Both the position numbers and the translations under genes were made by a program. Below, piece after piece: positions 1 through 49,012 of a stretch of DNA of 49,012 bases. The stretch covers positions 1-49,012 of the forward strand of contig JAIPHN010000001.1 of assembly GCA_021735185.1 (NCBI GenBank), written 5' to 3'. Every line of letters begins with the position of its first letter. The first letter of the stretch is position 1. Below the pieces are notes generated by a model. The model was given only the letters and a program-made list of their open reading frames with translations. It was not told the DNA's origin and made no database searches. Source of the stretch: Candidatus Bipolaricaulota bacterium. Its GTDB lineage: Bacteria > Bipolaricaulota > Bipolaricaulia > M55B111.

Positions 1-1622
1 CTTACTACCGTCAGGGGCGGAGATTGGTTATTGGAATAATACCAGCGCATAAGCTCCGTGGAGGACTTGAGAGAAGCTTTGTATTCCCCGGCAAGCCTTT
101 TCCACTGGCTTTTAAGAAACAGGTAGTCTTTCGGGGCCATCTCCGGCTCGAGACGTTTGAGTCTATTTAACGCGGTTTCATAAAGCCCGTGGTTCTTAAA
201 TACGATGGAATAAACCAGACTTTTCTCTAAGGACGTCGGAAGATCTTTTTCTGTCACCTTTATTTCGTACTCTTCGAGATCTAACTCTCTAGCCTTCCAG
301 GTATCACGTAAATCAAAACTCCCCCTGGACCAGCCCTTTCTGCTCTCGAGTAGACTGTAGTAATTTACAGGGTTTTCGTTCTGCTCGGCCACTAATTTCA
401 GATAATCCGTCGAACCATTCGAGCTAGCGTTGGTTTTATACCGCCAAAAAACGAGTTCCGGCGGCAACTGATTGTAGAAGGATTCAAGGGAAACCAGGTA
501 ATCTTTGGCGAGCTTGTACTTTCCTTCGGAAAAACTTCTGTAAAACAGTCGCCAGGTTACATCTTTGACCGCAGAGCGGGTCATGGAATTCTTAAACCGT
601 TCCAGCTCGTGATCCAGAGTAAGGGTACTTGCTCCTTTAGTTCTCTCTGAAAAAGCGCGATTTACCGCGAGGCCACCGAAATAGCTGCCCGGGAATTCTC
701 TTCCCACTTCCAGAAGGCTCTCAACCAGGTCGTAGTCGCTAGTTTCTCCTGCCTGAAATAGAGTATGGTAGTACTTTGCTTTGGCCTCGAACCAGTCAGG
801 GAGGTTCATGCCGAGCAACCGCTGAAAAGTCCAGCGAGCCTCCTCGGGATGATCAACCTTGAACCCGTCAATCCAGGCAAGATCGAAGTATGCTCTGTAC
901 TTCAGGGATCCGGTCCAGTTTCCCATGTTTCGCAGCAAAATACTTCTGGCCCTCCGATACTCGCCGTAATCCATTAAAAGTTCGACGTATCTACTTAAAT
1001 ACTCCAGGGGTTCCGCGGTATCAAAATCAACTTCACGTATTATTTCACCAAGCCTGTCGAGCAATTGAACCCGCTTCTCTCCTACGAAACGAAGATTTGT
1101 AACTTCCACAAGATCTATCCCTCGCTTCAGCGCGGCTGAATAATTATTCGAGTTAACGGCAATTGTTAACTGGAGTTCAAGTATCTTCCTTTTCTCTTCC
1201 TCCGTTACCGCTTTCCCTAATGCCCGTTCAGCCGATTCCCCGGCAAGTCCGGGACGCCCCATTTCCAGAAGAACTTTTGATTTAAGATAGAACTTCTCGA
1301 AGGAGAGAACGCCGTTTCCCGGTGAAATTTTCTCGAGTACTGAAAGCGCCTTCTCGTACTTACCTCCGCCGAGATTAGCACGTGCAAGTAAATACGTAGA
1401 ATAATCCCCGAGTGGAGGATCACCTGAATATTTTTCAAGCAATCGGGTCGCCTTTCCGTACTGATCTTGATCCAGCGCCTCCACTGCTTCAATAAATTCT
1501 CCCGAGACTTCAGTCAGCTCGGAGGAACGAGAAAGGAGTACCCCGGGGAAAAACTGGATTAGAGAGAGCAAAATAACCACTAAAATCGGGAATGCAAGTA
1601 CTCTAGATATCTTATTATTCAT
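1..1622 (-). CDS. Partial CDS (first ~540 aa; continues off the left edge). Signal-anchored helical-repeat protein resembling the N-terminal superhelical region of Slt-type lytic murein transglycosylases.
   Basis: Manual minus-strand translation from ATG 1622-1620 (MNNKISRVLAFPILVVILLSLIQ...) stays open to position 1. It is absent from the ORF track because it has no stop in the window. It has a hydrophobic N-terminus and TPR-like helical repeats. The NYYSLLESRKG segment resembles the YYG.LA..RLG segment of Slt70-like proteins. The catalytic domain would lie off-window. Confidence 0.45.
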   Translation of the reverse strand, partial: MNNKISRVLAFPILVVILLSLIQFFPGVLLSRSSELTEVSGEFIEAVEALDQDQYGKATRLLEKYSGDPPLGDYSTYLLARANLGGGKYEKALSVLEKISPGNGVLSFEKFYLKSKVLLEMGRPGLAGESAERALGKAVTEEEKRKILELQLTIAVNSNNYSAALKRGIDLVEVTNLRFVGEKRVQLLDRLGEIIREVDFDTAEPLEYLSRYVELLMDYGEYRRARSILLRNMGNWTGSLKYRAYFDLAWIDGFKVDHPEEARWTFQRLLGMNLPDWFEAKAKYYHTLFQAGETSDYDLVESLLEVGREFPGSYFGGLAVNRAFSERTKGASTLTLDHELERFKNSMTRSAVKDVTWRLFYRSFSEGKYKLAKDYLVSLESFYNQLPPELVFWRYKTNASSNGSTDYLKLVAEQNENPVNYYSLLESRKGWSRGSFDLRDTWKARELDLEEYEIKVTEKDLPTSLEKSLVYSIVFKNHGLYETALNRLKRLEPEMAPKDYLFLKSQWKRLAGEYKASLKSSTELMRWYYSNNQSPPLTVV

Positions 1623-1746
1623 AGCAATTGATCATAACAACCTTATAAACCTAGACCTCCGCAATATTAAACCGGGTTCTGTACAAATATATGATATCTT
1701 TACGGGCCGGTTTAGTCAATCTTTACCGAGGACAATGTGATGCAGA

Positions 1747-2913
1747 TTATACCCGAAACAGGATATCCTCCCTTTTGAACAACCAGATTGCAAAATAAAC
1801 GAGAAGAAATGCCAGTGGAACGGTCGTAATGAAAGTTGCTCCTATGTGAAATAGGTTTACTGTTCCGGCGATCAATTCTCTGAAAGTTTCCAGGGAGTTC
1901 AAAATGGGGATAAAGAAAGCAAATTTACCGAGATCCATTCCCCCGGTCATCGAGAGTATTCCCGTCAGAACGACTAACATGAGCACTGGCGTCTGGTAAA
2001 CGTTTGCTTCTTTTTGGGTTCGAGCGAAAGATCCGATACCTATCACCAGGGATGACAGAACTGCTACGAGCGGAAGGACAGTAACGAGAATCCAGAAAAA
2101 GATAGAGAGAGTAAGACTCTCAAGGGGAAGCGAAATTCCAAATAAACCAAGTCCATAAATCAATCCGACAACGCTAAAAATCGCGGCCACAGCTGCCACG
2201 GAAAACACGGTCAAAAATTTCCCAAGAACGATTTCCTCCCGAGAAAGTCGCGAAACCAGCAGGGTGGAAATGGTCTTCTTTTCTTTTTCGCCGGCAGTAA
2301 TTTCCGCGCCAAGACCCATAGCCGCAGTTATAATTGATAAAATGACGAAATAAGGCAGCATCATCTCGAGCATCTCTCTTCCAATAGCGGATTCCGCATC
2401 ACCCACCCCGTTGACGCTAATTTCCATCGGAGGGGATATTTCTTCGTAACTTATCCCCATGCCACTCAGTTTCTGCTTCATCGACTCCTCGAGATAGGAC
2501 TCAAATACCCCTTTTGCCCTGCTGAGAGCGATTTCGGAACCCTGATCAAATTTCCTGTAGGAAACCTCGACACTGATTCCGGAAGGCTGCTTTTTTTTAA
2601 CCTCGAGCAAGAGATCACTGGTACCGTTTTCAAAATCCTCCCGGGCAGCGCCTTCCTCCCGGTAAAAAGTTGTGGCAAGTTCATTCTCCTTCACGAAAAA
2701 ACTGGCCAGTACGGGGGAAGCTTCTTTGTTCTGATAGGCTACTCTGGGAACTGTTCCTTCGGCGCTCGAGACGTTCTGGCTGGAAAAATGAAATATCAGC
2801 CCAAGCATTGTAGGGTAAAATATCAACGGGAAAACCAGGACGAGAATAGCGGTTCTTCTATCTCGTAATCCGGACAGAATTTCTTTTTTAAAGACCAACC
2901 AGACGTTTCTCAA
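1747..2913 (-). CDS. ABC-2 type transporter permease (NatB-like)
   Basis: 388-aa ORF with an N-terminal TM segment, a large extracytoplasmic loop and a C-terminal cluster of TM helices. The TTG start overlaps the TGA stop of the upstream ATPase gene (TTGA). Confidence 0.75.
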   Translation of the reverse strand: MRNVWLVFKKEILSGLRDRRTAILVLVFPLIFYPTMLGLIFHFSSQNVSSAEGTVPRVAYQNKEASPVLASFFVKENELATTFYREEGAAREDFENGTSDLLLEVKKKQPSGISVEVSYRKFDQGSEIALSRAKGVFESYLEESMKQKLSGMGISYEEISPPMEISVNGVGDAESAIGREMLEMMLPYFVILSIITAAMGLGAEITAGEKEKKTISTLLVSRLSREEIVLGKFLTVFSVAAVAAIFSVVGLIYGLGLFGISLPLESLTLSIFFWILVTVLPLVAVLSSLVIGIGSFARTQKEANVYQTPVLMLVVLTGILSMTGGMDLGKFAFFIPILNSLETFRELIAGTVNLFHIGATFITTVPLAFLLVYFAIWLFKREDILFRV

Positions 2914-3668
2914 TTGTCATCCCCTCCAGCAACGTCGAAGAACAGAGTTTCCAGGTCCTCCACGTTATATCGTTCAACCAACTTATGGATCTCTCCAAAA
3001 GCCTTGATTTCTCCCTCAAATAGAATCGCAATCTTGTCACAGAGTTTCTCGGCAACGCTCATTATATGAGTTGAAAGAATTATCGTCTTGCCTTCCCGTT
3101 TGAATTGTTCGATATAATCCGTGACTGTCTTCGACGTCATCAGATCCAGTCCCTGAGTCGGCTCGTCAAAGATTAAAATTTGCGGGTCGTGAATTATACT
3201 TCGTGCCAGTGAAAGTTTCTGCTTCATTCCAGTCGAGAGGTTATTTACCTTCCTTCCCCCGAACTCGTTCATGTCAAGGATATCGAATACCTCTTCCATT
3301 CTTGGTTCGATTAAATCTTCGTCCAGTCCGTTTATTCGGGCAAAGAACCTCAGGGTTTCCCTGGGGGTTAACCGGCCGTAGAGTCCCATTTCAGTTGCCA
3401 AGTAGCCAATCGACTGACGGACCTTCAACGGGTTTTCCTTCACGTCCTCACCGCCGACGATAGCAGTTCCGGAGGTCGGGTTAAGTATCGTAGAAACCAT
3501 CCTCAGTGCCGTCGTCTTTCCCGCACCGTTGGGTCCAAGTATCCCCAGCACTTCTCCCGAAGCGGCCTCGAGATTCATCTTTCTTACGGCAGTTATAGTT
3601 TCGTCCCTGTTTAGCTCGAACTTCTTCGTCAGGTCAACCGTCCTTACTTCTATCCTCTTAGAGTTCAC
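2910..3668 (-). CDS. ABC transporter ATP-binding protein (NatA-like)
   Basis: Walker A GPNGAGKTT, signature LSTGMKQKL, Walker B ILIFDEPT. The GTG start overlaps the serS stop (GTGA). Confidence 0.9.
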   Translation of the reverse strand: MNSKRIEVRTVDLTKKFELNRDETITAVRKMNLEAASGEVLGILGPNGAGKTTALRMVSTILNPTSGTAIVGGEDVKENPLKVRQSIGYLATEMGLYGRLTPRETLRFFARINGLDEDLIEPRMEEVFDILDMNEFGGRKVNNLSTGMKQKLSLARSIIHDPQILIFDEPTQGLDLMTSKTVTDYIEQFKREGKTIILSTHIMSVAEKLCDKIAILFEGEIKAFGEIHKLVERYNVEDLETLFFDVAGGDDN

Positions 3669-4993
3669 TGTATTACTTCCTTACCCGCGTATTTTGCCAG
3701 CGCCTCCGGCACTTCGATGGAACCGTCCGGCCTCTGGTTGTTTTCCAGCAGCGAAACCAGCAACCGGGAAGTCGCCAACCCGGAACCGTTAAGAGTATGC
3801 AAAAACTCGGGCTTTGATTCATTGGATCCATTATTACCGGACTCCGGCCTATATCGGATGCTGCCCCTCCTCGCCTGGAAGTCTTCACAGTTACTTATCG
3901 ACGACACCTCGTAGTACTTCTCCTGTGTCGGTATCCAGACCTCAAGGTCTATCGTCTTGCTGGCCTGCTGCGCCAGATCACAGGTGGGGAGGGCTACCTT
4001 GCGGTAATGCATCCCCAACTCCTGCAGAATGGCTTCCGCATCATGAGTTAATTCTTCGAAGTGACGATAGGAGTTTTCCGGCTCGACGAACCGGAATAGT
4101 TCGACCTTGTTGAATTGATGCGTCCGGATAAGCCCTCTTTCCTCTTCCCCGTAACTACCCGCTTCTCGCCGGAAGCAGGTCGTAAACGCAACTAGTTTTT
4201 TCGGGAGCTGTCCGGCTTCGAGTATGTCGTCTTTATAATAATTCACCAGAATGCTTTCGGCAGTTGGATTCAGGTATAGAGTTTCGTCCTTATCTTTCCG
4301 ATCGGATTTCTCGTTCGCCCTGTCGTCTATCCTGTACAGGTCGTCTTCGAACTTCGGCAACTGTCCGGAGGTGAAGTAACTGGAACCTTTCGCAAGATAA
4401 GGCGGAAAAACGGGGGTATATTCGTTTTGCTGTACCTGGAAAAAGTACATAAACTGAATCAGAGCCATCTCCAGCAGTGCCCCATCACCGTAATAGAAGG
4501 GAAACCTGGCACCGGATATCTTGGCGGCCCTGTCGAACTTGAAAAGGTTTAGTTCTTCTCCCAGTTCCAGGTGATTCCTGGGCTCAAAATCAAATGAGGG
4601 TTTTTCACCGTACTCTGCAATTACTTCCTTGTCTTCCTCGACGTCACTAACGGGAACCGATTCGTGCGGCAGGTTGGGCAAACGAGCCATTTTTTCTTCC
4701 AGGCTGGATTCTACGGCTTCCAGGTCCTCTTCCAGCTCGTCGATTTCATCGGCAACCGACCCCATTCGATCTATAATCGCTTCCGCCTCATCGTCCTTCC
4801 CTTCTGCCTTTAGTTTGCCGATCTTCTCCGATTCCTCGTTTCGCTCATGCCTGAGCTCTTCGACTTCTTTAATCAAACTTCGTCTCTTCTCGTCAAGTTC
4901 CAGGATCTTTCCGATCTCTACATCCGGATCCCTTGTTCGCAGTCGCTCTTCTATCCCTTCGGGATTCTCTCTTATTTTTTCAATATCTAACAT
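3665..4993 (-). CDS. serS: Seryl-tRNA synthetase
   Basis: 442 aa with an N-terminal coiled-coil arm (MLDIEKIRENPEGIEERL...) and a class II core (FRREAGSYG, TLNGSGLATSRLLVSLLEN). ATG at 4993. Confidence 0.95.
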   Translation of the reverse strand: MLDIEKIRENPEGIEERLRTRDPDVEIGKILELDEKRRSLIKEVEELRHERNEESEKIGKLKAEGKDDEAEAIIDRMGSVADEIDELEEDLEAVESSLEEKMARLPNLPHESVPVSDVEEDKEVIAEYGEKPSFDFEPRNHLELGEELNLFKFDRAAKISGARFPFYYGDGALLEMALIQFMYFFQVQQNEYTPVFPPYLAKGSSYFTSGQLPKFEDDLYRIDDRANEKSDRKDKDETLYLNPTAESILVNYYKDDILEAGQLPKKLVAFTTCFRREAGSYGEEERGLIRTHQFNKVELFRFVEPENSYRHFEELTHDAEAILQELGMHYRKVALPTCDLAQQASKTIDLEVWIPTQEKYYEVSSISNCEDFQARRGSIRYRPESGNNGSNESKPEFLHTLNGSGLATSRLLVSLLENNQRPDGSIEVPEALAKYAGKEVIQ

Positions 4994-5029
4994 GTAAATT
5001 TATCACCGGTAAAAAACGATATTAAATGA

Positions 5030-5551
5030 TCATGAAAGCTTTTCAATTATAGCCTTCAGGAAGTCGGGCAGGTCGCCGGGATGGCGCGAGCTCACCAGGT
5101 TTGCGTCTACGACGACAGATTTGTCTTTGTAATTAACTCCGGCATTTACCATGTCGTCTTCAATGGCCTCGTAGCTGGTAGCGGTTCTACCTTCAAGTAT
5201 TCCCGCGGATATCGGAACCCAGCCGGCGTGACATATCATGGCCACCATTTTGTTCTGACTGTCGATTTCCGCGACAAAATCCGTAACGGCTTCGTCCCTT
5301 CTCAACTTATCCGGCGAACCGGTTCCTCCCGGTATTACGACTCCGTCCAGCGAGTCCACGTCCAGTTCCATCGCCGAATAGTTCGCTTCAATCGGGTAAC
5401 CGTGTTTACTTTTCTTTACCCCTGCCGAACTTGAAGCAACCACGGTTTCCGCACCTTCTTCCTCTAACCTTATCTTGGGGTACCAGCATTCAAGGTCTTC
5501 GTAACCTTCTTCGACAAGAAATGCAATCCGCTTTTCCGAGATACCAGCCAT
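5030..5551 (-). CDS. DJ-1/PfpI family intracellular protease/amidase
   Basis: Nucleophile-elbow context AMICHAGW and the GGTGSPD segment typical of PfpI. I prefer the internal ATG at 5551 (MAGISEKRIAFLV...), which is preceded by GGAGGG, over the ORF-track start at 5716. Confidence 0.85.
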   Translation of the reverse strand: MAGISEKRIAFLVEEGYEDLECWYPKIRLEEEGAETVVASSSAGVKKSKHGYPIEANYSAMELDVDSLDGVVIPGGTGSPDKLRRDEAVTDFVAEIDSQNKMVAMICHAGWVPISAGILEGRTATSYEAIEDDMVNAGVNYKDKSVVVDANLVSSRHPGDLPDFLKAIIEKLS

Positions 5552-5812
5552 AGTTATCCCTCCAGTGGAATTCTTGATTAATAGACTATAATCATGAGTC
5601 GTAAGTTTTGCAAAAGGTTTCAGTCTAAATGGTGGATAATATTTCCCTCGACGCTCTTTAAACGGACAGTTAAAATACCGATCGGATTCAGTCTGGCCGG
5701 GCTCCCGGGCAATCAATATCTGCTCAAATTCTTCTTAAGTGCTCCTCGATCCCGCTCAACCACTCCGGACCAGGTTCCGGGCGTTCTCGGGAGATTTCGG
5801 CAAACGAAAAAT

Positions 5813-5841
5813 TTGGAAGGGAGCCTGCAGCATGTTATAAT
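5813..5841 (+). promoter_or_regulatory. Sigma-70-like promoter: TTGGAA, 17-nt spacer, TATAAT, with an extended TG
   Basis: TTGGAA at 5813..5818, a 17-nt spacer ending ..CATGT, and TATAAT at 5836..5841. It lies about 110 nt upstream of the 5955 start codon. Confidence 0.45.
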
Positions 5842-5954
5842 TTTTAGTGTTATCGATGAACCAAATAACCCATTTCAACTTAAGGCTTGGTTGGTCGAAA
5901 ACGGTTTCAAGCTGGTGAATATTAATTCTCGTCTAAACCCTCGAGGTGAGTAAA

Positions 5955-6413
5955 ATGAAGACAACGTCAAAGCTTTTCGTTCTTTTACTCGTTTCCGTGG
6001 TCCTGCTTTTAACTTCCGGAACGATCGGAATTGCCGCTGAAGACATATCGCCGGCTGTACCCTCAATTGCGTCTTTCATCTTGCCCGGTGCGGGACAATT
6101 TATCAACGACCAACCAAATAAGGCGCTGACTCATTTCGTCGTCGGCGTTGGTATTTACTCCGCCTACTCGCTGCCTTTCATCTGGAAGTCACCTTTAATT
6201 AGAATACTACCGGCCCTGAATCTCGCCTGGTCCGGTTACAGCGCTTATGATGCCTACCGGGTTGCTGAAGAGAAAAATCGGAGTATTTTTGATTCTTCTT
6301 TAAATTCAAATTCAGAGCCAGTCTATTCCGTTGATCTAGTAGATTCGTCACTAGAACTTTCTACAGGTGCGCCTGAACTATCCGTTTCTTCGGTGTCGGA
6401 AACCAGGCAATAA
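5955..6413 (+). CDS. Small secreted/membrane protein with an LPGAGQ motif (function unknown)
   Basis: Signal-like N-terminus (MKTTSKLFVLLLVSVVLLLTSG), then SFILPGAGQFIND and hydrophobic segments. ATG 5955 is preceded by GAGGTGA. The ORF-track GTG at 5946 is less likely. Confidence 0.5.
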   Translation: MKTTSKLFVLLLVSVVLLLTSGTIGIAAEDISPAVPSIASFILPGAGQFINDQPNKALTHFVVGVGIYSAYSLPFIWKSPLIRILPALNLAWSGYSAYDAYRVAEEKNRSIFDSSLNSNSEPVYSVDLVDSSLELSTGAPELSVSSVSETRQ

Positions 6414-6449
6414 GTTTATTAAAAACTGGGTTTGCCCTGGACTTTCCCC

Positions 6450-6491
6450 CTTTGATTTTACGAATATCGAGGGAATCAACTAAAATCAAAG
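6450..6491. repeat. Perfect 11-bp inverted repeat (CTTTGATTTTA / TAAAATCAAAG) with a 20-nt spacer, between convergent genes
   Basis: Read directly at 6450..6460 and 6481..6491. There is no U-tract on either strand, so a terminator function is uncertain. Confidence 0.4.
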
Positions 6492-6628
6492 TAAGGCGGG
6501 TATAAAACGCCTCGCAGCGCCGCAGGGCTTTACAGGAGAAAATTGGAGTTGGCCTGTCAAAGAAGGAATTCGACGAAAAAGTTAGAAAGGAAGGCGGCCA
6601 CGTGGGACTGCTCGAATTGTTTTAAGAT

Positions 6629-7966
6629 TTACCCGTTCAACTCTCTGGCGATAAAGTCGCCGAGTTCTTTCGCGACTTTCTCCGCCCTGTCCTGGTCCTT
6701 GCCCTCGACCATGACTCGGATGACGTCCTGAGTACCGGAAGGACGAACCAGCGTTCTCCCTTCGTCCCCGAGTTCTTTTTCCCATTTATCGATTTCAGCC
6801 TGAATTTCGCCATCTTCCTGAAAGTCTTCCTTGTTGTCGGTGGGTACGTTCTCCAGAACCTGGGGATAGCGGACCATCCCCTCGCCCAGCTGGGACAACT
6901 TTTTTCCTGTTCTCTTCACAATTCCAAGTACCATTAGCGCGGTCAAGACCCCATCTCCCGTAGTATTTACGTCCTGAAATATGATGTGACCTGATTGTTC
7001 CCCTCCGATCAGCGCACCTTGTTTTATCATCTCCTGGGCGACGTATTTGTCCCCGACTTGAGTTCTAACGAGGTCTATTCCGATTTCGTGAAGTGATTTT
7101 TCCAGTCCCAAATTACTCATTACGGTGGAGACAACGGTCGGCGGTTTAAGTTCTCCTTTTTCCATCATGTACTTTGAAGCAAAGTAAAGCACCCTGTCGC
7201 CGTCCACCTCGTTCCCCTGTTCGTCGACAAAGAGAGCTCTATCCCCGTCACCGTCAAAAGCAACTCCTATATCGCTATCCCCGGATTCGACTTCTTCTTT
7301 TAATCTATCCAGGGAAGTTGAACCACAATTCTCGTTGATATTATAACCGGAAGGATTCACCCCGATCTTATTCAGGTCAGCTCCAAGATCGGAAAATAAC
7401 CTGGGAGCAACCCTGTAAGTAGCTCCGTGGGCACAGTCAAGAGCCAACTTCATACCGGTTAAATCGGGCAAATTTTCCCCGAGCCGGTCCTTTAGAGCTT
7501 CGATATAAAGATCTTCCGGGTTTTCAACAGTTGCGATATCCCCCAGGTCACTCCAGCGAGCCAGGCTTTCTCCGTCTCCAGTAACTATGAACTTTTCAAG
7601 CTTTTCCTCCACGTTCGGGGTCAACTTGAGGCCGTCGGAGTCGAAAAACTTTATTCCGTTATCACTGGCCAGGTTGTGCGAAGCCGATATAACCGCACCC
7701 AGCTTTGCGTCAAATTCCTCCAGTAATAACGGTACTCCCGGGGTAGGGAGCACATCCAAAAGGTATACATTCCTGCCGATCGACGAGATTCCGGATGCAA
7801 GGGCGTATTCCAGGGTCCTGGCTGATTGTCGGGTATCAGTACATACCAGGATCGCATCACCCTTCTGAGTTATAATATCGGTCGATTTCCCGAGCTTCAT
7901 CGCCAGTTCCGGGGTGATATCTTCGTTCACTTCGCCGCGCAAGCCGTCAGTTCCAAATAAATCCAC
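6629..7966 (-). CDS. glmM: Phosphoglucosamine mutase
   Basis: Phosphoserine loop SASHNLASDNGIKFF, metal-binding FDGDGDRALFVD, and GGEQSGH. The GTG start is preceded by AAGGAGG. Confidence 0.92.
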   Translation of the reverse strand: MDLFGTDGLRGEVNEDITPELAMKLGKSTDIITQKGDAILVCTDTRQSARTLEYALASGISSIGRNVYLLDVLPTPGVPLLLEEFDAKLGAVISASHNLASDNGIKFFDSDGLKLTPNVEEKLEKFIVTGDGESLARWSDLGDIATVENPEDLYIEALKDRLGENLPDLTGMKLALDCAHGATYRVAPRLFSDLGADLNKIGVNPSGYNINENCGSTSLDRLKEEVESGDSDIGVAFDGDGDRALFVDEQGNEVDGDRVLYFASKYMMEKGELKPPTVVSTVMSNLGLEKSLHEIGIDLVRTQVGDKYVAQEMIKQGALIGGEQSGHIIFQDVNTTGDGVLTALMVLGIVKRTGKKLSQLGEGMVRYPQVLENVPTDNKEDFQEDGEIQAEIDKWEKELGDEGRTLVRPSGTQDVIRVMVEGKDQDRAEKVAKELGDFIARELNG

Positions 7967-7982
7967 CTTTGCCTCCTTATAC

Positions 7983-8672
7983 TTACCGTCTTCTCTTTAC
8001 TTCTTCGGTCTTCTGTTTTAACTTGATGAATGTATCCGGGGGATAATAACCTGAAAGCGATGTATTTGCCGTTGAAAGGGTTCTTCTACCGACCAGTGTC
8101 CCGGGATTCAAAACGGAATTACAGCCAATTTCCGCCCGATCGCCCAGAAGACAGCCAAACTTTCTCAGTCCTGTAGGCACGTCCCCTTCCTCCAGGTGCA
8201 CCACAACGGGCTCCCTGTTGACTTTCAGGTTCGAAACTTTGACACCCGCTCCCAGGTGTCCTTTCCAGCCGATAACGGAGTCCCCAACGTAGGAAAAATG
8301 AGGGATTTCGGCACTGTCGTGGACCAGACTCCTTTTTATTTCAGTACTGTGACCAATGGTTACGCCATCGCCTACCACGACGTCGCTTCGAATATAAGCC
8401 CCGCTTCTTATTTTACAGTTCTCACCGATAATTGCCGGTCCTTTTATCGTCGCACCGGATTCGACTACAGTCCCGTTCCCTATATCGACGTCCTCCGAGA
8501 GCGTCGCCGAATCCGAAACCGTTCCCCGGATTTCCCGGGTCAGTTCTTCTTCAACTATCCCGTGGATCCTCTCCAGAATATCCCACGGATGTCCAAGATC
8601 CATATAGTATTCTTCGTAATCGGTCTTTGCCAGATCGAAAAACCTGTCTATATCTGGAACTTTTTCGATCAT
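7983..8672 (-). CDS. Left-handed beta-helix (hexapeptide-repeat) acyltransferase resembling the C-terminal GlcN-1-P acetyltransferase domain of GlmU, without a nucleotidyltransferase domain
   Basis: Hexapeptide repeats throughout. HFSYVGDSVIGWKGHLGAGVKVSNLK resembles the GlmU segment hLsYvGDa.iG..vNiGAGtit.N. It lies 16 nt upstream of glmM in the same orientation. Confidence 0.65.
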   Translation of the reverse strand: MIEKVPDIDRFFDLAKTDYEEYYMDLGHPWDILERIHGIVEEELTREIRGTVSDSATLSEDVDIGNGTVVESGATIKGPAIIGENCKIRSGAYIRSDVVVGDGVTIGHSTEIKRSLVHDSAEIPHFSYVGDSVIGWKGHLGAGVKVSNLKVNREPVVVHLEEGDVPTGLRKFGCLLGDRAEIGCNSVLNPGTLVGRRTLSTANTSLSGYYPPDTFIKLKQKTEEVKRRR

Positions 8673-8722
8673 TTTTTATAAACCCACCATTTACCTTCTT
8701 TACTCGCGGTTCAACTCGAAAT

Positions 8723-10525
8723 CTATTCGGTCGACTCGGCCATTTGTTTAAATTGAAGCTGATAGAAATCATAGAATTCTCCCTGTTTCTCCATCAGTTG
8801 ATCGAATTTGCCTTTTTCTATGATTTCCCCTGCCTCCACGAACAATATCTGGTCCGCGTTCGTTATGGTAGATAACCTGTGAGCAATCGTAAAGGTCGTT
8901 CGTCCCTTCGAAACCTTATCGATGGCTTCCTGAATTAATTTTTCCGTATAAGTATCGACCGAAGAAGTCGCTTCGTCCAGGATCAGAATTTTCGGGTCCT
9001 GAATTAAGGCACGCGCTATCGAGATTCTCTGTTTTTGCCCCCCGGAAAGCTTTACGCCCCGCTGACCGATATCAGTTTCGTATCCGTCAGGCAGATCGGA
9101 AATAAATTCGTCAACGTTAGCTTCACAGGCATACTCGATTATCTCATCCCTGGTAACCTCGGGCTTTCCGTAGGATATGTTTTCGGTAACCGTACCGGAA
9201 AACAGGTAGTCATCCTGCATCACCATGGCGATATTTCTCCTTAGATGCCGTATATCCCATTCCCTGACGTCCACTTCGTCAAGCTTAACGGACCCCTCAT
9301 TTACGTCGTAAAGTCTGGGTAAAAGTCGTACAAATGTAGTCTTACCGGCGCCGCTTGGTCCTACCAGAGCAACTGTCTGTTCGGGCTCCACCGAGACATC
9401 TATACCGGATAGCACGGTCTCACCTTCACTATAATCGAAATAGACTCCGTCGTAATCTACCCTGCCTTTTACTTCTTCGCGCGGCTTCGTGTAGCCCCCG
9501 GCAGTGTGAACGATCTCGGGCTCTATATCCAGATGGGAAAAGAAACGTTCCGTGCTGGCGAAAAACCTGCTCAACCGCTGGCTAATTTGAACCATCCGAA
9601 GAATTGGCGCTCTAAATCTGATCAAATAGGTATAAAACGCGACCACGGTTCCGGCGGTAAGCGCTCCCTGATAAACAAGGTAACCTCCGTACCCGATCGT
9701 CAGAATCAACCCAAAACTATTGAGGAAATAAGAAACCGGTCCAAGAGTGCTGAAATACTTGATTGCCGAGGCGCGCGCGTCGTAGTGTTCCTCGTTTTGT
9801 TCAAAAAACCGCTCCATCTCGTAGTCCTCGTTGGCAAAGGACTTTATCACCTTCATGCCGGCGAGATTATCTTCCAGACGATCGTTTAGTTTTCCTTTTG
9901 CTTCCCGATTTCGCCGGAATGCCCTGTGCATTCTTCTTATTAGCACAACGGCAAATACAAACAAGAAAGGAGTAAAAGATAGAGCAATTAAGGTCAGCGG
10001 TACGTCCATTAAAAAAAGAATCACCAGAACTCCGGTAATCGTCGTCGTGGCCTGGAGAAATCCCTCGGGACCATGATGGACGAACTCCTGAAGCACGTTT
10101 AGATCATCAATGATTCTGGACATCAGTTCGCCCGTCTTCTTGCTATCGTGAAACTTGAGCGGTAGTTTCTGGAAGTGATCGTATATATCGTTCCTCATGT
10201 CGAAGACGACCTTCTGGGCGATCCTGTGTCCAAAATAGTTCCTGGCAAACCTAACCAGCGATATAACGGAAAACGCTCCAAAAGCCCAGAGAGAAAGCGT
10301 GATTATTTTTCCCAGGTTTTTGGCGGGAATGGCATTATCTATCAGGCTCCTCAACAGGAGAGGGGGAACCAGTCCCGCAAGCGCCCCAAGCACATGGAGG
10401 ACCTGGATCGGTACGTACTCCAGCAGATTGGGCTTTAGGTAATCTTTATAAAATCGCTTCAGAAGAAAACCTTTTGAATACTCTGAATACGTCTGATCGT
10501 CCTCGTCCATTCCCGAATTCTTCAT
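8723..10525 (-). CDS. Fused ABC exporter (TMD-NBD, MsbA/multidrug type)
   Basis: 600 aa with six N-terminal TM helices. Walker A GPSGAGKTT, signature LSGGQKQRISIARAL, Walker B ILILDEATS. Confidence 0.9.
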   Translation of the reverse strand: MKNSGMDEDDQTYSEYSKGFLLKRFYKDYLKPNLLEYVPIQVLHVLGALAGLVPPLLLRSLIDNAIPAKNLGKIITLSLWAFGAFSVISLVRFARNYFGHRIAQKVVFDMRNDIYDHFQKLPLKFHDSKKTGELMSRIIDDLNVLQEFVHHGPEGFLQATTTITGVLVILFLMDVPLTLIALSFTPFLFVFAVVLIRRMHRAFRRNREAKGKLNDRLEDNLAGMKVIKSFANEDYEMERFFEQNEEHYDARASAIKYFSTLGPVSYFLNSFGLILTIGYGGYLVYQGALTAGTVVAFYTYLIRFRAPILRMVQISQRLSRFFASTERFFSHLDIEPEIVHTAGGYTKPREEVKGRVDYDGVYFDYSEGETVLSGIDVSVEPEQTVALVGPSGAGKTTFVRLLPRLYDVNEGSVKLDEVDVREWDIRHLRRNIAMVMQDDYLFSGTVTENISYGKPEVTRDEIIEYACEANVDEFISDLPDGYETDIGQRGVKLSGGQKQRISIARALIQDPKILILDEATSSVDTYTEKLIQEAIDKVSKGRTTFTIAHRLSTITNADQILFVEAGEIIEKGKFDQLMEKQGEFYDFYQLQFKQMAESTE

Positions 10526-10746
10526 AAATCTCCTTACTTATTTCTTAAATTGAGTTTCCGGCAAACTAACTTATAAATTTGCTCCTGAAAGACATCTCTT
10601 TGAGACCATTTCAGCCATAGACAAACAATGATAGTGGTATTTTTACGTCCTTCAACCCCTCAGTGCTGAACTGAATTGCTAATTCCTATAATAAAATAAC
10701 CACTCGCATTTTTTATGAAGTCGGGAGTGATCTACTCGAAACCCCC

Positions 10747-12321
10747 TTAGTTCAGAAAATTTTGCCATTCATCGTAAAGACTGGCGTAATTGTCAAAAAA
10801 GGCAACTGCTTTCTCTCGTTTATTCTCTGCTTTATCGTACTCCCCGAGCTTTCGGTACAGTTTGCTCTGTACTGCATTAATCAGGGCGGATATTTCCTTG
10901 CTGTCGGTACTTTCCTGGACTCTCTCTAACGCTGATACTGATTCTGACAGCCGATCATCCCTACCGAGCCAGGTGTTTAGAAGCGACCTGGCAATTATCA
11001 CAAGATAGGGTTTTGCGGTCTCATCGGTAGGTAGAAGATAACTACCGCCTTCCTCTTTAAGCTCCGTTTCCAGGTAATCCAGTCCGTATTCCAGCCAATC
11101 CCTATTTTTCCGGTACTTGCCAAGAACCCCGAGAAGGATCCTGGGAGTCTCTTTTGCGGCGATTATTCCGTTGTAATAAGATGCCCTAATGTCTCCCTCT
11201 CGCTCCGAATCTTCAAACTTTTTTAGGTATACTTCGGAAAGGAAACTCCGGTCTATTTCGGGCGTAGTCTTCTTCATGTTTTCTATTGCCGATTCCCATT
11301 GCCCCAGCCCCTTCTGCAGTCTCGCTTTAACCTCATATATGTCCTTAGATTTTAATTCCGTTTCCAGAAAGTCGCCGAAAACCTTCAGCTTCTTTGCGGC
11401 AACACTTATTTTCCCCAGCCCGGCTTCGTAAGCTCCCGCGTTCAGGCTTACCCGGGCGATAAGGTATTCAGTCATCGGCGAATACGGGTCAAACTGATCC
11501 GTTCCAGTCAGTCTTTCTATTATCTCTCCGGGCTCTTTTAGTTCTTTCCGCGCTATCTTTTCAGTTATTTCCGACTTCAGGCTGTTGATCAAAGAGCGAA
11601 ACCCCGACCTCTCGAGGTAAAAACTCCCTTCTCTCAGCCCCAGAGAATTATCCCTGTTTTCATCTACCACGAGTTCCAAACTTGAAACGAAAGCCGGCTT
11701 CGGCAATGAAAAGACCGAGTAATCGCCAAACGGCCGGTCATACTCAAACTCCAGCTTCACGCTTCTGGTATCCTCTGGAACCCTAGAACCGTCTTCGTAC
11801 TCATAGCCTCCGGCAATTAACGATAGGGCCTCTTCCCCGGTCCCCTTATTTATCTCAACTATAAACCTGTTAGCGTATGGGAATCGGTCCTTGACCCTCT
11901 CCCCTTTTTTCATATCGAAGTCCAAGCTTATTTCTCCCCCTGGCTTCAGGTAAGCAAAACCAGGGCTTTCTTTACCGGAGCTTTCGGCACTTCTGTTCCC
12001 TCTCTGAATGATTGCATTCCGTGCTTCTTCGGAAGTCATTTCTCTGCGGCAGCCGGTAATACAGGTCGGGTGAAAACCATTTGAAAACAGAGTCACCGAC
12101 TTTCCGGGTTTGGCAGAATAATTCAGCGAATAAAATTCCGGATGATCCGTGTAAATATATGCTTTCTCCGGGTTGAACCTGTAGATTATCGGTTTCTCCT
12201 GCCTGGCAAAGTATATCGTAATCCCGCTCACTATAATCGCAAAGACCAATATCCCCCCAATAGTCCTAAAAGCTCTGGTCCAGGATGAAAGGGAACCCGA
12301 ATTATCCTTCCCTCCGAACAT
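10747..12321 (-). CDS. Hypothetical single-pass membrane protein with a helical-repeat (TPR-like) C-terminal half
   Basis: 524-aa ORF with a TM segment (GGILVFAIIVSGITIYF) and GAGGTGA ahead of the ATG. It starts 9 nt after the stop of the S9 peptidase gene. No catalytic motif was recognised. Confidence 0.6.
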   Translation of the reverse strand: MFGGKDNSGSLSSWTRAFRTIGGILVFAIIVSGITIYFARQEKPIIYRFNPEKAYIYTDHPEFYSLNYSAKPGKSVTLFSNGFHPTCITGCRREMTSEEARNAIIQRGNRSAESSGKESPGFAYLKPGGEISLDFDMKKGERVKDRFPYANRFIVEINKGTGEEALSLIAGGYEYEDGSRVPEDTRSVKLEFEYDRPFGDYSVFSLPKPAFVSSLELVVDENRDNSLGLREGSFYLERSGFRSLINSLKSEITEKIARKELKEPGEIIERLTGTDQFDPYSPMTEYLIARVSLNAGAYEAGLGKISVAAKKLKVFGDFLETELKSKDIYEVKARLQKGLGQWESAIENMKKTTPEIDRSFLSEVYLKKFEDSEREGDIRASYYNGIIAAKETPRILLGVLGKYRKNRDWLEYGLDYLETELKEEGGSYLLPTDETAKPYLVIIARSLLNTWLGRDDRLSESVSALERVQESTDSKEISALINAVQSKLYRKLGEYDKAENKREKAVAFFDNYASLYDEWQNFLN

Positions 12322-12330
12322 AGCTTCACC

Positions 12331-14256
12331 TCACTTTTCTAGGTTTTTTATCTCGACTTTTTCTATTTTTTCCGGGGGATGAAAGTTCAGTATCCGTGAG
12401 TAAAAGAATAGTTCCGCCTCCAGGGAGCGCTCGATATTTTTCTCTTTTCTAAATCCGTGCTGTTCGTCTTCAAAGAGGAGATAGGCTGTGGGAACATTCC
12501 TGCCTGCAAGTGACTTATACATTGCTTTTGCCTGGTCAGGCGGCACCACTTCATCTTCACCACCCTGAAAGAATATCACCGGGGAAGTGATATCCTCAGA
12601 GTGTTTTATCGGAGATCTCTCTTCGTAGATATCCTCCGCTTCGGGATAAGGACCAATTAATCCATCCAGGTACCTGGATTCGAATTTATGCGTATCTTCC
12701 GAGAGCTTTACGGGGTCACTCACGCCGTAATAACTCGCCCCGGCACGGAACACGTCTTTAAAAGCCAGCGAGGCGAGGGTCGTATAACCACCGGCGCTAC
12801 CCCCTCTGACGGCCAGCCTGTCCCGATCCACCTTCCCAATTTCTGCAAGGTGCAGAGCACCTCTTGCACAGTCCTCTACATCGACTACACCCCATTCACC
12901 TTTCAACTCCTGTCTGTAATCTCTGCCAAATCCGGTGCTCCCGCGGTAGTTAACGTCAAGCACGGCAATTCCGCGGCTCGTCCAGTACTGGATTTCCTGA
13001 GACAACCCGTCAGAAGTCGACGCAGTCGGACCACCATGGCTTACCACGAGAAGTGGGGGTTTTTCCGACTCCGGCCCCCTGTACTCCTTATTATTTGGGG
13101 AGTAGTAGAAAGAATGTACTTTTTCTCCTTCTGATTCGAATTCAATCGTTTCGAGAACAGAAAAATACCCCTTATCCACCTCCGGCGAGAAAGATAGCTT
13201 GAGCGTATCCACTTTTCCCGTATCCCGCGAAAGCACTCTGATTCCGGGGGGATTGTCCGGGCTTCCTCCGATGAACCAGACTTCGTTCCCTTCAGCTTTA
13301 AGAGAAGATATTTGTGTATAGGGAAGGTCATAGGATTTAGAACTCCCGTCCTCCAGATCCTTCTCTCCGGAAAACCAGCGGCCGTTCTCCGAATAGGTAT
13401 AAACGAGCTTTCCCGGTGCCGGGAAATCGTAAGTGGATATCCCGAATTGCCATTGTGGCCTGCCAAATTCGGCCTTCCTTTCAATTATTCGCTTTCCCTC
13501 CTCCCCGTTCCAGCTATAGAGATTCCACCAGCCCGTTCTATCGGAAACGTAAAAAAGGTCACCTGATTTACTCCACTTCGGAATAATAACGGATTCAGAT
13601 TCGCCGCCCGCGATAACCCTCTGGTCTTTTAGATCACCTTTTTCATTTAACTCACCAACGTGAAGGCAGGTGCCGTCCCAGGGCATATTCGGATGGTCCC
13701 AGGTAACCCAGCAAATTTTGTCCCTCTCCTGGTTAATTCTCGGGGAAGCGTAGAAATCATGCCCTCTGGCAACAACTTCCTGGTGACCGTTATCGTCTAG
13801 AGGTATAGCTACGAGGTAGTTCTCAGGTTCTCCATCTCCAGTATGGTCTTCGCAAACCCCCAGAAGTCTGCCCCTTTCATCGTCCAGGACGTAGTCAGCG
13901 TAACGAAAACTGCCCTCGGGGGAAACCGGCCGGGGTTCTTTTCCTTCAGCCATCCTGTAAATTCTCTGATCGGCGAAATTGGAAAAATAAATGACCCCTT
14001 CACTAACCTCGTAGGACCCTCCGCCGTACTCGTGCACGCGGTTCCTCACGTTAAACCCGTCCGGCGTCAAATCAACTGGTTTTCCGCCTTTGTCTAACTT
14101 GACAATGATATTTCTCCCACCCTCGCCGGGACGCGTTTCTAGCCAGTAAAGCGATTCAGCTTCAGGTTGAATTTCAGCCAGTCCAACCCTTCCGGATGCA
14201 ACTTTTTCCGCCGTGATCGGCGTCTTCCAGGAACCGTATTCTTTTACTTCTTTCAA
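12331..14256 (-). CDS. S9 family serine peptidase (prolyl oligopeptidase / acylaminoacyl-peptidase type)
   Basis: N-terminal beta-propeller-like region and a C-terminal alpha/beta hydrolase domain with GGSAGGY (nucleophile Ser) and the ...EDEQHGF His region. The TTG start is preceded by GGGAGGGG. Confidence 0.88.
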   Translation of the reverse strand: MKEVKEYGSWKTPITAEKVASGRVGLAEIQPEAESLYWLETRPGEGGRNIIVKLDKGGKPVDLTPDGFNVRNRVHEYGGGSYEVSEGVIYFSNFADQRIYRMAEGKEPRPVSPEGSFRYADYVLDDERGRLLGVCEDHTGDGEPENYLVAIPLDDNGHQEVVARGHDFYASPRINQERDKICWVTWDHPNMPWDGTCLHVGELNEKGDLKDQRVIAGGESESVIIPKWSKSGDLFYVSDRTGWWNLYSWNGEEGKRIIERKAEFGRPQWQFGISTYDFPAPGKLVYTYSENGRWFSGEKDLEDGSSKSYDLPYTQISSLKAEGNEVWFIGGSPDNPPGIRVLSRDTGKVDTLKLSFSPEVDKGYFSVLETIEFESEGEKVHSFYYSPNNKEYRGPESEKPPLLVVSHGGPTASTSDGLSQEIQYWTSRGIAVLDVNYRGSTGFGRDYRQELKGEWGVVDVEDCARGALHLAEIGKVDRDRLAVRGGSAGGYTTLASLAFKDVFRAGASYYGVSDPVKLSEDTHKFESRYLDGLIGPYPEAEDIYEERSPIKHSEDITSPVIFFQGGEDEVVPPDQAKAMYKSLAGRNVPTAYLLFEDEQHGFRKEKNIERSLEAELFFYSRILNFHPPEKIEKVEIKNLEK

Positions 14257-14325
14257 GATCGACCCCTCCCAGGAGTATTATTCGCCAGCACAAAAATTAA
14301 CCCCGGGATCATCCAGGGCATCAAA

Positions 14326-14353
14326 AACATACTCAAATTGACTTATAAATCAA
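14326..14353 (-). promoter_or_regulatory. Possible promoter for the S9 peptidase gene: TTGATT, 16-nt spacer, TATGTT
   Basis: On the minus strand, TTGATT lies at 14353..14348 and TATGTT at 14331..14326. It sits between the gene start (14256) and the MITE insertion (TSD starts at 14367). Confidence 0.25.
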
Positions 14354-14371
14354 GCTGAATATTTAATAAAA

Positions 14372-14715
14372 CCTAAGTTGTGCGATTCTCTCACTCATGA
14401 CCAACTTCTAAATGGGTATTCAAGTTGAAATCACTGCCCTTTGAGAAATCTAATTGCTTCACCCAGTTGGTGACCTCTAAAATGTTTGTGCCAACTTGCT
14501 CTCTCGAAACTTTCAACCAGCACCCAGATGAGCTCCGGAACTTGGCTCTAGATTTTTTACTTCCCTGGAGTATAGGCTGCCAGGCTCGTTTAATGGTAGA
14601 TTATATTTCCAGGTTACTTTTCTCATCTGGGTGCTGGACCAAGTCTTGCTTGCAAAATAAAAATTATAAATACCACTGAACTTTCAGCTAACCTGTCCAA
14701 ACCGCTTAAATTAGG
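14372..14715 (+). mobile_element. MITE-like non-autonomous element, copy 1 (344 bp): arm A, invertible core, arm B
   Basis: Aligns end to end with the reverse complement of 41104..41448. Imperfect TIRs are CCTAAGTTGTGCGATT and CCTAATTTAAGCGGTT (12/16). The 5-bp direct repeat TAAAA is exact at 14367..14371 and 14716..14720. No ORF is conserved between copies. Confidence 0.8.
14517..14637. repeat. Core module of copy 1: perfect 16-bp inverted repeats (CCAGCACCCAGATGAG / CTCATCTGGGTGCTGG) flanking 89 bp
   Basis: IRL at 14517..14532 and IRR at 14622..14637, read directly. The 89-bp interior has the same plus-strand orientation as in copy 2, although the arms are reverse-complemented. Confidence 0.75.
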
Positions 14716-14828
14716 TAAAAGATTTTTTGATTAAAAAGCCCGATTTGTGATATTATAGAATAGTTAGATTTATTCCACTCAAATCATAACTGTTAAGTGA
14801 GAGCCAGACCGGGAAGGAGAAAACCTAT

Positions 14829-15599
14829 CTAGCTGCCTTTCGATCCTTCTCCCACTTCCGCTAATAACCCCACCGTTTCTTCGACGATAATTTTCATCTG
14901 TTTTTCTCGGCTGATCCCTGCCTTACCGTCGCCTGATTGAAAACCGTACCAGCCAAACTGGCTATGGTTACCGCCGGTTATTTCGACGAATTCCGTATCC
15001 GGCGGAAGTTGTTCCCGGGATCGAACGACTTTTGACTCATTTATTATTTCATCTCTTCCCCCGATAATACTTAAGACCTTCAGATCGGTAGAGAAACTTT
15101 CTCCTTTCTGGGGGTAAGAAGCCCAGAGCAGAAGCCCTTCAACGGAATAATCCGTTCGGACAACAAACCTGGCCGCCATTGCACCCCCCATAGAGTGGCC
15201 GCCAATAACCCAATCTTTTTCTTCGGAGTGGTTAGTAATGATTTCTCCCGCTTTTTTCCACCCGAGAACCGCCAGGTTCAGTGGGGCGCTAACCAGAAAT
15301 ACTTCATACCCTTCTTCGGCGATTTTCAGTGCCTCCGGGGCATAAGCCCGGACCGGAACTCTTGCCCCGGGATAGAATATCAAACCCACTTCGGGTTCCG
15401 AACCCCAAGGGGTATAATGGAACCCACTTACTCCTTCGGTATCGATCTCTTCAACCTCAACGGCCTCGCTACCCTGCAGGGCTTCCGAAGCTCGATTCAT
15501 GACCTCCTGCGGCCTTATAAACCACCCGGCTGTTCCCAAACCGGCCAGAAGCAGGGCTATAGCTACCGATATCAGAGGTAGTTTTAATTTTTTTCTCAT
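14829..15599 (-). CDS. Alpha/beta hydrolase, membrane-anchored or secreted
   Basis: N-terminal signal/anchor (KLKLPLISVAIALLLAGLGTAGW) and nucleophile elbow GGHSMGG. Confidence 0.8.
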   Translation of the reverse strand: MRKKLKLPLISVAIALLLAGLGTAGWFIRPQEVMNRASEALQGSEAVEVEEIDTEGVSGFHYTPWGSEPEVGLIFYPGARVPVRAYAPEALKIAEEGYEVFLVSAPLNLAVLGWKKAGEIITNHSEEKDWVIGGHSMGGAMAARFVVRTDYSVEGLLLWASYPQKGESFSTDLKVLSIIGGRDEIINESKVVRSREQLPPDTEFVEITGGNHSQFGWYGFQSGDGKAGISREKQMKIIVEETVGLLAEVGEGSKGS

Positions 15600-15726
15600 C
15601 TTTACTTAATCTCCCGTTAGACGATAGAATTCTAAAATACCGGACTTAAACTGACAAGTTTGGAATAAAGAGTATTTAACGTATTGATCGGGTTTAACTC
15701 TGAACGAGGATGGTTATACTTAGTCC

Positions 15727-16611
15727 ATGATTTATCTGATATTTGCGGGCATTAGTTTTGGCACTATCGGTCTTTTTGTTAACCTTATTGGAAACAGTGT
15801 TTCAACGCTTTTGGTCGTCTCGATCAGATTACTATCTACCGCCGGACTTATCTACCTCTACCAGATTTTTAAGGGTACCAGGAAAAAAATTCGGCTGAAC
15901 TCTCGCCGGGAGCTTTATATAGTTATAGTCGGCGGTATTATTGGTTTCGCAACGACTTTTAGCCTGTATTTAAAATCGCTGTTATTGATACCAGTTTCCG
16001 AAGCAGTATTCCTCCACTACGTGGCCTTCCCCTTTACCACAATACTTTACTCCTCGATCTTCCTAAAAGAAAAAGTAACCGGCTACGAACTCCTCTCTCT
16101 GCTGGGGACGGCTCTTGGAGTATTTTTCATTTACAACGTTGGTTTTGCCGGGGGGTTTTCCTCGCTTTTTGGTTACAGCATTGCCTTTCTATCCGGGATA
16201 ACTTATACTGCCGCTCTTCTGGTACTAAAGAACCTGGGGGAAAGCAAAACCACTTTACAGTCACTCTTCTGGCCGACTTTCGTCGGTGGAATAGCCCTCC
16301 TGCCAGTTTCCCTGCTCGGGGGGTTTACCTTCAAGATGGGAAACGGCGCCCTGGCCCCGCTCCTGGGCCTGGTGCTGATTTCAACCCTCCTGGGGTATTC
16401 TCTCTTTGCAAGGGGGTTAAAGGAAACCAGAGCGGGATTGTCTTCTCTAATTCTTATCGCCGTCGAACCGCTTTCAGCTGCCCTAATGGCCATATTCTTT
16501 CTGGGGGAGTCCCTTACCCTGTCTTCAGCTCTGGGCGGGGGTCTGGTAATTTCATCCGGAATACTGCTTTATATAAGCCAATCGCGCAGCACAAAAAGTC
16601 GTGATTATTGA
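15727..16611 (+). CDS. EamA/DMT superfamily transporter
   Basis: 294 aa, about 10 TM helices arranged as two EamA-like halves. Confidence 0.82.
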   Translation: MIYLIFAGISFGTIGLFVNLIGNSVSTLLVVSIRLLSTAGLIYLYQIFKGTRKKIRLNSRRELYIVIVGGIIGFATTFSLYLKSLLLIPVSEAVFLHYVAFPFTTILYSSIFLKEKVTGYELLSLLGTALGVFFIYNVGFAGGFSSLFGYSIAFLSGITYTAALLVLKNLGESKTTLQSLFWPTFVGGIALLPVSLLGGFTFKMGNGALAPLLGLVLISTLLGYSLFARGLKETRAGLSSLILIAVEPLSAALMAIFFLGESLTLSSALGGGLVISSGILLYISQSRSTKSRDY

Positions 16612-16781
16612 CTCTTTAGGGAGAACCCGAAATCAGGTAGTTGTCGCTGTAAAGGAATTAAATTAAATTCACATACCCTTCCAAGCCGAGCTGTCGAAAT
16701 CACTCAAACCATTGTTTAAGAAAAGTAGAATTTACCTTAAACTGATCTAAGATAATTCACTTTCACAACCTGGAGGACGAA

Positions 16782-17756
16782 ATGGTTGATAAAATTGCTC
16801 TTGGAGTCGATATCGGTGCTACATGGGTCAGAGTAGCTCTTGCTGATTCAAATGCTGATATACTGGCTAAAAACAAAGAGCCAATCAATACGGAAGACGA
16901 ACTTGGAATAAGCCGTCAGATAGAAAAGCTAGGTACTCAACTTTGCGAAGAAATGGATCGAGAAATATCCGAGATTAGCGGTATTGGAATTGCCTCAGCC
17001 GGTCCGATGAACCGTGATGAGGGACACTTAGTCAGTCCATCGAATATACCGCTGGAGCTCGTTCCGCTGGCCAAACCGCTTGAGTCAAAATTCGATGCCG
17101 AGGTTGAGCTGATTAACGACGGTGTCTCCGCCGTACTGGCCGAAAGTAAATACGGCGCTGGGGAAAACTACGACAACCTCGTTTACATAACAATCAGCAC
17201 GGGAATCGGTGGAGGAGCTATAGTGGACGGCAATCTGCTGATAGGGAAAAACGGGAATGCAGCCGAAGTGGGACATTTCACTATAGACGAAGAAGAGAAA
17301 CTAAAATGTGGCTGTGGCCGGAGTGGCCACTGGGAAGCTTACTGTTCCGGGTCAAATATACCCGGCTTCGTTCAATGGAAGCTTGAAAGATGCGACCCGG
17401 CAGAGGTTGAAGGCCCCCTCGCGAAAGCAAAAGAAAAAAGGTTCACATCTTTCCAGGCAAAGGATCTATTCGACTACGCCAGAAACGGAGACCCGCTTGC
17501 ACTGAATCTCGTGGAGGAGATCGGAAGGTTAAATGCGATTGGCTTTGCAGCTGTGACCGATGCTTACGATCCAGAACTTATTACAATCGGCGGAGGAGTC
17601 GCTCTAAATAACCCTGAGTTCATCCTCGAACCGATAAAGGAGAACATCAGTAACCATACGCAGAACGAAGTTCCAAAAATTATGATAACTCCCTTAAAAG
17701 GAGAAAACGTGCTTTACGGTGCAATTGCCATGGGTTTGTCCCACTCTCTTGAATGA
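16782..17756 (+). CDS. ROK family sugar kinase (glucokinase-like)
   Basis: N-terminal ATP-binding GVDIGATW, ROK zinc motif GHFTIDEEEKLKCGCGRSGHWEAYCSG, and GGAGGA ahead of the ATG. Confidence 0.85.
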   Translation: MVDKIALGVDIGATWVRVALADSNADILAKNKEPINTEDELGISRQIEKLGTQLCEEMDREISEISGIGIASAGPMNRDEGHLVSPSNIPLELVPLAKPLESKFDAEVELINDGVSAVLAESKYGAGENYDNLVYITISTGIGGGAIVDGNLLIGKNGNAAEVGHFTIDEEEKLKCGCGRSGHWEAYCSGSNIPGFVQWKLERCDPAEVEGPLAKAKEKRFTSFQAKDLFDYARNGDPLALNLVEEIGRLNAIGFAAVTDAYDPELITIGGGVALNNPEFILEPIKENISNHTQNEVPKIMITPLKGENVLYGAIAMGLSHSLE

Positions 17757-17799
17757 GACACAATACTGCCAGGTTTTCTTCCGAATAGGAATCTCGATA

Positions 17800-18726
17800 T
17801 CAAAGGTAGAGTTCGCCGGTAGCCAGTATTTCAACCAGGTTATGTGAGAACCTGACGGAACTCAACTCCTTCGACCGATATCCAAATTCAACTACTGTCT
17901 CTTCAGGCCCACCAATCGAAGAACTGTCACCACCGGTTTCAAACTTTGGCTTTAACCGACCTTCTTCTGCCAGTAACCCTGCCTCATGCATAGCGATGGC
18001 GGCCGCTATAGTTCCGGTACCACACGACGGCTCGACCAACCCTTCCGAAATGTTGTGCGGGAAGAGTAGTTTTCCAGCTCGATCGGGTCTATCGGAAAGC
18101 TCGACCAGGGCAAAATCTCTGTTGGTCTGCTCCAGAGAGAACTCTTTTTCAAATTCTTCCTGCAGCTCGGCCAGGACTTTTTTTGCCAACTCGTTCAGAG
18201 GAGCAAAACTAACCTCGGGGAACTGATTTTTTACTTCTTTCGCAAAAGTCACAAAAAAATCTCCGACTCTGTAACTATTAACGCCGCATACCTTTCCGGC
18301 TTCGATTCCCTTCTCACGAATTGAAATCAGGTATGGGTCCATAACGGAAACTACCTCACTGGAATCCATCAGCACGGAAATCTTCCCGAGGTCGGTCCTC
18401 AGAACTATTTCCCCTTTTACCCGCGGACTCCCGAAACCAAACAGTTCAGCCAGGCCTATTTTTAACTCCGCCTGACCCAGGACTTGAGTCAGCCCTCCAC
18501 ATATGGGTATGTAGCCCCCGGAATTTTTATCGATTATTTTTACCCTCAAGTCGGAATCACCGTCCGTTCTATAGAGAAGCCCGAGCTGATCTCCCCTTAT
18601 CCATGGTTTTTTTAAGATATCTAAACCCAGACTCAATTCCGATGCACCGGGAAACTTTTCCCGAGCAACCAGAACTATCTCGTTACCACCCATATGCCCT
18701 TTGAGAAAAGGAACGCTGGTTCCCAA
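17800..18726 (-). CDS. DapF-fold (PLP-independent epimerase/racemase-like) protein; possibly a divergent diaminopimelate epimerase
   Basis: FLKGHMGGNEIVLV resembles DapF F.KmHG.GNDF. There are two Cys motifs, PICGGLTQ and EPSCGTGTIAAAIAM (DapF: aCGTGa.A). The TTG start at 18726 is needed to include the N-terminal motif. Confidence 0.5.
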   Translation of the reverse strand: MGTSVPFLKGHMGGNEIVLVAREKFPGASELSLGLDILKKPWIRGDQLGLLYRTDGDSDLRVKIIDKNSGGYIPICGGLTQVLGQAELKIGLAELFGFGSPRVKGEIVLRTDLGKISVLMDSSEVVSVMDPYLISIREKGIEAGKVCGVNSYRVGDFFVTFAKEVKNQFPEVSFAPLNELAKKVLAELQEEFEKEFSLEQTNRDFALVELSDRPDRAGKLLFPHNISEGLVEPSCGTGTIAAAIAMHEAGLLAEEGRLKPKFETGGDSSSIGGPEETVVEFGYRSKELSSVRFSHNLVEILATGELYL

Positions 18727-19117
18727 ATTGCGATCACCCTGTATCGTAATTGCTCAAATTAACAAGCGGAAGAATTACCCCTGATCGCGAATAATACATC
18801 CGTATTCGACTTTCATATAACCCGACAAAACCCTGCCAGGTTAAGGTTCGCGTACCCCAAAGATTGTCATAAATAACTCATCAGGTTATAATTATTTTAA
18901 ATTAAATTACCAGGTATTGCTACTGTACGATGTGCTTGCTCATTAGTTACTGGAGGGCAAATGGAAAAAGCCATATCGGTGTTCAACTACAGAGCCCCTC
19001 GCTCTTCCCCCGACGACCGTCCAGGAAACGCTTGAGTTTTTCGACCGTTCTGGCGATAAAGTGCTGGAAGTGGGAATAACCGCTTGATAAGCTTTAAATC
19101 AGCGAAGGAGTAAAAGA

Positions 19118-20506
19118 ATGGTATTAGAATCAATCAAAAATTTTCTGAAGGACCATTCCATCGAAGGTAACTCTCTGCTGGTGGCGGTATCCGGAGGAGT
19201 GGATTCTACGGTTTTGCTCGATTGTCTGGTCAAACTTGGAGCGGATTATTCTCTGGACCTCACAGTAGCTCACTTAGATCACGGTTTGCGAGGCGGGGAC
19301 TCCAGGGGAGATTTAGAGCACGTACGAGAAAAAGCGGGTAATTTAGGGCTAAAATGCATCACGGAGAGACGTCCCGTCAGGAAAAAGATAAAGGATCAGA
19401 ATCTTTCTCTCGAGGAAGCTGCCAGAAAAATAAGATACGATTTCTTGAGAGAGACGGCCGAAAAAACCGGCGCGGATTTCGTCGCCCTGGGTCACAATCG
19501 GAACGATCAGGCAGAAACTGTATTGATGCATCTATTGAGGGGATGTGGGCTTCGTGGCTTGAGCGGGATGAAGGAAGTAAGCGGGAACTATATCAGGCCT
19601 TTACTCCGTTCCTCCCGGTCCGAAATTCTCGATTACGCGGAGTCAAACGAACTGGAATATCGGAAGGATAAAACCAATAAAGACACTACTTACTTTAGAA
19701 ATAAGATAAGACACGACCTTTTACCCGAACTGGAGAAAAATTATAACCGACGTATAGTGGATCACCTGGTACAAACGGGAAAACTGGCACGAGAAGCTCA
19801 ATCCTACTTCGAGCAAAAGGTTGAAGAAATATCCGCCGGAATATTGATATCGGAGGAGCAAGGAAAATGTTTTAGTCGGACGGAATTACTGAAGCATCAC
19901 CGCTATATTCAGAAAAAAATTATTCGGAAATTTATCCGTGACGTAAAAGGTAACTTAAAAGATATAAATACGATACACGTAAAAGAGATAATCGACAAAA
20001 TCCGAAATGAGCCTGCAAGAACCAGATTGGACCTACCGGGAGTCGTATTCAAGCTCTCCCGGGATCGGGCTTGCTTTTTTCATGAATTTATAAATAGTCA
20101 GAGTAAAGATTATTATTACGAAACCACGCCGGACGGCTCACTTGTAATCGAAGAGGCGGATCTTGAAATAAGGTTCGAACTTAACAAAAACCCGGAAGGG
20201 ATCTCATCGGACGATTTCTCTTCTGATAATTTGACCGAGGTAGTTGATTGGAGTAAAGTTGAACAACCAATTATAGTTAGGAACAGGAACGAAGGTGATA
20301 AATTCGTACCACTTGGTATGGAAGGAACAAAAAGACTGAAGGATTTCTTCATCGATACCAAAATCCCTTATGAAGAACGAAACGGAGTTCCGCTCGTCTG
20401 TGACGATAGTGGTATTATCTGGGTGGTAGGTCATCGGATAGACGACCGTTATAAATTAGATAAATTTACAAATGAAGCACTGTTAATGAAAGCGAGGGAG
20501 ATATGA
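19118..20506 (+). CDS. tilS: tRNA(Ile)-lysidine synthetase
   Basis: PP-loop SGGVDS, HLDHGLRG, and a C-terminal TilS domain (GDKFVPLGM..KLKDFFID). Confidence 0.9.
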   Translation: MVLESIKNFLKDHSIEGNSLLVAVSGGVDSTVLLDCLVKLGADYSLDLTVAHLDHGLRGGDSRGDLEHVREKAGNLGLKCITERRPVRKKIKDQNLSLEEAARKIRYDFLRETAEKTGADFVALGHNRNDQAETVLMHLLRGCGLRGLSGMKEVSGNYIRPLLRSSRSEILDYAESNELEYRKDKTNKDTTYFRNKIRHDLLPELEKNYNRRIVDHLVQTGKLAREAQSYFEQKVEEISAGILISEEQGKCFSRTELLKHHRYIQKKIIRKFIRDVKGNLKDINTIHVKEIIDKIRNEPARTRLDLPGVVFKLSRDRACFFHEFINSQSKDYYYETTPDGSLVIEEADLEIRFELNKNPEGISSDDFSSDNLTEVVDWSKVEQPIIVRNRNEGDKFVPLGMEGTKRLKDFFIDTKIPYEERNGVPLVCDDSGIIWVVGHRIDDRYKLDKFTNEALLMKAREI

Positions 20507-21792
20507 CTACGGTACTTTTATTTCTTGCAGTACTTTCATTTTTGATAGCAATACATGAAGCCGGACATCTGGCCTCAGCCAAGCTGTCCGGGGTCTGGGT
20601 TCACGAGTACTCGATCGGTTTCGGCCCGAGTTTGTTGAGTAAAAAGATTAGAGAGACAACTTACCATTTAAAACCGATCCCTTTTGGCGGTTACGTCAAG
20701 ATGGCGGGAGAGGACGTCGGAGAGGGAGAAGAGCGCGACGAGGAAGTTCCAGAAGATCGAAAGTTCTACTCACAGTCACCAGTAACTAAAATGTTGATCT
20801 CAGTTTCTGGACCGACCATGAATGTACTGGCCGCGGTCTTAATAATGATTTTGGTCGTTGGAGCCACCGGCACTCCAAGAGTTTCGATATACGGTTTTAT
20901 GGAGAATTCTCCGGCAGAAGAAAAGTTGAGTCTGGGTGACCAGATAATTTCTATCGGGGGAGAAAATATAGTCTCTACCGGCCAGATAGATACAGCAATT
21001 AAGAACCAGGAAGGAGGACCCGTTAGCGTCACCGTTTACCGGGGTGAAGAAAGAAAAGCTGTAGATATTGAGCCACGGTTCTACGAAGAACAGGGCAAGT
21101 ACATGCTCGGGGTAAAACTGGGTACGGCAATGACTAACGTGATTACTCAGGTTACTGAAGATTCTCTTCCGACAAGGGTTGGGCTTAAACAAGGGGATAA
21201 AATAACGGCAATCAACGGCGAACCCGTAAAAGACGCGGCTTCTATAGTACATGCTCTGGAAGGGGTAAATGAAGGGGAGGAGATTACACTTCAGGTCAAG
21301 AGAAACGACAATACCCTTTCATTGTCAGCTACCCCGGAAAAGCCAGAGGAGGTTATTACGGGCTTCTCGCTGAAAACAATCCGTGATCCTGTGGGTCCGC
21401 TGACGGCAATAAAGCAGGGCCTCAATCAGATAAAAACTATAATAGTTCTCACTTATCAGGGAATAAGAATGATCATAAGGGGTCAAATCGCTGCCGGAGA
21501 AGCAGTTACCGGACCTGTCGGAATAGCCAACATTCTTGGCCAGAGCGCCAGACAGGGCTTTTACTCGCTCTTCTTTATGATTTCACTGATAAGTTTGAAC
21601 CTGGGCTTGATAAATCTGGTGCCGTTTCCGGCCCTGGATGGGAGCAGGATAGGCTACGCGACATACGAGCTGATTCGAGGTAAACCGATTCCACCGGAGA
21701 AAGAAGGTCTTATAAATTCTATTGGATTCTTCATTCTAATCGGTCTGATGTTATTTATTACTTACAGGGATATAATTAAGTTCTTCACCTGA
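20503..21792 (+). CDS. rseP: RIP site-2 metalloprotease (M50, RseP/YaeL type) with PDZ
   Basis: HEAGH zinc motif in TM1, a PDZ-like central region, and NLVPFPALDG. The ATG overlaps the tilS stop (ATGA). Confidence 0.88.
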   Translation: MTTVLLFLAVLSFLIAIHEAGHLASAKLSGVWVHEYSIGFGPSLLSKKIRETTYHLKPIPFGGYVKMAGEDVGEGEERDEEVPEDRKFYSQSPVTKMLISVSGPTMNVLAAVLIMILVVGATGTPRVSIYGFMENSPAEEKLSLGDQIISIGGENIVSTGQIDTAIKNQEGGPVSVTVYRGEERKAVDIEPRFYEEQGKYMLGVKLGTAMTNVITQVTEDSLPTRVGLKQGDKITAINGEPVKDAASIVHALEGVNEGEEITLQVKRNDNTLSLSATPEKPEEVITGFSLKTIRDPVGPLTAIKQGLNQIKTIIVLTYQGIRMIIRGQIAAGEAVTGPVGIANILGQSARQGFYSLFFMISLISLNLGLINLVPFPALDGSRIGYATYELIRGKPIPPEKEGLINSIGFFILIGLMLFITYRDIIKFFT

Positions 21793-21842
21793 AAGAAACA
21801 GTTTTCATGTTCTTTTTCGGGATATTTTGATCACTAAAAACC

Positions 21843-23969
21843 ATGAGCAATTTAGAAGAATTTATTCAAAACAAAAACTGGAAATTTGAGTTCGGTCTGA
21901 GAGAGGTAAGGTTAACCCTGCTATTAGGGTTTGCCCTGACAATGCCGCTGGTAATTTATCTCGGTAATACCGAATATGGCTACACAAAGACTATATACAC
22001 TTTTGCTTACATTTCTTTTTTGACTTTATTCTGGCTCGTTGAGTTATTTTTGGACGAAGAAAAAACAGTTTCATTAACCCAGTTATCCCTGCCAGTAGGT
22101 CTCTTGCTCATTTCGGGATTACTTTCCCTCATCAACGCTACGAGCAAAGGCGTCGTTCTCCAGAGCCTGGCTTTGCTGGTTTATTTTTACTTGATCTATC
22201 TCATAGTGGCTAACACCATTCGGACTAGAAAGGAAGTAATTTACTTCCTGGTTGCTTTAACAACCTCCGGTTTTGGAGCAACTCTATATGGAACACTCCA
22301 GTATTTAGGGGTCCTCAGAGGCCCGCATGGCTTTGCCGCAAGACCTGGCTCCATAATCAGCGTTATGGGTAACCAGAATTATCTCGGCGGGTTCGTTTCT
22401 TACCTCTTCATCCCCGTCGTCGCTCTCGTCCTAACAGTAGATTCCAAAGCGATTAAGGCTTATCTTATCGTCTGCCTCGGAATCTTCTTCTTCCTTCTCT
22501 TCCCGATTGGAGCTCGAGGGGCGTGGTTAAGTCTGGTTATCGCCTCGATTATTTTTGTGTCTCTGCTATTATACTACAAACCGATAAAAAACCTTCGGGG
22601 GATGGGGACTGCTCTTTTCGTAATTTTAATCGTCTTACTGGTCGCTTATCTATTCGCCTCCGCTCCGGGACCGTTAAATTCAGTGCTAAGCTATTCGGCT
22701 TCTGAAGCGGGTCAAAACCGGGGAGGCTTTCTGGCCAGGGTCTTTCGGCCAATAATCAGAGAACTCGTCCAGGAAGGTGGGGCAAGAGCGGAGGACTGGT
22801 ACGTCGGCCTGGAGATGTTAAAAGACCATCCACTTGTCGGGATCGGGCTTGGAAACTATAAGATAGAATTTCTAGATTACAGGGCCCAGTTTCTTAACAC
22901 CGCCCGGGGTGAAAATTTCGGAGGCTTCATACCGAGAGCAGCCCAGGCTCACAACGAATTCGTCCAGTTCGCGGCAGAAATAGGAATACTCGGGATACTT
23001 TCGATCCTGATAGGATTGGGAACGCTTATATTAAACGGATTTCGCAGGATCTCGTTCCCAGAGGATCGATTTACACGCGTCATAGGGCTTTCCCTGATAG
23101 CTGGTATTTTCGGGTTTATCGTTCACGCTACGGTCAGTTTCCCCGCCCATTTACCTGCTTCTTCCTTCGCTTTTGTTAGTTTTCTCGGCCTGCTGAATTC
23201 AGAACAATTTGGCAAGAGCAAATACAAGCTGAGGCCATCCGGAATTTACGGGTACATTGCGATAGCTCTGGTGGCAGCGTTGCTGATAAGCGTTAGCGTG
23301 TTTGCCTACCGGGATTGGCGTGCAAACGTTCTTATGGGACAGGGCAGGCAACAAATGGAATACGGTAATTATTATATAGCGAAAGAAAAACTGGAAAAAA
23401 GCCTGGCACTGGATTTTCAACCGAGACATATTTATTACTACCTTGGGGTTGCCGAACGGGAGCTGGGAAACGAAAAAAAGGCCCTGGATTACTTTAAAAA
23501 GTCGGAGGGACAATTTGAACCGTACAACCTCTATCTACAGCTCGGAACGCTCTATCTGGGACAGGATAATTTAAAAAAGGCAAAGGATTACTTCGAAAAA
23601 TTCCTTTCTCTGGGAGCAAAAACCTCTCTTGAAATGGAAGCCAAATACTTCCTCGCCACTATCGCCATAAGAGAGGAGAATGTAGACAGGGCATCAGAAA
23701 TTCTAAAAAGCATTTTGTCCAAAAGGCCGAATTTTGAAAGAGCCCTAATTCTCCAGGGAGATATAGCCAATTTTCAAGGTAATAAGAAAGCGGCCAGAGA
23801 TAAGTGGCAAAAAGCATTACAGGTTATTAACAAAGAGTTAAAAGAGGTAAAGCGGAAATTAAGTCGGGAACTACCGCTTGATAGAATTGAAGAACTTCGA
23901 TCGAGTAAGGAAAAGCTAGAAAAGAGATTCAAGCAAGTAAAAGAAAATCTAGCAGAGCTTGATGAATAA
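21843..23969 (+). CDS. O-antigen ligase-like (Wzy_C) polytopic membrane protein fused to C-terminal TPR repeats
   Basis: Many TM helices, the AHNEFVQFAAEIGILG motif typical of Wzy_C/O-antigen ligase domains, and a TPR-like C-terminus (YYYLGVAERELGNEKKALDYFKKS...). Confidence 0.75.
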   Translation: MSNLEEFIQNKNWKFEFGLREVRLTLLLGFALTMPLVIYLGNTEYGYTKTIYTFAYISFLTLFWLVELFLDEEKTVSLTQLSLPVGLLLISGLLSLINATSKGVVLQSLALLVYFYLIYLIVANTIRTRKEVIYFLVALTTSGFGATLYGTLQYLGVLRGPHGFAARPGSIISVMGNQNYLGGFVSYLFIPVVALVLTVDSKAIKAYLIVCLGIFFFLLFPIGARGAWLSLVIASIIFVSLLLYYKPIKNLRGMGTALFVILIVLLVAYLFASAPGPLNSVLSYSASEAGQNRGGFLARVFRPIIRELVQEGGARAEDWYVGLEMLKDHPLVGIGLGNYKIEFLDYRAQFLNTARGENFGGFIPRAAQAHNEFVQFAAEIGILGILSILIGLGTLILNGFRRISFPEDRFTRVIGLSLIAGIFGFIVHATVSFPAHLPASSFAFVSFLGLLNSEQFGKSKYKLRPSGIYGYIAIALVAALLISVSVFAYRDWRANVLMGQGRQQMEYGNYYIAKEKLEKSLALDFQPRHIYYYLGVAERELGNEKKALDYFKKSEGQFEPYNLYLQLGTLYLGQDNLKKAKDYFEKFLSLGAKTSLEMEAKYFLATIAIREENVDRASEILKSILSKRPNFERALILQGDIANFQGNKKAARDKWQKALQVINKELKEVKRKLSRELPLDRIEELRSSKEKLEKRFKQVKENLAELDE

Positions 23970-23984
23970 TTTCAAGGAGGGAGG

Positions 23985-24794
23985 ATGAACTTTCAAAATA
24001 CCCTAAAACGGTTTGATCCGGAAAGGGAGGCAAAACGGATAGAAGGTTTTTTAAAGGAGAAAAAAGAGCTTATCGGCTCTAGCACTGTAGTTATAGGTTT
24101 ATCCGGCGGAATAGACTCAAGCGTAACTACGGCTCTCTCCCTGCGGGCTCTTCCCGGAGAAGAAATTGAAGTTTTATTTTTACCTGAAAAGGCTACCCCG
24201 ACGAGAGATTCGAGGGATGTAAAAAAACTCGAACAAAAGTTCGACTTTCAAGCAAAAAAAATTAATATCGACGGGATTGTCTCTACTTTTGAGGGGAATC
24301 TGGGGCTGGAGATGACCGAGCTGTCCCGGGCAAACCTGAAAGCCAGAATTCGCATGACGATGCTTTACACTCTGGCAAACCAACGGGACGGCCTGGTGCT
24401 GGGAACGGGAAATCTATCCGAATGGCTACTTGGATATTTTACAAAGTACGGCGATGGCGCAGCCGATATAGCCCCTATTGTCCATCTTTACAAAACCGAA
24501 CTTAAACAAATTGCCAGGTACCTAAATATACCCGAATCCATAATAGAAAAGCCTCCTTCTGCTGGCCTGTGGAAAGGACAAACCGATGAAGAAGAACTGG
24601 GTGGAAGTTACGGTCAAATTGACAGGATCCTGTACTGCAAAAAGGGCCTTGAATTATCGGAGCAAGAGACTTCGGAGAAACTTGACTTAAAACCGGAATT
24701 AGTCCGCGATATCTACGAAATGGTTAGGAAATCCAGACACAAACGAGAGATCCCGGAAGGTTTGGGTAGAACTACAACGGAAGAAAATATATAA
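23985..24794 (+). CDS. nadE: NH3-dependent NAD+ synthetase
   Basis: PP-loop SGGIDS, TGNLSEWLLGYFTKYGDG, and AGGAGGGAGG ahead of the ATG. Confidence 0.9.
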   Translation: MNFQNTLKRFDPEREAKRIEGFLKEKKELIGSSTVVIGLSGGIDSSVTTALSLRALPGEEIEVLFLPEKATPTRDSRDVKKLEQKFDFQAKKINIDGIVSTFEGNLGLEMTELSRANLKARIRMTMLYTLANQRDGLVLGTGNLSEWLLGYFTKYGDGAADIAPIVHLYKTELKQIARYLNIPESIIEKPPSAGLWKGQTDEEELGGSYGQIDRILYCKKGLELSEQETSEKLDLKPELVRDIYEMVRKSRHKREIPEGLGRTTTEENI

Positions 24795-24858
24795 TTCTAC
24801 AGGAAATCGTGATTTACCTTTATTCACCCCCAACGAATTGATTCTTAGAGGAGGGCAA

Positions 24859-26370
24859 ATGAGTTCCCCGCGATGGGTCAAGATAACTACGTTAATGTTT
24901 GCTATTTTACTGCTCTTCCAGGCCCTACCCCTGATCCAGGCTAACGGAGTCGTCAGGGGAGGCAAGCTAAGAGTTGCGTTACCGACGGAACCACCGGGGC
25001 TTGACCCGACAACCAGGTCAGCCGCGATAATAGACAGGGTTCTTTACAATAACGTATACCAGGGTATGGTCAGAATAAATCGAGACGGTAATATCGTCCC
25101 GTGCCTGGCGAAAAAATGGGAGATTTCGGAGGATGGAAAAGTCTATACTTTCCACCTCAGAAAAAATGTAATTTTTCACAATGAAAAAAAACTAACTGCT
25201 TCCGACGTGAAGTTTACCTTCAGAAGGACAAAAAGAGAAACGATCACTGTACCTCACCCGGAATACTTCGCTCTCATCGACGAAATATCGACTCCCGATT
25301 CGCACACCGTTAGGATAAAACTTTCTCATCCCAGTTCAATATTCCTTTTCAACATGGCACGCGGTGACGCGGTGATATTACCGAAAGGTCAAAAAAACCT
25401 TTCGACAGAGCCGGTCGGGACCGGCCCATTCAAATTTAAAAACTGGAAACGAGGGTCGAGTGTAACCTTGACTCGATTCGAGTCTTACTATGCCGAAGAC
25501 TTGCCCTACCTGGACGAAGTGGTTTTCGAATTTATCGGGGACGTCAACACCCGCATCACTGCACTTAGAAGTGGTGACATCGACGCAATTGCTTATCTGA
25601 GCAGCCCGGAAAACGCCGTGGCGCTAAAATCGGTCGATTCGATAAAAATTTTAGAGGGAGTCACCACCTGGGAAGTAATTCTTGCAATGAACAATTCCAG
25701 GGAACCGTTCTCCAGCAGCACCGTAAGAAAAGCAATCAATTACGCTCTGGACAGAGAGGAGATAATTGAGGGGGCAACCTTCGGCTTTGGCACGCCCATT
25801 GGGAGCCTGATGAGTCCGACGAATCCCAACTATCTGGACCTATCATGGCTTTACAGTTATAACCCTCAGAAGGCCCGGAAACTCCTGGAAAAGGCCGGCT
25901 ATCCGGAAGGATTTGAAGCCAGTCTCACTCTGCCCTCGAGCTACGAACTATCCCTTAGATCGGGAAAGATTATTGCCGACCAGCTCAAGGAAGTGGGAAT
26001 AGATATCGACATCAAGAAGATCAGCTGGGCACAGTGGTTACAGAAAGTATTTAAAAACGCGGAGTACGATACAACGATTATCGGACATGCGGAAGCTTTT
26101 GACATATCGATCTACTCGAAGCCCGATTATTATTTCAGATACGACAACCAGAGATTGAAAAGGGTTATCTCTCGAGCCGAAAGAGAAACCGACAAAGAAA
26201 AAAGACGGGAACTGTATTCTATTGCCCAGTGGATAATAGCTGAAGACGTACCTTCCGCCTTTCTCTTTTCCGCTCCCAGCCTTCCGGCAATGAATAAAAA
26301 AGTTCATAACTGGTGGAAGGATTATCCGATCCCCGCAGCCGACGTTACGGAAGTCTGGAAAGAGAATTAA
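24859..26370 (+). CDS. ABC transporter substrate-binding protein, family 5 (peptide/nickel type)
   Basis: Signal peptide (MSSPRWVKITTLMFAILLLFQALPLIQA) and an SBP_bac_5-like body. I chose ATG 24859, preceded by AGAGGAGGG, over the ORF-track TTG at 24838. Confidence 0.88.
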   Translation: MSSPRWVKITTLMFAILLLFQALPLIQANGVVRGGKLRVALPTEPPGLDPTTRSAAIIDRVLYNNVYQGMVRINRDGNIVPCLAKKWEISEDGKVYTFHLRKNVIFHNEKKLTASDVKFTFRRTKRETITVPHPEYFALIDEISTPDSHTVRIKLSHPSSIFLFNMARGDAVILPKGQKNLSTEPVGTGPFKFKNWKRGSSVTLTRFESYYAEDLPYLDEVVFEFIGDVNTRITALRSGDIDAIAYLSSPENAVALKSVDSIKILEGVTTWEVILAMNNSREPFSSSTVRKAINYALDREEIIEGATFGFGTPIGSLMSPTNPNYLDLSWLYSYNPQKARKLLEKAGYPEGFEASLTLPSSYELSLRSGKIIADQLKEVGIDIDIKKISWAQWLQKVFKNAEYDTTIIGHAEAFDISIYSKPDYYFRYDNQRLKRVISRAERETDKEKRRELYSIAQWIIAEDVPSAFLFSAPSLPAMNKKVHNWWKDYPIPAADVTEVWKEN

Positions 26371-26384
26371 AGACAGGCCCGATA

Positions 26385-27329
26385 ATGTTTGGTTATATTT
26401 CCAGGAAATTTCTCGAGCTCATCCTGACACTACTGCTGGTCTCGCTAATTATTTTTCTCCTGCTGAGAGTTATTCCCGGTGATCCGGCGCAGCTGATTCT
26501 CGGGGTTAACGCCTCACCTGAAAGTCTGGCCGAATTACGGGGTGAACTGGGCCTGACAGAACCACTTACCGTACAATATTTATCCTGGTTAAAAAGTATC
26601 TTTTCCGGTAGCCTCGGCGATTCAATATTTTACGAGAAAAGCGTTCAAAGCCTGATTTTATCCCGGCTCCAGGTCACGCTACCACTGACGTTCCTTGCCA
26701 CGTTACTGTCCGTAACCATAGCTGTTCCTCTGGGCCTGCTGGCAGCAACTAATCATAAAAAAGCAACGGATTTTGGGGTAATAGCGTTTTCACAGCTGGG
26801 ATTATCCGTACCCGCTTTCTGGCTGGGAATTTTAGGCCTGCTGCTTTTCTCCCTAAAGCTAAACTTATTGCCGGCGGGTGGCTTTACTGAGTGGGGAACA
26901 AGTCCAGTTGCAGGATTAAAATCGCTCGTCCTCCCGGTACTGACGCTCACCGTGATTCAATCCGCCGCACTGACCCGAATGACCAGATCGTCCGCTCTCG
27001 ACGTGATGAGGGAGGACTACGTCTCAACAGCAAGGGGAAAAGGCCTGCCGGAAGTAAAGGTAATATACAAACACGTACTAACAAACGGTTTCATCTCGAT
27101 TTTAACTTTAATCGGGCTACAGGTCGGACAACTGCTGGCCGGGGCCGTAATAGTAGAAACCGTCTTCCATCTGCCTGGACTGGGGCGGTTACTGATCCTC
27201 GCCGTGGAACAACGAGACCTGCAGCTTGTACAATCCCTGGTAACTTTTCTTGTCGGCGCAATTATTTCTATTAACTTCCTCGTGGACATGACTTACGGAA
27301 TTCTTGACCCGAGAATCAGATTAAGATAA
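26385..27329 (+). CDS. ABC peptide-type transporter permease (DppB/OppB-like)
   Basis: The N-terminus MFGYISRKFLELILTLL is typical of DppB, and an EAA-loop region is present (VSTARGKGLPE). ATG 26385 lies just after the SBP stop at 26370. Confidence 0.9.
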   Translation: MFGYISRKFLELILTLLLVSLIIFLLLRVIPGDPAQLILGVNASPESLAELRGELGLTEPLTVQYLSWLKSIFSGSLGDSIFYEKSVQSLILSRLQVTLPLTFLATLLSVTIAVPLGLLAATNHKKATDFGVIAFSQLGLSVPAFWLGILGLLLFSLKLNLLPAGGFTEWGTSPVAGLKSLVLPVLTLTVIQSAALTRMTRSSALDVMREDYVSTARGKGLPEVKVIYKHVLTNGFISILTLIGLQVGQLLAGAVIVETVFHLPGLGRLLILAVEQRDLQLVQSLVTFLVGAIISINFLVDMTYGILDPRIRLR

Positions 27330-27331
27330 AT

Positions 27332-28198
27332 ATGAATTTAAACGAGAAAAAAGACGTCTCGCGCGATGTTAAATACCCACGAAGATGGGCCACCCCCCAT
27401 CTTCTTGTTGGCAGTGGAATAATCCTGGTGATTCTGTCAGGGTTTGTATTAAGCTATTTATATACCCCGTATGAGCCTTACAAAATGAATATCGGGCACA
27501 GGCTCCTACCTCCCTCTATTGACCACTTGTTTGGGACTGACCAATACGGGAGAGATATTTTAAGCCGTGTGTTAATCGGTTCCAGGGCCAGCTTCGCCGT
27601 CGGCTTTGCTGCTGTAGGAATAGGAATTGGTTTCGGCGTCTCGGCCGGTAGTATTGCCGCTTACTTTGGAAGCTGGTTGGATTCCACGACAATGAGAGTA
27701 ATAGACATACTCTACGGCTTCCCTCCGGTTATAACCGCAGTTATCATAACCACGATTTCCGGACCGGGCCTGCTAAATTCGATGTTGGCCATCGGGCTTT
27801 TTAATATTCCGATATTTGCCAGGATTACCAGGGGGAACTTTCTCTCCTTGAAAGAAAGGCAATTCGTCGAGGCAGCAAGGGCCTCTGGCATGTCCAGTTT
27901 TTCGATTATCACTCATCATATCGTTCCCAATTTGAGCTCTCCAATTATAGTTCAAGCAACAACACAATTTGCCCTGGCTATTCTTGCGGAGGCCGCCCTC
28001 AGCTATCTGGGTCTCGGAATACAACCCCCACATCCATCCTGGGGGTTGATGCTAAAACAGGCTCAGTCCTTCATGGGGCTATCTCCCTGGCCCGCGATAT
28101 TTCCCGGACTGGCGATCGTATTAACAGTACTCGGATTTAACCTGACCGGTGACGGGTTGCGTGATCTTCTGGATCCACGAAAGGTCGATAACCCCTAA
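27332..28198 (+). CDS. ABC peptide-type transporter permease (DppC/OppC-like)
   Basis: HLFGTDQYGRDILSRV motif and EAA loop (FVEAARASGMS). It starts 2 nt after the preceding gene. Confidence 0.9.
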   Translation: MNLNEKKDVSRDVKYPRRWATPHLLVGSGIILVILSGFVLSYLYTPYEPYKMNIGHRLLPPSIDHLFGTDQYGRDILSRVLIGSRASFAVGFAAVGIGIGFGVSAGSIAAYFGSWLDSTTMRVIDILYGFPPVITAVIITTISGPGLLNSMLAIGLFNIPIFARITRGNFLSLKERQFVEAARASGMSSFSIITHHIVPNLSSPIIVQATTQFALAILAEAALSYLGLGIQPPHPSWGLMLKQAQSFMGLSPWPAIFPGLAIVLTVLGFNLTGDGLRDLLDPRKVDNP

Positions 28199-28317
28199 AT
28201 CCCGTTTTTACTGGACCTCAACCGGCAACTTCATGACCCCACACCCGGTTCTCGACAAGTCTGGTAAGGAAACTGCTTCCTTGTACTTACAACAAAGCTT
28301 GACTAGACTTTTAAGCT

Positions 28318-29073
28318 ATGGATATTAACTTTGAAGAAATCGGCGAAATCTTAAAGGAAGAAGAAAATTTGGTGAAGCCGGACAATCCGGGGAGAATTGT
28401 TTTTGTCGGCGATACCCACGGGGATCTCCAGGCCTCCAGAAGGGTTTTCTCGAATTATTTTGATGATCGGACGACACTGGTATTCCTGGGGGATTACGTT
28501 GACAGGGGGCCGAAGTCCGAGGAAAACGTTAATTTTCTGCTCAATCACAAGCTAAAAGACCCGGACAGAGTTGTCCTCCTTCAGGGAAATCACGAGGGGA
28601 TGAAGTTCAAGGATTTTGGACCGGTGGATTTCTGGAACTCACTCCGACCAGAGAAACGGAAATTGTACAGTAATTTGCTTTCCCAATTACCACTGGCACT
28701 AACCTGGAACGGAATAATTGCAACTCATGGAGGATTACCCGATCTCAGAGAAGAGGATGAGATAAACGAGATCGATGGAGGAGGCCCTAACTGGGGAAAG
28801 ATAACCTGGGGGGACCTCAATGAAGTAGAAGGTTATATTCTGGGCGGCGGTTTCGGACGTCCCCAGCTCGGGTCGGACTACTTTGATCAGGCAATGGAGA
28901 GTTTTGAGAAGAACGTGCTTGTCCGTTCCCATCAGCCAAACGTTCCGACCTTCATGTTCGACAAACGCTGCATTACGATCTTTACCTCATCAGCCTATGG
29001 AGCTACAAGAAGGGTAGCTATAGCCGAGGGAAAGGTTGATAGCGGCGATGACCTATCAATTGAAGAAATCTGA
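28318..29073 (+). CDS. PPP-family metallophosphoesterase (Ser/Thr phosphatase-like)
   Basis: GDTHGD, GDYVDRG and GNHE motifs in canonical order. Confidence 0.8.
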   Translation: MDINFEEIGEILKEEENLVKPDNPGRIVFVGDTHGDLQASRRVFSNYFDDRTTLVFLGDYVDRGPKSEENVNFLLNHKLKDPDRVVLLQGNHEGMKFKDFGPVDFWNSLRPEKRKLYSNLLSQLPLALTWNGIIATHGGLPDLREEDEINEIDGGGPNWGKITWGDLNEVEGYILGGGFGRPQLGSDYFDQAMESFEKNVLVRSHQPNVPTFMFDKRCITIFTSSAYGATRRVAIAEGKVDSGDDLSIEEI

Positions 29074-29194
29074 ACGAACCAATTCATATCTGGCTCAAGT
29101 ATAAGCAAATCGGAACAAATTGAACCCTGCGGAGATCCCGAACGGAAGATGAACTTTCGAAATACGCTTTTCTACCCCGAAGAGGAGGGGTAAA

Positions 29195-30265
29195 ATGGGC
29201 TTTAGCTGTGGTTTTCTTGGACTACCTAATGTCGGCAAATCAACCCTTTTCAACGCGCTTTCCGCGGCGGGTGCCGAGGTAGAGGGGTATCCATTTTGTA
29301 CTACGGAGGCCCAGGTAGGCACGGTCAAGGTGCCTGACGAGCAACTTGAAGGGCTGGCAGAATTATTTCCGGAGAAGGAAAAAATCAATACCGAAATAGA
29401 ATTCTACGACCTGGCTGGATTGGTCGAAGGAGCACATCATGGAGAGGGGCTCGGGAATAAGTTTCTCTCGGAAATACGGGGAGTCGATGCGCTAATTCAC
29501 GTGGTTCGTTGTTTTGAAAACTCCGACGTACCGTTTGGAGAAGCCACAAGAGATCCGGTCAAGAACCTTGAAACCATTAAGTCAGAACTGCTGTTAAAGG
29601 ACCTGGAAACCATAGAGAACCGCCTGGATAGCCTTGAGCAGGAAGAGGAGCAACTGAAAGATTTATACGAGAAGTTAAAGGAAGATCTGGAGAAGGGGAT
29701 TCCAATACGGGATCACGAATTGAGTCCCCGCGAAAACCGTGATCTAAAAAGCATATCCCCCCTCACTGCGAAACCTCTGCTTTACGTGGTAAACGTCAGC
29801 GAAGATTCCCCTCGTGAATGTATCGAAGCCGTGAAAAAGCGGGCCAGGAAGAATGAAGCCGAGGTAATGGAGATTAACGCCGAAATAGAGGCAGAGGTGA
29901 GGGAGCTTGGCCTGAATAAAGAAGAAAGAGAGGAGTACCTTGAGGAGTGGGGTCTGGAAGAAACCGCTCTGGACAGACTCATCAGAGCCGGTTATGATCT
30001 ACTCAACTTAGTGACTTTTTATACGACCGACGGTCCTGAGGTCCGTGCCTGGACGGTTCCCGAGGGCTCTACCGCTCTGGATGCGGCGGGAAAGATTCAC
30101 TCCGACTTTGCGGAAAGCTTTATTTACGCGGAAGTAGTCTCTATAGATGAACTACTATCTCACGGAGACATAAAAGGGGCAAGACAGGACGGAATACTCA
30201 ACCGACGGGGCGAGGATTACGAAATACAGAATGGAGACGTAGTACACTTTGTGAGTTCAAAATAG
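29195..30265 (+). CDS. ychF: Ribosome-binding ATPase YchF
   Basis: G1 GLPNVGKSTLFNAL, a coiled-coil insertion, and a C-terminal TGS-like region (DFAESFIYAEVV). GAGGAGGGG lies ahead of the ATG. Confidence 0.93.
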   Translation: MGFSCGFLGLPNVGKSTLFNALSAAGAEVEGYPFCTTEAQVGTVKVPDEQLEGLAELFPEKEKINTEIEFYDLAGLVEGAHHGEGLGNKFLSEIRGVDALIHVVRCFENSDVPFGEATRDPVKNLETIKSELLLKDLETIENRLDSLEQEEEQLKDLYEKLKEDLEKGIPIRDHELSPRENRDLKSISPLTAKPLLYVVNVSEDSPRECIEAVKKRARKNEAEVMEINAEIEAEVRELGLNKEEREEYLEEWGLEETALDRLIRAGYDLLNLVTFYTTDGPEVRAWTVPEGSTALDAAGKIHSDFAESFIYAEVVSIDELLSHGDIKGARQDGILNRRGEDYEIQNGDVVHFVSSK

Positions 30266-30289
30266 AGATGCACTGGTCCTGCAAGCAGG

Positions 30290-30916
30290 GTGACGTCTAA
30301 AACTTTATCAAAGGTGATAATTGTGTCTGATATGAAAAACGAGTCAGATATGGACGAAGTATTCACAGAAGAAACGTTGATGGTTTTCCCAACGGATACA
30401 GTTTACGGTCTGGGAGGTAACGGAAAAGAGAGTTCCGTTGTTTCGCGAATTTATCGGGTAAAACAACGCAGTACGGAAAAACCCCTTTCCCTGCACCTGT
30501 TTTCAAAAAAGGAAATAGATCAGTACGTTACGGATCTTTCGGATAGACAGCGAGACCTAATAGATAGATTGCTCCCGGGTCCGTATACAGTTATATTGCC
30601 CGCGAATTCTAACGCCCCTGAAGTATCCGTGAGCAGAGAGAAAAAAGTCGGTATCAGGGTACCTGATAGCGCTTCCTTTCAGGCACTTGGGGATAAGATT
30701 AACTACCCTCTAGTAGGCTCAAGTGTTAATAAATCAGGTAACCCCCCAATGACTGACTTCGACAGGATCGTCAGAGAATTCGGGGGTATCGTGGACCTAT
30801 TCATCGAGTCAGACGAGGAAGAAGAGATAAGTGGCGAGTCTTCTATCGTGCTGGACCTTACCTTCGATCCACCAAAGGTCCTCCGTGGAGACTTTTCTCT
30901 GAAGGAGCTAAAGTAA
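30290..30916 (+). CDS. tsaC: L-threonylcarbamoyladenylate synthase (YrdC/TsaC domain)
   Basis: FPTDTVYGLGG and the KPLSLH segment. The start is uncertain: GTG 30290, or GTG 30323 preceded by AAGGTGA, or downstream ATGs. Confidence 0.78.
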   Translation: MTSKTLSKVIIVSDMKNESDMDEVFTEETLMVFPTDTVYGLGGNGKESSVVSRIYRVKQRSTEKPLSLHLFSKKEIDQYVTDLSDRQRDLIDRLLPGPYTVILPANSNAPEVSVSREKKVGIRVPDSASFQALGDKINYPLVGSSVNKSGNPPMTDFDRIVREFGGIVDLFIESDEEEEISGESSIVLDLTFDPPKVLRGDFSLKELK

Positions 30917-30983
30917 TACAGTGAAAATTGTCGTCCATGGAGGAGCCGGTTTTAACCAGAAAGGATTAACTCGAATAATTCAA

Positions 30984-31016
30984 AAAGCCCCGCAGGTGAT
31001 CGCGGGGCTTTCTTCG
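30984..31016. terminator. Bidirectional intrinsic terminator between convergent tsaC-like and tpiA genes
   Basis: 10-bp perfect stem AAAGCCCCGC (30984..30993) / GCGGGGCTTT (31002..31011). A T-run follows on the minus strand (TTTTTG) and a T-rich tail on the plus strand. Confidence 0.55.
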
Positions 31017-31088
31017 TGATTTTAATTTTTTGTAAATCCAACCGGAGAGATCAAAAGAGCTAAAGGGATCAGCCCAACTAAAGTCCTA

Positions 31089-31850
31089 TTATAACTCCTC
31101 AGTTATTGTAATTATATCGGCAAAGGACTCTGGGTCGAGGGAAGCGCTGCCGACGAGCCCGCCATCTATATCCGGCTGACTCATAAGTACTTCGGCATTG
31201 TGCGGTTTTATGCTACCACCGTACTGTAACCTTACGTTCTCGCCCGCCTCGTTCCCAACTATTTTCTTTACCTGGTCTCTGGCGAATTTGCAACCTGCCT
31301 GAGCATCTTCAGGGGAAGCAGATTCACCTGTTCCAATCGCCCAGATCGGTTCGTAAGCAATGACCATTTTTCCTGCCTGATGGGAAGTTACTCCGTCCAG
31401 GTCATTTTTAAGCTGGCTTTTGAGTACCGATTCCGTCTCCCCGCTGGCCCGCTGCTTTTCAGTCTCTCCAATACAGAGAATTGGCTTCATTCCATGTTCA
31501 AATACGGCATGGATTTTTTTATTAATCGTCCGGTCCTCTTCCCCAAATATCTGACGTCTCTCTGAATGTCCGACGATAACGTAGTCCGTTCCGAGTTCGG
31601 AGAGCATTTCCGGTGAAACTTCGCCCGTAAAAGCTCCCTCGTCCTCGAAATATACGTTTTGGGCACATAGCTTTATTCCAGTCCCCTCTATTCCGTCACT
31701 AACTGTACCGAGCGACGTAAAGGTAGGACCGAGACCGATCTCTACATCGGATACGTACTTCACTTTTTCTCTAAAACTATTGAGAAATTCCCTAGCTTCT
31801 TCTTTTGTCTTATGGAGCTTCCAGTTAGATGCTATAAAAGGCTTTCGCAA
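31089..31850 (-). CDS. tpiA: Triosephosphate isomerase
   Basis: ASNWKLHK, VGHSERR and AYEPIWAIGTG. The TTG start is preceded by AGGGGG. Confidence 0.93.
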   Translation of the reverse strand: MRKPFIASNWKLHKTKEEAREFLNSFREKVKYVSDVEIGLGPTFTSLGTVSDGIEGTGIKLCAQNVYFEDEGAFTGEVSPEMLSELGTDYVIVGHSERRQIFGEEDRTINKKIHAVFEHGMKPILCIGETEKQRASGETESVLKSQLKNDLDGVTSHQAGKMVIAYEPIWAIGTGESASPEDAQAGCKFARDQVKKIVGNEAGENVRLQYGGSIKPHNAEVLMSQPDIDGGLVGSASLDPESFADIITITEEL

Positions 31851-31954
31851 GTTATTTACCCCCTATTATGTTTAACAGATCGAATTCAACTAAAAGAACC
31901 CATTTGCGTAAAGCACAATAATCCTAAGGGGTAAAGTAGTTAACGACAACGCCG

Positions 31955-31978
31955 AGGGGGAGGGGTACCCCTCCCCCT
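31955..31978 (-). terminator. 24-nt perfect GC-rich palindrome downstream of the FN3-repeat gene (possible terminator hairpin)
   Basis: AGGGGGAGGGGTACCCCTCCCCCT, read directly. No clear U-tract follows on the minus strand, so function is uncertain. Confidence 0.35.
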
Positions 31979-32044
31979 TATAAATCTATAGATAATTTTA
32001 TCCTGAAAACTAATTATAAGTGTAGTTCTCCAGCAACTTTGGCT

Positions 32045-34036
32045 CTAGCCCATTTCCGAGTAAATATACCCCATGACCATCACCACGACTCCAATACCTG
32101 CAAGTAGTTCACGCTGGCCAATGTTAAATTGCCCCTGATTCGAATCAGTCGTCTCTTTTTCCGCCATTTCCGCTGCTGGGGTTTTTACGTTACCCGTTCC
32201 TGCCAGACCGGATTCACCCGAGTCATTATAGGCCGCAATCTCATATGAATAAGAGGAGTTTGGATTCAATCCAGTATCGAGGTAACCAGTTGTGTTCGGT
32301 CCCAGGGTCGCAATTTCGGTGCCGTTACGGTATATACGGAAACCGTCCTCGTTATCGGACCAATCCTTCCAGCTTAACTTGATCTCGCTGCTTGAAAGTG
32401 GTGTAGCCTGAACGTTTCTTGGAACGCCAGGTATGGACTTCAACGTCATCGAACAGTTACGATTCGTCGTACCGGACTCACCGCTGCTATTATATGCCAC
32501 TACCTGGTAACAATAGCGGGTTTCACCACTCAGACCTTTATGAATATAACTACCTGTGTTGGCCCCTACTGTCGCTACCGTATTACCGTTCCTGTATATT
32601 CTGAAACCGTCTTCGTTACTCGAATTGTCATTCCAGGTTAGTTTTATCCGCGAGGGAGAAAGAGTCTCCGTCTTTAATTGCCCCGGAGAACTCGGGACCT
32701 CTACCGGTGTAGTTAATTCCAAACCGGAAGAAAATGAGGATTCCCCTGCTTTATTATACGAAGAAATCTTGTACGTATAGCTAGTATCTTCGTTCAACCC
32801 GGTATCTACGTAGCTTGTAGTATTTGGACCAAGTTCGGCAATTTTTTTACCGTTCCGGTATATTCTGAAACCGTCTTCGTTGTCCGAATTGTCGTTCCAG
32901 GTTAGTCTTATCCTTGTCGGGGAAAGTATTTTAGAGGAGATGTTCCCTGGGGCAACCGAAACCTGTACCGGGGTCGACACGGTAAGTCCGTCAGTCAGAG
33001 GTGACTCCTTTCCATCGTTATAAGAAGAAACTCTATAAGTATATTCCGTATTGCTTGCAAGTCCGGTGTCAGTGAACGAGGTGGTGTTAGCACTTACCGT
33101 AGCTATTTCGCTTCCGTTCCGGTAAATCCTGAAGCCGGCTTCGTTATCAGAATTATCTTCCCAGGTTAATCTTATCTTGGATGGAGATAAAATTCTGGAA
33201 GACAGAGCTCCGGGAGTCTCAGATGCCCTTATACTGGTTGTAACACTCTGAGTGCTGGATAACCGCGATTCCCCGCTATTATTGAAAGAAGCTATTTGAT
33301 AATTGTAATTCTTTCCCCCTTCCAGCCCGCTATCCACGAAGGAAGTAACGTTAGCTCCCACCGTGGCTATTTCCGTTCCGTTTCTATAGACCCTGAAACC
33401 GTCTTCGTCGTCAGAATTGTCATTCCAGGTTAACCTGACCTCGGTGGAGGAAAGAACCTGAGTTCCAAGATTACCAGGGGAATTGGGTGTCTGTAAATCC
33501 CCAACCATTTCTTCGTCTCCGCCCCCTTCCGGCTGCTGGACCTCTCCAGTACCTCCCGTCCTGTTAATCCGGAAATAAACGCGATAATTTTTACAGCAGC
33601 TCAAAGTGATTCTAATGTAAAACCTTCCTGCCCCCACCTGTTTTCCTTCAGTATTTGTCTGATCCCAGGCCCAAACCCATTTTTCTCTGTCTCTTTCTAT
33701 CGGTCCTACGTCTTTCGCAACGTAAAATAGCTGGTACTCGTGTTCGAACATGGGTTTAAAGTGGACCTCGACCTTCTCGACAAAGTACTCGAAATCCTTC
33801 AAATCAGAGAGAGTTAGCTTTACTTCCTCGCCTAACCCGTATTCCTCTTTATCGGTATCAAGCGTTTCGTATCTCTCCGGACAATAACTCTTTTCTTCTG
33901 CTTCCCAGACCGGGCAACCATTGCGATAAGTATATTCTGGATTTCGACCTTCCGTCTGAGAAAGGGGAGCCACAGTTACTAATAAGCCGATTAATAAAGC
34001 TGCGACAACCAGTGCAGAACTCCAGTATCGGCGCAT
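32045..34036 (-). CDS. Cell-surface protein: signal peptide, ~150-aa Cys-containing N-terminal domain, five tandem fibronectin type III repeats, C-terminal TM anchor
   Basis: 663 aa. There are five ~88-aa repeats, each with L(T/S)W.DNSDNEDGFRIYRNG...Y.Y.(V/I).(A/S)YN..GES. The C-terminus is LLAGIGVVVMVMGYIY. Confidence 0.8.
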   Translation of the reverse strand: MRRYWSSALVVAALLIGLLVTVAPLSQTEGRNPEYTYRNGCPVWEAEEKSYCPERYETLDTDKEEYGLGEEVKLTLSDLKDFEYFVEKVEVHFKPMFEHEYQLFYVAKDVGPIERDREKWVWAWDQTNTEGKQVGAGRFYIRITLSCCKNYRVYFRINRTGGTGEVQQPEGGGDEEMVGDLQTPNSPGNLGTQVLSSTEVRLTWNDNSDDEDGFRVYRNGTEIATVGANVTSFVDSGLEGGKNYNYQIASFNNSGESRLSSTQSVTTSIRASETPGALSSRILSPSKIRLTWEDNSDNEAGFRIYRNGSEIATVSANTTSFTDTGLASNTEYTYRVSSYNDGKESPLTDGLTVSTPVQVSVAPGNISSKILSPTRIRLTWNDNSDNEDGFRIYRNGKKIAELGPNTTSYVDTGLNEDTSYTYKISSYNKAGESSFSSGLELTTPVEVPSSPGQLKTETLSPSRIKLTWNDNSSNEDGFRIYRNGNTVATVGANTGSYIHKGLSGETRYCYQVVAYNSSGESGTTNRNCSMTLKSIPGVPRNVQATPLSSSEIKLSWKDWSDNEDGFRIYRNGTEIATLGPNTTGYLDTGLNPNSSYSYEIAAYNDSGESGLAGTGNVKTPAAEMAEKETTDSNQGQFNIGQRELLAGIGVVVMVMGYIYSEMG
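32165..33487 (-). repeat. Five tandem ~264-bp coding repeats (the FN3 modules)
   Basis: The periodicity is visible at DNA level (recurring ccgttccggtatattctgaaaccgtcttcgtt.. blocks) and at protein level (aa ~184-624). Confidence 0.8.
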
Positions 34037-34482
34037 TCTGCCACCTCCTAAAGGAAACTTACTAATTTATCTAACTTTGCAGTCGGATCTAAAAAATTAA
34101 ATTTAAGTTGTCCAACTCTCTTAAGTGCGACCAACTTCTAACCCAAAGAGCAAACACAACCTCAGGCGACACTCACCAGGTTAATAAAAATACTCTTTAA
34201 CGTTTCATCAGGACTCAAATGACTCCCGGTGTTGTTAAAAAAGCTTAATTCCTCCTAACAAAGGAATCCAGCACGGGCTTCACCTGGTTCTTTCCGATCT
34301 CACTCGTTACAATCGGACATTCTTCCCCTTGAACGCTACCATCTGGAAAAATGATACTCATTACTCGGTTTCAACTGGACAGGTCAATCGTTCCAGTGCT
34401 TGTTAGTGGCAAAGTAACTCCTTTCACCTTAAAATACTGTCATGTAAGGGAAAAACAGTATTAACTGTAGTGAGGTATAGCT

Positions 34483-34866
34483 ATGAGCGAAGACAAAAGG
34501 CTGATTCAACTCGCACTCGAATCCAGAGATAAGGCTTATGCCCCTTATTCAGAATTCCCGGTCGGGGCTGCTTTACTGACAGAGGAGGGCGAAACGTACA
34601 CGGGGGTAAACGTCGAGAACGGTGTCAACGACCTCTCGATATGCGCCGAGAGAGTTGCTCTGTTTAAAGCTATTTCCGAGGGGGAGAGAAAATTCACAAA
34701 GCTCGCAGTCGTCTGCGAGGGGGAATACTGCCAGCCCTGTGGGGCCTGCAGGCAGACGTTATTCGAACACGCACCAAATTTGACTGTTTTGATGGGGAAC
34801 CTGAAGGAGGAATACAGAACCGTTCAGCTCGCGGAACTTCTCCCGGAAGCCTTTCAGCTGGAATAA
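34483..34866 (+). CDS. cdd: Cytidine deaminase
   Basis: 127 aa with zinc motifs CAERVALFKA and PCGACRQ. Confidence 0.92.
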   Translation: MSEDKRLIQLALESRDKAYAPYSEFPVGAALLTEEGETYTGVNVENGVNDLSICAERVALFKAISEGERKFTKLAVVCEGEYCQPCGACRQTLFEHAPNLTVLMGNLKEEYRTVQLAELLPEAFQLE

Positions 34867-34965
34867 CTGCTTGCTCTGCTATGACCGATCCAGCAGAACT
34901 TTATATTTGATTGACCTTTCTTATCAGAGAAAAGAGAAAAAGATGTTAACCGGTATAGCCGAAAA

Positions 34966-35172
34966 CTAATCTTCATCCTGGCTCTGGTCGACAACCTCCC
35001 CGCAATGCGGACAATAGAACGGCTGATCCTGGTAAACTTCACCGCAATGCGGGCATTTATGGTGTTTCTCCGAGTGTTCCAGCCAGAACTTCATGTACAA
35101 AAACCTGGCAAGGAAAAACAGCAAAACCCCAACTAATACTATACCAAGTATCAATCCAATTACCCCGATCAT
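34966..35172 (-). CDS. Small membrane-anchored zinc-ribbon protein
   Basis: 68 aa with an N-terminal TM helix and two CPHCGEV motifs (CxxC x2). ATG at 35172. Confidence 0.5.
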   Translation of the reverse strand: MIGVIGLILGIVLVGVLLFFLARFLYMKFWLEHSEKHHKCPHCGEVYQDQPFYCPHCGEVVDQSQDED

Positions 35173-35315
35173 TTAAATTTGAATCTTTTTTCGTCTCATT
35201 TTGAGTATAACTAATTTACCCCAGGTTACCAGGCTTTTCCTCGTATAAATTGATTAAAATTACCCTGTAACATATACTTCATCATGAAATCAACCCTTTG
35301 CTGGAGGAGATCAAA

Positions 35316-35846
35316 ATGGAACTACAATTGAGCGAACTAAAGAACAATGAAGGGCAGTTAATCTCGATCGACGAGAGTGGCTCTCTGGATACGATAAGTT
35401 TTCACGATGACGAACTGGAAGTCAGGGAAGATCTAAGAATCACCGGGGGAGCAATATTTACCTCGGAAGAAGTAATTGACGTTTCCCTGGATTTTTCCAC
35501 AACCGTCATCGAACACTGTCGCAGGTGCCTCGAACCGATCGAGACAGATATAGACAGGCACGAGGAGATCGAATTTCGGCCCGATATGGATGCGGAGGTA
35601 ACAAGCGAAGGCAACTTATCGATATACAAATACGAAAGCGGAAGCGGGGCGATAGACCTTTTGCCATATATAATCAGATTTATCAAGCTGGATCTGGATC
35701 CTTACCCATTATGCAAGGATGACTGCCAGGGGCTCTGTCCAAAATGTGGAGCCAATCTGAACGAGGAAGAAGATCATTCCTGTGAAACGGAAGAGGAAGG
35801 TGAAGCCAAGGATCCAAGAATGGAAAAACTGGCTGAATTATTGTGA
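35316..35846 (+). CDS. yceD: YceD/DUF177 family protein
   Basis: CRRCLEP ... CKDDCQGLCPKCGANLN cysteine pattern of DUF177. I prefer ATG 35316, preceded by GGAGGAG, over the TTG at 35298. Confidence 0.8.
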   Translation: MELQLSELKNNEGQLISIDESGSLDTISFHDDELEVREDLRITGGAIFTSEEVIDVSLDFSTTVIEHCRRCLEPIETDIDRHEEIEFRPDMDAEVTSEGNLSIYKYESGSGAIDLLPYIIRFIKLDLDPYPLCKDDCQGLCPKCGANLNEEEDHSCETEEEGEAKDPRMEKLAELL

Positions 35847-36352
35847 GTGAGTCGGAAATCATCCTTGGAATCGATCCTGGTCTGGCAACTTGCGGTTACG
35901 CTGCAGTAGAGGCTACGGGGAGAAGATCTTTTCAGCTAATTGAAAGTGGGGCAATTCGCACGAGCTCCGACGAACCGATAAATGCCAGGCTGAAGGCGAT
36001 CCACGATTCTGTCCACGGGTTAATCTGCGACCATCAGGCGGAAACGGTTGCAATAGAAAAGATATTTTTTAGCAACAACCAGAAGACCGCCATCCTCGTC
36101 GCTCAGGCCCGGGGAGTCATTCTTCTGGCTGCGTCGGACAGGCAGGTGGAAAGCTATTCGCCTCTTGAGATAAAGAAGACGATAACGGGTTACGGTAAAG
36201 CAAATAAAAAACAGGTCCAGACAATGGTCCAACGATTGCTGGGTTTAAACGAGCTCCCTTCACCGGCCGATGCGGCTGACGCAATCGGAGTTTCTCTGTG
36301 CTGTGGCATGGAAACTAAATCCGCTCTGAAAGAACAATGGGAGTCACAATGA
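35843..36352 (+). CDS. ruvC: Crossover junction endodeoxyribonuclease RuvC
   Basis: ILGIDPGLATCGYA (catalytic Asp), AIEKIFF (Glu) and the PADAADAIGV region. The GTG start overlaps the yceD stop (GTGA). Confidence 0.92.
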   Translation: MSESEIILGIDPGLATCGYAAVEATGRRSFQLIESGAIRTSSDEPINARLKAIHDSVHGLICDHQAETVAIEKIFFSNNQKTAILVAQARGVILLAASDRQVESYSPLEIKKTITGYGKANKKQVQTMVQRLLGLNELPSPADAADAIGVSLCCGMETKSALKEQWESQ

Positions 36353-39027
36353 GTCTCATACCGGAAGAGCCGTCCAATGAAAGACTGCTCTTGATCGACG
36401 GTCACGCTATAATGTACCGTTCTTTCTATGCAATTCGCGGTCTGGCGACAAGCAACGGCTTTCCTACAAATGCCATTTACGGATTCTTCCAATCTCTTGA
36501 GAAGGTTCTGGAAGAGTTTCCTTCCTCACACGTGGTACTCGCGATGGATTCGAAGGGAAAGACAGTGAGACACGAAGAATTCGAGGAATACAAAGCAAAT
36601 CGCCCGGAAATGCCCGAAGGTCTGGCTCGACAAATCCCCAGAATAGAGGAAATAACCGAAGGGTTGGGTTATAGAGTAATCCGGAAGGAGGGTTATGAAG
36701 CGGACGACGTAATTGCCAAACTGGCGAACCAGGCCAGGGAGGAAGGAATGGAAGTGCTGGTATTTACCGGGGACAAGGACCTGGCTCAGCTCGTTGACGA
36801 AAACGTAAAAATCGTCGATACCGGCGATAACAATGAATTAGAGGTAATGGGACCTGAAGAAGTAAAGGAAAAATACGGCGTTCCACCTGAAAAAATGGGC
36901 GATTTCCTGGCATTAATGGGAGATACGTCGGACAACATTCCCGGCGTACCACAGGTGGGAGAGGTCCGGGCGAAGAAGCTTCTTTCACAGTTCAATTCAT
37001 TAAACGAAGTTCTGGATAACACGGAGGAAGTTTCCTCCACAAGAGTGAGAAACAACCTGGAGGAACATAAAGATCAGGCAAGACAGGGTAAAAGGCTGGT
37101 ATCGCTGAGAGAGAATTACGAGTTAGATTACGATATCAGCGAGCTGAAGACTCGCCCTCCGGAGCTGGAAAAGTTACAGGAATCCTTTAAAGAGCTGGAA
37201 CTCGCGTCTTTCCTCGAAGGTCTCGGGAGGGATGAAAGCGAAATCACCTGGGAATTGGTCGATTCAGAGGATTCTCTGGACACCCTTATAGAAGAACTGA
37301 AGGAAGCGGGTGAGTTTGCTTTCGATATAGAAACCGACGCCCTCGACCCTATTGAGGCGAACCCTGTCGCTATATCCATAGCGCTAAACGAAGAACACGG
37401 TTATTACTTACCTCTTAATCCGGATGAAGGTTCTCTGTTTTTCAGATCCGCCGTACTTGATGGATTAAAGCCCGTCCTGGAGGAGTCTTCCCTGGGAAAA
37501 ATCGGACAGAATCTCAAATTCGACGCACTGGTCCTGAAAAAGGCCGGAATCGAATTATCCGGAATCACCTTTGACTCAATGATCGCTTCTTATCTGTTGA
37601 AACCGAGTAAGCACCAGCACAGCCTGAAAGAAATTTCTAAAACTTATCTTGGTCAGTCGAAAGAGGAGTTCGGAGATCTTTTCGATGGAGACGAAGAACT
37701 CGACTTTAGTAATCTCCCGCTGGAAAAAGCGGCGCCATACGCCGTAAGCGATTCGACGGTTATCTGGGAATTGAAAAAGCCTCTCGAGGAGAAGTTGAGC
37801 GACCGGAACCAAACGGATCTCTTCACGGAAGTTGAGCTCTCACTGGTCCCGGTTCTAAGGGACATGGAATTCCACGGAATCAAGCTGGACGAAGAAAAGC
37901 TGGGTGAGGGAGAAGAAAGATTAAAGGAAAGGCTCGATTCACTCGGAGGGGAGATCGACAACCTGGCCGGCGAAGACCTGAATCCAAACTCCCCGAAGCA
38001 AGTAAGGGAAGTGCTTTTCGAGAAGCTCGAACTACCCGTAGTAGAGAGGACGAAAACCGGCCCTTCGACAAACGCAAAAGTACTGGAAGAATTATCTGAC
38101 GAGCACCCGTTACCGGAAAAGATAATAGAGTTTCGGGAGCTCAGCAAGCTGCTGAATACTTACGTCGAAACGTTACCCGAGGAAATTAACCCGAGAACTG
38201 GCAGAATCCATACTTCTTTCAACCAGACAGCGACGGCTACCGGGCGACTCTCGTCTTCCGACCCAAATCTCCAGAATATCCCAAAGGGATCACAGCTGGG
38301 GAGCGAATTAAGAAAGGCCTTTGTAGCGCCGAAAAACATGAAATTAATCGGTGCCGACTATTCCCAGGTCGAACTGCGGATACTCGCTCATCTTTCCGAA
38401 GACGAAGAACTAATGGAAACATTTGAAAAGGGAGAAGACCTTCATACCAAGACGGCAGCCGAAATTTTCGACGTAAAGAAAAGCGATGTTGATGAAAAAA
38501 TGAGGGACCGAGCAAAACGGGTAAATTTTGGTATCGTCTATGGCATAACGGAATACGGGTTATCGCGAGATCTCGGAATATCCCAGGAAGAGGCAAAAAA
38601 ATACATCGAGAGGTTCTTCAACCTGTACCCGAAAACGAGAGAGTTTATCGACCAGCTTATCGAGCTAGCTGAGAAGAACCACTACGCCGCCACGATATTT
38701 AACAGAAGAAGGTACCTCCCAAACATCAATAGCAATAACTGGCAGCAGCGGAATTACGACAGACGAAATGCCATAAATACTCCCATTCAGGGAAGCGCAG
38801 CGGACCTGATGAAGGTCGCTATGATTGACGTAAAGCAGAAACTCGACAGGGGAGAGCTTCCCGGTAAATTACTTCTCCAGATTCACGATGAACTCATCAT
38901 GGAAGTACCCGAGTCCGTAACAAAAGAAGCCCGACAGGAAATAAAAGAGACCATGGAGAATAGCCTCAAGTTAAAGACCCCCTTAAAAGTCGACGTAGAA
39001 TCCGGAGATAACTGGGGCGAGCTTTAG
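36349..39027 (+). CDS. polA: DNA polymerase I (5'-3' exonuclease, 3'-5' exonuclease and polymerase domains)
   Basis: Exo I FDIETD, motif A DYSQVELR, motif B RDRAKRVNFGIVYG, motif C QIHDEL. I prefer ATG 36349, which overlaps the ruvC TGA (ATGA). The ORF-track ATG at 36337 is possible. Confidence 0.95.
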   Translation: MSLIPEEPSNERLLLIDGHAIMYRSFYAIRGLATSNGFPTNAIYGFFQSLEKVLEEFPSSHVVLAMDSKGKTVRHEEFEEYKANRPEMPEGLARQIPRIEEITEGLGYRVIRKEGYEADDVIAKLANQAREEGMEVLVFTGDKDLAQLVDENVKIVDTGDNNELEVMGPEEVKEKYGVPPEKMGDFLALMGDTSDNIPGVPQVGEVRAKKLLSQFNSLNEVLDNTEEVSSTRVRNNLEEHKDQARQGKRLVSLRENYELDYDISELKTRPPELEKLQESFKELELASFLEGLGRDESEITWELVDSEDSLDTLIEELKEAGEFAFDIETDALDPIEANPVAISIALNEEHGYYLPLNPDEGSLFFRSAVLDGLKPVLEESSLGKIGQNLKFDALVLKKAGIELSGITFDSMIASYLLKPSKHQHSLKEISKTYLGQSKEEFGDLFDGDEELDFSNLPLEKAAPYAVSDSTVIWELKKPLEEKLSDRNQTDLFTEVELSLVPVLRDMEFHGIKLDEEKLGEGEERLKERLDSLGGEIDNLAGEDLNPNSPKQVREVLFEKLELPVVERTKTGPSTNAKVLEELSDEHPLPEKIIEFRELSKLLNTYVETLPEEINPRTGRIHTSFNQTATATGRLSSSDPNLQNIPKGSQLGSELRKAFVAPKNMKLIGADYSQVELRILAHLSEDEELMETFEKGEDLHTKTAAEIFDVKKSDVDEKMRDRAKRVNFGIVYGITEYGLSRDLGISQEEAKKYIERFFNLYPKTREFIDQLIELAEKNHYAATIFNRRRYLPNINSNNWQQRNYDRRNAINTPIQGSAADLMKVAMIDVKQKLDRGELPGKLLLQIHDELIMEVPESVTKEARQEIKETMENSLKLKTPLKVDVESGDNWGEL

Positions 39028-39099
39028 TTCCATTCTCCCCAAGCTCTCATAACACCCCGGATTGTACTTAAACTCCTGGGCTATACTCCTGCCCTAATC

Positions 39100-39376
39100 C
39101 AATACCTTACATTTGAGGTAAACACTTAAGATGAGACGAGGGGATAGTCCTGATAATTACCTGAGTTTTATCGGAAAGTTCTGATGAAACCCGCTCCCAA
39201 AATTAGGCGATCCAGGTTTTCAGCACGGAATTTTCTTATACTCCCGCACAATGGTTGTTGTAGTGATTGGCGTTATCGTGGATCAAGCAAACATTCTCCA
39301 GAAGCCCCTCCCTTAGGGGAAGATAAGTTTCGCAAATACAGGAACACCAGCCATTCGGCGACGTGTTACCCTCCAT
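39100..39376 (-). pseudogene. Possible relic of a mariner/IS630-superfamily (DDE_3-like) transposase C-terminus, broken by stops and a frameshift
   Basis: Minus-strand translation gives ...LLENVCLIHDNANHY... (compare mariner (L/H)HDNA(R/S).H). About 23 codons downstream in another frame it gives KPGSPNFGSGFHQNFPIKLR (compare PPYSPDLAPSD(F/Y)HLFPK(L/I)K). It is short and recognised by eye only. Confidence 0.35.
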
Positions 39377-39522
39377 AGTTCAATGACCCCGTGGGAGGAT
39401 GTTTCGCAATTTACACGGCCTTCTCCCCCTTAATACGGAAGCAATAGCCTGGGGGATAGTGAAAAAGTAGATTTGTAAAATGAACGGGGAAAAATGTATT
39501 ATTATTTTCCGGGATATATAAG

Positions 39523-40968
39523 ATGAAAGATAAAACAATTTCTCTTTGGCAGGAGATCAAAAAAATTCTAAAAAAGGAGCTACCGGAGGCAAGTTTCGAG
39601 ACCTGGGTTGGTAACTTAGAGCTCATTGACCTCCAGGATGGCCGAATTGAACTGGCCGCTCCCAGTGGTTTTATCAAGAGGGGACTGGAGCAGCGCTATC
39701 TGGATCTGATAAATTCGAAAGTAAACGAGATAACTGGAGAACCAAAGGAGGTAGTAATTCAGGTGGCGGAGGCTTCAGGGTCCCCCGGGAACGGCAGTGA
39801 ACCGGCTCAAAATGGAGAACAGGACCTCCAACCTCCCCCAGTCAGTCAGGACGAAAACCCGTACAAAAATTCTACAGCACAGGCCTCCCAGGGGGTCAAT
39901 AGCTCGCCTCAAACGAACTCAAACAGCGGAAACAAGAACGGAAGCATAGCACTGAACAAGCAATACACTTTTAATACTTTCGTCAAAAGCAAGAGCAACC
40001 AATTGGCAAATGCTGCCAGCAGAGCAGTTGCGGAAGCCCCGGCTGATTCTTACAACCCGCTCTTTCTTTACTCCAAAGTAGGGCTTGGCAAAACCCACCT
40101 TCTTCACTCAATTGGAAACTACCTAACGCAACAGAACCCGGGAGGTGAGGTGGTCTACACTACCTCCGAAAGGTTTGCGATCGAAATGATCCAGGCCATA
40201 AGAGAAAACGAAACGGATCAGTTTAGAAAGAAATACAGGTCAGTCAAAGCCTTTCTTCTTGACGACGTCCAATTCCTAGAAAGCAAGGAAGGGACACAGG
40301 AAGAGCTTTTTCATACTTTCAACGAACTCTACGGGAATGGAAAACAAATCGTATTAACTTCCGATAGACCACCTCAGGAATTCTCCGACCTGCAGGATCG
40401 CCTCGTTTCACGCTTCCGCTGGGGTCTTGTAGCTGATATCCAGCCACCAAACTTCGAGACAAGAGTAGCAATATTACGAAAGAAAGCAACTCAGAAAGGC
40501 TTGAAAGTTGATGACGAAGTTCTGGAATTGATAGCTGCAAGAATCTCCACCAACGTACGAGCTCTCGAGGGGGCGTTAGTAAAGGCCGTGGCCCACGCGA
40601 ACCTTGCCGGGGGAAAGTTAAAGCTCGAAGAAGTAAAGAGTTTTCTCCCGAAAGAAGACGAAGAAGCCGGGGAATTAACGGTAACAGCTATAAAGGAAGC
40701 CGTTTCCGAAAATTATGATTTAACCCTGGAGAAAATCGAGGGCAAGAGTCGAAAGAAGGAGATAGCACGAGCACGCCATATAGCTATTTACCTGGCACGT
40801 GAGTTAACCGATAATTCCTTCCCCGCTCTAGGCAAGAAGTTCGGCGGGCGCGATCATAGTACGGTTATGCATTCTCATAAGAAAATTGACGGGATGATTG
40901 AGGATACGCCACTTCTTTACGAAGAGATAAAAGAGTTAAAAGAAGAGATCAAGTCGAACTACAGTTAA
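39523..40968 (+). CDS. dnaA: Chromosomal replication initiator protein DnaA
   Basis: Domain I (WQEIKKILKKELPEASFETWV), a ~70-aa low-complexity linker, AAA+ Walker A SKVGLGKTHL, Walker B LLDDVQFL, and a domain IV signature (ARHIAIYLARELTDNSFPALGKKFGGRDHSTVMHS). Confidence 0.95.
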   Translation: MKDKTISLWQEIKKILKKELPEASFETWVGNLELIDLQDGRIELAAPSGFIKRGLEQRYLDLINSKVNEITGEPKEVVIQVAEASGSPGNGSEPAQNGEQDLQPPPVSQDENPYKNSTAQASQGVNSSPQTNSNSGNKNGSIALNKQYTFNTFVKSKSNQLANAASRAVAEAPADSYNPLFLYSKVGLGKTHLLHSIGNYLTQQNPGGEVVYTTSERFAIEMIQAIRENETDQFRKKYRSVKAFLLDDVQFLESKEGTQEELFHTFNELYGNGKQIVLTSDRPPQEFSDLQDRLVSRFRWGLVADIQPPNFETRVAILRKKATQKGLKVDDEVLELIAARISTNVRALEGALVKAVAHANLAGGKLKLEEVKSFLPKEDEEAGELTVTAIKEAVSENYDLTLEKIEGKSRKKEIARARHIAIYLARELTDNSFPALGKKFGGRDHSTVMHSHKKIDGMIEDTPLLYEEIKELKEEIKSNYS

Positions 40969-41103
40969 ACAAAGAATAGGGCAACTTTGGACTCTCGAGA
41001 TTTATTTTTTCTTCAACTTTTATGCAAAACTTGCCTAAAACCCCTTTCGCAGATAATTTATGCAGAAAAATGATACTAAAAATCTTTTATGGATTAAGTT
41101 AAA

Positions 41104-41448
41104 CCTAATTTAAGGCGGTTTGGACAGGTTAGCTGAAAGTTCAGTGGTATTTACAATTTTTATTTTGCAAGCAAGACTTGGTCCATCACCCAGATGAGAT
41201 CCGGAACCTGGATCAAGAGTTTTTACTTCACTAGTGTATGGGCTGCCACGCTCGTTCAGTGGTAAATTATATTTCCAGGTAACTTTTCTCATCTGGGTGC
41301 TGGTTGAAAGTTTCGAGAAAGAAAGTTGGCCTGAACCTTTTAGAGGTCACCAACTGGGTGAAGTAATTAGATTTCTCAAAGGGTATATAGTTCATCTTAT
41401 ATATCCATTTAGAAGTTGGTCATGAGTGAGAGAATCGCACAACTTAGG
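41104..41448 (-). mobile_element. MITE-like element, copy 2 (345 bp), inverted relative to copy 1
   Basis: The reverse complement aligns with 14372..14715. The 5-bp direct repeat TTAAA is exact at 41099..41103 and 41449..41453. It sits 135 nt after the dnaA stop and about 160 nt upstream of the next gene. Confidence 0.8.
41183..41303. repeat. Core module of copy 2: inverted repeats CCATCACCCAGATGAG / CTCATCTGGGTGCTGG (15/16) flanking 89 bp
   Basis: IR at 41183..41198 and 41288..41303. The interior 41199..41287 is 75/89 identical to 14533..14621 when aligned plus to plus. Confidence 0.75.
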
Positions 41449-41611
41449 TTAAAATTATCACCAATTAGAAAGCAAAATTATTCATTTGAACCTTCCCTCC
41501 AGGCGCTATATGATTTCAGAGAATTTGGAGCTAAAACATAGTTCGACGGCATAGCATTATAGCTTTCATGTTAAATCGTCATCTTAACTCAGGAATTAAC
41601 AGGTGATAAAA

Positions 41612-41854
41612 ATGTCAAAAACCAGTGAGATAACCGTACCGGAACTCGGAAAGGTAGATGAGGTCAGTCTGGTCGAATGGAAAGTTTCAATCGGTGATGA
41701 GGTCCAGAAAGGCACTGAGGTCGCTGAAATCGAAACCATGAAATCAACGTTTTCCGTTGAAGCTAAGACCGCTGGAACCGTCGGAAAGATTCTCGTTGAA
41801 CAGGGGGAAAAGGCGGACGTAAGTCAACCACTGGCTATCGTGGAATCACGTTAA
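41612..41854 (+). CDS. Stand-alone lipoyl/biotinyl attachment domain protein (~80 aa)
   Basis: Overall E2 lipoyl-domain pattern (ITVPELGKVDEVSLVEWKVSIGDEVQKG..VAEIETMKSTFSVEA..G.V..I.V..G). I prefer ATG 41612, preceded by AGGTGA; the GTG at 41603 is possible. Confidence 0.7.
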   Translation: MSKTSEITVPELGKVDEVSLVEWKVSIGDEVQKGTEVAEIETMKSTFSVEAKTAGTVGKILVEQGEKADVSQPLAIVESR

Positions 41855-41992
41855 ATTTGACCAGGTATGGTGAAAAATTACGACAATCAAACTCCAGTCA
41901 GTCTGTTTTCTCGAACTGGCTAACCAACTAATTGACCTACACGGCCGATTTACTTATTATTGGTTTTGAAGATGTGCTAAAAATGACAGGGT

Positions 41993-42019
41993 TTGACATT
42001 CGTTCAAAAAGGATATAAT
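41993..42019 (+). promoter_or_regulatory. Candidate promoter for the nucleoside ABC operon: TTGACA, 15-nt spacer, TATAAT
   Basis: Both hexamers are perfect (41993..41998 and 42014..42019), but the 15-nt spacer is short. It would give a ~280-nt leader before ATG 42309. Confidence 0.3.
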
Positions 42020-42308
42020 TATCTGACTTAGCCAATTTACTATGTAATTTCTCTCGGTTTGTGGAGGGGTAAACAGAGAGAAAGCAAGGGAGAAGCTAGC
42101 TTTCAAAACCCGTTTTTCAGAAATTAATTTATGAAAAATTATTCTAGGATAAATTTCGTCTTTAAACAAGGACGGGTAATATTTAACCATAAGTTTGTTT
42201 CTTCTCGTTTCTTTTGGGGGTGATCCAATAAAGCTTTTTGTCAGGTGGTTGGTCTTAGCCTTATCTGGAGTATTATCTAATTAACTTCCCGCACAAAGGA
42301 GGGAAACA

Positions 42309-43508
42309 ATGAGATTAAATCGCAAATTTTTAGTTACAATCTCAGTCGTTCTCAGTATCGCATTGGTCTCCGGATTTGTTTTTACTAGTTTTGCACAGGA
42401 TAGCGACAAAACCTATCGAATTGGACTGGTTTTTGATGTAGGTGGAAAGGGTGACAAGAGCTTTAACGACTCCGCTTATCGTGGACTGGAATGGGCAAAG
42501 AACGGAAGTGACGAATTTGAGAATTTCGAAGCTCTGCCGATCAACTTCACTACCATAGAACCTGGCTCCGGTGGAGCAGGACGTGCAGACGCAATGAGGA
42601 TGATGGCTTCTCAGGGCTTCGATCTGGTTATCGGGGTAGGCTTCCTGTTTACCGACGCCGCGACGGATCTCGCTAGAAACTTCCCCAATGTCAACTTCGC
42701 CGTTGTGGACTATGCTCAATTTGAGAATATCCCATCAAACCTGAGAGGACTTTCCTTTGCCGAACACGAAGGTTCCTTCCTGGTTGGAGCCCTTGCCGCA
42801 ATGAAATCAGAAACAAGAAAAATCGGTTTCGTCGGTGGTCAGAAATCTCCGTTAATCGGGAAATTTGAAGCAGGGTTCAAATCAGGTGCCTGGTACGTTA
42901 ATCCCGATCTGGAAATTTCTGTCAATTACGTGGGCACGACCGGTGAAGCCTTCGCCAACCCGGCCAAAGGAAAGGAAATAGCAAAAGCCATGTACAGCAA
43001 TGACGTGGACGTAATCTACCACGCGGCGGGCCTTTCCGGTTCAGGCGTAATTGAAGCCGCAGCCGAGACGGGTAACTACGCGATCGGCGTTGACTCCGAT
43101 CAGGATTACATGGCTCCGGGGCACGTGTTAACCAGCATGCTCAAGCGCGTAGATGTCTCAGTTTATCAGACAATTAGAGACGTAGTAGAGGGCGATTTCG
43201 AAGGAGGCACGGTCAAATCATTTGGACCGGAGGATAATGGTGTCGGTTACGCAGTTGACGTCTTCAACCGTGTTGAAGAGTTCCCGGAATTGGTCGAACA
43301 ACTGGAGAACGAAGGTATTGTCAAGCTGCCCGCACTAGGCGAGACACAAATTTCACCCAAGCGGATAGATCAACTTCCGAGCGAAAACCTCTTAACCGAC
43401 AGCATGCTAGCAAGAGTAGAAGAGCTAAAGAGTCAGTTGGTAGATGGCGAATTCACGGTACCATCCGATCCCGAGGAAGTCTCGGCCGAGGAACCGGTCA
43501 AACGATAG
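42309..43508 (+). CDS. BMP family (PnrA/Med-like) ABC substrate-binding protein, probably nucleoside-binding
   Basis: Signal peptide, then IGLVFDVGGKGDKSFNDSAY and GVDSDQ motifs typical of BMP/PnrA proteins. AAGGAGGG lies ahead of the ATG. Confidence 0.9.
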   Translation: MRLNRKFLVTISVVLSIALVSGFVFTSFAQDSDKTYRIGLVFDVGGKGDKSFNDSAYRGLEWAKNGSDEFENFEALPINFTTIEPGSGGAGRADAMRMMASQGFDLVIGVGFLFTDAATDLARNFPNVNFAVVDYAQFENIPSNLRGLSFAEHEGSFLVGALAAMKSETRKIGFVGGQKSPLIGKFEAGFKSGAWYVNPDLEISVNYVGTTGEAFANPAKGKEIAKAMYSNDVDVIYHAAGLSGSGVIEAAAETGNYAIGVDSDQDYMAPGHVLTSMLKRVDVSVYQTIRDVVEGDFEGGTVKSFGPEDNGVGYAVDVFNRVEEFPELVEQLENEGIVKLPALGETQISPKRIDQLPSENLLTDSMLARVEELKSQLVDGEFTVPSDPEEVSAEEPVKR

Positions 43509-43531
43509 ATGTGAACCGATGGAAAATACTA

Positions 43532-43570
43532 AGAGGACCCGGCAATCCTTTTCCGGGTCCTCTTTTTGTT
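43532..43570 (+). terminator. Intra-operon intrinsic terminator/attenuator after the binding-protein gene
   Basis: Perfect 11-bp stem AGAGGACCCGG (43532..43542) / CCGGGTCCTCT (43553..43563), a 10-nt loop, then TTTTGTT. Confidence 0.6.
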
Positions 43571-43601
43571 ATGTTTAGAGAAGAGCGAGAGGGGGTTTAT
43601 A

Positions 43602-45194
43602 GTGGCACAAGATAAACGCTCAGAGATGGATTCGGATCCTCTAATACGAATGGAAGGAATCACCAAACGCTTCCCCGGTGTTCTTGCAAACGATTCGGTA
43701 GACCTTTCCATTCAGGAAGGAGAAATCCATGCTCTTGTCGGTGAGAACGGAGCAGGGAAGACCACTTTGATGAAGATACTATACGGCATCTATTCGAAAG
43801 ATGGGGGTCAAATATTTTTCGAAGATGAACTTGTTAACATCGAAGACCCAAAAGATGCCAACAACCTCGGTATAGGAATGGTCCACCAGCACTTCATGTT
43901 AGTTCCTCCCCTTTCCGTAGTGGATAATATAACTCTTGGAAGTGAAATTGCCCACCGAGGAGTTCTTGACAGGGAAGAAGGCAAAAGGAGGATCCAGGAG
44001 CTTGCAAATGACATTGGGTTCGAAATAGATCCGGAAGCAAAGATCGAGGATCTTTCTGTCGGGGTGCGACAAAGAATTGAGATACTTAAAGTGCTCTTTC
44101 GGGAAGCGGAAGTTCTTATTCTCGATGAACCCACGGCTGTACTCACTCCTCAGGAAGTAGAGAGTCTTTACGAAATCCTCAATAACCTCCAGGAACAGGG
44201 AAAAACGATAATATTTATCACCCACAAACTCAACGAAGTGATGGATATCTCCGACAGGGTCACGGTAATGAGGGACGGAAAGGAAGTGGGGACGAAAGAG
44301 ATCGAGGATACTTCAAAAAAAGAGCTTGCCAACATGATGGTTGGCAGAGAAGTGCTGTTGAGGGTAGAAAAAGAAGAACCAGAGCTTGGTGAAGAGCTAA
44401 TTCGAGCGGAAAACCTAACCGTTACCAACGATGAGGGTGTAGAATTAGTCAGCAACGTCTCCTTTTCAATTCGCGAAGGGGAGGTATTTGGGATAGCCGG
44501 CGTTCAGGGAAACGGGCAAACTGAGTTAATCGAGGCTCTCACGGGGATAGATAAGTTTTCTTCCGGAACGGTAGAAGTCCAGGATTCCGACTTGACCAAC
44601 GTGGACGGTAAGAGGATTCGAGAAGAAGGAGTAGGACACATCCCCGAGGATCGACTTGACCGCGGGATGATCACAGATTTTACCGTTACGGAGAACTTCG
44701 TCCTCGGCTACCATACCTTCGAGCGTTACTCTAACCGGCTATTCATGAAGTTAAGAAATATGGACAAACATGCCGAAGAAGCCGTAGAAGAATTCGATAT
44801 AAAAACTCCATCCACGAAAACACTCGCCGAGAGTCTCTCCGGGGGTAACCAGCAGAAATTGATCGTAGCACGGGAACTATCTCAGCAACCCAAACTTCTC
44901 ATTGCAGCTCAACCCACAAGGGGAATTGACGTAGGAGCAATAGAGTTTGTCCATAAGCGATTGATGGAAGAGCGAGCCAAAGGGAAAGGTCTCCTGCTTG
45001 TCTCTTCCGAACTGGACGAGATTGTATCTTTAAGCGACAGAATAGCGGTTATATACGAGGGTGAATTTACAGGGATGTTTGATGCGGATGAAATATCGAA
45101 GGAGGAACTGGGGGTATACATGACTGGTTCCAAGCGACAGGATAAAGAAGAAGTCCGGCGGAAAGCTCTGGGCAAAGTTACTCTTCAGGAATGA
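43602..45194 (+). CDS. ABC transporter ATP-binding protein with duplicated NBDs (sugar/nucleoside importer type)
   Basis: NBD1 has GENGAGKTT and ILDEPTA; NBD2 has LSGGNQQK. I prefer GTG 43602, preceded by GAGAGGGGG. The ORF-track start at 43566 lies inside the terminator hairpin. ATG 43626 is an alternative. Confidence 0.88.
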   Translation: MAQDKRSEMDSDPLIRMEGITKRFPGVLANDSVDLSIQEGEIHALVGENGAGKTTLMKILYGIYSKDGGQIFFEDELVNIEDPKDANNLGIGMVHQHFMLVPPLSVVDNITLGSEIAHRGVLDREEGKRRIQELANDIGFEIDPEAKIEDLSVGVRQRIEILKVLFREAEVLILDEPTAVLTPQEVESLYEILNNLQEQGKTIIFITHKLNEVMDISDRVTVMRDGKEVGTKEIEDTSKKELANMMVGREVLLRVEKEEPELGEELIRAENLTVTNDEGVELVSNVSFSIREGEVFGIAGVQGNGQTELIEALTGIDKFSSGTVEVQDSDLTNVDGKRIREEGVGHIPEDRLDRGMITDFTVTENFVLGYHTFERYSNRLFMKLRNMDKHAEEAVEEFDIKTPSTKTLAESLSGGNQQKLIVARELSQQPKLLIAAQPTRGIDVGAIEFVHKRLMEERAKGKGLLLVSSELDEIVSLSDRIAVIYEGEFTGMFDADEISKEELGVYMTGSKRQDKEEVRRKALGKVTLQE

Positions 45195-45203
45195 TCAAAT
45201 ACA

Positions 45204-46295
45204 ATGAACAGTGAAAGAAGAAAAGAGCTTTTATTCAACGTATTGATGAATGGGGTCGCTCCGTTAGTTGCCATTATGATAGCTTTTGCAATTGGCGGAA
45301 TAGTAATTACTTCTCTCGGGACCAACCCGTTCGCGTTCTTCTCGAGAATGTTCAGCCTGAATTTCGGTACGCTGCGTGGTGTAAGCCAGATGATCTACCG
45401 CGCCACCCCTTACTTCTTTACGGCGATGGCACTTTCATTTGCCTTCAAAGCTGGGTTGTTTAACATTGGTGCTGAAGGCCAAATGTTTATCGGAGGTCTC
45501 GCCCTGGCCTGGGTCGGTTTCACCTTCACCTGGCTACCTTTTCCGATCCTGTTCGTTCTTTGTCTGATCGCAGGCTTTCTGGGCGGTGCTCTCTGGGGGG
45601 CAATACCCGGCTATTTGAAAGTCAAGCGAGGAGCTCACGAAGTAATTACGACGATAATGATGAACTTCATAGCTATTGCCCTGGTCCAGTACCTGGTCCA
45701 GAACCACTTCATGAATCCGAACTGGGGAATTCCTCATACTCCCACCGTAGCAGAGGGCGCTTACGCCCCCAGCCTGGACAAGGTTATCCCCTGGTTTCCG
45801 GCAGGCACCCGGGCAAACATAATGTTTTTGGTCGCGATAATCCTTGCCGGGTTGACGCTGGTACTGCTGGACCGGACGAAACTGGGCTATGAAATAAGAG
45901 CCACAGGCCTCAATCCAAACTCCGCCGAATACGCCGGGATCGACATATCCAGCCGAACCGTGATGACGATGGCAATCAGCGGTGGTTTCGCCGGTATGGC
46001 AACCGCAAACTTCATCCTGGGACCGGGAAGCCATTACTTTCTGAAAAGCGAGTACGGAGGTATAGGTTTTTCCGGAATTGCGGTTGGTCTTCTGGGAAGA
46101 AACAATCCCCTGGGAATAATACTCGCTGCGGTTCTCTTCGGCTTCCTTGAAAACGGAGCTTTAGGGGTTCAACTTTACTTTCCCAACGTTCCCCGGCAGA
46201 TCGTAGAGATCATGCAGGCAATTATTTTAATAGTGCTCGTGATAGTGCTAGAGCTTGCCAGAAAATTTTTAAAGAGATTACAAAAGAGGGGTTAA
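45204..46295 (+). CDS. ABC importer permease (BPD_transp_2 type)
   Basis: 363 aa, polytopic, immediately downstream of the ATPase gene. Confidence 0.88.
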   Translation: MNSERRKELLFNVLMNGVAPLVAIMIAFAIGGIVITSLGTNPFAFFSRMFSLNFGTLRGVSQMIYRATPYFFTAMALSFAFKAGLFNIGAEGQMFIGGLALAWVGFTFTWLPFPILFVLCLIAGFLGGALWGAIPGYLKVKRGAHEVITTIMMNFIAIALVQYLVQNHFMNPNWGIPHTPTVAEGAYAPSLDKVIPWFPAGTRANIMFLVAIILAGLTLVLLDRTKLGYEIRATGLNPNSAEYAGIDISSRTVMTMAISGGFAGMATANFILGPGSHYFLKSEYGGIGFSGIAVGLLGRNNPLGIILAAVLFGFLENGALGVQLYFPNVPRQIVEIMQAIILIVLVIVLELARKFLKRLQKRG

Positions 46296-46296
46296 C

Positions 46297-47178
46297 GTGG
46301 ACTGGATAATGGATATATTCGCGATTTCAACATTGTTGGCGACGATCCGGATGGCCGTGCCGATTTCCTTGGCTGCCCTGGGAGGACTGTTTTCCGAAAG
46401 CACCGGTGTTATCAACATAGCCCTGGAAGGAATTATCCTCATGGGGGCTTTCGCAGGAACCATCATAACGAACGCGACCGGTAGCCCGTTACTGGGTATC
46501 ATAATGGCGGTCGTTGCCGGAATAGGTATGGCATTGATCCACGCAATTGCTAGCGTTACCTTTAAGGCAAACCACATAATAAGCGGGGTCGCACTAAACT
46601 TATTCGCCACCGGAGTTACTTTTTTCCTCGCCCTGGTACTCACCGGTGGTTCTCAGATATCGGTCGAGAGCACTCTGCCAAAATTTCTGGGGGTATCGCC
46701 CGTAATTTACGTCACCATAGCGATATTTTTCCTATCGGGCTTCTTTCTCTACAGAACCAGACTCGGCCTCCGACTGAGAGCAACGGGTGAGCACATGGCC
46801 GCAGTAGATAGCGTTGGCATCAGTGTAACCAAGATGCGATACCTTGGAGTACTTATTTCCGGAGCACTTGCCGGATTAGGTGGAGGCTACCTCGCCATAG
46901 AACAGGCAAATTTCTTCACCAAGGGCATGAGCGCCGGTCGGGGTTACATAGGCCTGGCATCGATGATATTCGGAAAATGGACACCATGGGGCGCAGCGGG
47001 AGCGGCATCGCTTTTTGGGTTTTCTCAGGCATTACAATTTAGAATCTCAATCCCCTTCGTCCCCGACGAGTTTCTACAGATGCTACCTTATTTAATAACC
47101 ATATTTGTTCTCGTAGGTGCTGTAGGAAGAGCAACCCCACCGGCAGAGGACGGTAATCATTTCCTCAAGGAGGGTTAA
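46297..47178 (+). CDS. ABC importer permease, second subunit
   Basis: 293 aa, polytopic. The GTG start lies 1 nt after the preceding stop. Confidence 0.86.
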   Translation: MDWIMDIFAISTLLATIRMAVPISLAALGGLFSESTGVINIALEGIILMGAFAGTIITNATGSPLLGIIMAVVAGIGMALIHAIASVTFKANHIISGVALNLFATGVTFFLALVLTGGSQISVESTLPKFLGVSPVIYVTIAIFFLSGFFLYRTRLGLRLRATGEHMAAVDSVGISVTKMRYLGVLISGALAGLGGGYLAIEQANFFTKGMSAGRGYIGLASMIFGKWTPWGAAGAASLFGFSQALQFRISIPFVPDEFLQMLPYLITIFVLVGAVGRATPPAEDGNHFLKEG

Positions 47179-47183
47179 ACAGG

Positions 47184-48488
47184 ATGCAGTTCCTTGATAT
47201 CATCCTAAAAAAGAGGAACGGCGAAAATCTGAGCAAAGAGGAGATAGACTTCCTTGTCGGGGAATACGTAGCAGGTAAAATTCCCGATTACCAGATGTCG
47301 GCTTTTTTGATGGCTGTTTACTTTAACTCACTGAATAGAAAAGAAACTGCTTATCTGACCGAAAGCATGGCTAATTCCGGAGATAAACTTGATCTTACAC
47401 AAATAAACGGTTTCAAAGTCGACAAGCACTCCAGTGGAGGTGTCGGGGATTCTGTTTCTTTGATCCTTGTCCCTCTGGTTCGATCAGTGGGTCTTAAAAT
47501 AGGGAAGCTTTCCGGTCGTGGTCTGGGCCATACCGGGGGAACTATAGACAAACTGGAATCGATCCCCGGGTTCAACGTCGACCTAACTACCGATGAATTT
47601 CTTGATAGTATAGATCGGATCGGTATGGCGATTATGGAACATACGTCCAACCTGGTTCCCGCCGATCAGAAACTTTATGAACTCCGTGATGTGACGGGAA
47701 CTGTAAAATCCCTTCCGTTAATCATTAGCAGTATAATGAGCAAAAAAATTGCCTGCGGTCCCGACGGGATAGTACTGGATATAAAAACGGGTTCCGGCGC
47801 TATCGTAGACGAGTTCAAAGAAGCCGAGGAACTCGCCGGGGGTTGCGTGGATATTGGCCGCGAAGTCGGATTAAAAGTCTCGGCTCTGATTACTGACATG
47901 AATCAACCATTGGGAAGGGCAGTCGGAAACGCTCTGGAAATTAAGGAAGCGATAAAGGTTTTAAAAGGAGAAAAAGCCGGGGATTTAAAAGAGGTTACGG
48001 TCGCCCTAGTTGCTGAACTTCTACTGCAGTCCCGGAAAGCCGAGACTTTAAAAGGGGCAAGAGAAATCGTAGAAAGCAAACTGACCTCCGGAGAGGCCCT
48101 GAGTAAATTCGAACAACTTGTGGAAAACCAGGGAGGTAACCCTGAAGTGGCAAATAATACCGATATCTTACCCGGAAGCGATCAAAAAGCCAGAATCAAG
48201 ACCGACCAGCAAGGTTTCGTCGGTGAACTGGATGCCCTCAAAATTGGTAGAGCCGCAAATCTACTCGGGGCGGGCAGGAGTGAAAAAGGTCAAAAAATCG
48301 ACCCGGGAGTTGGGATCCAGCTAGAACGAAAGGTTGGCGAAGAAGTCACTGAAGAGGACCCCCTGGCCGTAATCCATTATAACGACGAAAAACACCTAAA
48401 TAGGGTCAAACAAATGGTGGGAGAAGCTTATAATATGAGAGAAACACCACCCCCCGAGGTACAGTTGATCAAAGAAAGAGTAAGATGA
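47184..48488 (+). CDS. pdp: Pyrimidine-nucleoside (thymidine) phosphorylase
   Basis: KHSSGGVGD and SGRGLGHTGGTIDKLESIPGF motifs. AAGGAGGG lies ahead of the ATG. Confidence 0.92.
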   Translation: MQFLDIILKKRNGENLSKEEIDFLVGEYVAGKIPDYQMSAFLMAVYFNSLNRKETAYLTESMANSGDKLDLTQINGFKVDKHSSGGVGDSVSLILVPLVRSVGLKIGKLSGRGLGHTGGTIDKLESIPGFNVDLTTDEFLDSIDRIGMAIMEHTSNLVPADQKLYELRDVTGTVKSLPLIISSIMSKKIACGPDGIVLDIKTGSGAIVDEFKEAEELAGGCVDIGREVGLKVSALITDMNQPLGRAVGNALEIKEAIKVLKGEKAGDLKEVTVALVAELLLQSRKAETLKGAREIVESKLTSGEALSKFEQLVENQGGNPEVANNTDILPGSDQKARIKTDQQGFVGELDALKIGRAANLLGAGRSEKGQKIDPGVGIQLERKVGEEVTEEDPLAVIHYNDEKHLNRVKQMVGEAYNMRETPPPEVQLIKERVR

Positions 48489-48600
48489 GCTGAATTCCCG
48501 GGCCAATCACCGCCAAACAGGTCCGGGGAACACCGAGCAAAATTAAACCCTGCCGATTAAGTTGCGAAATCCTCCCCCAACCCCCCATAATTATCAAGCC

Positions 48601-49012
48601 ATGAATAGAACAGAGTTTACAGAGTTAGATGCCATTTCTCCTCTTGACGGACGCTACAGGGATCGAGTCGATGCCCTCCACCCCTATTTCTCCCAGTACG
48701 CGCTGGACAGGGAGCGAGTCAGAGTAGAGACAGAATACTTGATAAAGCTGGGTAAACTGGAAGAAATACCGATCGGCCCTCCGTCCGAAAAACTAAGAGA
48801 TATCTCCGAGAAGTTCGGGATAAAGGATGCCCGGCTAATCAAACAGATAGAGACTGAGGGTTACCGGGACATACCTCCTACCAACCATGACGTCAAAGCA
48901 GTGGAATATTTCATAAGGGAAAAATTGAAGGATGAGAATCTCGCCGAATTGATACCTTTCGTTCACTTTGGTCTGACCTCAGAGGACGTAAACAACCTGG
49001 CATACACGACAC
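48601..49012 (+). CDS. purB: Adenylosuccinate lyase, N-terminal part (runs off the right edge)
   Basis: Manual translation gives MNRTEFTELDAISPLDGRYRDRV...TNHDVKAVEYFIREKL...HFGLTSEDVNNLAYT, colinear with the N-terminus of E. coli-type PurB. Confidence 0.9.
   Translation, partial: MNRTEFTELDAISPLDGRYRDRVDALHPYFSQYALDRERVRVETEYLIKLGKLEEIPIGPPSEKLRDISEKFGIKDARLIKQIETEGYRDIPPTNHDVKAVEYFIREKLKDENLAELIPFVHFGLTSEDVNNLAYTT

Follow-up and report, generated by a model that had tools for sequence, protein, structure and literature searches.

A miniature transposon with IS1380-like ends and a repeatedly inverted hairpin core in a Candidatus Bipolaricaulota genome

What kind of DNA accounts for two repeats of 344 and 345 bp in one contig, the ends of which are arranged as inverted repeats and the centres of which are not? 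The question is raised by a 49,012-nucleotide stretch of a Candidatus Bipolaricaulota genome (hereafter the window), which is contig C8 of the source assembly G000 (1.30 Mb in 112 contigs, 71% complete, 47.6% GC). The preliminary description of this DNA had recognised a MITE-like element in two copies, and both were located where it had placed them, at 14372-14715 on the plus strand and at 41104-41448 on the minus strand. Its account of the ends also held on re-examination. Arm A is 145 nt long and aligns gap-free between the two copies at 89.0% identity, arm B (78/79 nt, one indel) aligns at 97.5%, the terminal inverted repeats are imperfect (CCTAAGTTGTGCGATT versus CCTAATTTAAGCGGTT, 12/16 matching), no ORF is common to both copies, and exact 5-bp target-site duplications (TSDs) enclose each of them, namely TAAAA/TAAAA for copy 1 and, in element orientation, TTTAA/TTTAA for copy 2 (TTAAA on the plus strand). 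The further assertion that the copies align end to end is correct for the arms, which are inverted repeats, but not for the 121-nt core, which a repeat finder reported as a direct repeat (14517-14637 versus 41183-41303, 87.6% identity) and which is flipped between the copies.

Copy 1, on the plus strand, is preceded by its left TSD TAAAA (14367-14371), identical to 14716-14720 and represented by a single TAAAG in the empty site of a close congener, G005. Arm A (14372-14516, nhmmer E=2e-38) starts with the terminal inverted repeat CCTAAGTTGTGCGATT and is homologous to the left end of an IS1380-family insertion sequence (IS), upstream of the transposase gene. The hairpin core follows at 14517-14637 in the orientation termed F, with a perfect 16-bp inverted repeat (IR) at its two edges (CCAGCACCCAGATGAG, 14517-14532; CTCATCTGGGTGCTGG, 14622-14637), and is succeeded by arm B on the IS right-end side (14638-14715, terminus ...AACCGCTTAAATTAGG) and by the right TSD TAAAA (14716-14720). 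Copy 2, on the minus strand, comprises the TSD on the arm-B side (41099-41103, TTTAA in element orientation; G005 has a single TTTAA there, in an allele exactly as long as expected), the 79-nt arm B (41104-41182), the 121-nt core in the R orientation (41183-41303), flipped relative to its own arms when compared with copy 1, arm A (41304-41448) and the TSD on the arm-A side (41449-41453, again TTTAA in element orientation). The neighbours of copy 1 are a peptidase/esterase-like gene (12331-14256, minus strand), whose start faces it, and an alpha/beta-hydrolase-like gene (14829-15599, minus strand), whose end does; copy 2 has the end of dnaA (39523-40968, plus strand) on one side and, on the other, the start of a small gene with a lipoyl/biotinyl domain (41603-41854, plus strand). 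The spacer that holds copy 2 (40969-41602) lies directly after dnaA and is empty of the element in G005; no DnaA-box cluster was found in or near it, and hence no sign of a position within a replication origin. An Rfam scan of copy 1 recognised no RNA family and gave only a chance-level snoRNA match (E=0.63). A candidate decayed third arm-A terminus (ATTTAAGTTGTCCAACTCTCTTAAGTGCGACCAACTTCTAA) lies at 34094-34141 on the plus strand, sharing 73-74% identity with the arm-A ends of both window copies; it is probably the relic of a third copy's arm-A end, a weak assignment that falls below the threshold of the census profile.

The preliminary description had known the element from these two loci, and a search for more copies returned many, both in the assembly and in its relatives. 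BLAST and profile searches of the source assembly yielded 14 full copies on 11 contigs, together with two copies truncated by contig ends or decay, two core-less copies and several arm fragments; the tabulated copies are 340-348 bp long and have no ORF conserved between them. Of 14 congeners, 12 gave matches to the family, as did a sister genus; the other families of the class gave none except one weak match. Terminal positions 1-20 are about 91% conserved over 36 copies. Many of the matches in relatives sit at contig ends, and BLAST matches there to arm A only or arm B only, considered as ends of full-length IS, proved to belong to MITEs whose core is of another type or to copies interrupted by a contig end. 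When the flanks of 13 full copies were tabulated, a perfect 5-bp TSD was present in 8/13 and a 4/5 match in two more, whereas by chance all five bases agree at the spacing of the element with a probability of 0.0011 (0.11% of random positions in the assembly). The 5-bp duplications thus recur across copies, at targets that are AT-rich and almost all of the form TNNNA. Being small (below the 600 bp or so usual for MITEs), non-coding, bounded by terminal inverted repeats and 5-bp TSDs, dispersed among unrelated flanks and matched by empty sites in a relative, the window repeats are copies of a gene-less MITE, an ordinary kind of mobile DNA, as had been proposed.

Bacterial MITEs already on record include Nezha of cyanobacteria (with ISNpu3 as its partner), Correia, RUP and the MaeMITEs (PMC3184786). 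The present family resembles the Nezha-type MITEs in its small size, lack of coding capacity, terminal inverted repeats in common with an IS, flanking direct repeats and many copies, as well as in the occurrence of empty and filled sites between close species and in a partner IS that may sit in another genome; the type of evidence is the same as that by which Nezha and other bacterial MITEs have been defined (PMC3184786). It departs from them in that the parent would be an IS1380 element, in that the arms are long and non-complementary, and in that the centre is an invertible hairpin and the whole not a simple internally deleted IS. A literature search, which is no proof of novelty, found neither an IS1380-derived MITE nor a MITE with an invertible core described. 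As a MITE, therefore, the family is a member of a well-known kind, and what is less ordinary about it is the hairpin nested within, which is strongly conserved, co-varies and has been inverted repeatedly.

The core folds as a hairpin with a 16-bp stem (z = -2.7 for the whole element), and the conservation of that stem exceeds that of any other part: pairwise identity is 75% in arm A, 62% in arm B and 76% in the core interior, and reaches 99% in the two 16-nt IRs. Between subfamilies the IR passes through a series of variants, from ..CACCCAG.. to ..CACTCAG.., ..CACTTAG.. and ..CACTTAGTTGAG, with a 19-bp variant in addition, and every variant is perfectly matched on the opposite arm, i.e. the substitutions are fully compensated. 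The preserved property is the complementarity of the two IR arms. Such extreme conservation, together with the co-variation, suggests, speculatively, that propagating copies need an intact stem; its role might be to bring the unequal arms together or to offer a site for a structure-specific protein, which is likewise speculation. Should the stem be needed for mobility or be read by an enzyme, it would constitute a new component of miniature-transposon function; should it not, the family would provide a clear bacterial case of recurrent hairpin-loop inversion, able to mislead alignment-based classification of repeats.

Among the 36 copies with this core type, 18 cores are in the F and 18 in the R orientation. 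A maximum-likelihood tree of the arms only falls into two clades, both well supported, in which F cores outnumber R cores by 16 to 2 and R cores outnumber F cores by 16 to 2, respectively, and its well-supported branches force at least three changes of orientation, compared with about 12 expected for shuffled labels; orientation flips are on this account rare, not rapid. The two window copies are sisters in the same tree at 100/100 support, with opposite cores. Ten core columns that consistently separate the F cores of clade I from the R cores of clade II served as a diagnostic test: the odd F copies (window copy 1 and the copy on C19) carry the state of their own clade at seven of the ten columns and that of the other clade at two, and the import of a core from the other clade was rejected as the source of the odd orientations. 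A tree of the cores, in which F cores cluster at weak support (82/74), is itself weakly resolved. From these sequence comparisons, the diagnostic columns favour in-place inversion over the exchange of cores between copies. Orientation is inherited and changes rarely but repeatedly, unlike in fast phase variation.

The core is also encountered as a module apart from the arms. The MITE copy at C85:2409-2615 lacks it precisely, with the junction CTTTCAA running straight into CCAACTCT, as against CTTTCAA, the 121 nt, an A and then CCAAGTCT in filled copies. Two other copies, C64:6087-6282 and positions 797-1017 of L024 (G008:C105), are core-less through imprecise internal deletions of 152 and 122 nt, respectively, the latter copy with a perfect TGCAA TSD. 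Conversely, the core profile matched five modules free of MITE arms (C35:9490-9607, C93:5176-5295, C65:4830-4948, C105:6856-6977 and C59:3694-3813), which are about 120 nt long, are bounded by co-varying perfect 16-bp IRs (CCAGCACTCAAATGAG / CCAGCACTCAATTGAG) and lie inside a repeat family other than the MITE. When C35 is compared with C65, the flanks run in opposite directions and the modules in the same one, so here again the module is inverted with respect to its surroundings. In some MITE subfamilies (L013 and L014, G012:C52; L077, G004:C7), the core is of another type and an additional, incomplete left IR stands in tandem (CCAGCACyCAGATGT, then CCAGCACTTAG(A/T)TGAG), which suggests replacement or duplication of the module at the same position. 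As a separate observation, 32 nt of the window at 26383-26414 (TAATGTTTGGTTATATTTCCAGGAAATTTCTC) agree at 78% with a section of the core interior, which may be fortuitous or may mark the remains of a further module.

Such findings make it conceivable that the MITE harbours in its core a small hairpin element that moves on its own, of a REPIN-like or foldback-like type, and that the two orientations of this element arose through excision and re-insertion or through independent insertions into one and the same target. Modules of equal length that lack MITE arms but have co-varying CCAGCAC...GAG IRs, and that are flipped within another repeat family as well, the copy on C85 that is without the module to the base, and the different module types held at the same position by different subfamilies would all be expected of it. 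REPINs are doublets of REP sequences that form hairpins and are spread by RAYT transposases, and by analogy the core module resembles them in its two highly conserved IRs around some 90 nt of less conserved spacer, its hairpin and its dispersal in intergenic repeats. It is unlike them in that its 16-mer is not a REP-like palindrome and in that it is nested in other mobile elements. Moreover, a Y1/RAYT-type transposase (PF01797), the natural candidate for reading such hairpins, had no match in the source assembly and was matched in only 3/15 congeners, these assemblies being incomplete; the flanks of the modules present no consistent target sequence or TSD; and the core sequences track the phylogeny of the arms, with the own-clade state at 7/10 diagnostic sites, which fits in-place inversion better. 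An independently mobile hairpin is on balance unlikely, while remaining the strongest competitor to in-place inversion. A related reading, held just as tentatively, has the core as a separate, self-maintaining 'flip-flop' hairpin that occurs in at least two unrelated repeat families, keeps its arms complementary by co-variation and inverts in place; if true, it would represent an undescribed kind of small DNA hairpin, mobile or recombinogenic and possibly read by a hairpin- or cruciform-specific enzyme.

A second alternative takes the core for an inverton, in which a site-specific invertase acting at the 16-bp repeats would turn the segment back and forth at high frequency as a phase-variable switch, possibly of a neighbouring gene, so that each locus would occur in both states within the population. 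In its favour, both core orientations do exist, and the conservation of the IRs, at 99%, is above that of the termini at which a transposase would bind. Frequent switching is at odds with the strong clade-specificity of orientation (three changes on the 36-copy tree versus about 12 with shuffled labels), and an IR whose sequence co-varies between subfamilies does not agree with the fixed sequence expected of a protein site. Promoter and terminator scans of both window copies gave nothing above the shuffled expectation, a promoter-like signal in the core being no stronger than chance, and no dedicated recombinase was identified or found linked to the element. An inverton is accordingly an improbable account of the core. 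Occasional in-place inversion has an analogue in the non-coding DNA of plastids, in which small hairpin loops invert between short inverted repeats. There, as would be the case here, inversions are recurrent, homoplasious and in place, with no dedicated recombinase and with orientation mostly inherited; the present hairpin differs in lying inside a bacterial transposon family and in a stem conserved far beyond the neutral expectation.

As for the parentage of the element, the preliminary description had offered the IS1380 family only as a lead, and the termini, the TSD length, the composition of the targets and the homology of arm A all back it. According to the ISfinder family description, the ends of IS1380 elements, of which ISEcp1 is an example, begin with CC and are flanked by TSDs of 4-5 bp; the MITE and the IS clade described below both begin with CCTAA, and both have 5-bp TSDs. 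In a class-wide search for IS1380 transposases with the NCBIfam model NF033539 (cut-off 180 bits), an ORF of G144, a genome from another family of the same class, scored 231 bits. The corresponding IS is 1778 bp long and present in two copies, with the termini CCTAAGTTGAGCGATT (upstream of the transposase gene) and CCTAATCTGAGCGATT, and the MITE termini CCTAAGTTGTGCGATT (arm A) and CCTAATCTGAGCGGTT (arm B, copy C25) each agree with it at 15/16 positions. A profile HMM built from 13 arm-A sequences of the source assembly aligns to both G144 copies from their terminal base, over model positions 1 to about 103 (E=1.6e-4 and 2.5e-4 in 56 kb of loci that carry IS), and no match of this order was obtained elsewhere. 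A CAGTATACAAG motif recurs in arm A and the G144 IS at a comparable distance from the terminus, as does a CACCCAnTnGGTGA palindrome, and the match between arm B and the IS right end is restricted to the terminal 16-20 nt or so. At an E-value of about 1e-4, the arm-A similarity to the IS is modest, as judged from sequence comparison.

A scan of species-representative genomes with the G144 transposase returned 80 loci, many of them in complete Desulfosarcina or Desulfobacter-like genomes at about 50% identity. Nearly all of the 48 IR-flanked candidates at these loci have termini of the CCTAA..GAGCGATT type, and perfect 5-bp AT-rich TSDs flank 34/48; the full-length elements of this clade measure 1.72-1.78 kb and have the termini CCTAAnnTGAGCGATT. 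Full-length IS of the IS1380 family with matching termini and 5-bp TSDs, for which the preliminary description had proposed to look, hence exist. The MITE resembles them in its CC-starting termini (CCTAAnnTGAGCGATT versus CCTAAGTTGTGCGATT), in its 5-bp AT-rich TSDs and in the homology of arm A to the IS left end over about 103 nt; it differs in having no transposase gene, in its length (344 bp versus about 1.75 kb) and in its 121-nt hairpin module, which is absent from the IS copies examined. It was also observed that the loci L100-L175 form a coherent IS1380 clade with CCTAAnnTGAGCGATT termini and many copies per genome, at least nine loci being in Desulfosarcina alkanivorans PL12, and that related copies are labelled as Bacteroidota, Spirochaetota, Planctomycetia and others, so that the clade appears to have been widely transferred horizontally.

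The window had been described as free of any transposase gene, and this holds across the whole 71%-complete source assembly, in which neither the NF033539 search nor tblastn with seven IS1380 transposases found a match; multi-copy IS typically fail to assemble in metagenome-assembled genomes. Partial IS1380 copies do occur in three congeners (L026-L028), with termini CCTnAATCCGTGA that are loosely MITE-like and with flanks that are also TNNNA. They were rejected as the partner, since their termini differ and their transposases are about 24% identical to those of the G144 clade, and the G144/Desulfobacterales clade fits better. The best-matching IS come from another family of the same class and from other phyla, none from the genus of the source organism. 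The absence of an IS1380 transposase from the assembly and the different termini of the congeners' own IS1380 copies leave some room for mobilisation by another transposase, e.g. of IS5/IS4-like or ISH3-like type, with a merely coincidental resemblance of the termini. That both MITE termini match one IS1380 clade at 15/16, that this clade makes the same 5-bp AT-rich TSD in 34/48 copies, and that the arm-A profile follows the IS for some 103 nt, starting at its very first base, render such a coincidence very improbable. The MITE is very probably a non-autonomous element that derives from, and has been moved in trans by, an IS1380-family DDE transposase, and the core of which inverts in place.

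In the mechanism proposed on this footing, an IS1380-family DDE transposase would act in trans by binding the terminal inverted repeats of about 16-28 nt (CCTAAGTTGTGCGATT... and ...AACCGCTnAnATTAGG) and would insert the element into AT-rich 5-bp targets, mostly TNNNA, that are duplicated on insertion. Arm A would stem from the left end of the IS and arm B from its right end, the transposase gene having been lost. The core, extruded as a hairpin or cruciform, would occasionally invert in place when its 16-bp arms recombine or when replication switches template between them, and its orientation would be heritable within lineages, having changed at least three times, one of these between the window copies. 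The outcome for the field would be an IS1380-derived MITE family with elements of the partner type identified, whose insertion polymorphisms are usable as strain markers.

Direct evidence of insertion was sought in alleles without the element. Junctions with the element removed were built for 13 loci and searched across the genus, and the flanks were then aligned base by base. In the close congener G005, an uninterrupted single match spans the junction at 10/13 loci, both window loci included, in flanks that are 85-94% identical to those of the source assembly, so the check for empty sites that the preliminary description had put forward gave a positive result at both of its own loci. The G005 allele amounts to the filled one minus the element and one TSD copy, with a length within 1 bp of this at nine loci; at the locus of window copy 1, the length differs only by an 8-bp indel farther along the right flank. 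The targets present in single copy in G005 are TAAAG, TTTAA, TCAAA, TAACA, TTATT, TTGCA, TAAAT, TTAAC, TAGA and TACAA. Through these alleles, it can be seen that the apparent lack of a TSD at the copies on C20 and C19 reflects divergence of the TSD copies since insertion. In the copy at C26:23866-24248 (minus strand), the left terminus is tandemly duplicated over 38 nt, placing the start 38 nt farther out, and the perfect TSD TACAA is visible only against the G005 empty site.

Given the empty sites in G005, the insertions of the source genome at these loci postdate the split between the two species and are not the result of segmental duplication, and recent, repeated transposition is thereby documented in an uncultured lineage with small genomes. 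The notion that the copies and their 5-bp flanks belong to a longer duplicated segment can be set aside as practically impossible, because in every copy the similarity breaks off precisely at the termini, each copy lies among genes unrelated to those around the others, and G005 lacks exactly the element and one TSD copy, with the target once in clean empty sites, at 10/13 loci. Two individual loci may be mentioned besides. The full copy at C3:4340-4681 (minus strand) retains the IS-type TGAGCGATT within its left terminus CCTTGGTTGAGCGATTCTCTC, and its TSD TCTTA matches only when the right end is moved by one base. Last, a G005 contig (L055, G005:C6:1-501) ends exactly at the junction orthologous to the C41:31798 insertion of the source assembly; this site may thus be repeat-occupied in G005 too, and would then represent an older insertion shared by both species.

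Follow-up and report, generated by a model that had tools for sequence, protein, structure and literature searches.

A MITE family of the Bipolaricaulota with an internal palindromic module in two inherited orientations

Two copies of a small transposable element lie within the window, the 49,012-nucleotide stretch of a Candidatus Bipolaricaulota bacterium contig analyzed here, and the 121-bp core of the element is inverted relative to the arms in one copy compared with the other. Both orientations recur in related genomes, where they follow the phylogeny of the element. The dimorphism is real but historical, and it is very probably not a regulatory on/off switch. The reading that we favor, and hold to be reasonably probable, is that the core was inverted on rare occasions through its own flanking repeats, that no dedicated recombinase was involved, and that each orientation was then inherited. 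The element is an ordinary mobile one apart from its internal palindromic module, which is unusual and highly conserved.

The element and its mobility

The element is a mobile, nonautonomous transposon, that is, a MITE, because it has terminal repeats, target-site duplications, an empty site in a relative, dispersed copies, and no recognizable open reading frame (ORF). An earlier reading of the window from its letters alone (the sequence-only reading) had already called it a MITE, and the 3-bp duplications, the empty site in the relative L029, and more than 30 dispersed copies bear this out. The element bounds given there were slightly too narrow; the true ends and the duplications that flank them are listed in Table 1.

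Table 1. Coordinates of the two element copies in the window, their parts, and neighboring genes
Feature	Position	Strand	Remarks
MITE copy 1	14371-14716	+	346 bp; core orientation S; duplication AAA
Copy 1, neighboring gene (peptidase S9)	12331-14256	-	
Copy 1, neighboring gene (alpha/beta hydrolase)	14829-15599	-	
Copy 1, target-site duplication AAA	14368-14370 (left), 14717-14719 (right)		L029 has an empty site with a single AAA
Copy 1, left arm	14371-14516	+	146 bp; opens with terminal inverted repeat ACCTAAGTTGTGCG
Copy 1, left 16-bp core repeat	14517-14532	+	CCAGCACCCAGATGAG
Copy 1, core interior (spacer)	14533-14621	+	89 bp; orientation differs between copies
Copy 1, right 16-bp core repeat	14622-14637	+	CTCATCTGGGTGCTGG; exact reverse complement of the left repeat
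Copy 1, right arm	14638-14716	+	79 bp; type A; terminal repeat ...CCGCTTAAATTAGGT at its end
MITE copy 2	41103-41449	-	347 bp; core F relative to its own arms
Copy 2, neighboring gene (dnaA)	39523-40968	+	
Copy 2, neighboring gene (biotin/lipoyl domain)	41612-41854	+	
Copy 2, target-site duplication TAA	41100-41102, 41450-41452		
Copy 2, left arm	41304-41449	-	89% identity to copy 1 left arm
Copy 2, core	41183-41303	+	Interior (41199-41287) direct relative to copy 1 core
Copy 2, core repeats	41183-41198, 41288-41303		CCATCACCCAGATGAG (15/16); CTCATCTGGGTGCTGG
Copy 2, right arm	41103-41182	-	Type A; 96% identity to copy 1 right arm
Third MITE-like element, flanking gene (fn3-repeat protein)	32045-34036	-	
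Third MITE-like element, flanking gene (cytidine deaminase)	34483-34866	+	

The terminal inverted repeats are imperfect (ACCTAAGTYGTGCG ... CGCTNAATTTRGGT) and conserved across the family. For instance, the ACCTAAGTTGTGCG end of copy 1 matches the reverse complement of the right end, ACCTAATTTAAGCG, at 11 of 14 positions. Relatives were collected by scanning one genome per species for two 12-mers of the core repeat spaced 75 to 105 bp apart, which returned 30 loci, all of them in about 11 MAGs of the Bipolaricaulota/Acetothermia, some of which are labeled "uncultured Thermotogae." Several of these MAGs come from salt-lake sites. Since the scan needed both 12-mers to be intact, the sample is biased toward intact cores. 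The layout is the same at every scanned locus: a left arm of 146 bp that starts with ACCTAAGTYGTGCGATTCTCTC, a core of 119 to 121 bp, and a right arm of 77 to 81 bp that finishes with CGCTNAATTTRGGT, for an element size of 342 to 348 bp in the family. Of 25 copies that could be tested with an automatic end-finder, 14 have a 3-bp duplication without mismatch, for which chance would give 1/64 per copy, and 4 more have a two-out-of-three match. The element is presumably moved by a DDE-type transposase supplied in trans, as suggested by the terminal inverted repeats together with the 3-bp duplications.

The most direct evidence of movement comes from L029, a MAG that is 88 to 92% identical to the window and syntenic with it over 7775-15782. 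Its site is empty (L029:1057-1073) exactly at the position of copy 1. Conversely, L029 has a private copy (L029:4856-5201) that was inserted at a position corresponding to about 10571-10575 in the window. This reciprocal presence and absence indicates that the family has been active since the two lineages split. Moreover, the flanks differ among all copies, with the exception of the pair L002 and L007, which is considered below.

The element does not appear to code for a protein. Its 84-amino-acid ORF gave no Pfam match and no homologue in a protein database, and open frames are not conserved between copies. Scans of 272 kb of DNA and of plasmid and phage collections turned up no autonomous partner, whether an insertion sequence or a transposase, and viral contigs, plasmids, and phages yielded no matches to the element itself.

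As for the surroundings of copy 2, dnaA forms a cluster with ruvC (35843-36352) and polA (36337-39027). Copy 2 lies 135 bp downstream of dnaA, and it may therefore be close to the replication origin.

Inversion of the core between the two copies

The 89-bp core interiors of the two copies align plus strand to plus strand at 75 of 89 positions, with an alignment score of 61, compared to -1 for plus to minus. A repeat finder likewise reports the entire 121-bp core as a direct repeat between the copies (88% identity). The arms, on the other hand, are inverted repeats of each other, as evidenced by one match of 163 nt (14370-14532 versus 41288-41450; 90%) and another of 103 nt (14608-14710 versus 41110-41212; 92%). 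Because the arms align plus to minus and the core aligns plus to plus, the core is inverted relative to the arms. The repeat pairs, the plus-to-plus interiors, the plus-to-minus arms, and the opposite core orientations had been described in the sequence-only reading, and each was recovered: rereading both loci gave the perfect repeat pair of copy 1 and the 15/16 and exact repeats of copy 2, realignment reproduced the plus-to-plus figure for the interiors, the arms matched as inverted repeats, and the direct repeat inside these inverted arms places the cores in opposite orientations.

The junctions of the flip coincide exactly with the boundaries of the core inverted repeats, which are perfect over 16 bp and extend to about 30 bp when an imperfect extension is counted. 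With at most one mismatch allowed, the motif CCAGCACCCAG occurs 5 times in the window versus 0.33 times expected, and none of 100 shuffled sequences reached 5. The same architecture was found again at 30 loci of other genomes. A 32-nt similarity to the core at 26383-26414, which lies inside an ABC permease gene, was taken as chance.

That one copy had its core threaded the wrong way through the repeat during assembly is so improbable as to be nearly negligible. The source is evidently a metagenome assembly, and one Logan contig from the read set SRR12088346 does break inside a terminus of the element. Nevertheless, the perfect repeat is merely 16 bp long and the cores differ at 14 positions, so junction k-mers of 18 or more should derive from real reads. 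Also, repeated independent assemblies, from about 11 further MAGs and from 2 metagenomes, contain both configurations. The Logan contig in question (L031; 1071 bp) is 100% identical to window 41421-42491 and begins 29 bp inside the left terminus of copy 2, evidence that assemblies with short k break there. This match identifies SRR12088346 as a public read set in which the window organism is present. Exact-protein look-ups of the flanking genes for other assemblies of the two loci came back empty in three cases and in one case led to a 1-kb contig ending in the element.

A large chromosomal inversion between the two oppositely placed copies was considered and rejected, since the sequence on either side of copy 1 runs collinear with L029. 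By reasoning alone, such an event would exchange arms and could not turn a core against both of its own arms.

Orientation across the family

Core orientation could be typed, from assembled sequence, in 34 copies, two of which come from metagenomes. Twenty copies are oriented like window copy 1 (S) and 14 like copy 2 (F). Neighbor-joining trees of the left arm, the core, and both combined contain one large S clade, the other lineages being F. On the tree of left arm plus core, Fitch parsimony requires 3 changes of orientation; in 2000 permutations of the labels, it required 9.96 on average and never fewer than 5. Two of the three changes are well supported, and the remaining one belongs to L005, an outlier on a long branch. 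Given a tree length of 2.62 substitutions per site, the flip rate is about 1 per substitution per site.

Close relatives agree throughout. The 25 closest pairs are all of the same orientation, and near-identical copies at different insertion sites keep theirs (L001 and L023; L004 and L007; the GSL5 copies). For instance, four complete GSL5 copies share an orientation, with three of them (L008, L013, and L024) at distances of 0.011 to 0.019. An orientation that is tied to phylogeny and concordant in the closest pairs is incompatible with frequent phase variation. Recently transposed, near-identical copies are always in the same orientation, and on this evidence we also rejected a hairpin "flip-flop" at each replication or transposition, similar to that of AAV.

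Window copy 1 stands out from this pattern. Both its arms and its core fall in the F1 clade, beside copy 2, and its sister group is entirely F in 98.7% of bootstraps. As an S copy inside the F1 clade, it therefore represents a secondary re-inversion in its own lineage. The two window copies are the closest pair of opposite orientation among the typed copies, at a distance of 0.126. Taken together, the trees imply at least two precise inversions in the history of the family, one old and one in the copy 1 lineage, each of which was then inherited. A single old inversion, which the sequence-only reading had named as an outcome that would speak against a switch, is therefore not what the 34-copy phylogeny gives. 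A survey of copies, as proposed there, shows that both orientations are common, ties orientation to clade, and makes flips rare.

One pair of loci initially resembles a flip in place. L002:~455-800 (F, with a type B right arm; see below) and L007:~5760-6102 (S, with a type A right arm) occupy the same site in the same direction, and their flanks are 83 to 90% identical. However, the duplications do not coincide (CCT versus TCC, shifted by 1 bp) and the elements are far more diverged than the flanks, and an in-place flip was rejected on these grounds. The pair looks like an independent insertion at a hotspot or the replacement of a whole element.

Conservation of the core repeats

The 16-bp repeat is invariant in 67 of 68 arms. 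Elsewhere in the element, conservation per column is 70 to 90%, and at the transposon ends it is about 85%. This invariance covers four outer bases that lie outside the search pattern, and it holds in copies that were retrieved via the left terminus alone (L033 and L035). The repeat sequence is probably recognized by some protein, because homogenization matches the arms to each other and does not stop them from drifting jointly.

Paired changes in the two arms are found as well. In L036, two copies have CCAGCACCCAGTTTAA / TTAAACTGGGTGCTGG, with ATGAG/CTCAT changed to TTTAA/TTAAA, and L035:13690-13808 has C8T and G11A in both arms. Such paired changes are as predicted by arm homogenization through template switching. 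Cores of both orientations align end to end, up to the boundary of the inverted repeats.

A further feature is a small conserved hairpin in the left arm of all copies, which in copy 1 reads TCACC-CAGTT-GGTGA at about 14460-14474. In its general form, (T)CACC(C)-loop-(G)GGTG(A), the loop is variable and the stem is kept, and the half-sites resemble the core repeat (CACCCAG / CTGGGTG). By this resemblance, the hairpin may be a third copy of the putative protein-binding motif.

Exchange of right arms and core cassettes

Three types of right arm (A, B, and C) can be distinguished, and their distribution is incongruent with the clades defined by left arm and core. The types share just their first ~20 nt (ACCAA.T.TTGCTKG.AAAAT) and their terminal ~15 nt, and each has a small hairpin of its own. 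Pairwise comparisons illustrate the mosaicism. Window copy 2 and L014 are 87% identical in the left arm and 92% in the core, compared to 53% in the right arm; for L027 and L001, the corresponding values are 85%, 97%, and 62%. L014 and L023 are 70% identical in the left arm, 82% in the core, and 80% in the right arm.

The core itself may be replaced too. Two copies in L036 (8113-8454 and, on the minus strand, ~200-400) have a "type 2" core, the interior of which is unrelated to the usual one, with a similarity no better than that of shuffled sequences. This interior lies between the variant repeats CCAGCACCCAGTTTAA/TTAAACTGGGTGCTGG, with the same outer 11 bp (CCAGCACCCAG...CTGGGTGCTGG). At the left boundary, both copies have CCAGCAC partly duplicated in tandem, and their right arms are of type A in one and type C in the other. 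At L035:13690-13808, a diverged type 1 core (~62% identical) is bounded by repeats CCAGCACTCAAATGAG, and its flanks have no detectable likeness to the arms. That locus has a further repeat-like motif, CCAGCACTCACTTGAGG, at 13580-13596 and stops at 13886. Finally, L034:3340-3500 (minus strand) has a normal left arm that is truncated a few bases into the left repeat and continues as GC-rich, probably coding DNA, which suggests a deletion or rearrangement broken at the repeat.

Search for features of a switch

Promoter scans detected no sigma-70-like promoter in either core of the window copies. The lone conserved TATAAT is on the opposite strand without a -35 partner, and the core was rejected as an invertible promoter. 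Roughly 40 ORFs were scanned in the window. They are housekeeping genes, with dnaA, polA, and ruvC among them, and none codes for an invertase, integrase, recombinase, or transposase. The sequence-only reading had likewise seen no invertase or integrase there, and the scan extends that result to transposases.

A known RNA family was excluded as well: Rfam at gathering thresholds returned nothing in the whole window, and a snoRNA match at the locus was at chance level (E = 0.63). A structured RNA in the core also found no favor, given that RNAalifold predicted the invariant 16-bp stem alone, with covariation of about 0 and an unstructured interior.

Origin of the two orientations

The core is a long quasi-palindrome in which two perfect 16-bp inverted repeats enclose a spacer of 89 bp. 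In the favored reading, this spacer would have been inverted precisely at the repeats a few times. One old event would part the S clade from the F lineages. A later event would have re-inverted copy 1 within the F clade, with orientation passed on through further transposition. The cause would be occasional exchange between the repeat arms, either through template switching during replication or through recombination within the molecule. A copy lying the other way round on the chromosome could yield the same product by conversion, with the two repeats as anchors, and this equivalent route is inseparable from the others here. Copies also seem to cross over with one another at the same repeats, and this would account for the shuffling of right arms and the replacement of cassettes. 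Template switching between the arms of inverted repeats can invert the spacer reversibly and recurrently, homogenizes the arms, and has been documented for arms longer than 9 bp (PMC8604942; PMC5941160). The documented spacers are far shorter than the 89 bp seen here, being 2 to 5 bp in a yeast study, and searches went up to 70 bp (PMC8604942; PMC5941160). A one-off hairpin or template-switch inversion was among the options listed in the sequence-only reading, and with precise endpoints at the inverted repeats and homogenized arms, it is the best supported of them.

We assign a minor but real probability to ectopic conversion as a separate explanation, in which an oppositely oriented copy replaced the core of copy 1 with its own, the repeats serving as anchors in either polarity. 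The window copies are in opposite chromosomal orientations and their cores are direct repeats, and the widespread mosaicism of right arms shows that segments do pass between copies, breaking at the right repeat or beside it. However, 16 bp is a very short anchor for homologous recombination. Moreover, with the copy 1 core 88% identical to copy 2 and ~91% identical to L014, L025, and L030, no donor is identifiable, and the outcome is indistinguishable from an intramolecular inversion with these data. A true inverton is quite improbable. It would involve a recombinase, encoded elsewhere in the genome, that recognizes the 16-bp repeats and flips the core at each locus, so that a directional terminator or promoter, for example, would give a phase-variable output. 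In its favor, inverted repeats bound the segment, its size is typical of invertons, its repeats are invariant while the rest drifts, as would be expected for a protein recognition site, and at least two inversions are independent. In addition, the core of the F1 clade, on one strand, has a hairpin and T-run scored as terminator-like (41198-41214). Yet this feature was scored in copy 2 only and lacks conservation across the S clade, the core has no promoter, and the window has no recombinase. Not one of the 2000 permutations reached a number of changes as low as the 3 observed, the closest pairs are concordant (25/25), and the flip rate is many orders of magnitude below that of phase variation. 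The phase-variable inverton as cargo of a MITE, which the sequence-only reading had put forward, thus gives way to an orientation that is stable within clades.

There is likewise only a small chance that the core is a separate mini-element, ending in the 16-bp repeats, that entered a core-less scaffold in either orientation more than once. Conserved termini would be expected of recognition ends. Further support comes from the unrelated type 2 interior between the same outer 11 bp in two L036 copies, from the diverged type 1 core in flanks that are not arms (L035:13690-13808), and from L034, which is truncated just inside the left repeat. In spite of this, all 32 canonical cores found with the core-only pattern are at the identical scaffold position and none is solo, and no direct duplication surrounds the core (TTTCAA|core|ACCAA). 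Scaffolds without a core, which would have the arm junction AACTTTCAA|ACCAA, numbered 0 among 5 loci found with the arm pattern, a small sample. With both the arms and the core of copy 1 in F1, inversion in place is also more parsimonious. The nested mini-element suggested earlier is therefore weakened by position and duplication, although the unrelated cassettes between the same repeat ends speak for it. We give similarly little credence to a variant in which a protein supplied in trans, either a transposase or an unlinked recombinase, crosses over at the repeats and perhaps at the left-arm hairpin, inverting the core and swapping modules. If true, the MITE would carry a slow modular recombination system resembling a shufflon or integron, with the two types of core cassette and the three types of right arm as its modules.

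Comparison with known systems

Bacterial MITEs derived from insertion sequences include the Correia/NEMIS elements of Neisseria and MITEAba12 of Acinetobacter. Like these, the present element is about 345 bp long, noncoding, and intergenic, with terminal inverted repeats and short duplications, dispersed copies, presence or absence between close relatives, and modular end variants that recombine. In contrast to them, this family has an inner module with invariant 16-bp inverted repeats, both orientations, and at least two unrelated cassettes, and it has no autonomous partner in the DNA scanned (272 kb). A text search of the library consulted found no report on MITEs in the host phylum Bipolaricaulota and none on an invertible MITE core.

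Well-known invertons include fimS of E. coli, the hin/hix system of Salmonella, the invertible promoters of Bacteroides, and cwpV of C. difficile. The core shares with them a segment of about 100 bp that is flanked by inverted repeats and found in both orientations, a likeness in geometry alone. Unlike in invertons, orientation here is fixed within clades and inherited via transposition, flips occur on the scale of point substitutions, and there is neither a detected promoter nor an adjacent recombinase.

Shufflons and integron cassettes exemplify module exchange that is driven by a recombinase. They resemble this family in having alternative cassettes and orientations between conserved short repeats and in their mosaic modules, and the likeness is one of resemblance only. 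The repeats here have no sfx or attC architecture, and events are rare. To our knowledge, no Rci- or IntI-type recombinase is associated with this element family.

The flip itself matches the inversion of the spacer between inverted repeats by template switching, as in the Ripley model (PMC8604942; PMC5941160). The shared features are perfect arms, precise and reversible inversion, recurrence in the phylogeny, and paired arm changes. The differences are the 89-bp spacer, compared to a few base pairs, the conservation of the arm sequence across copies, and the location of the event inside a mobile element, where each state is amplified by transposition.

These comparisons matter for genome scans. 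What looks at first like an inverton carried by a MITE is better understood as a rearrangement that became frozen, which advises caution where invertons are called from inverted repeats plus a pair of orientations. The family also adds a new MITE, with clean evidence of recent mobility, to a poorly studied and uncultured phylum. Its architecture is unusual in that the repeats of the inner module are far better conserved than the transposon ends, and in that this module is inverted, replaced, and used as a crossover point. Should a protein turn out to recognize the repeats, module exchange by mobile elements could be studied in this family as a tractable natural system.

Related and adjacent elements

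A third MITE-like element of ~333 bp lies at 34101-34433 in the window, between the two genes listed in Table 1. Its first ~48 nt are 73 to 74% similar to the left terminus of the family, and its remainder is unrelated and has no repeat-bounded core. It has short terminal repeats of its own (TTTAAGTTG/CACCTTAAA) and is possibly a second family that uses the same transposase. At L006:~5030-5045, the left flank of a copy (...AATATTAGGT TTA ACCTAAAT...) ends in a stretch that resembles the right terminus of another family member, and the L006 copy may be a tandem or adjacent insertion.
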